A stretch of DNA of 24,578 nt. Source: Rhodothermales bacterium (GTDB taxonomy: Bacteria > Bacteroidota > Rhodothermia > Rhodothermales > VXPQ01). Location: NCBI GenBank assembly GCA_040904565.1, contig JBBDTI010000016.1:49205-73782 (forward strand), given 5' to 3'. Under the pieces are notes generated by a model. It did not search any database. It saw only the letters and a list, made by a program, of their open reading frames with translations, and was not told the DNA's origin. Positions 1-24,578 of the stretch are shown here, one piece after another (positions within the stretch are counted from its first letter, which is position 1; each line of letters starts with the position of its first letter). Made by a program: the position numbers and the translations under genes.

Positions 1-155
1 CGTTCGACGATAAGGCCGGCGCCGCATCCACGCTCTTCGACATCCCGCGGGACAAACGGCTCAATCACCAGATGGAGGTCGTCTCCGGACTCGAATCCGA
101 GCAGGCGGCCGGCCTCATGCAGGCGTTCTTTCGGGAACGAAGGGTCGGACTATAA
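1..155 (+). CDS. tadA: tRNA-specific adenosine deaminase, 3' end (partial; gene starts before the window)
   Basis: Frame 3 reads FDDKAGAASTLFDIPRDKRLNHQMEVVSGLESEQAAGLMQAFFRERRVGL* (TAA 153-155). This matches the TadA C-terminal pattern DxKaGa...lNH...v..G.....c..lm..FFr..R. Not in the supplied ORF track. Confidence 0.85.
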   Translation, partial: FDDKAGAASTLFDIPRDKRLNHQMEVVSGLESEQAAGLMQAFFRERRVGL

Positions 156-258
156 ATTGGGCACGAAGGGTCGGACTCTGGATCGGGAATGCCGGATTGG
201 ACTCTGGATCGAGAACGCCGGATTGGACTCTGGATCGAGAACGCCGGATTGGACTCTG
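137..258. repeat. 26-bp-period tandem repeat between tadA and ypdA
   Basis: GGACT recurs at 147, 173, 199, 225 and 251, exactly 26 bp apart. Unit GGACTCTGGATCGAGAACGCCGGATT is present in about 3.3 copies (173-258). ACGAAGGGTCGGACT is duplicated at 137-151 and 163-177. Confidence 0.95.
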
Positions 259-283
259 AACTACATACACGTGTTGATTTGAT

Positions 284-1288
284 ATGATAGATGTTGCCAT
301 TGTAGGTGCGGGTCCGGTTGGACTCGCATGCGCCCTGCGTGCCAAGCGTGAGGGACTCGAGGCCGTCGTGATCGATAAGGGGGCCGTCGTGAATTCACTG
401 GTCGGCTATCCGAACCAGATGGAGTTCTTCTCGACGCCGGAGCTCATTGAGATAGGAGGACACCCCTTCCCCACGACGGGCTACAAGCCCGTCCGCGAGG
501 AGGCGATCGAGTACTACCGGCGCGTGGCCGAGATAGAGTCACTCCGCCTACGCCTCTACGAGCGCGTCCGACGCATCGACGGAGATAAGGGAGGCTTTCG
601 CGTGGTGACCGACAAGGACACCATCGAGGCTCGCCACGTCGTCGTTTCGATCGGATTTTTCGACCATCCGAATAAGCTCGACGTACCCGGTGAGGACCTC
701 GATAAGGTCACGCACTATTACAAGGAGCCGTATCCGTATGCCGGTCAAAAAGTGGCCGTCGTCGGGGCCCGCAACTCGGCCGCCAAGGCCGCCCTCGATT
801 GCTACCGGCACGGCGCCGACGTCACGATGATCGTCCGCGCTCCCCTTCTCTCCGACAAGATCAAGTACTGGATCAAACCGGATCTAGAAAACCGGATCAA
901 GGAGGGCAGCATCACCGCGCACTTCAGTACGATTCTCGAGGAGATTAAGGATTCGTCGATCATCGTGAGAACGCCTGACGGGCGACGGGAGCTGGATAAC
1001 GACTGGGTGCTGGCCATGACGGGCTATCACCCGGACTACCGGTTCCTCGACGGCCTCGGTATTGAGATCGCCGACGATGAATTTCGTACTCCCGTCTACG
1101 ACGAGCAAACGTTCGAGACGAGCCGCCGCGGCCTGTATCTCGCCGGTACCGTGTGCGGAGGCTATAAAACCAATCGGTGGTTTATCGAGAACGGCCGCGT
1201 GCACGCCCGCCAGATCATGAGCCACATCATTAGCGGCGAGGTCGAACCAGTGAATTTCGAAGAGCAGCACTGGAAGACGGAGGAATAG
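284..1288 (+). CDS. ypdA: YpdA-family FAD-dependent putative bacillithiol disulfide reductase (Bdr)
   Basis: N-terminal GAGPVG FAD-binding motif. Family motifs NSLVGYPNQMEFFST, HYYKEPYPY, NSA..AAL, IKYWIKPDLENRI, AMTGYHPD and WFIENGRVH. No CxxC active site, unlike TrxB. Confidence 0.88.
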   Translation: MIDVAIVGAGPVGLACALRAKREGLEAVVIDKGAVVNSLVGYPNQMEFFSTPELIEIGGHPFPTTGYKPVREEAIEYYRRVAEIESLRLRLYERVRRIDGDKGGFRVVTDKDTIEARHVVVSIGFFDHPNKLDVPGEDLDKVTHYYKEPYPYAGQKVAVVGARNSAAKAALDCYRHGADVTMIVRAPLLSDKIKYWIKPDLENRIKEGSITAHFSTILEEIKDSSIIVRTPDGRRELDNDWVLAMTGYHPDYRFLDGLGIEIADDEFRTPVYDEQTFETSRRGLYLAGTVCGGYKTNRWFIENGRVHARQIMSHIISGEVEPVNFEEQHWKTEE

Positions 1289-1372
1289 GGTACGGGCACA
1301 TCGCGTCTCCGTGCGGGACGGCTCGTTGGCCCACTGTCGTAGACTCGCCCGGGAGCGTGCATCCGCCGGCCC

Positions 1373-3580
1373 CTACAGCGCATCCAGAATCTGCCGTGCC
1401 GGCTGGTTACCCGGAGCCCGTTCCAGCGCCCGTTCGGCGTACCGCCGCGCCGTTGCGTACTCCTCCAGGCGGAAATATGCGAGCGCGAGGTTCACCAGCC
1501 CGTCGACGTAGGTGGCGTCGAGTTCCACGGCCTGTGTCAACGCCTCCACGGCCCCCGATAGATCACCCGTATTGAGATAAAAAGCCCCCAGATTCCCCAG
1601 CGTGACGGGATGGTCCGGCTCCGCCTCCGCGGCGCGCTCAAAATAGACCCGTGCCTCCTGCTCGCGACCCTGTCCGGCCAGCAGGAGTCCCAGGTTGCTG
1701 AGCGCCTCACCGTAGTCGGGATCGAGACGGATCGCCTCGCGCAGCGCCAGCTCGCCCGCTTCTATATCGCCATCTCGGAGATAGGCCGTGCCCAAATTGA
1801 AATGGGCGGTCTCGAGCCAGGGACGCTCGGCGATGGCCGCTCGGTACTGCTCCACGGCACGCCCGGGTTGCCGGCGCGATTCGAGATACCTCCCGTAGTT
1901 TACCCGGACGTTCGCGAGCAGCGGCTGGATGTCCAGCGCCCGATCGTAAAGCCGTTCGATCACGTCCGCCGAGCGTCCGTCGGACTCGTAGGCCTGGGCG
2001 AGCGCATTCAGGCGTTCGGGAATATCGGGTCCCTGCGCGACGGTCGCCTCCAGTGGCGGGAGCGCCCCATCTATCTCGCCGAGCTGAAGGTGTGCGATGC
2101 CGAGAAGAAACAGCGCCTCGCCGTACAGTGCGTTTTCGGTCGAATCACCCGCTGCACCCCCTGCAACACCTCCAGCCGCACCGTCACTCCCGTCGGCGAC
2201 TCCGCTTCCCTCGAGGTCACCGAGCAGCGCGATCCCGCGCCGAAGCGCCGTCGTATCGTTCTGCTGTCGCCCGTAGATGACGTACGCCATACCTGCGTAG
2301 ACGTCGTCTTCCACATCCCCTTCGAAATAGGGATTCAGGGAAATGGGCTTGCCCCCATCCTGCCCGGCTCCCTGCGCCGCCGCGTCCTCATCCACGACGC
2401 GGATGAAGTGATCCGTGAACGACGCGTGGGGTGTCCCCTCCGCCTCGACCTTGGGCATATGGCACGAGAAGCAGTCGACCGCCTCCGCATGAACGAAGCG
2501 TGCCTCCGCCGTAGGCAGGTCTTCCTGAAGCGACGGCGCGTCGTGGCACGTCGTACACGTCTCACTGAAATACTCCGGGCCGGCGGCCCGAAAACCTTCG
2601 TGTGGATCGTGGCACGTGGTACAGTCCATCGGTTCCTCCAGCGAACGGCTCTCCAGAAAGCAGGCGCTCTGCTTCATTCGGTCGGCGTGGGAGATGACGT
2701 CGATGGTAGACTCCGACCCGGGCTCGTCGGCTGCGAATAGGGCTACGTAGTCCGACAGCGCCTGGGACGGTCGAAAGTCGTAGGCGGTGCGGCCGGCACG
2801 TAGGACCGACACGGTGGTGTGCAGGTGGCACTGCCGGCACACGTCCAGCCGCCGATCCAGACTCAGGTGGGCTGGGTTGACGATGGTATGGTCGACGCTG
2901 TCGGCAGGAGCCGGCGCGGCCAGGCGCGCGTCGACGTGCACGGAGCCCGGTCCGTGGCAGCGTTCGCACCCGATCCCTTGCGGGACGTCGAGGAACTTTC
3001 CCTCCACGTGCGGGACCGGCTCCGGGTAGCTGTTGTGGCACGTCATGCATCGGTCGGGGATGATCCGGTCGAACCGTGCGTTGTAGGTTTCATAGCCCGG
3101 GCTGAACGCCCAGCGGTCCGACTGCGTGTACCACGTGACCGGCAGCTCGTGGTAATATCCGTTCTCCTCTACGAGATAGGTGCGCGCCGCCGTGCCGCTG
3201 CCCATCACGAACTGCATCTCGCGCACGAGGCTGTGCACCTTTCGTCCGTCCGCGTCGAGCCGATACTCCTCCTGAAAGAAACGATCCCCTTCCCGATACA
3301 TCCGGTAGGTCAGGTTTCGCTCTTCGTCACGGACGGTCGCATTGTCGAAATCCTCCACCACGTTGTCGGCCGTCAGCGGATACAGGGAATTAGCCATCCC
3401 ATGCTCCTGAAAGCCGCGATACTCGTCCTCGTGGCAGTCGAAGCACGCGGCATCTCCGAGATATTTGGCGGAGAGGTTCTCGAAGCGGGCGGATTCATCT
3501 ACCGCCGAAGTGCCGTGTTCCTCTCCGGCACACCCCGCACCAAATAGCGCAAGAATCAGGAGCGTCCCAGCAGCACGCAT
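1373..3580 (-). CDS. Multiheme (7 CxxCH) cytochrome c lipoprotein with C-terminal TPR array
   Basis: Start moved to ATG 3580, giving MRAAGTLLILALFGAG-C (lipobox). The longer ORF start at 3652 lies inside a DNA repeat. Heme motifs: CFDCH, CMTCH, CERCH, CRQCH, CTTCH, CTTCH, CFSCH. The last ~250 aa are TPR-like (AHFNLGTAYL, ALSNLGLLLA, TLGNLGAFYL, LVNLALAYF). Confidence 0.88.
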   Translation of the reverse strand: MRAAGTLLILALFGAGCAGEEHGTSAVDESARFENLSAKYLGDAACFDCHEDEYRGFQEHGMANSLYPLTADNVVEDFDNATVRDEERNLTYRMYREGDRFFQEEYRLDADGRKVHSLVREMQFVMGSGTAARTYLVEENGYYHELPVTWYTQSDRWAFSPGYETYNARFDRIIPDRCMTCHNSYPEPVPHVEGKFLDVPQGIGCERCHGPGSVHVDARLAAPAPADSVDHTIVNPAHLSLDRRLDVCRQCHLHTTVSVLRAGRTAYDFRPSQALSDYVALFAADEPGSESTIDVISHADRMKQSACFLESRSLEEPMDCTTCHDPHEGFRAAGPEYFSETCTTCHDAPSLQEDLPTAEARFVHAEAVDCFSCHMPKVEAEGTPHASFTDHFIRVVDEDAAAQGAGQDGGKPISLNPYFEGDVEDDVYAGMAYVIYGRQQNDTTALRRGIALLGDLEGSGVADGSDGAAGGVAGGAAGDSTENALYGEALFLLGIAHLQLGEIDGALPPLEATVAQGPDIPERLNALAQAYESDGRSADVIERLYDRALDIQPLLANVRVNYGRYLESRRQPGRAVEQYRAAIAERPWLETAHFNLGTAYLRDGDIEAGELALREAIRLDPDYGEALSNLGLLLAGQGREQEARVYFERAAEAEPDHPVTLGNLGAFYLNTGDLSGAVEALTQAVELDATYVDGLVNLALAYFRLEEYATARRYAERALERAPGNQPARQILDAL

Positions 3581-3603
3581 GGCAGCGGATGTGGCTGTTA
3601 ATA

Positions 3604-3716
3604 ACCGGAAAGGAAGACACGGGTCCGAGAAGATACCGGACGGGGAAGGCACGGATCCGAGAAGATACCGGACGGAGAAAACACGGGTCTGAGAAGATAC
3701 CGGGCGGAGAAAACAC
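3604..3716. repeat. 32-bp-period tandem repeat upstream of the cytochrome gene
   Basis: GAGAAGATACCGG occurs at 3627, 3659 and 3691 (32-bp spacing). Unit is approximately GAGAAGATACCGGACGGAGAAAACACGGGTCC, about 3.5 degenerate copies. Confidence 0.93.
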
Positions 3717-3734
3717 AGGACAGGCCAGATATCA

Positions 3735-3770
3735 GAAGGGGTAGGCTGCGCGCGAGCAACCTACCCCTCC
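3735..3770 (-). terminator. Stem-loop after the PorV-family gene (probable operon terminator)
   Basis: Minus strand reads GGAGGGGTAGGTTGC-tcgcgc-GCAGCCTACCCCTTC, about 27 nt after the stop. The plus-strand A/C mismatches become G-U pairs on the minus strand. The U-tail is poor. Confidence 0.65.
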
Positions 3771-3796
3771 ACAAACAAACGTGTTCGTATTCCGCC

Positions 3797-4834
3797 TTAC
3801 AGCGTAAACGAGCCGGCGATGATGTTGACGGCGTCAAACACGTCGGACGGGCGATAGGCATAGTCGACCGTGAGTCGGCTCGATCCGATCGGAAGGGTAA
3901 TGCCGCCCCCTACGTTCCACGCGGACCAGTGAATGAGATCCTGGTCGTCGGCCAGGTCCATGCCACCGCGAACGAACAGCATGTCCTGGAAGCCCAGCTG
4001 CAGTCCCGCCGCGTACTGGTTCACATCGTACGAATTGGACCGGAAGTTGGCCAGCACCGTCGCCGTCAGCTGGTCGCTGACGGATCGCTCGTACGTGGCA
4101 CCGAAATTAAGCATGGACGGCAGCTCCGAATTGATGTCCCGCACTTCGGCAGGAACGTCGAACTCGCCGGCCGGACCCGACGAAGAGATGGGGTCCTGCA
4201 GTCCGATGCCGTCATATCCAACCTGCGGACCGAAATTCCTCAGACTGACGCCGAAGCGGAGCCCGGATTCCCCGACCACGTACGTCATGCCCGCATCTAC
4301 GGCGAACGTCCTGGCATCCATGTTGTCGATGCTCTGCGTCATCCCTTTCAACGTAACGCCTGCCGCGATCCGATCGGTCAGCTGGCGACCGTACGTCAGG
4401 CCCGCGATGATCGTCCCCGCGGACCACGTCCGCGTCTCGACGATTTCGGGATCGTCCGTTGTCGTTTCCGGAATGTCTCCGTAGTCCCAGTTCGTTACGG
4501 TGAGGCTCACGTTATTCGATCCGAAGCGCTGCGCCACGCCGAAGTAGTTGACTCCGACGTCCGCGATGTAGTTCATCCGGCTAAACATGGCTCCCGTGCC
4601 CTGATTGAGCATCACGGCAGCCGGGTTGACGATAAGGGCTTCCACACCGGAAGCGCCGTTCATCCCTCCCGTCATGGCCGAACCGAGCGCCACCGACCGC
4701 GGCGTGACCGGAACGGTCAGCTCCGTCAAGGACGACGTGCCGAAACGCTCGTTACTCTGTGCATGGGCATCGAGCGTGGCGAATCCCAGGAGGACGGCCA
4801 GCATGACGCCGATGTATCGCTTGTGCTCTGTCAT
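3797..4834 (-). CDS. PorV/PorQ-family (FadL-like, UPF0164-type) outer-membrane beta-barrel
   Basis: Signal peptide ending AHA|Q. N-terminal L.VPVTPRSVALG...NPA motif and FAVDAG, GVSLRNFGP, LPS and VDYAY motifs typical of PorV-like proteins. Alternating beta-strand pattern, 345 aa. AGAGGT RBS upstream. Confidence 0.82.
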   Translation of the reverse strand: MTEHKRYIGVMLAVLLGFATLDAHAQSNERFGTSSLTELTVPVTPRSVALGSAMTGGMNGASGVEALIVNPAAVMLNQGTGAMFSRMNYIADVGVNYFGVAQRFGSNNVSLTVTNWDYGDIPETTTDDPEIVETRTWSAGTIIAGLTYGRQLTDRIAAGVTLKGMTQSIDNMDARTFAVDAGMTYVVGESGLRFGVSLRNFGPQVGYDGIGLQDPISSSGPAGEFDVPAEVRDINSELPSMLNFGATYERSVSDQLTATVLANFRSNSYDVNQYAAGLQLGFQDMLFVRGGMDLADDQDLIHWSAWNVGGGITLPIGSSRLTVDYAYRPSDVFDAVNIIAGSFTL

Positions 4835-4882
4835 TGTATCTAGACCTCTAATCTCGATTGGACTGCGTGCGTGTTCGGCCGT

Positions 4883-7800
4883 CTAGAATATGTTGATGGT
4901 GTTCTCACGGTTGATCACGCCGAATTTCAGCACCTTCTCGCCGACGCCCGGCACGTCGATATGTATGAAGTACATACCGCTCGCAACGGGAAGATTGCTA
5001 TCGGTGGTCAGGTTCCAGTCGAGCGAGACGCTCGGACCGTCCTTCTGCAGCGTTCGAACCAGCGTGCCGCTCACGGTGTAGACCCGAATCGTGGCCGTCT
5101 GGGGCAGATTCGTGAACCGCACGCGGCGATCCTGATTGCCCGTTTCGTACGCGGAGCGTCCGCGATACGGATTCGGGACGATGCCGATTTTGTCGAGCGC
5201 CTCCTGCAGCGCCTCGGCGTCGTTCTTCACGACCTCGCTCCCGCTGGTGTTCACGGAGAACACGTCGCCCGGCAGGTTCGGCTTCGAGGTCACGAAGCGA
5301 ACGTTCGTTCCGGCGGCAGGCGGATGTGCGTGGCCGCCAAAGGGTACGAACAGCACCCTTCCGAACGTATACCGGGCAGGGAAGCCGTTGTAAAACTTCG
5401 CGTGCTCGGCGGCGAGATCGGCCTCAGAGTAGGGAATGTCGGAAGCGTAGATCCGCTCGAACGTACCCGCGGCATTGCCCAGCGTATAGGGTGCCATACC
5501 GGTACTGATCCCCCAGAAGCCGTCTCCGTTGTCGTCCAGTATGGCGGCATGCACCTGCTGCTCGGTGCCCGAGACGGGATCGATCAGCCACACCTGGAAC
5601 GGCGCCCGGCCATCGCCCATCTCGTTTTCCGCGTAGGTCCCGTCGTCGGCGAGGTCGGGGCCCTCTTTCCATCCGAGCATCTGCACGCGGTCGTCGCCGG
5701 GTGAAGCGAAGTAATCCCACAGAATCTGCCCGTTGGTCTCCGCATCCTCCACGAATCGAATCTCGAACTCGGCCGGCGCGAGAGCCGCCACGTTGCCCAG
5801 CCAGTCGACCCTGCCCAGCACGTCACCCGGTGCTGAGATGCCTTGAGCGACGATGAAGAACCGGCGGTCGCCGAGTGAAGGCTCACCGCTCAGGGAGAAA
5901 TCGAGACTCGTAATGAACTCGCCATCGTCGGTTACCTGATTGATGTCGAGGAACTCCTTCGGCGGTCCGACGACCGTAAACGAGAGTCCGTCTGCCACGA
6001 TTACGTTCTCGCGCTGCGGCGGTACGTCGCCCGTCCGTTCGTAGAAGGCGCAGCCGTCCAGGATCGCGACGTCGTCGGACTGCCGCGTGATGCTATAGGC
6101 GATGAGTCCTTCGCCGCTCGCGATGCCGCATTCCGTACCCACGTCGAAGAATTCGACCTGGTACGTCGCGCCGGTAACCTGTGCCGGATCGACCACGCGA
6201 TACGAGATGATGCCTTCCCCGGCCTGATTGACGGCGGTGGCCGACGAGTCGGCGGTATACGCCTCCGACTGAATGCGCGTCCCGCCGTTACGTGCCGTCG
6301 CGTCGGCCGGGCGGATGGTAATATTCGTCGGCGAGCTTTCCAGAATCTTAGGCGTGGAGTTCGGACTGTGCGCGTAGGCGGCAATGCCGTAGTAGTAGTC
6401 CGTGTAATTGGTCAGATTAGACAGCTGGAAGGAGTGCTGAAGCCCGCTGTCCGTGCCGCGTGCCGACACCTGCTGGACGAAGTCGCCTACGTCCGGGTCG
6501 AATACCGGGTCGGTAACTTTCTTTACGCCGTTGATGATGTCGAAGGTGGCGACGTGCTCCCTCTGGCCGGAGGCAAAGCTCGCCGTTGGGTAGCGGTAGA
6601 CGTTAAAGCCTTCGAACGTATAGGTCGTGTCTTCCAGACCAAGACCGGACAAGAACGGGTCGGGCTGATCGAACTGACCGAGATAATTCTCGCTGTTGCT
6701 CGGATAGCCCCAGACCAGCGAAGCCTTACCGTCGATCTCGGACGCATACAGGCAGCGACCGCCTCCCGGTTGGAGCTCTTCGTTCGAGCTCGACGGCTGG
6801 CACAGCGGCGGAGCCGGCGGAGGCGACGGAATGTTGAAATCCGCGTCGTAAGCTGCCTGGGCGAGAATGTCGGCCGAGCGCAGCGCCGAGATGGAACTCA
6901 GGCGGTCGGCGCCCTGTGCGAACACGATGCCGTAGACGATGTCCTGGCTGTCGCCCTTATTAAGGGTGAACGGCCCCGTCGACATAACGAGGCGCCGGTC
7001 CCCCGGCTGGGCCGCACTGCCCGAGCCGTCGATGTTTTCCTCGCTCCAGAACTCACCCGTCACGGGATCTCCTGGAAAGGCAAACTTGGTCACCGGGCCG
7101 TCCGTCTGGAATCCGTTACCCGCTTCACGAAGCGGCTGGCCGCCGCGCCAGAAACCCCGCTGCACGTTGTAAATCTCCTGGGAAAGCTGCGGGTCTTCCG
7201 TACCGGCCGGACCGCCGTTGATGAAGTACATGAAGCTGGCCACACCTAGCGTGTCGCCGTCTTCCGAGACCGGTCCCTGGAAAAAGTCGTATCCCGTGGC
7301 CGGCGGCGTTCCGTAGACGCCGTCGACGTCACTGGCATTGTATACATATCCCAGGCTCAGCGTCGTGTCGACGCCGACGTAGTCGTCACCGGCATCCCCG
7401 AGGTCCGGGTCCGAAAAGATCGACAGGTAGGTGTCTTCGAGCGGCTCGTCCCCCTTATAGGTCACGCTGTACTTGTAGAACGTCGTATTGCCCAGCGCAT
7501 CGGCCCGGTTGAAGGCAAAGGCGTGCACGCGGACTTCGACGCCGATCGGCGGTGCCTGCGTGTTGTTGTGGGAATTTCCGACGTCGTTCATGATCCACCA
7601 GATGGCCTGGTCCCCGATCAGCTCGGGGCGGTCGCCGCCGGAGAGATTGTAATTCCCCTCGACGCCGTCGCCGTCGATGACGGGCGCGCCGAGGTCCACG
7701 GGCCAATCCGCCATGTCGGACGATGCCTGTCCGGTCGACTCATACGTCTGGATGTCGGACTTGCTGACCTTGAAGATCCGGTCGTAGGCCGAGCAGTTGC

Positions 7801-8233
7801 TTGGATTGACGGGCCGGCCGTCGCTTCCAAGAGGGCCGGGCCAAAACTCCCAGTCACTGTACGTTGCAGCGGCCGTACGGAGCTCGCCGCCTACCTGCCC
7901 GCCAATCCAGATGCCGCTGGCAAAGATCGGCGAGTGGCCGGACGCCTTTGGAACGATGTATTCCGCCGCACCACCGGCGTCCGAATACGCGATGCTGCCC
8001 ACGTTGAAGAGGCGGGCGCGCACGTTATTCACGTCCAGGTCGCGCTGCGCCGTCCCAACCCGGCAGCTTCCCGGGTCAGGTGCCGTGCTCGACATATAGA
8101 AAGTGGCGGACGACGCCTGGCGCTCTCGCCGGTCCTTGTCGTCGTCATCCGTATCGGCCAGGGCCACCGTGGACGTCGCCAGGCAGAGCGCGAGGATGAA
8201 CGTCAGATAGTGCGTTAAATTTCGCATGAGCAT
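4883..8233 (-). CDS. Large secreted protein of unknown function with T9SS type-A-like C-terminal sorting domain
   Basis: Sec signal peptide (start 8233 or 8227). Acidic, Gly/Pro-rich body with an Fn3-like segment (FEGFNVYR...YYYGIAAY). C-terminus VPNPY...VRFTNLPQTATIRVYTVSGTLVRTL...WNL...VASGMYFIHI...KVLKFGVI fits a T9SS CTD. Confidence 0.85.
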   Translation of the reverse strand: MLMRNLTHYLTFILALCLATSTVALADTDDDDKDRRERQASSATFYMSSTAPDPGSCRVGTAQRDLDVNNVRARLFNVGSIAYSDAGGAAEYIVPKASGHSPIFASGIWIGGQVGGELRTAAATYSDWEFWPGPLGSDGRPVNPSNCSAYDRIFKVSKSDIQTYESTGQASSDMADWPVDLGAPVIDGDGVEGNYNLSGGDRPELIGDQAIWWIMNDVGNSHNNTQAPPIGVEVRVHAFAFNRADALGNTTFYKYSVTYKGDEPLEDTYLSIFSDPDLGDAGDDYVGVDTTLSLGYVYNASDVDGVYGTPPATGYDFFQGPVSEDGDTLGVASFMYFINGGPAGTEDPQLSQEIYNVQRGFWRGGQPLREAGNGFQTDGPVTKFAFPGDPVTGEFWSEENIDGSGSAAQPGDRRLVMSTGPFTLNKGDSQDIVYGIVFAQGADRLSSISALRSADILAQAAYDADFNIPSPPPAPPLCQPSSSNEELQPGGGRCLYASEIDGKASLVWGYPSNSENYLGQFDQPDPFLSGLGLEDTTYTFEGFNVYRYPTASFASGQREHVATFDIINGVKKVTDPVFDPDVGDFVQQVSARGTDSGLQHSFQLSNLTNYTDYYYGIAAYAHSPNSTPKILESSPTNITIRPADATARNGGTRIQSEAYTADSSATAVNQAGEGIISYRVVDPAQVTGATYQVEFFDVGTECGIASGEGLIAYSITRQSDDVAILDGCAFYERTGDVPPQRENVIVADGLSFTVVGPPKEFLDINQVTDDGEFITSLDFSLSGEPSLGDRRFFIVAQGISAPGDVLGRVDWLGNVAALAPAEFEIRFVEDAETNGQILWDYFASPGDDRVQMLGWKEGPDLADDGTYAENEMGDGRAPFQVWLIDPVSGTEQQVHAAILDDNGDGFWGISTGMAPYTLGNAAGTFERIYASDIPYSEADLAAEHAKFYNGFPARYTFGRVLFVPFGGHAHPPAAGTNVRFVTSKPNLPGDVFSVNTSGSEVVKNDAEALQEALDKIGIVPNPYRGRSAYETGNQDRRVRFTNLPQTATIRVYTVSGTLVRTLQKDGPSVSLDWNLTTDSNLPVASGMYFIHIDVPGVGEKVLKFGVINRENTINIF

Positions 8234-8270
8234 GTATGAGGTGTTGATTTCTCAGGAATCCCTCTGGTAC

Positions 8271-8318
8271 GTTCCGCCGGCGGCCGCGCTCGCAAGAAGC
8301 GCGGCCGCCGAAAGGAAC
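8271..8318 (-). other. Strong intercistronic hairpin between the TBDR and CTD-protein genes
   Basis: Perfect 13-bp inverted repeat CGGCGGCCGCGCT (8278-8290) / AGCGCGGCCGCCG (8298-8310) with a 7-nt loop, extended by GTTCC/GGAAC. No U-tract follows on the transcribed (minus) strand. Confidence 0.8.
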
Positions 8319-8322
8319 CCAG

Positions 8323-11300
8323 CTAGAAGTTGAACAGAACGCCCAGCCGCACGCGTCGTGGCATACTGTACATGAGCGGCGCCGCCGACGTGTGGTTGAA
8401 CCCCACGTTCACGGGCCCCCCCGTATACGCCCTGTAGTTGAATTCCGCCGATTCCGGATCCGGTTGGCTCTGTATGAAGGAACGGCCGCCCGACGTCAAC
8501 AGGTAACCGTCCTCACCCGGGAGCCCGGTCGCCCGGTAGACGGCCAGCACGTTCTGCGTGTCGAAGAGGTTCAACACGCTGACGTAGGCCGTCAGTGCGG
8601 AGGCACCGAGGTTGAACCGCCGATCGAGACGCATGTCGATGCGCGACGTCGACGGCAGGCGAGCCGAGTTGATGGTACCCACCGCATCGGACGTGAAGCT
8701 GTCGTTGATGTTGAACGCCGAGCTCTTGAGCGCCGTGTAGGCCTGCCCGCTTCCGTACTGGGCCAGTACGTTGACGCCGACGTTCTCCAGGAGCGGTGCT
8801 CCGAGAATCATCGGACCCTCACCTTCCCCGAGGCGATAGTCGAACGAGGCGTTGACGGTGTGCCGCTGATCGAAGTCGGCCGGACTGATCGTGTTCGGAA
8901 ACACCTCGCCGCGCCAGACGATCACCGACGTGGCCTGTGCGTCCGAGCCCGTACCCTGCGCGAAGGCCAAGGTATAGTTGGCCGTGAGCGCCACGTTGCG
9001 CGTGCGCCGCAGGTCGAAGCCGACTTCGACGCCCTTGGTCGTCGTGAAGTCAGCGTTCAGATACGTCCCGTACTGCGGGAAGCCGCCCAACACCGGACGA
9101 TTGCTGATCTTATTTTCCTGCGTCCGATAGAAGCCTGAAATCGTCAGCGCCGCATTCGTCGCGAGGCGCTGGCGGAAGCCGAGCTCATACTGCGTCGTTT
9201 TCTCGGGCTGCAGCTTCGGATTGGGAACGCGCTGGTCCTGCGGCGCGATCTCCTCGTAGGCGCGGAACGGCGCGAATTCCTGCTCCGTCGGGCGCTGGCT
9301 CGTCACGTTATAGGACGCGAAGAAGATCGCCTGATCCGTAATCGGGAAGCTCACCCCAATACGCGGCATGAACGTCACGCTCGGCTCGTAATCCTCAAAC
9401 GCCTCGCTGATCGGATCGCCGGTAGCCTGCGCCTGGCCGGACAGATCGCTCGTGATCCGGGCGCCGTCTATGCGGGAGCCTTCCGTATCGTAGAAGTTTC
9501 CGGAAAGGTCGCGATAGCCGACCACCTCATCCGCATCGTTGAAGTACACCGCGTAATCGGAGTCGATCCCCGACGGACGGCTCGCGACGTCGCCGGCACG
9601 GACGATCGGCACGGCGGCGTAGACGTCCTTGAGCACCCTCGAGTTGTTGTCGAACACGTCGACGCGGACACCCAGGTTCAGGACCAGGTCACGGTATTCG
9701 ATCTTATCCTGAATATATCCGGCATAGTAGATCGGCTGGTACGGAGCGATGTCCATATTCGTCCGATCGTAATACGCCTCGATATCCTCGCTGTCCGCCT
9801 CGTTGAGACCGCGGAAGTCATACCCCCAGTACTCCGCGCGTTCGCGGAAGGCGTCGAAGGGCAGCTCCTCGTAGTTGTCGAAGCAGGCGGACTGCTCGCA
9901 GTCGCCGTCGGCAAAATAACGCGAGAGACCGAAGCCGGTATTTAGATAGTACCAGCGCTCGGTCGAGGCCTGGTACATGCCCCCGAATTCGATCTGATGG
10001 AGACCGATCTGAGAGGTGGCGTTACCGGAGAGCTGAAAGCTCTGCAGGTCCCGCTTCTGGTAACGCGTCAGCGGCGCCCCGGGCAGCGTAAAGCCGAGCC
10101 CGATGGCGCGTCCGACCGTCGCCAGACCGTCGTTCTGGTAAAGCGGCTCGTACGTCCCTCCTCCACGCGAGGCGAAGTAGCGGCTCGCTACGTCGAGGTA
10201 CTCGTGATCGATGTCTCCGTAGAACAGGCCGTCCTCTACGTCGCTCGAAAAGCCGTTCGGCCGCTGCGTGTAATAGTAGTCCTGAAAGCCGGCGTCGATC
10301 TGATAGAAGAAGTTCTGCGAGAAGCGCTGCCGGAGACTGCCGTAGAGCCGCCACTGTTCGCGCTCGTCGATGTAGAACACGTCGTCATTGTACGCCAGCT
10401 CATCGTAGGCCAGCTCATCCTCCTGCTGCGATTCGTACCCACCACCGAGGCGGAGCGTGACGGTCTCGGTCGGATCGATGCTGATGTTGCCATTCAGCAC
10501 GAATTCGTTCAGCGGACGGCTCTTCGCGGAACGACGACTGAAGTCATCGGCCGTGTAGGTATCGGGCGCGTTGATGATACCATCACTGAGGCTGTAGCCT
10601 TCCGGGAGGCTCAGAATGGTTCCGAGGGAATCCGTCGTCAGCGGCTCCTCATTATCGAAGGCAGCCTGCGCGGCCTGCCAGGGGAAGGGAATAAACATCT
10701 GGTCTCCCGATCCGTTGGTCGCGCGAACGACCTGCGGATTGGCTTCAAGCGACGCAAGCTGGTCGCCGGAAAGCTGATAGGTGTCGATCCCATACGGATT
10801 CGCGTCGGACATGGAGGTATACTGTCCGGATACGAAGAAGCCGACCCGATCGGAGAACAGCGGACCGCCCAGCGAGAGCGAACCGATATTGTGGCCGTAG
10901 CCGTCGAGACCTTCCGAGGTGATTCCCTCGAGCGTCCCGAAAAACTGTTCGGCGCCGGATTTGGTCGTGATGGAAATGACGCCGGCCTGAGCGTCCCCGT
11001 ATTTGGCGGGGATCGTACCGATCAACATTTCCTGCTCCGCGATCGCCTGCTGGTTGATGCCCAGCGTAGCGGTAGACCCACGCAGGCGCACACCGTCCAC
11101 GTAGTAGACGACCTCTTGTTCGCGACCGCCGCGAATGAAGAGCGCATCCGATCCCTCGCGAGCCACCACGCCGCCCTGCAACGCCGCGACATCCGTTACG
11201 CCGCGCAGGGGGAGATTCTGTAGATCTTCGCCGGAAACGACGCGCGGGACGCCCACGGCGTCGCGCTGAATGATGGGTCGCTCGTAGGCAACCACGATCT

Positions 11301-11631
11301 CATCCAGCTCGGCGCCGGGCATAAGCTCGAAATTCAGCTCGCGTGTGTATCCGGCATTAATCTCCACATCCTGAATGGTCTGCGGCTGATATCCGACGAA
11401 GGACGCCGTGATATCGTACGTGCCGACCGGGACACCGATGATGAAGTAATTACCATCTACGTCCGTAGCGGTACCCAGCTGCGTACCCTGAAGGATGACG
11501 TTAGCACCAGGAAGCGGTTCACCCGTGCTGCCGTCCGTGACGACGCCGGCGAGCCGACCTGTGTTTTGTGCTAACGCCAGCATGGGCGTAGCGAGCAGAA
11601 AGAGTACGATTGTACCCCACTTGCGCAACAT
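8323..11631 (-). CDS. TonB-dependent receptor with N-terminal carboxypeptidase-regulatory-like domain
   Basis: Signal ALA|Q. N-domain G.LAGVVTD..TGEPLPGANV...TATDVDGNY. TonB-box-like LDEIVV. Plug motifs IRGGR...YYVDGV and AKYGDAQAGVISITTKSG. Barrel motifs PRIGVSF, NPKLQPEKTTQYELG, ANYTL and NLFD. Ends PRRVRLGVLFNF. Confidence 0.93.
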   Translation of the reverse strand: MLRKWGTIVLFLLATPMLALAQNTGRLAGVVTDGSTGEPLPGANVILQGTQLGTATDVDGNYFIIGVPVGTYDITASFVGYQPQTIQDVEINAGYTRELNFELMPGAELDEIVVAYERPIIQRDAVGVPRVVSGEDLQNLPLRGVTDVAALQGGVVAREGSDALFIRGGREQEVVYYVDGVRLRGSTATLGINQQAIAEQEMLIGTIPAKYGDAQAGVISITTKSGAEQFFGTLEGITSEGLDGYGHNIGSLSLGGPLFSDRVGFFVSGQYTSMSDANPYGIDTYQLSGDQLASLEANPQVVRATNGSGDQMFIPFPWQAAQAAFDNEEPLTTDSLGTILSLPEGYSLSDGIINAPDTYTADDFSRRSAKSRPLNEFVLNGNISIDPTETVTLRLGGGYESQQEDELAYDELAYNDDVFYIDEREQWRLYGSLRQRFSQNFFYQIDAGFQDYYYTQRPNGFSSDVEDGLFYGDIDHEYLDVASRYFASRGGGTYEPLYQNDGLATVGRAIGLGFTLPGAPLTRYQKRDLQSFQLSGNATSQIGLHQIEFGGMYQASTERWYYLNTGFGLSRYFADGDCEQSACFDNYEELPFDAFRERAEYWGYDFRGLNEADSEDIEAYYDRTNMDIAPYQPIYYAGYIQDKIEYRDLVLNLGVRVDVFDNNSRVLKDVYAAVPIVRAGDVASRPSGIDSDYAVYFNDADEVVGYRDLSGNFYDTEGSRIDGARITSDLSGQAQATGDPISEAFEDYEPSVTFMPRIGVSFPITDQAIFFASYNVTSQRPTEQEFAPFRAYEEIAPQDQRVPNPKLQPEKTTQYELGFRQRLATNAALTISGFYRTQENKISNRPVLGGFPQYGTYLNADFTTTKGVEVGFDLRRTRNVALTANYTLAFAQGTGSDAQATSVIVWRGEVFPNTISPADFDQRHTVNASFDYRLGEGEGPMILGAPLLENVGVNVLAQYGSGQAYTALKSSAFNINDSFTSDAVGTINSARLPSTSRIDMRLDRRFNLGASALTAYVSVLNLFDTQNVLAVYRATGLPGEDGYLLTSGGRSFIQSQPDPESAEFNYRAYTGGPVNVGFNHTSAAPLMYSMPRRVRLGVLFNF

Positions 11632-11636
11632 ATGCT

Positions 11637-11643
11637 ACCTCCT
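11637..11643 (-). promoter_or_regulatory. Shine-Dalgarno site of the TBDR gene
   Basis: AGGAGGT on the minus strand, 5 nt before the ATG at 11631. Confidence 0.85.
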
Positions 11644-11944
11644 CTATTGATGGTGTATGCCTGTAAATACCGGTACAAGGAGCCGCGCACCGGGCTTTAC
11701 GTACAGTCGAGTATGTGTTCGCGCCATGAAATGGAGATCGGTGTCGGGCCGTCCACGTATCGAACGGGCTCTCCAAGCACCAGAGCCTGCGCCTCTACGT
11801 CGGGAGCCAACCGGTAGAAGCATGGAACCTTTGACGAACGAAAAGAAACGCTGTATCAGTCGGTTCGCTAAGCAATCTCCAATTTACTGAGTGACGGTGA
11901 GAATGCACCTGTGAAAATATATACGTGTCTCAACTCATCCGAAG

Positions 11945-11973
11945 AATATATTGGGGGGCACCCCGATTGTCAA
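11945..11973 (-). promoter_or_regulatory. Near-consensus sigma70 promoter for the TBDR operon
   Basis: Minus strand: TTGACA (11973-11968), a 17-nt spacer, then TATATT (11950-11945), within an AT-richer intergenic region. Confidence 0.8.
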
Positions 11974-12197
11974 GGCAATAGCGCCCTCATGGCTGGAAGC
12001 GGTACCAATGCCGATTCTGATCCATATAGGCTAATTTTGTGGCTTATTCACGCTTTCAAGAAAAGCGCTTCTAATGTTTCGCGGAAAATTGACCGAGCGA
12101 ATGTGCGCTATTGACGGCTGTACCGTCATATGTCGGCCCGAACGGTCGGTCGATTTCGCGGCCGTACGTAACACAGGTAATGTGGCACCGCACGTCC

Positions 12198-13781
12198 CTA
12201 CAGCTGTACCCGTCGAACCTGCTCGACGCCGTCCAGTCCGGCAATCTCTTTCGCCACCTCGTCGGACACCTCCTCGTCGACGCTCACGGCGGTGAGCGCC
12301 ACGGACCCTTTCTCGGCCCGGCCCAGCGCCAGCGCACCGATATTGATGTCGTTCCGAGCCAGGATGCTGCCCACCGACGCCAGCATGCCGGGCCGGTCGA
12401 CGTTTCTGTAGAACAGGAGCCGCCCTTCCGGACGCAGCTCGAGCCAGTAGTCGTCCATGCGCACGAGCCGAAGCTCGTCGCGATCGAAGATCGTGCCGGC
12501 TACGACGCGACGCTCATCACCCACAGCGAGATCGATCTCGATCAGATTCGTATAACCGCCTGAGGCGGCCTCCCGCTCCTCGGTGACGTTGACGCCCATC
12601 TCCTCGGCGAGGAGGGGCGCATTGATCAGGTTGACCGGCTCGCTGATCCAGTGAGAAAGCACGCCGCGCACCGCCGCGATCGAGATGACCTCCGAGAAGC
12701 GCCGTGCGACGTCGCCCCGGCAGCGTACGGTAATCGATCGAACGCTGCCGTCACCGATCTGGGCCACGATCTGTCCGAGTCGATCGGCGAGCTGGAGGTA
12801 CGGCTGTGCCTCAGGCTGGGCGGCCATCTTGATGGCCATCGCGTTGACGGGCGTCTGCACGGGCTCTCCGTTCAAGGCGTTGATCACCTGTTCGGTAATT
12901 TGCGTCGCCACTTTTTCCTGAGCCTCGTCGGTAGATGCGGCAATATGGGGTGTGGCCACGACGTTCGGATGGCGAATCAGCTTTTCGAGCGACGCCGGCG
13001 GCGGCTCCTGAGAGTAAACGTCCAGCGCCGCACCACCTACCTGTCCACTTTCGAGCGCCTCGAGCAGGTCGGCCTCATCGACGATGCCGCCCCGCGCGCA
13101 GTTCACGATGCGAACACCTGTCTTGCACGTGGCAAGCGTCTCCGCGCGAAGCATGCCGCGCGTCGCGTCGTTCAACGGAGTGTGGACCGTTATGAAATCG
13201 CTCGCTGCAAACAGCTCGTCCAGCTCTACCAGGCGGACGCCGAAACGCTCGGCGGTCTCGCTGGAAACGACGGGATCGTAGCCTATGACCTTCATGCCGA
13301 ATCCGGCCATTCGCTCGGCGACTTCCCTGCCGATCTTGCCGACGCCGACCACGCCCAGCGTCTTTTTGTAGACCTCCGAACCCGTAAACACTTTCCTGTC
13401 CCATCGCCCATCGACGAGCGACCGGTTTGCCTGCGGAATGCGGCGAGCGAGCGACAGCAGCATGGCGCAGGAATGCTCGGCCGTCGAGATCGTATTTCCG
13501 TCCGGAGCATTGATGACGAGCACGCCGCGTCGCGTCGCGGCATCCAGATCGATGTTGTCCACGCCTACACCCGCGCGGCCGACAACCTTCAGGTTGTCCG
13601 CCGCATCGAGCAGCTCCGACGTGATCGTCGTACCGCTTCGAATGATCCATCCATCGGCACCAGCCGCCAGCTTCAGCAGCTCGTCAGGCGATTTCTTCAG
13701 CTGTACGTCAGCCTCGATTCCGTTGTCTTCAAGCATGTCGATGCAGACCTGGTCGACTGCATCGGTGATAAGCACTTTCAT
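12198..13781 (-). CDS. serA: D-3-phosphoglycerate dehydrogenase (long form with C-terminal ACT domain)
   Basis: Motifs GRAGVGVDNID, NAPDGNTISTAEH, GVGKIG, NCARGG, ALDVY..EP and TPHIAAST.EAQ, with ACT motif DRPGML. 527 aa. Confidence 0.96.
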   Translation of the reverse strand: MKVLITDAVDQVCIDMLEDNGIEADVQLKKSPDELLKLAAGADGWIIRSGTTITSELLDAADNLKVVGRAGVGVDNIDLDAATRRGVLVINAPDGNTISTAEHSCAMLLSLARRIPQANRSLVDGRWDRKVFTGSEVYKKTLGVVGVGKIGREVAERMAGFGMKVIGYDPVVSSETAERFGVRLVELDELFAASDFITVHTPLNDATRGMLRAETLATCKTGVRIVNCARGGIVDEADLLEALESGQVGGAALDVYSQEPPPASLEKLIRHPNVVATPHIAASTDEAQEKVATQITEQVINALNGEPVQTPVNAMAIKMAAQPEAQPYLQLADRLGQIVAQIGDGSVRSITVRCRGDVARRFSEVISIAAVRGVLSHWISEPVNLINAPLLAEEMGVNVTEEREAASGGYTNLIEIDLAVGDERRVVAGTIFDRDELRLVRMDDYWLELRPEGRLLFYRNVDRPGMLASVGSILARNDINIGALALGRAEKGSVALTAVSVDEEVSDEVAKEIAGLDGVEQVRRVQL

Positions 13782-13893
13782 ATATAGGTTCGTTGTGTGG
13801 GCAGATAAAGTTCGAATGTTCGTTCGCGCCGGTCGGAGCGCCGGGTCATCAACCTTACGAGTGGATCCTGCCGGGCGAGCCGCCCGTCGTAGC

Positions 13894-14484
13894 TCATGGG
13901 TTCGTCATCGTATCGATCCAGTTCAGGAGCTCGGGAAGTCCGCGCTTCGTATGCGCCGATGTGAGAAATACCGGCGCCTCGATGCCGTATTCCATCAAGA
14001 TGTCCTTCATACGCTTTTCGGTTTTAAAGCGGTCGTTGCCCGACAGCTTGTCCGCCTTCGTCAGCGCGATAACGTACGGCACGTCGCTCCCTTTCAGGAG
14101 TTCGAGCACGTCGCGATCGAGCGGCGTCGGCGGGTGGCGGCTGTCCACCAGATGGATCAGCAATTGCAGCGGCTCTCGCTCGGCGATGAACCGTCCGATA
14201 AACTCGCCCCACCGTTGCCGTTCCATCCTGGACACTTTCGCATAGCCGAAGCCGGGCAGGTCGACGAAGTACAGCCGTCGGTTGATGAGGTAGTAGTTGA
14301 ACTGCTGCGTCTTCCCCGGCGTTCTGCTGGTGCGAGCGAGCGCACGGCGTCCGACGACGGCGTTCAGCAGCGAGCTCTTCCCCACGTTGGAACGCCCGAT
14401 GAAGGCCACTTCCGGACGACCGTCCGCGGGCAGGCCGCTCCACGTCGCAGCCCCTTTGACGAATTCTGCTTCCTTGATCTTCAG
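13894..14484 (-). CDS. engB: Ribosome biogenesis GTP-binding protein YihA/YsxC (EngB), apparent CTG start
   Basis: G1 GRSNVGKSS, SRTPGKT, G3 DLPGFG, G4 TKADK, TSA. The frame extends 25 codons above the listed GTG (14409) as CTG-KIKEAEFVKGAATWSGLPADGRPE, matching the conserved family N-terminus. This gives 196 aa. Confidence 0.93.
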   Translation of the reverse strand: MKIKEAEFVKGAATWSGLPADGRPEVAFIGRSNVGKSSLLNAVVGRRALARTSRTPGKTQQFNYYLINRRLYFVDLPGFGYAKVSRMERQRWGEFIGRFIAEREPLQLLIHLVDSRHPPTPLDRDVLELLKGSDVPYVIALTKADKLSGNDRFKTEKRMKDILMEYGIEAPVFLTSAHTKRGLPELLNWIDTMTNP

Positions 14485-14502
14485 AGGCTCTCGCGCAGTC
14501 GA

Positions 14503-15378
14503 TTAGGCAGGTTCGAGATGATCTTTCACGGTCTCACCGATGACGGAAGGATTCAGTACGACGACGGCACCTGCGGCTTCCAGCGCGGCGAATTTGTCCT
14601 CCGCCGTACCTTTTCCACCCGAAATAATCGCTCCCGCATGACCCATCCGCCGCCCGGGAGGCGCCGTGCGGCCCGCGATGAACGCGAATACGGGCTTCGT
14701 CATGTTAGCCTGGATGTACTCGGCGGCCTCCTCCTCTGCCGTACCGCCGATCTCACCGATCAGCACGACAGCCTCCGTGTCGCCGTCGGCCTCGAAGAGC
14801 TCCAGTGCATCGATGAACCGCGTCCCGATAATGGGGTCACCGCCGATGCCGACGGCCGTGCTCTGACCCAGGCCCTGCCTGGTGAGCTGGTCGACGGCCT
14901 CGTAGGTCAGAGTCCCCGATCGAGAAATAACGCCGACGGGTCCTTCCGTGAAAATCATGGCCGGCATGATGCCTACCTTTGCCTGGCCCGGCGTGATGAC
15001 GCCCGGACAGTTGGGTCCGACCAGGTGCGCACCCTGCTTCTTCACGTAGTGATATACCGGGATCATATCCTCGATCGGTATCCCTTCCGTGATGCAGATG
15101 ATGACCTCCACGCCGGCTTCAGCGGCTTCGAGAATCGCATCAGCCGCGAACGGCGGCGGAACGAAAATGACGGATGTGTTGGCCCCTTCCTGCTCGACGG
15201 CGTCCGCAACGGTGTTGTATACCGGCCTTCCGAGGTGCGTCCGGCCACCCTTGCCGGGCGTCACGCCGGCCACGAGGTTCGTGCCGTATTCCAGCATCTG
15301 CTCGGAGTGAAACGAGCCTTCCGAGCCCGTAAATCCCTGGACGACAAGCCGCGTATCAGCGTTTACGAGTATCGCCAT
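14503..15378 (-). CDS. sucD: Succinate--CoA ligase alpha subunit
   Basis: Motifs [47 protein letters not shown] and phospho-His motif MGHAGA. Confidence 0.97.
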
Positions 15379-15414
15379 GTTGGTACCGTATCGTAAGATT
15401 GTGGTGAATCACCC

Positions 15415-15574
15415 GGCAGAGCGGGCAGAGCGGGCGCTGTGCGGGTGCTGTGCGGGTGCTGTGCTTGAGCGGAGCGGGAGTCGTCCGTACCCGGAGCGGG
15501 AGTCGTCCGTACCCGGAGTGGGTGCGCCCGACCGGCAACCGCGCCGCAGATCGTGGTAGATCGTGGCAGATCGT
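15415..15574. repeat. Cluster of four different short tandem repeats upstream of sucD
   Basis: GGCAGAGCG x2 (15415-15432); GCTGTGCGGGT x2.6 (15436-15464); CGGAGCGGGAGTCGTCCGTACC x2.4 (15470-15522); GYAGATCGTG x2.9 (15546-15574). Confidence 0.92.
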
Positions 15575-15823
15575 CCTCAAAACCGCATGCTCGGCTCACG
15601 CCGCCGACAGGCTCAACCCGTATATTACGAAACCCGCCTGCGCCGTAAGTAAAGGTTCGGCAAATATCAGCGCGGAATCTAGCGGGTGCCGGTTCGGACT
15701 AGGCCGCTCACGATTCCCGTCGCGCTTATTCCGTATCCTTTGTCTGGATAATGTCTTTGTGTCGCTAATCTCTTTCGACCGTCCGCCGTGTCGCTCACCT
15801 TCGTGCCGGCACCCATCATATCG

Positions 15824-17449
15824 ATGCCGTCGCATTCATTCAAGGCCGCCGTGTCCCTCGCCGCGCGATCGTGCGCGACCCCGAACGTCCCACTTCGGCG
15901 CACCCTTCGGCCGCGACAGGTCGCCCTGTTGGCCGCGCTCGTGGCCGTCTGCAGTGCCGGTCAGCCCGCGCCCGCGCAACCCGTCGATCAACCGTTCACG
16001 TTCAGCAGCGCGACGCACTCGCTTCCGGCAGTGACCCACGCCGATCTGGCGATGGGCGACGTCGACGGGGACGGAGACCTCGACGTATTTGTCTCCGGCA
16101 TTTTGGACGGCTCGCCCTTTTCTCGACTCTACCGGAACGACGGGATGACGTACGGCGATACCGAACCGTCCGATGTGGCGTACCGCGAGGTCACCGGCCC
16201 CTTCCCCGACCTCGCCTTCGGTGCATCCGCCTGGGGTGATTTCGACGGCGACGGAGACCTGGACCTCGTCGTGACAGGAAGCCGAACGCTCGTGTGGCCG
16301 TATGCACCCCTCACGATGCTGTTTCGCAACGACGGCGGAACGTTCAGGGCAGTCGACGCCGATCTCGTGGACGTATATGCAGGCGCGGCCGCCTGGGGCG
16401 ACGTCGACGGCGACGGGGATGCAGACCTCCTCCTGGGAGGCGAGGACGGCGGCGGCGAAAGCATCGCTGTCCTGTACCGCAACGACGACGGTGCCTTTGC
16501 CGCCATACAGGAGCTGACCGGACTGGCCTACGGCGATGCGGCCTGGGGGGACATGGACGGGGACGGAGACCTGGACCTCTTGCTGGCCGGAAGCGGACCG
16601 ACGGGCTTCCACGCGGATGCGTACGAAAATGTGAACGGAACGCTGATACCCCTTGCGACCGACCTGCCCGGCGTCGCTTTCGCGTCAGTGGACTGGGGGG
16701 ACGTGGACGGAGACGGGGACCTCGATGTGGTCCTGAGCGGGGGACGAACCGCGACGAGAGTGCTGGAGGCCGTCGTCGGCCTTTTCCGCAATGACGCCGG
16801 ATCGTTCACACAGATGGACGTCGAACTTCCCAACGTCCTGTCAGGAGACGTTTCCTTCGCGGACTACGACGAGGACGGAGACCTCGACCTGTTCGTGATG
16901 GGAGCCGAGGGCGCCCTGGGCCGCCGCCTGGCGCGCATCTACGAGCAGGAAGTGAACGGTTGGATAGAGCGCGCGCGCCTCATCGGCGTCGTATTCGGAA
17001 CGGCTGCATGGGGCGACGTAGAGGGCGACGGCGACGTCGACCTGATCGCAGCGGGCCGCCCCACGGCGAATACGCCGCTCCTGCATGTTTATCTCAACGC
17101 CCGTCAGACCGGTACCGAACCGGAGCCGCCCACGGCACCTCACGGTGCACCAAATACGGACGAGCCGCACCCGTTCGTGGCCGCCCCCAACCCTTCTTCC
17201 GGCAGCGTAACGTTTCACTTCACGATGCCGCGGGAAGGGACCGTCCGGCTGACGCTGATCGACGTCCTGGGCCGCCGGGTCGCGACCGTACGTGACGCCT
17301 ACCTCGCGGCCGGCGGTCACCAGATTACGTGGAACGCCGTACATGCCGCTGGACGACCCCTCGGGTCGGGCCTCTATTTCGCCGTGCTGGAAACCCGCGG
17401 AACCCGCCAAAGCACCCGCCAAAGCCTGCCGCTCCTACTCTCTCGATGA
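15824..17449 (+). CDS. FG-GAP/VCBS-type repeat beta-propeller protein with T9SS type-A C-terminal sorting domain
   Basis: Seven (G/A)DxDGDGDLD-type repeats, mostly followed by LY/FRND. Signal ending APA|Q. C-terminus APNPSSG...VRLTLIDVLGRRVATV...G.HQITW...SGLYFAVL. Start uncertain (ATG 15824 chosen; GTG 15788 possible). Confidence 0.85.
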   Translation: MPSHSFKAAVSLAARSCATPNVPLRRTLRPRQVALLAALVAVCSAGQPAPAQPVDQPFTFSSATHSLPAVTHADLAMGDVDGDGDLDVFVSGILDGSPFSRLYRNDGMTYGDTEPSDVAYREVTGPFPDLAFGASAWGDFDGDGDLDLVVTGSRTLVWPYAPLTMLFRNDGGTFRAVDADLVDVYAGAAAWGDVDGDGDADLLLGGEDGGGESIAVLYRNDDGAFAAIQELTGLAYGDAAWGDMDGDGDLDLLLAGSGPTGFHADAYENVNGTLIPLATDLPGVAFASVDWGDVDGDGDLDVVLSGGRTATRVLEAVVGLFRNDAGSFTQMDVELPNVLSGDVSFADYDEDGDLDLFVMGAEGALGRRLARIYEQEVNGWIERARLIGVVFGTAAWGDVEGDGDVDLIAAGRPTANTPLLHVYLNARQTGTEPEPPTAPHGAPNTDEPHPFVAAPNPSSGSVTFHFTMPREGTVRLTLIDVLGRRVATVRDAYLAAGGHQITWNAVHAAGRPLGSGLYFAVLETRGTRQSTRQSLPLLLSR

Positions 17450-18906
17450 TGGTACCCTCCACGCCCCGCATACCTGATGCGTCGATGGCCGGAACGCGAA
17501 TGGCCAGGATACGAATGGACGAAATACGGGCGGGTGGAATCAGAATGGGCGGAATGCGGACGGGCGCGATCAGGATATGCGTGAACGGACACCGGCCCGG
17601 CTCGGCCCGGCTCCTCGCCTTGCCGCTGCTCGTGCTGCTCGCGTGCGCGCTGCTCGTGCTGCTCGCGTGCGCGATGACGGCCTCCGCACAGCCGGCCCGC
17701 CTGCCCATCTCGGCCCCCTACCCGGTGCCTGCCCTCGGCGACGCCGCCCTGGATCTCGGCGACCTGGAGGGTGACGGCGATCTCGACCTCGTCGTGGCGG
17801 GAACGTCGGAACGGGGACGCGTCATCAGGGGGTATCGGCTGGTGCAGGTCGACGGCGTCAACATGTACGAACAGATCCCCCTCTCGGCACGCCCCATCAT
17901 CCACGGCGCCGTCCGATGGGGGGATTACGACGCGGATGGAGATGGGGATCTCGTCGTCACGGGAATGGGAGAGGCCGCATCCGGCGGCGTGCAGTCGGAC
18001 GTACCCGTACTGGAGGTCTATGAAAACACGGGAGCGATCGGTACGACGGCCCTGTTCGAACTGCGGCAGGCGCTCCCGGGCCTGCATCGAAGCAGCGGGG
18101 CCTGGGGCGACGTGGACGGCGACGGCGACCTCGACCTGGTGGCAGCCGGACTCCCCTCCGTCGACGCCGTCCGACCGGTTACGCGTCTGTACCGCAATGA
18201 TGAGGGCACATTTCGCCCCGTTGAGTCCGGCCTGCCCGGCGTGCACTCCGGCGACCTTGCCTGGGCAGACGTCGACGGGGACGGAGACCTGGACCTGGCC
18301 CTGATGGGAGACGGCGGCGAGGGTGCATTCGTCACCGGCGTGTACCGAAACGACGGCGGCGCGTTCGTAGATGCCGGATACAACCTCCCCCGCCTGGCCT
18401 TCGGCTCGGTCGACTGGGCCGACTACGATCGGGACGGCGACCCCGATTTGCTCCTGACGGGCGGACGACTCGATCCTCGGTTTCTGCTGGGCATCGCCCG
18501 GGTATACCGCAATGACGACGGGGTCCTCGTCGAAACGGCATATGACCTGGAAGGCTGGACGCTGGGCCGCGCTCGGTGGGGAGATGCGGATCGGGACGGC
18601 GACCTCGACATATTCGTCGTCGGAACCAACGCCGTGCTGGAGACGCCGTTCTTGAAGCTGCTGGTGAACGACGACGGCGCATTCGTCCCGGAATGGGAAT
18701 TTACCGGCATGCGGTTCGCCTCGATGGCCGTCGCCGATTACAATCAGGATGGAGACGCAGACGTCGCACTGATCGGGCAGCTGACCGGCGGCGTCCAATT
18801 CCGCTTTCTAATCAACTGGGACTACCCCGAGTGCGTATCCGCCGAATGGGTGCCCAGGGGTGCCTCCACAGGGGTCGACTGTCCCTCGCCCGACAGCCCG
18901 AATTGA
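17446..18906 (+). CDS. FG-GAP/VCBS-type repeat beta-propeller protein without a sorting domain
   Basis: ATG 17446 overlaps the upstream TGA (ATGA). Later in-frame ATGs (from 17485) are possible starts. Hydrophobic signal ending ASA|Q. Seven repeats: GDLEGDGDLD, GDYDADGDGD, GDVDGDGDLD, ADVDGDGDLD, ADYDRDGDPD, GDADRDGDLD, ADYNQDGDAD. Confidence 0.83.
   Translation: MMVPSTPRIPDASMAGTRMARIRMDEIRAGGIRMGGMRTGAIRICVNGHRPGSARLLALPLLVLLACALLVLLACAMTASAQPARLPISAPYPVPALGDAALDLGDLEGDGDLDLVVAGTSERGRVIRGYRLVQVDGVNMYEQIPLSARPIIHGAVRWGDYDADGDGDLVVTGMGEAASGGVQSDVPVLEVYENTGAIGTTALFELRQALPGLHRSSGAWGDVDGDGDLDLVAAGLPSVDAVRPVTRLYRNDEGTFRPVESGLPGVHSGDLAWADVDGDGDLDLALMGDGGEGAFVTGVYRNDGGAFVDAGYNLPRLAFGSVDWADYDRDGDPDLLLTGGRLDPRFLLGIARVYRNDDGVLVETAYDLEGWTLGRARWGDADRDGDLDIFVVGTNAVLETPFLKLLVNDDGAFVPEWEFTGMRFASMAVADYNQDGDADVALIGQLTGGVQFRFLINWDYPECVSAEWVPRGASTGVDCPSPDSPN
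17485..17673 (+). repeat. Tandem repeats in the 5' end of the second FG-GAP gene
   Basis: Six degenerate 15-bp units at 17485-17574 (MAGTR/MARIR/MDEIR/AGGIR/MGGMR/TGAIR). CGGCCCGGCT x2 at 17593-17612. Exact 24-bp duplication at 17626-17673 (LLVLLACA x2). Confidence 0.88.
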
Positions 18907-18916
18907 GGCGCACCGC

Positions 18917-19783
18917 TCAATCCGGCGCGTTGAAGCCGAGACGACGGGTGACGAGATCATTCAGCACCCATTCGGCCGCGAAGTGGTTGACGGCACCGAC
19001 GAAGCCGTACCCGTGCTCCACGTTCGAAAGCACACCGGGCTGGACGAGCAGCTCCCGGTCGAACACGCCGCCCGGAGGGCGCCATTCATCGTCCGACATC
19101 GTCAGCCGCATCCCGATGCCGAGCAGTTCCGCGGAAGACCCGACGTTCATGGACGCGGCATCCTCGCTCAGTCGAACCGAGACGCGCCACCCGTCGTCGA
19201 CCGGCGTCCCTACGTCCTCGTACGTAATCACTTCGTGATGAAATGGAAGAGAGGGAGGAACGGACGCGAAACGGTACCAGACCTCCACACGGAAGGGCGG
19301 ATCGTCGACGCTTTCCCACGTAACGTCCTGGGTAATGCTCCCGGGACTGAACTGATCCGGGGGGGCGATACGGGCGCGATCGGACGTCGGAACGAGTGTT
19401 TCCGCCCACGTCTCGGCGCCGTCGGATCGCCGAACGCGAACGCGGTAGGTCCGACCGGGAACGGGTCGAAACGGAGCGTGAAAGACGTGCCCGATCGAAC
19501 CGTCATCATACTCCACGACGGAATCGCGCCATGCGAATCGCAGCCCCGTTCCGAGCTCGAGCGCCGTCACGTCGACGTCTAGCTCGCGCTCATCCGGCTC
19601 GCCAATCTCACGCCGAAAGGGGACGACGCGGACGAACTGCGTATCGGACGCCGTATCCAGATAGCCCCAGAGCGTAAAGTAGCGATCCGCCTCGACGAAC
19701 GGATCCACGGAGTTGTCGCAGGCCGGCAGCATGAAGGCCGTCGCCAGCACCATCCACCACCCGATATGTCGTCGGCGCCGCAT
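18917..19783 (-). CDS. Lipoprotein, DUF4249-like partner of a TonB-dependent receptor
   Basis: Basic n-region plus lipobox LPA-C, then TLWGYLD...QFVRV, PGRTYRVRV and C-terminal SNVEHGYGFVGA. It lies directly downstream of a TBDR. The family call is from motif resemblance only. Confidence 0.7.
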   Translation of the reverse strand: MRRRRHIGWWMVLATAFMLPACDNSVDPFVEADRYFTLWGYLDTASDTQFVRVVPFRREIGEPDERELDVDVTALELGTGLRFAWRDSVVEYDDGSIGHVFHAPFRPVPGRTYRVRVRRSDGAETWAETLVPTSDRARIAPPDQFSPGSITQDVTWESVDDPPFRVEVWYRFASVPPSLPFHHEVITYEDVGTPVDDGWRVSVRLSEDAASMNVGSSAELLGIGMRLTMSDDEWRPPGGVFDRELLVQPGVLSNVEHGYGFVGAVNHFAAEWVLNDLVTRRLGFNAPD

Positions 19784-22123
19784 CTAGTTGAGCCCCAGCC
19801 TGAGTCCGACCGACGGAATGAGGGGCAGCTGATCCACTCTGCGCAGCGTGAAGAGGTCCAGATAGAACAGATTGAGCCGGTCGTAGACATTGACGAGGCC
19901 GGCCTGCGCTGTCAGCCGGATGCCGTCGCTGAGCGGACGCGTATATTCGAGCGTGACGTCGAGCCGATGATACGTCGGAAGCCGCCCGGTGTACGGGCGC
20001 TGGTAGAGCACGCGCTCCATCCCGGCCTCGCCGGCGACATGCACCAGGCTGTCCATCAGCACGAACCGGTCGAATCCCATCGACGTGCTGAACGGCAGGC
20101 CGCTGCCGAACTGCCACCGGGCACTCAGGTCGAACCCGCGTAAGCTGACGCTGCCGAGCAGGCTCATCTGGTGTTTCCGGTCGTGCGGCGGCGCGTACCG
20201 AGTCTCCTCCTCGCCGAACACGATCTGAAGGGCCGGAACGCTAACGTAATAATCGACCGCCGCATACCCGTAGCCGGCCGCCGCATAGAAGGGTCCGGCC
20301 GTTATCTCCGCACGGGCGTCGACGCCGCGTACTCGGCCGCGCGCCTCCTGAAGTCGCGACGTGAACCGGGGAAAGGCGGTCCACTCCGGCACCATGAGAT
20401 CGTCCAATCGCTTGTGGAAGCCTTCCACGGACACGTCGAGCCACGACGCTGGATTCGCTCGCCACCCGAGGATGACGTGACGTGCCCTCGGGACGAGGCC
20501 GCGGGGAGACGACGTCCACGCCGTGAACACGTTGCCTACGTTGCGGCGGTCGTTGAGTCCAACGACCTCCTGATGATAGACCCCCGCGGCGCCGCTGAAC
20601 CGGTGCACGCCGGTGCTCCAGACGGCCCGCAGCCGCGGCTCAATGAAGGATCGTCCCTTGCTCGGAAACGCCTGCAGCCGCATGGACGGCTCGATCCGAA
20701 GTCCATACGGAGCACGGTACACCGGTTCCACGTACAGCGCCGTTTCCGTCACGAATTCCGTGGTGGGCACCACGTTCTGAAAGAGTCCGTCCAACGCGAT
20801 TTCGAGCTCCATCAGATGAACGGCCGCGCCCCAGTTGAGGTCGAGGGCGCCGTAGTACTGCGTGGCGTGAACGTCGACGCCGCTCCGCGTCGTCGTGGAG
20901 GACTGGTGGGCCTGACCGGGAGGGCCGAGCGAGCTCTCGACGCGGGAACGGGAAACGAGCACTTCCCCGAACAGGTTGATGTCGGGAGGAAGGAAAATGA
21001 GTCGCGCGCCGACGGCCAGGTTTTCCATCCTGGCCTCGTCCTCCTCCGGCACGTCGGCGGCGGAGAGCGGATCGGGGCCCAGCCGTCCCGTGTCCGTCGT
21101 GTGCAGCACGGTGACGGAAAGCTGCGCTCCGCCGCCCAGCGTGGCGTGGAGCTTTCCGAAACGATCGCTGAAGCGGAAAGGCAGCGCTGCGTCGACGACA
21201 CGTGAGGCGATCTGCTCGATCATCGACGTCCGCCAGGAAGCAAGATACGAGACGTCGTCACGAACGATCGGACCTTCCGCGCGGGCGGCCGCCAGGAAGG
21301 GCGCCACCGACACGGCACCCGCGTGCCGCGCCTTGTTGCCGGTGCGTGCGGAGACGTCGATTACGGATGATAGCCGTCCGCCGTATCGCCCTCCGAATCC
21401 GCCCGCGTATACATCCGCCGTGCTGATGATCTCCGCCGGGAAGGCCGAGTAAAAACCGAGGAAATGGAACGGCTGGTAAATGGGCATGCCGTCGAGCAGC
21501 ACCATGTTCTGCGTCGGCTCGCCGCCCCGGATGAAGAGCTGGCCGCCGCGATCGCCCTGGGAAACGACGCCCGGAAGCGTCGTGAGATAGTTCACCAGGT
21601 CCGCCGACACGTCCGGCATGGGAACGAGCTCGATGTCGGCCGAACGGACGGTCTGGAGTCCGGCCGTAATCCCGGCCGCGCCGGCCGCCTCGCGATCGGA
21701 TTGTACGACGAGCTCGTCGAGAGAGGTGGTGGCTTCCTCGAGCGTGATATTGAGGGCCGTGATACCGGGAGCGAGGGCCAGCGTGTCGACGAACGGTTCG
21801 AACCCGATGAACGTCGCGCGAACGACGACCGTGCCCGAAGTGATGCGCGACAACGCGTAGAAACCGTCGCGGTCGGTCGCCACGCCAACCGGCGCGGCGT
21901 TCGCATGCGTAGCGATCACATTGACGCCGGGGAGCGGCTGTCCGTCCCCACCCGAAGTGACGAAACCGCGAAGCGTGGCCGACTGCGCGTGAAGCGTTGC
22001 GACGCCCGTCGTCAGCACGAAACAGACGGCCGCACATACAACCGCGAGGATCCGCAGGAGGCGAGCCGCGGGGATGAGGACGTGCGGGTGAGAACGAACG
22101 GAGCGGTTCGTCCCTGCACGCAT
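19784..22123 (-). CDS. TonB-dependent receptor with carboxypeptidase-regulatory-like N-domain
   Basis: Signal LHA|Q. N-domain LRGFV...GQPLPGVNV...TDRDGFY and LDELVV. Plug LPGV, IRGG.P.QN...LDG.PIYQPFH and YGGRLSSVIDV. Barrel motifs EPRL, PHDRKH, GSGLPF, RLPTYHRLD and NVYDR.N. Start is ATG 22123 or GTG 22126. Confidence 0.9.
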   Translation of the reverse strand: MRAGTNRSVRSHPHVLIPAARLLRILAVVCAAVCFVLTTGVATLHAQSATLRGFVTSGGDGQPLPGVNVIATHANAAPVGVATDRDGFYALSRITSGTVVVRATFIGFEPFVDTLALAPGITALNITLEEATTSLDELVVQSDREAAGAAGITAGLQTVRSADIELVPMPDVSADLVNYLTTLPGVVSQGDRGGQLFIRGGEPTQNMVLLDGMPIYQPFHFLGFYSAFPAEIISTADVYAGGFGGRYGGRLSSVIDVSARTGNKARHAGAVSVAPFLAAARAEGPIVRDDVSYLASWRTSMIEQIASRVVDAALPFRFSDRFGKLHATLGGGAQLSVTVLHTTDTGRLGPDPLSAADVPEEDEARMENLAVGARLIFLPPDINLFGEVLVSRSRVESSLGPPGQAHQSSTTTRSGVDVHATQYYGALDLNWGAAVHLMELEIALDGLFQNVVPTTEFVTETALYVEPVYRAPYGLRIEPSMRLQAFPSKGRSFIEPRLRAVWSTGVHRFSGAAGVYHQEVVGLNDRRNVGNVFTAWTSSPRGLVPRARHVILGWRANPASWLDVSVEGFHKRLDDLMVPEWTAFPRFTSRLQEARGRVRGVDARAEITAGPFYAAAGYGYAAVDYYVSVPALQIVFGEEETRYAPPHDRKHQMSLLGSVSLRGFDLSARWQFGSGLPFSTSMGFDRFVLMDSLVHVAGEAGMERVLYQRPYTGRLPTYHRLDVTLEYTRPLSDGIRLTAQAGLVNVYDRLNLFYLDLFTLRRVDQLPLIPSVGLRLGLN

Positions 22124-22126
22124 CAC

Positions 22127-23671
22127 CTAGTTGTCCGACGCCATCTGGCGTTCGACCACGTCACCGACCTGAAGCAGCGCCGCCTCGTCGAAGTGGCGTC
22201 CGAGAAGCTGCAATCCCACGGGGAGATGGGGTTCGTCGGGGTGCTCACCGATCGGGACCACGAGTCCGGGAATGCCCGCGAGGTTGGCGTTGACGGTATA
22301 GACGTCGCTCAGATACATTTCGAGGGGATCGTCCACCTTGCTTCCGATCTCGAAGGCGGGCGTCGGCGTGGCGGGCGTCGCGATGACGTCCACCTGCTCG
22401 AACGCGGCGTCGAAATCGTTCCTGATGAGCGTTCGCACCTTCTGGCCCTTCGCGTAATAGGCGTCGTAGTAGCCCGAGGAAAGGACGTACGTCCCGAGCA
22501 TGATACGCCGCTTGACCTCGTCCCCGAAGCCCTCCGTACGCGTCGACGTATACATCCGATGGAGAATGGATTCCTGATCGGCCAGCCGGTCGCGCAGCTC
22601 GTTTCTGCGATCTTCCGATCCGGCGGCGGCGAGCGCCGACTCGATCTCCTCGCGCTCCACTTTAAGCACGGCGCGATCCTCCTGCAGATCGCTTCGGTAG
22701 CCGTAACGGATGCCGTCGTAGCGAGCGAGGTTGCTCGACGCCTCGGCCGTCGTAAGGATATAGTACGTGGCGATGCCGTATTCCGTGTGCGGCAGAGAGA
22801 TTTCTTTCACCTCGGCGCCGGCAGCCTCCAGGGATCGGACGCGCTCCTCGATCATACGCCGGATGGCGTCGTCGAGTCCGTCAGCAAAGTACTCCTTCGG
22901 CAGCCCGATCCGCATGCCCTCGACGCTCCCGGTCATCGCCTGCTTGTAGTCGGGCACGTCCACCGGCGCACTCGTCGAGTCCCACCGATCCCGTCCGGCA
23001 ATGTGATTGAGCACGAGCGCGACGTCTTCGACGCTCCGGCCGAACGGACCGATGCAATCGAACGAGGAGGCAAACGCGACGAGGCCGTGCCGGCTCACAC
23101 GTCCGTACGTAGGTTTGAGTCCGACGACCCCGCAAAACGCAGCAGGCTGCCGAATGGAGCCGCCCGTATCCGTTCCGAGCGCCGTGTGGCACATGCCGGA
23201 GCCTACGGCGGCGGCCGAGCCGCCGGACGAGCCGCCCGGTACGTAGTCCGTGTCTGCTGGATTCTTTACGGGCCCGAAGTAGGAGTTCTCGTTGGACGAG
23301 CCCATCGCGAACTGGTCGCAGTTCGTCTTGCCGATAAAGATCGCACCGGCGTCCCGCAGCCGCTCGATGGCCGTCGCGTCGTAGAGCGACTCGAACTCCT
23401 CGAGCATCCGGGACGCGCAGGTGACGCGCCGCCCCTTGATGCAAATCACGTCTTTGACGGCCACGACCATACCGGTCAGCGGGGCCGCGTCTCCGCGAGC
23501 CAGGCGGCTGTCGAGGTACCGGGCGTGATTCAGGGCGCCGTCGTCATCCAGATAGGTAAATACGTTCAGCCGCTCGTTATCGGCTCGAATACGCTCCAAA
23601 AACGAAGAGACCAATCGCTCGCAACTGGTCTCATCCCGTTCTAACGCGCGACGGGTCTCAGCAAATGTCAT
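22127..23671 (-). CDS. gatA: Asp-tRNA(Asn)/Glu-tRNA(Gln) amidotransferase subunit A
   Basis: Amidase signature AVKD, GKTNCDQFAMGSS, PGGSSGGSAAAV, GTDTGGSIRQPA, GLKPTYGRVSR. GatA-specific EASSNLARYDGIRYG and EGFGDEVKRRIMLGTYVLSSGYYDAYY. Confidence 0.96.
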   Translation of the reverse strand: MTFAETRRALERDETSCERLVSSFLERIRADNERLNVFTYLDDDGALNHARYLDSRLARGDAAPLTGMVVAVKDVICIKGRRVTCASRMLEEFESLYDATAIERLRDAGAIFIGKTNCDQFAMGSSNENSYFGPVKNPADTDYVPGGSSGGSAAAVGSGMCHTALGTDTGGSIRQPAAFCGVVGLKPTYGRVSRHGLVAFASSFDCIGPFGRSVEDVALVLNHIAGRDRWDSTSAPVDVPDYKQAMTGSVEGMRIGLPKEYFADGLDDAIRRMIEERVRSLEAAGAEVKEISLPHTEYGIATYYILTTAEASSNLARYDGIRYGYRSDLQEDRAVLKVEREEIESALAAAGSEDRRNELRDRLADQESILHRMYTSTRTEGFGDEVKRRIMLGTYVLSSGYYDAYYAKGQKVRTLIRNDFDAAFEQVDVIATPATPTPAFEIGSKVDDPLEMYLSDVYTVNANLAGIPGLVVPIGEHPDEPHLPVGLQLLGRHFDEAALLQVGDVVERQMASDN

Positions 23672-23866
23672 GAAATGACGTGCCGTTCTCGGTTGACGGT
23701 TTTCGGCTCATGTTTCCGGCGGTCCTCGGCTTCTGTTTCTCGTCGGACACGTGTACGTCCAACCCGCCGTGTGGCGAGCGCATTTCGCAGAACCCTGACA
23801 CGCAGAGCCGCGAAAAAGCAGAGGCGCGAACGCGTCATCCCGCGAGCGGAAGCCGCGATCCCGGCG

Positions 23867-24184
23867 TCAGCTCTTTACCGCTTCTTCCGAACTGCCGGCC
23901 TCGGCCGATTCCGACTTGCCGGCCTCCGGCTTTGCGGACTCCGCCGGCTGATAGCTCTCCGACTGACGCGGGGCCGTCGAACCCTGAGACGGAGGGCGCG
24001 GCTGCTTGATGGAGCGGCGGTCGTCGAGATCCACGTTCAGCTCGCTCTTAATGTCATTCGTCGCATCTTTGAATTCGCGGATACCCTTGCCGAGCCCGCG
24101 TGCGATCTCCGGTATTCGCTTCGCGCCGAAGACCAGCAGCACGACGAGGAATATCAGGATGATTTCCGGCATTCCCAGACTCAT
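23867..24184 (-). CDS. tatA: Twin-arginine translocase TatA/TatE subunit
   Basis: True start at ATG 24184 (AGGTGG upstream): MSLGMPEIILIFLVVLLVFGAKRIPEIARGLGKGIREFKDA, i.e. TM helix, FG hinge and amphipathic helix, then a disordered tail. 105 aa. Confidence 0.93.
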   Translation of the reverse strand: MSLGMPEIILIFLVVLLVFGAKRIPEIARGLGKGIREFKDATNDIKSELNVDLDDRRSIKQPRPPSQGSTAPRQSESYQPAESAKPEAGKSESAEAGSSEEAVKS

Positions 24185-24383
24185 AGTCGACCACCTGTAG
24201 AATAATACCTGTTGATTGTGGGCCACATTCCGGGATTTCTGCCCGGCGGCGGATTGTAGAATTGGTTCTCGAACAACGTCGCGTCGCAGGCGCGGTTCCA
24301 GCGTCGCTCGCGCCCTATCGAAGGGGTCTCGCAGCCGAGATGGCAAAGCCGCCTCGCACGCGAATCCAGCCACGCCCGAGAGC

Positions 24384-24474
24384 AACCGATCGCAGAATCC
24401 GCCCGCAATAGCCGATCGCAACAACCGGCCACAGAAACCAGCCACGAAAACCAACCACAGAAACCGCCTACTGC
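24384..24474. repeat. Degenerate 13-bp tandem repeat upstream of tatA
   Basis: Seven units: AACCGATCGCAGA, ATCCGCCCGCAAT, AGCCGATCGCAAC, AACCGGCCACAGA, AACCAGCCACGAA, AACCAACCACAGA, AACCGCCTACTGC. Confidence 0.8.
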
Positions 24475-24578
24475 GCGGCTCGTAAATTCACTCCCTCAAG
24501 CTACGTCAACGACGCTCATGCCGCAAGCCGACACGCTATCGCGTCAGGCCATTAAAACGTGGCCGAAGGCAGAGCTGC

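Follow-up and report, generated by a model that had tools for sequence, protein, structure and literature searches.

A repeated gene trio of the Rhodothermales is a candidate SusD-independent outer-membrane uptake module with its own PorV-like barrel

The window analyzed here, a 24,578-nucleotide stretch of a Rhodothermales genome, carries three neighboring genes for a TonB-dependent receptor, a large secreted protein (the middle protein), and an outer-membrane barrel of the PorV/PorQ family. We tend toward the view, held with slightly more confidence than doubt, that together they are a single module belonging to a large, duplication-expanded family of outer-membrane uptake units. The trio is a widely repeated, uncharacterized module, and a literature search found no published description of it.

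Locus organization

The ORF list of the window places the receptor, middle protein, and barrel genes in that order on the minus strand, separated by gaps of 89 and 48 nt, which confirms the three co-oriented and closely spaced genes of the original prediction. Family scans of the three genes also bear out its claim that the unit lacks a SusD, a recognizable enzyme family, and a regulator.

The flanking signals were upheld in part. For the claimed strong promoter, a sigma-70-like match (TTGACA-17-TATATT, 11945..11973, minus strand) agrees with the consensus at 11 of 12 positions; some 315 nt separate it from the receptor gene downstream. However, this is the one such site between 3500 and 12300, where shuffled sequences average 2.5, and it is therefore rated as a consensus match only. 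Directly after the barrel gene stop there is a 15-bp GC-rich terminator-like hairpin (about 3735..3770, minus strand) whose 66-nt stretch has a folding energy of -34.5 kcal/mol (z = -5.7), a stability equaled by 0 of 200 shuffles; its U tract, however, is weak rather than clean, and it was absent from the output of a simple terminator scan.

The TonB-dependent receptor

The 1102-aa receptor (8323..11631, minus strand) consists of a signal peptide, an N-terminal CarboxypepD_reg domain (residues 27-114, 74.7 bits), a plug (residues 128-217, 30.8 bits), and a large barrel (residues about 480-1022, TonB_dep_Rec_b-barrel, 98.8 bits), and it contains DEIVVAY, a sequence similar to a TonB box. Judged by its sequence, it is not a SusC. 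With the SusC model TIGR04056 it scores 87.1 bits (cut-off 368), over the N-terminus only, and its match to a SusC homolog in the PDB is confined to residues 13-228. The same genome has two true SusC genes, at 726 and 599 bits, each followed by a SusD.

The middle protein

The middle gene (4883..8233, minus strand) encodes 1116 aa comprising a signal peptide, a beta-supersandwich head, FN3/Ig-like beta domains, and a special C-terminal domain (CTD). Its true start is likely the third codon, the ATG at 8227, because the identical database protein has 1114 aa and the Atlas record begins at residue 3. No Pfam family exceeded its cut-off in the family scan, and homologs either carry the name "T9SS type A sorting domain-containing protein" or are annotated as hypothetical. 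We also considered a lipoprotein, which was rejected, as a lipobox-like motif occurs in just 4 of 51 family members; the protein in the window has a signal-peptidase-I type ALA|D site.

The AF2 model of the middle protein has a pLDDT of 85.8. Structure comparison of this model identifies residues about 57-468 (6830..8065, minus strand) as a beta-supersandwich (galactose-mutarotase-like) head, matching the non-catalytic N-terminal domains of GH15, GH94, and GH116 enzymes with Z of 18-19 over ~250 residues, at an rmsd of about 3 A and ~10% identity (9ju0, 1ug9, 1lf6, 5nz8, 5ost). The matches also include lyase domains and, at lower Z, GH174 fucanases (13.6-13.7) and aldose epimerases (12-14). 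These two enzyme groups appear to be built largely on the same fold, which is no certain guide to the ligand of the middle protein. Invariant Asp, Glu, and aromatic residues are abundant in the head, including an SDPDLGD..DD stretch and a D412-R413-R414 motif.

Two families of middle proteins cannot be aligned outside the CTD. Both are modeled as a beta-supersandwich followed by FN3-like domains and the CTD, and the head fold that they have in common gives a Z of about 19 to the GH15, GH94, and GH116 N-terminal domains.

A CTD subtype specific to the trio

A beta-sandwich at residues 1011-1116 (4886..5203, minus strand) belongs to a trio-specific CTD subtype. Against TIGR04183, the type-A T9SS CTD model, this tail scored 19.2 bits in hmmscan (cut-off 23) and 23.5 bits, flagged as over the cut-off, in the genome search, making it a borderline type-A CTD by sequence. 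A subtype HMM is far more selective: in this genome it gives 153.6 bits for the protein in the window and 131.0 and 121.3 bits for those of the other two trios, and at most 23.1 bits for the rest of the genome, where the next-best match is PorU's own CTD at 23 bits. The subtype thus marks exactly the three trio proteins. The last ~100 aa are all that the middle protein in the window has in common with those on contigs C21 and C11 (36% identity; E 1e-13 and 7e-11), and in an hhalign comparison of the two middle-family profiles the 97 CTD columns alone align (probability 98.5%, E 3.6e-15). In NCBIfam the tail matches best to the PorZ C-terminus (31.8 bits). According to the available text of a review (PMC10202324), PorU and PorZ are the two T9SS proteins with CTDs reported to remain on PorV and PorQ.

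The PorV-like barrel and its predicted partner

The third gene (3797..4834, minus strand) encodes a 345-aa outer-membrane barrel of the PorV/PorQ family (NF033709, 110.1 bits, cut-off 90). In the PDB, its family profile matches a single sequence, F. johnsoniae PorV (6h3i_F, E 1.3e-17). Assignment as an equivalog was rejected both for PorV (29.3 versus 250 bits) and for PorQ (80.6 versus 220 bits).

It is one of seven PorV-family matches in this genome. In five of five complete relatives, the best family match, at a much higher score (312-349 bits), lies directly downstream of PorU, whereas orthologs of the barrel in the window score 109.5-116 bits and are sited elsewhere (traced in genomes G400, G128, and G328). 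Because the relatives have a separate porU-linked porV, the sequence comparison indicates that the trio barrel is a dedicated paralog and not the housekeeping PorV, in agreement with the original prediction. In this assembly PorU is at the very start of contig C82, so the housekeeping porV was probably lost at the contig break.

The predicted contact between cargo and barrel was recovered when barrel residues 26-345 were modeled with CTD residues 1005-1116 in three runs alongside three controls. The ipSAE was 0.91, 0.92, and 0.91, compared with 0.03 for the best control, with a partner pLDDT of 86 and at least 97% of contacts common between runs; 58 of 80 solved complexes attain the mark set for this tool, as do 2 of 110 mismatched pairs. 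In the predicted pose, the CTD sits on the loops of the barrel, and 13 of 17 invariant CTD residues fall within the interface, which comprises 43 of 112 residues (hypergeometric P = 6.7e-4). Solved PorV-CTD complexes exist (8gl6 and related entries, listed with 6h3i), and the score may for this reason echo likeness to known PorV-CTD binding; it would also fit the housekeeping PorV as partner, and transient binding.

Secretion background of the host

The genome contains SprA (1951 bits), for which a check had been proposed, as well as PorU (986 bits), a PorQ equivalog (277 bits), and 26 CTD matches. T9SS motor or ring genes of the GldK, GldM, and GldN type were undetected by model searches in this genome and in four complete relatives, while a GldN model was matched in four of five other trio-bearing genomes. 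The missing GldK, GldM, and GldN matches, a caveat that the original prediction did not anticipate, leave the export route less certain than the name "T9SS" suggests.

Conservation, copy number, and co-divergence

Three trios of identical order and strand are present in this genome, on contigs C16, C21, and C11. The complete same-family genome G400 has seven, and additionally one middle-barrel pair without a receptor and one receptor-barrel pair without a middle gene.

Across 77 Rhodothermales loci, counted over those testable, the receptor is directly upstream in 52/58, the PorV-like gene is directly downstream in 66/69, and the full trio is found in 48/54. The same receptor-middle-barrel order occurs in 19/20 loci from other families of the phylum, and loci chosen by CTD subtype alone have the full trio in 16/20. 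Conservation and duplication of the trio are thereby established. Flanking genes vary among paralogs and among distant loci, and general synteny is therefore no explanation for the linkage. Recurrence in related lineages, also claimed, holds for genomes with proteins labeled by their source as Ignavibacteriales and Bacteroidia, but for other FCB phyla it comes down to Atlas look-alikes and one source name, "Marinimicrobia".

A minority of middle-family genes have no barrel or receptor beside them (for example L093, with three tandem copies, L088, L090, L111, L137, L146, L148, and L149), and the middle protein can thus exist apart from a private barrel. Pairwise identities over 10 paralogous trios were correlated between receptor and barrel (r = 0.83; 3 of 5000 permutations in a Mantel test did as well), receptor and CTD (r = 0.75, 0/5000), and barrel and CTD (r = 0.63, 2/5000). 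This shows co-inheritance only, because block-duplicated genes diverge in parallel without interaction.

Proposed function and alternatives

In the reading that we favor, by a narrow preference over disbelief, the barrel receives and probably retains the CTD of its neighbor, displaying a capture protein for the transporter without SusD. The middle protein would be exported by Sec and then, by way of its CTD, through the SprA (T9SS) translocon, and the adjacent PorV-like barrel would be the cognate receptor of that CTD. Most likely the barrel would keep the CTD bound and uncleaved, as in PorQ/PorZ and PorV/PorU, so that the head would be shown at the cell surface on an FN3/Ig-like stalk. There it could capture, and possibly process, a substrate, most plausibly a glycan, and pass it to the upstream-encoded receptor through physical or functional coupling. 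The middle protein would then do the job that SusD/SGBP lipoproteins do for SusC, anchored by a barrel instead of by lipid. The original interpretation as a whole is partly supported.

An unlikely but serious alternative is that the barrel is a dedicated shuttle only, carrying the CTD from SprA to PorU; PorU would then cut the CTD off and either set the protein free or attach it to the surface. No stable complex of barrel and protein would exist, and the receptor would import whatever is made or bound by the protein in its free or LPS-linked form. Shuttling is the role described for PorV in the available text of the review (PMC10202324), PorU is present in the genome, the complex model is equally compatible with transient binding, and some middle-family genes lack a private barrel. 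Yet a private barrel per cargo, co-duplicated three to seven or more times per genome, is hard to justify when the housekeeping PorV already performs transient hand-over for other CTD proteins. Searches of this genome and of NCBIfam also place the CTD nearest to those of PorU and PorZ, both of which are retained, and the location of 13 of 17 invariant residues in the predicted interface likewise argues against the shuttle reading.

A second alternative concerns the middle protein itself. That it is a glycanase or lyase on a supersandwich fold, still anchored or exported by the barrel in a minimal "degrade and import" unit, we regard as rather improbable. The invariant Asp, Glu, and aromatic residues of the head (SDPDLGD..DD, D412-R413-R414) would suit an enzyme, although the acidic cluster could equally be a Ca2+ or ligand site; and while apparent supersandwich-fold enzymes (GH174 endo-1,3-fucanases, aldose epimerases, lyase domains) are among the matches, the top ones (Z 18-19) are all non-catalytic N-terminal domains. 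Both models are largely beta and lack the (alpha/alpha)6 catalytic domain of GH15, GH94, and GH116, and no Pfam or NCBIfam enzyme family matched. Improbable to a greater degree is a role of the trio in making or holding a surface structure (an adhesin or a cell-coat element, in the manner of SprF for SprB), with the receptor-like protein working in assembly or signaling instead of import, or a trio in which the FadL-related barrel is itself a second channel for a hydrophobic substrate. The FN3/Ig-rich body is adhesin-like, type-B CTD adhesins have gene-adjacent PorP/SprF partners (PMC10202324, available text), and the PorV family is FadL-related, as stated in the accessible part of PMC12578637. 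Against this, the receptor has the full importer set of NTE domain, TonB-box-like stretch, plug, and barrel, and is by far the most constant neighbor, and the CTD is modeled confidently on the loops of the barrel, a PorV mode and not a transport mode.

Comparison with known systems

In BamG-BamH of the Bacteroidota BAM complex, too, the loops of a FadL/PorV-related barrel bind an extracellular protein, and they do so within a bigger outer-membrane machine that has another barrel at its core, as described in the available text of PMC12578637. The machine and the families differ, and the likeness is one of principle only.

PorP/SprF systems such as SprF-SprB likewise encode a cargo-specific PorV-like barrel beside the cargo. 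Unlike theirs, the trio CTD is type-A-like (borderline with TIGR04183, type A in source names) rather than type B, and the trio barrel matches PorV/PorQ, with no PorP/SprF model at E <= 0.1. We know of no described link between SprF-type pairs and a TonB-dependent receptor. The review suggests that cognate PorP/SprF barrels may protect the CTD from cleavage (PMC10202324, available text).

In PorQ-PorZ and PorV-PorU, a barrel of the family binds the uncleaved CTD of one partner and anchors it at the surface (same text of PMC10202324), as we infer for the trio, whose CTD most resembles the tails of PorZ and PorU. The trio differs from both pairs in that its barrel is neither a PorV nor a PorQ equivalog, its anchored protein would be a supersandwich/FN3 protein and not a T9SS component, and the pair is coupled to a TonB-dependent receptor and multiplied per genome.

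As in SusC/SusD (RagA/RagB), a CarboxypepD_reg-bearing TonB-dependent transporter is encoded directly upstream of a large, putatively surface-exposed partner, each genome carries many paralogous copies, and capture and import are the presumed task. In contrast to that system, the receptor of the trio fails the SusC model (87.1 bits, cut-off 368), its partner is all-beta and CTD-secreted, neither a helical SusD nor a lipoprotein, and an obligatory third gene encodes the PorV-like barrel.

Organization and recurrence of the trio

The trio comprises ORFs for a TonB-dependent receptor of 1102 aa (8323-11631), a secreted middle protein of 1116 aa (4883-8233, with a probable start at 8227) and a PorV/PorQ-family barrel of 345 aa (3797-4834), encoded consecutively and in the same orientation on the minus strand. 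A sigma-70-like match upstream (11 of 12 positions) and a 15-bp hairpin 3' of the barrel gene (z = -5.7) flank the unit. The original prediction of three co-oriented genes between a promoter and a terminator-like hairpin is borne out for the ORFs, the families and the hairpin, while the promoter is a consensus match only. The intergenic region separating the hairpin from the following gene contains a 32-bp tandem repeat (3.2 copies, 88% match, 3613-3716). The window corresponds to 49205-73782 of contig C16 in a genome assembly (4.02 Mb, 95 contigs) that is about 95% complete, and this stretch or part of it occurs in five DNA runs of two sediment-metagenome studies. Close homologs of the proteins carry the labels Rhodothermales or Rubricoccaceae, and the module is present in Rubrivirga and Rubricoccus isolates. 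Homologs are named “hypothetical protein”, “T9SS type A sorting domain-containing protein” or “PorV/PorQ family protein” in the databases.

A phmmer search of the genome with the three proteins identified two further trios of the same order and strand, on contigs C21 and C11. Among 77 Rhodothermales loci collected with a middle-protein profile, the middle gene has a receptor directly upstream in 52 of 58 testable cases, a PorV-like gene directly downstream in 66 of 69, and both neighbours in 48 of 54. The exceptions are three loci with a barrel and no clear receptor (L070, L080 and L101) and three with tandem middle genes and neither receptor nor barrel (L088, L090 and L093). Because synteny within Rhodothermales extends to housekeeping neighbours, namely a serA-like gene and an oxidoreductase gene, the claim of linkage was rested on paralogs and distant loci. 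In loci from other families, receptor, middle gene and barrel follow one another in 19 of 20 (exception L111), the only taxon labels of these loci being the names of two barrel proteins, Ignavibacteriales bacterium and Bacteroidia bacterium. The original prediction had stated that the arrangement recurs in related FCB lineages, and recurrence is supported by the Rhodothermales loci, the distant loci and 20 sampled matches to a profile of the C-terminal domain (CTD) alone, which comprised 16 full trios and 4 matches standing alone.

Of 401 genomes sampled across the phylum, 208 have a match to the middle-protein profile (E <= 1e-10) and 211 to the CTD-only profile (E <= 1e-12), the CTD subtype often being present in at least 10 copies per genome (largest counts at least 12). 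In a complete 3.0-Mb genome of the same family (G400), 14 PorV-family matches were distributed over seven trios, one middle-barrel pair, one receptor-barrel pair, a CTD protein with two tandem barrels, a lone barrel, a PorV2-like gene and a porU-porV pair. Over ten paralogous trios, divergence of the receptor was correlated with that of the barrel (r = 0.83, reached by 3 of 5000 permutations) and of the CTD (r = 0.75, 0 of 5000), and divergence of the barrel with that of the CTD (r = 0.63, 2 of 5000), which fits duplication and divergence of the trio as a block. Atlas clusters labelled Zixibacteria, Eisenbacteria and Fidelibacterota and one “Marinimicrobia” name are leads only to other FCB phyla.

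Tandem arrays of the middle family also occur, with three copies in L093, a middle-barrel-middle-barrel order in L080, extra middle copies behind a full trio in each of L105 and L108, and further arrays in L090 and L111.

Neighbouring genes

Directly downstream of the barrel gene, a 759-aa protein (1373-3652, minus strand) carries seven CxxCH motifs, with an N-terminal half resembling a multihaem protein, and ends in TPR repeats. This gene follows the barrel in 54 of the 77 Rhodothermales loci, and the C21 and C11 trios likewise have TPR genes after them, but none follows the other G400 trios or the distant trios (0 of 20 loci), and it was therefore rejected as a fourth core part. The window also contains two FG-GAP repeat genes (15788-18906), and beside the C21 and C11 trios FG-GAP/ASPIC genes are found too. 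Another CarboxypepD_reg TonB-dependent receptor, shorter at 780 aa (19784-22126, minus strand), is followed by a DUF4249-like gene (18917-19783, minus strand) and forms a different receptor-partner pair. Outside the window on the same contig (C16, 92747-96402; 8748-12403 of locus L011), a 565-aa CTD protein with weak F510_1955-type glycosylhydrolase and Ycf48-like matches is followed by two tandem PorV/PorQ-family genes and lacks a receptor. A CTD protein with two tandem barrels is also present in G400 (L132), and this arrangement looks like another cognate CTD-barrel pairing.

A receptor outside the SusC family

The receptor has a signal peptide, a CarboxypepD_reg N-terminal domain, a plug and a large barrel, and we read its DEIVVAY stretch as a TonB box. 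TonB-dependent receptors were defined by a Plug and a 22-strand-type barrel above the Pfam gathering scores, and here PF00593 reached 98.8 bits (cut-off 27) and PF07715 30.8 bits (cut-off 23.9). SusC/RagA (TIGR04056), for which a full-length match above 368 bits was asked, was rejected, the score being 87.1 bits and confined to the N-terminal ~200 residues, and in a PDB search residues 13-228 alone matched a SusC homolog. The model works in this lineage, as two true SusC genes of the genome score 726 and 599 bits. Both are followed by SusD, and the only two PF07980 matches of the genome (contigs C1 and C58) adjoin them; the middle protein has no SusD family, and a SusC/SusD system was rejected for the trio. 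The three trio receptors of the genome are mutual best paralogs (191 and 183 bits vs at most 87 for other receptors).

The middle protein and its head

The middle protein has a signal peptide and no Pfam family, and a Pfam and NCBIfam scan detected no enzyme family. Lipid anchoring is unlikely, because a lipobox-like motif occurs in only 4 of 51 members of the family. In the AF2 model (pLDDT 85.8, pTM 0.71), residues ~57-468 are predicted to form a beta-supersandwich (Z 18-19 over ~250 residues, rmsd ~3 A, ~10% identity), followed by FN3/Ig-like beta domains and the CTD sandwich. The structural matches of this head are non-catalytic N-terminal domains of GH15 glucoamylase and glucodextranase, dextran dextrinase, GH94 phosphorylases and GH116. 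A Foldseek search with the whole model was dominated by FN3 arrays (PorZ 5m11, E 3.4e-7) with very low TM scores, and was informative for the head only.

Full-length comparison of the C21 and C11 middle proteins gives 34% identity. Sequence alignment of either with the window protein fails beyond the CTD, hhalign having detected nothing else in common to the two middle families, yet the C21-type protein has the same head in its model (pLDDT 83.8). A structure search that does not lean on Foldseek gave the same top matches for the C21-type model (Z 18.9). As modelled, the head fold is common to both middle families.

A private CTD subtype

Type-A CTDs were defined as a C-terminal beta-sandwich of ~70-100 aa scoring above 23 bits with TIGR04183. 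The tail of the middle protein lies on this cut-off, with 19.2 bits in hmmscan and 23.5 bits in the genome search, and is modelled by AF2 as a C-terminal beta-sandwich. The likeness of the window trio's protein to those of C21 and C11 is confined to the final ~100 residues (36% identity), and in a profile-profile comparison of the two middle families the CTD alone aligns (probability 98.5%). An HMM of the CTD subtype detects the three trio proteins of the genome (154, 131 and 121 bits), the next match being the PorU CTD at 23 bits; since the trio proteins alone are found, their tail represents a private subtype. The best NCBIfam match of the tail is the PorZ C-terminus (31.8 bits), and judged by such scores the nearest relatives of the trio CTD are the PorU and PorZ tails.

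In an alignment of the CTDs of 24 trios, window-type CTDs have 8-10 extra residues past the last strand and a terminal F, Y, W or L, and C21/C11-type CTDs stop directly after the strand with ..IR or ..IK.

The barrel and its predicted contact with the CTD

The barrel belongs to the PorV/PorQ family (NF033709, 110.1 bits vs a cut-off of 90, residues 35-332), and its family profile matches F. johnsoniae PorV (6h3i_F, E 1.3e-17). In an NCBIfam scan at E <= 0.1, four PorV/PorQ-type families and no PorP/SprF model were found; NCBIfam would be expected to include such a model. PorQ (NF033711, 80.6 bits vs 220) and PorV2 (27.7 bits vs 325) were rejected as identities of the barrel, another gene, on contig C72, reaching 277.2 bits as PorQ. 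Housekeeping PorV, for which at least 250 bits and a place directly downstream of porU were asked, was also rejected (NF033710, 29.3 bits), and in all five complete relatives the porU-adjoining gene is a different one. That gene, placed directly after porU, is the best PorV-family match in each relative (312-349 bits on the family model; 10-20 family matches per genome), so the barrel is not the sole PorV, as it would have to be for the original prediction to fail on this point. The seven PorV-family matches of the genome itself include the PorQ equivalog and a PorV2-like gene, and none reaches the PorV equivalog cut-off. On contig C82, PorU spans bases 43-3489 and points at the end of the contig; the porV expected downstream is therefore probably absent from the assembly. 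The three trio barrels of the genome are mutual best paralogs (55 and 52 bits vs about 25).

A contact between this barrel and its neighbour's CTD, which the original prediction implies, received support from a complex model in which barrel residues 26-345 (32 alignment rows) were paired with CTD residues 1005-1116 (51 rows). Three runs gave ipSAE values of 0.91, 0.92 and 0.91 for the predicted interface, the highest of three controls being 0.03; the partner pLDDT was 86 and at least 97% of contacts were common to the runs. Of 80 solved complexes, 58 reach the score mark used, as do 2 of 110 mismatched pairs. The predicted interface comprises 43 of the 112 CTD residues and contains 13 of 17 invariant ones (P = 6.7e-4).

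Export machinery

The genome under study and four complete relatives (G400, G128, G328 and G097) encode SprA, PorU, genes of the PorV/PorQ type and numerous CTD proteins. In the former, PorZ had no match above the cut-off, GldK was not detected (34.8 bits only) and GldM was not detected with TIGR03517 or PF12081. The GldM model PF12081 also detected nothing in the five complete relatives (the four named and G036), nor did the GldN model PF19841 in the genome under study or the same four relatives. The GldN model does match four of five other trio-bearing genomes of the phylum (211-244 bits), and a phmmer search of all ORFs of the genome with the GldN-match ORFs and upstream ORFs of two genomes (G083 and G107, presumed gldKLMN) gave a weak generic match only. 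The motor and ring proteins may be too divergent for the models, or export may proceed without them. T9SS substrates are defined here by export dependent on SprA and the PorKLMN machinery; with GldK, GldM and GldN undetected, the term “T9SS” is weakened as a statement of mechanism, and the barrel-CTD pairing is unaffected.

Proposed function

We propose that the middle protein is exported by Sec and would pass SprA by its CTD, which the adjoining barrel would capture and keep. The head would thus be displayed on a stalk and capture a substrate, most plausibly a glycan, for import by the receptor. Of these steps, CTD binding to the barrel is the only one with model support.

The predicted contact would also be expected if the barrel were a dedicated, purely transient shuttle. 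PorV-substrate complexes are in the PDB, and a passing model therefore indicates PorV-like CTD binding, not paralog specificity and not retention. Retention would agree with the kinship of the trio CTD to the tails of PorU and PorZ, which according to a review (PMC10202324) are the two T9SS proteins keeping their CTD, bound to PorV and PorQ. The same review proposes that cognate PorV-like barrels may shield a CTD from cleavage, a proposal for which the trio would offer a natural, many-fold replicated case.

The head may instead be an enzyme. It has many invariant acidic and aromatic residues, which would fit a ligand or Ca2+ site, and catalysis is also compatible with them. A GH15/GH94/GH116-type enzyme was rejected, as the supersandwich alone aligns (57-468 or up to 556) and the remainder is beta-rich, with no (alpha/alpha)6 domain. 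A non-uptake, adhesin-like role of the trio is a further rival, to be weighed against the TonB-dependent receptor that recurs beside the middle gene.

Returning to capture and import, the full reading is a stable three-part machine of transporter, capture protein and PorV-like permanent anchor, in which the CTD has turned from a cleaved export signal to a permanent dock, exported through SprA with no detectable PorK/L/M/N, and which is the main SusD-independent PUL counterpart in Rhodothermia, Ignavibacteria and allied lineages. Taken as a whole this is possible, and we hold it to be rather unlikely. If true, part of the Bacteroidota sensu GTDB builds machines of transporter and surface partner without lipoproteins, with a T9SS-type tail and a private barrel anchoring the partner in place of a lipid. 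Given its spread, the CTD subtype represents a large unannotated share of the outer-membrane proteome of these genomes and, probably, of the range of substrates they use in sediments and soils. Annotation could draw on three simple markers, namely the CTD subtype, the subfamily of the barrel and the clade of non-SusC receptors.

No description of a cluster of receptor, CTD protein and PorV-like barrel was found in the full texts of openly licensed PMC papers and bioRxiv, and supplements or subscription journals may hold one. We rate the trio as a new, very widespread combination of known kinds. Compared with SusC/SusD, it would work like such a pair joined to an anchor of the PorQ-PorZ type, while being a member of neither.
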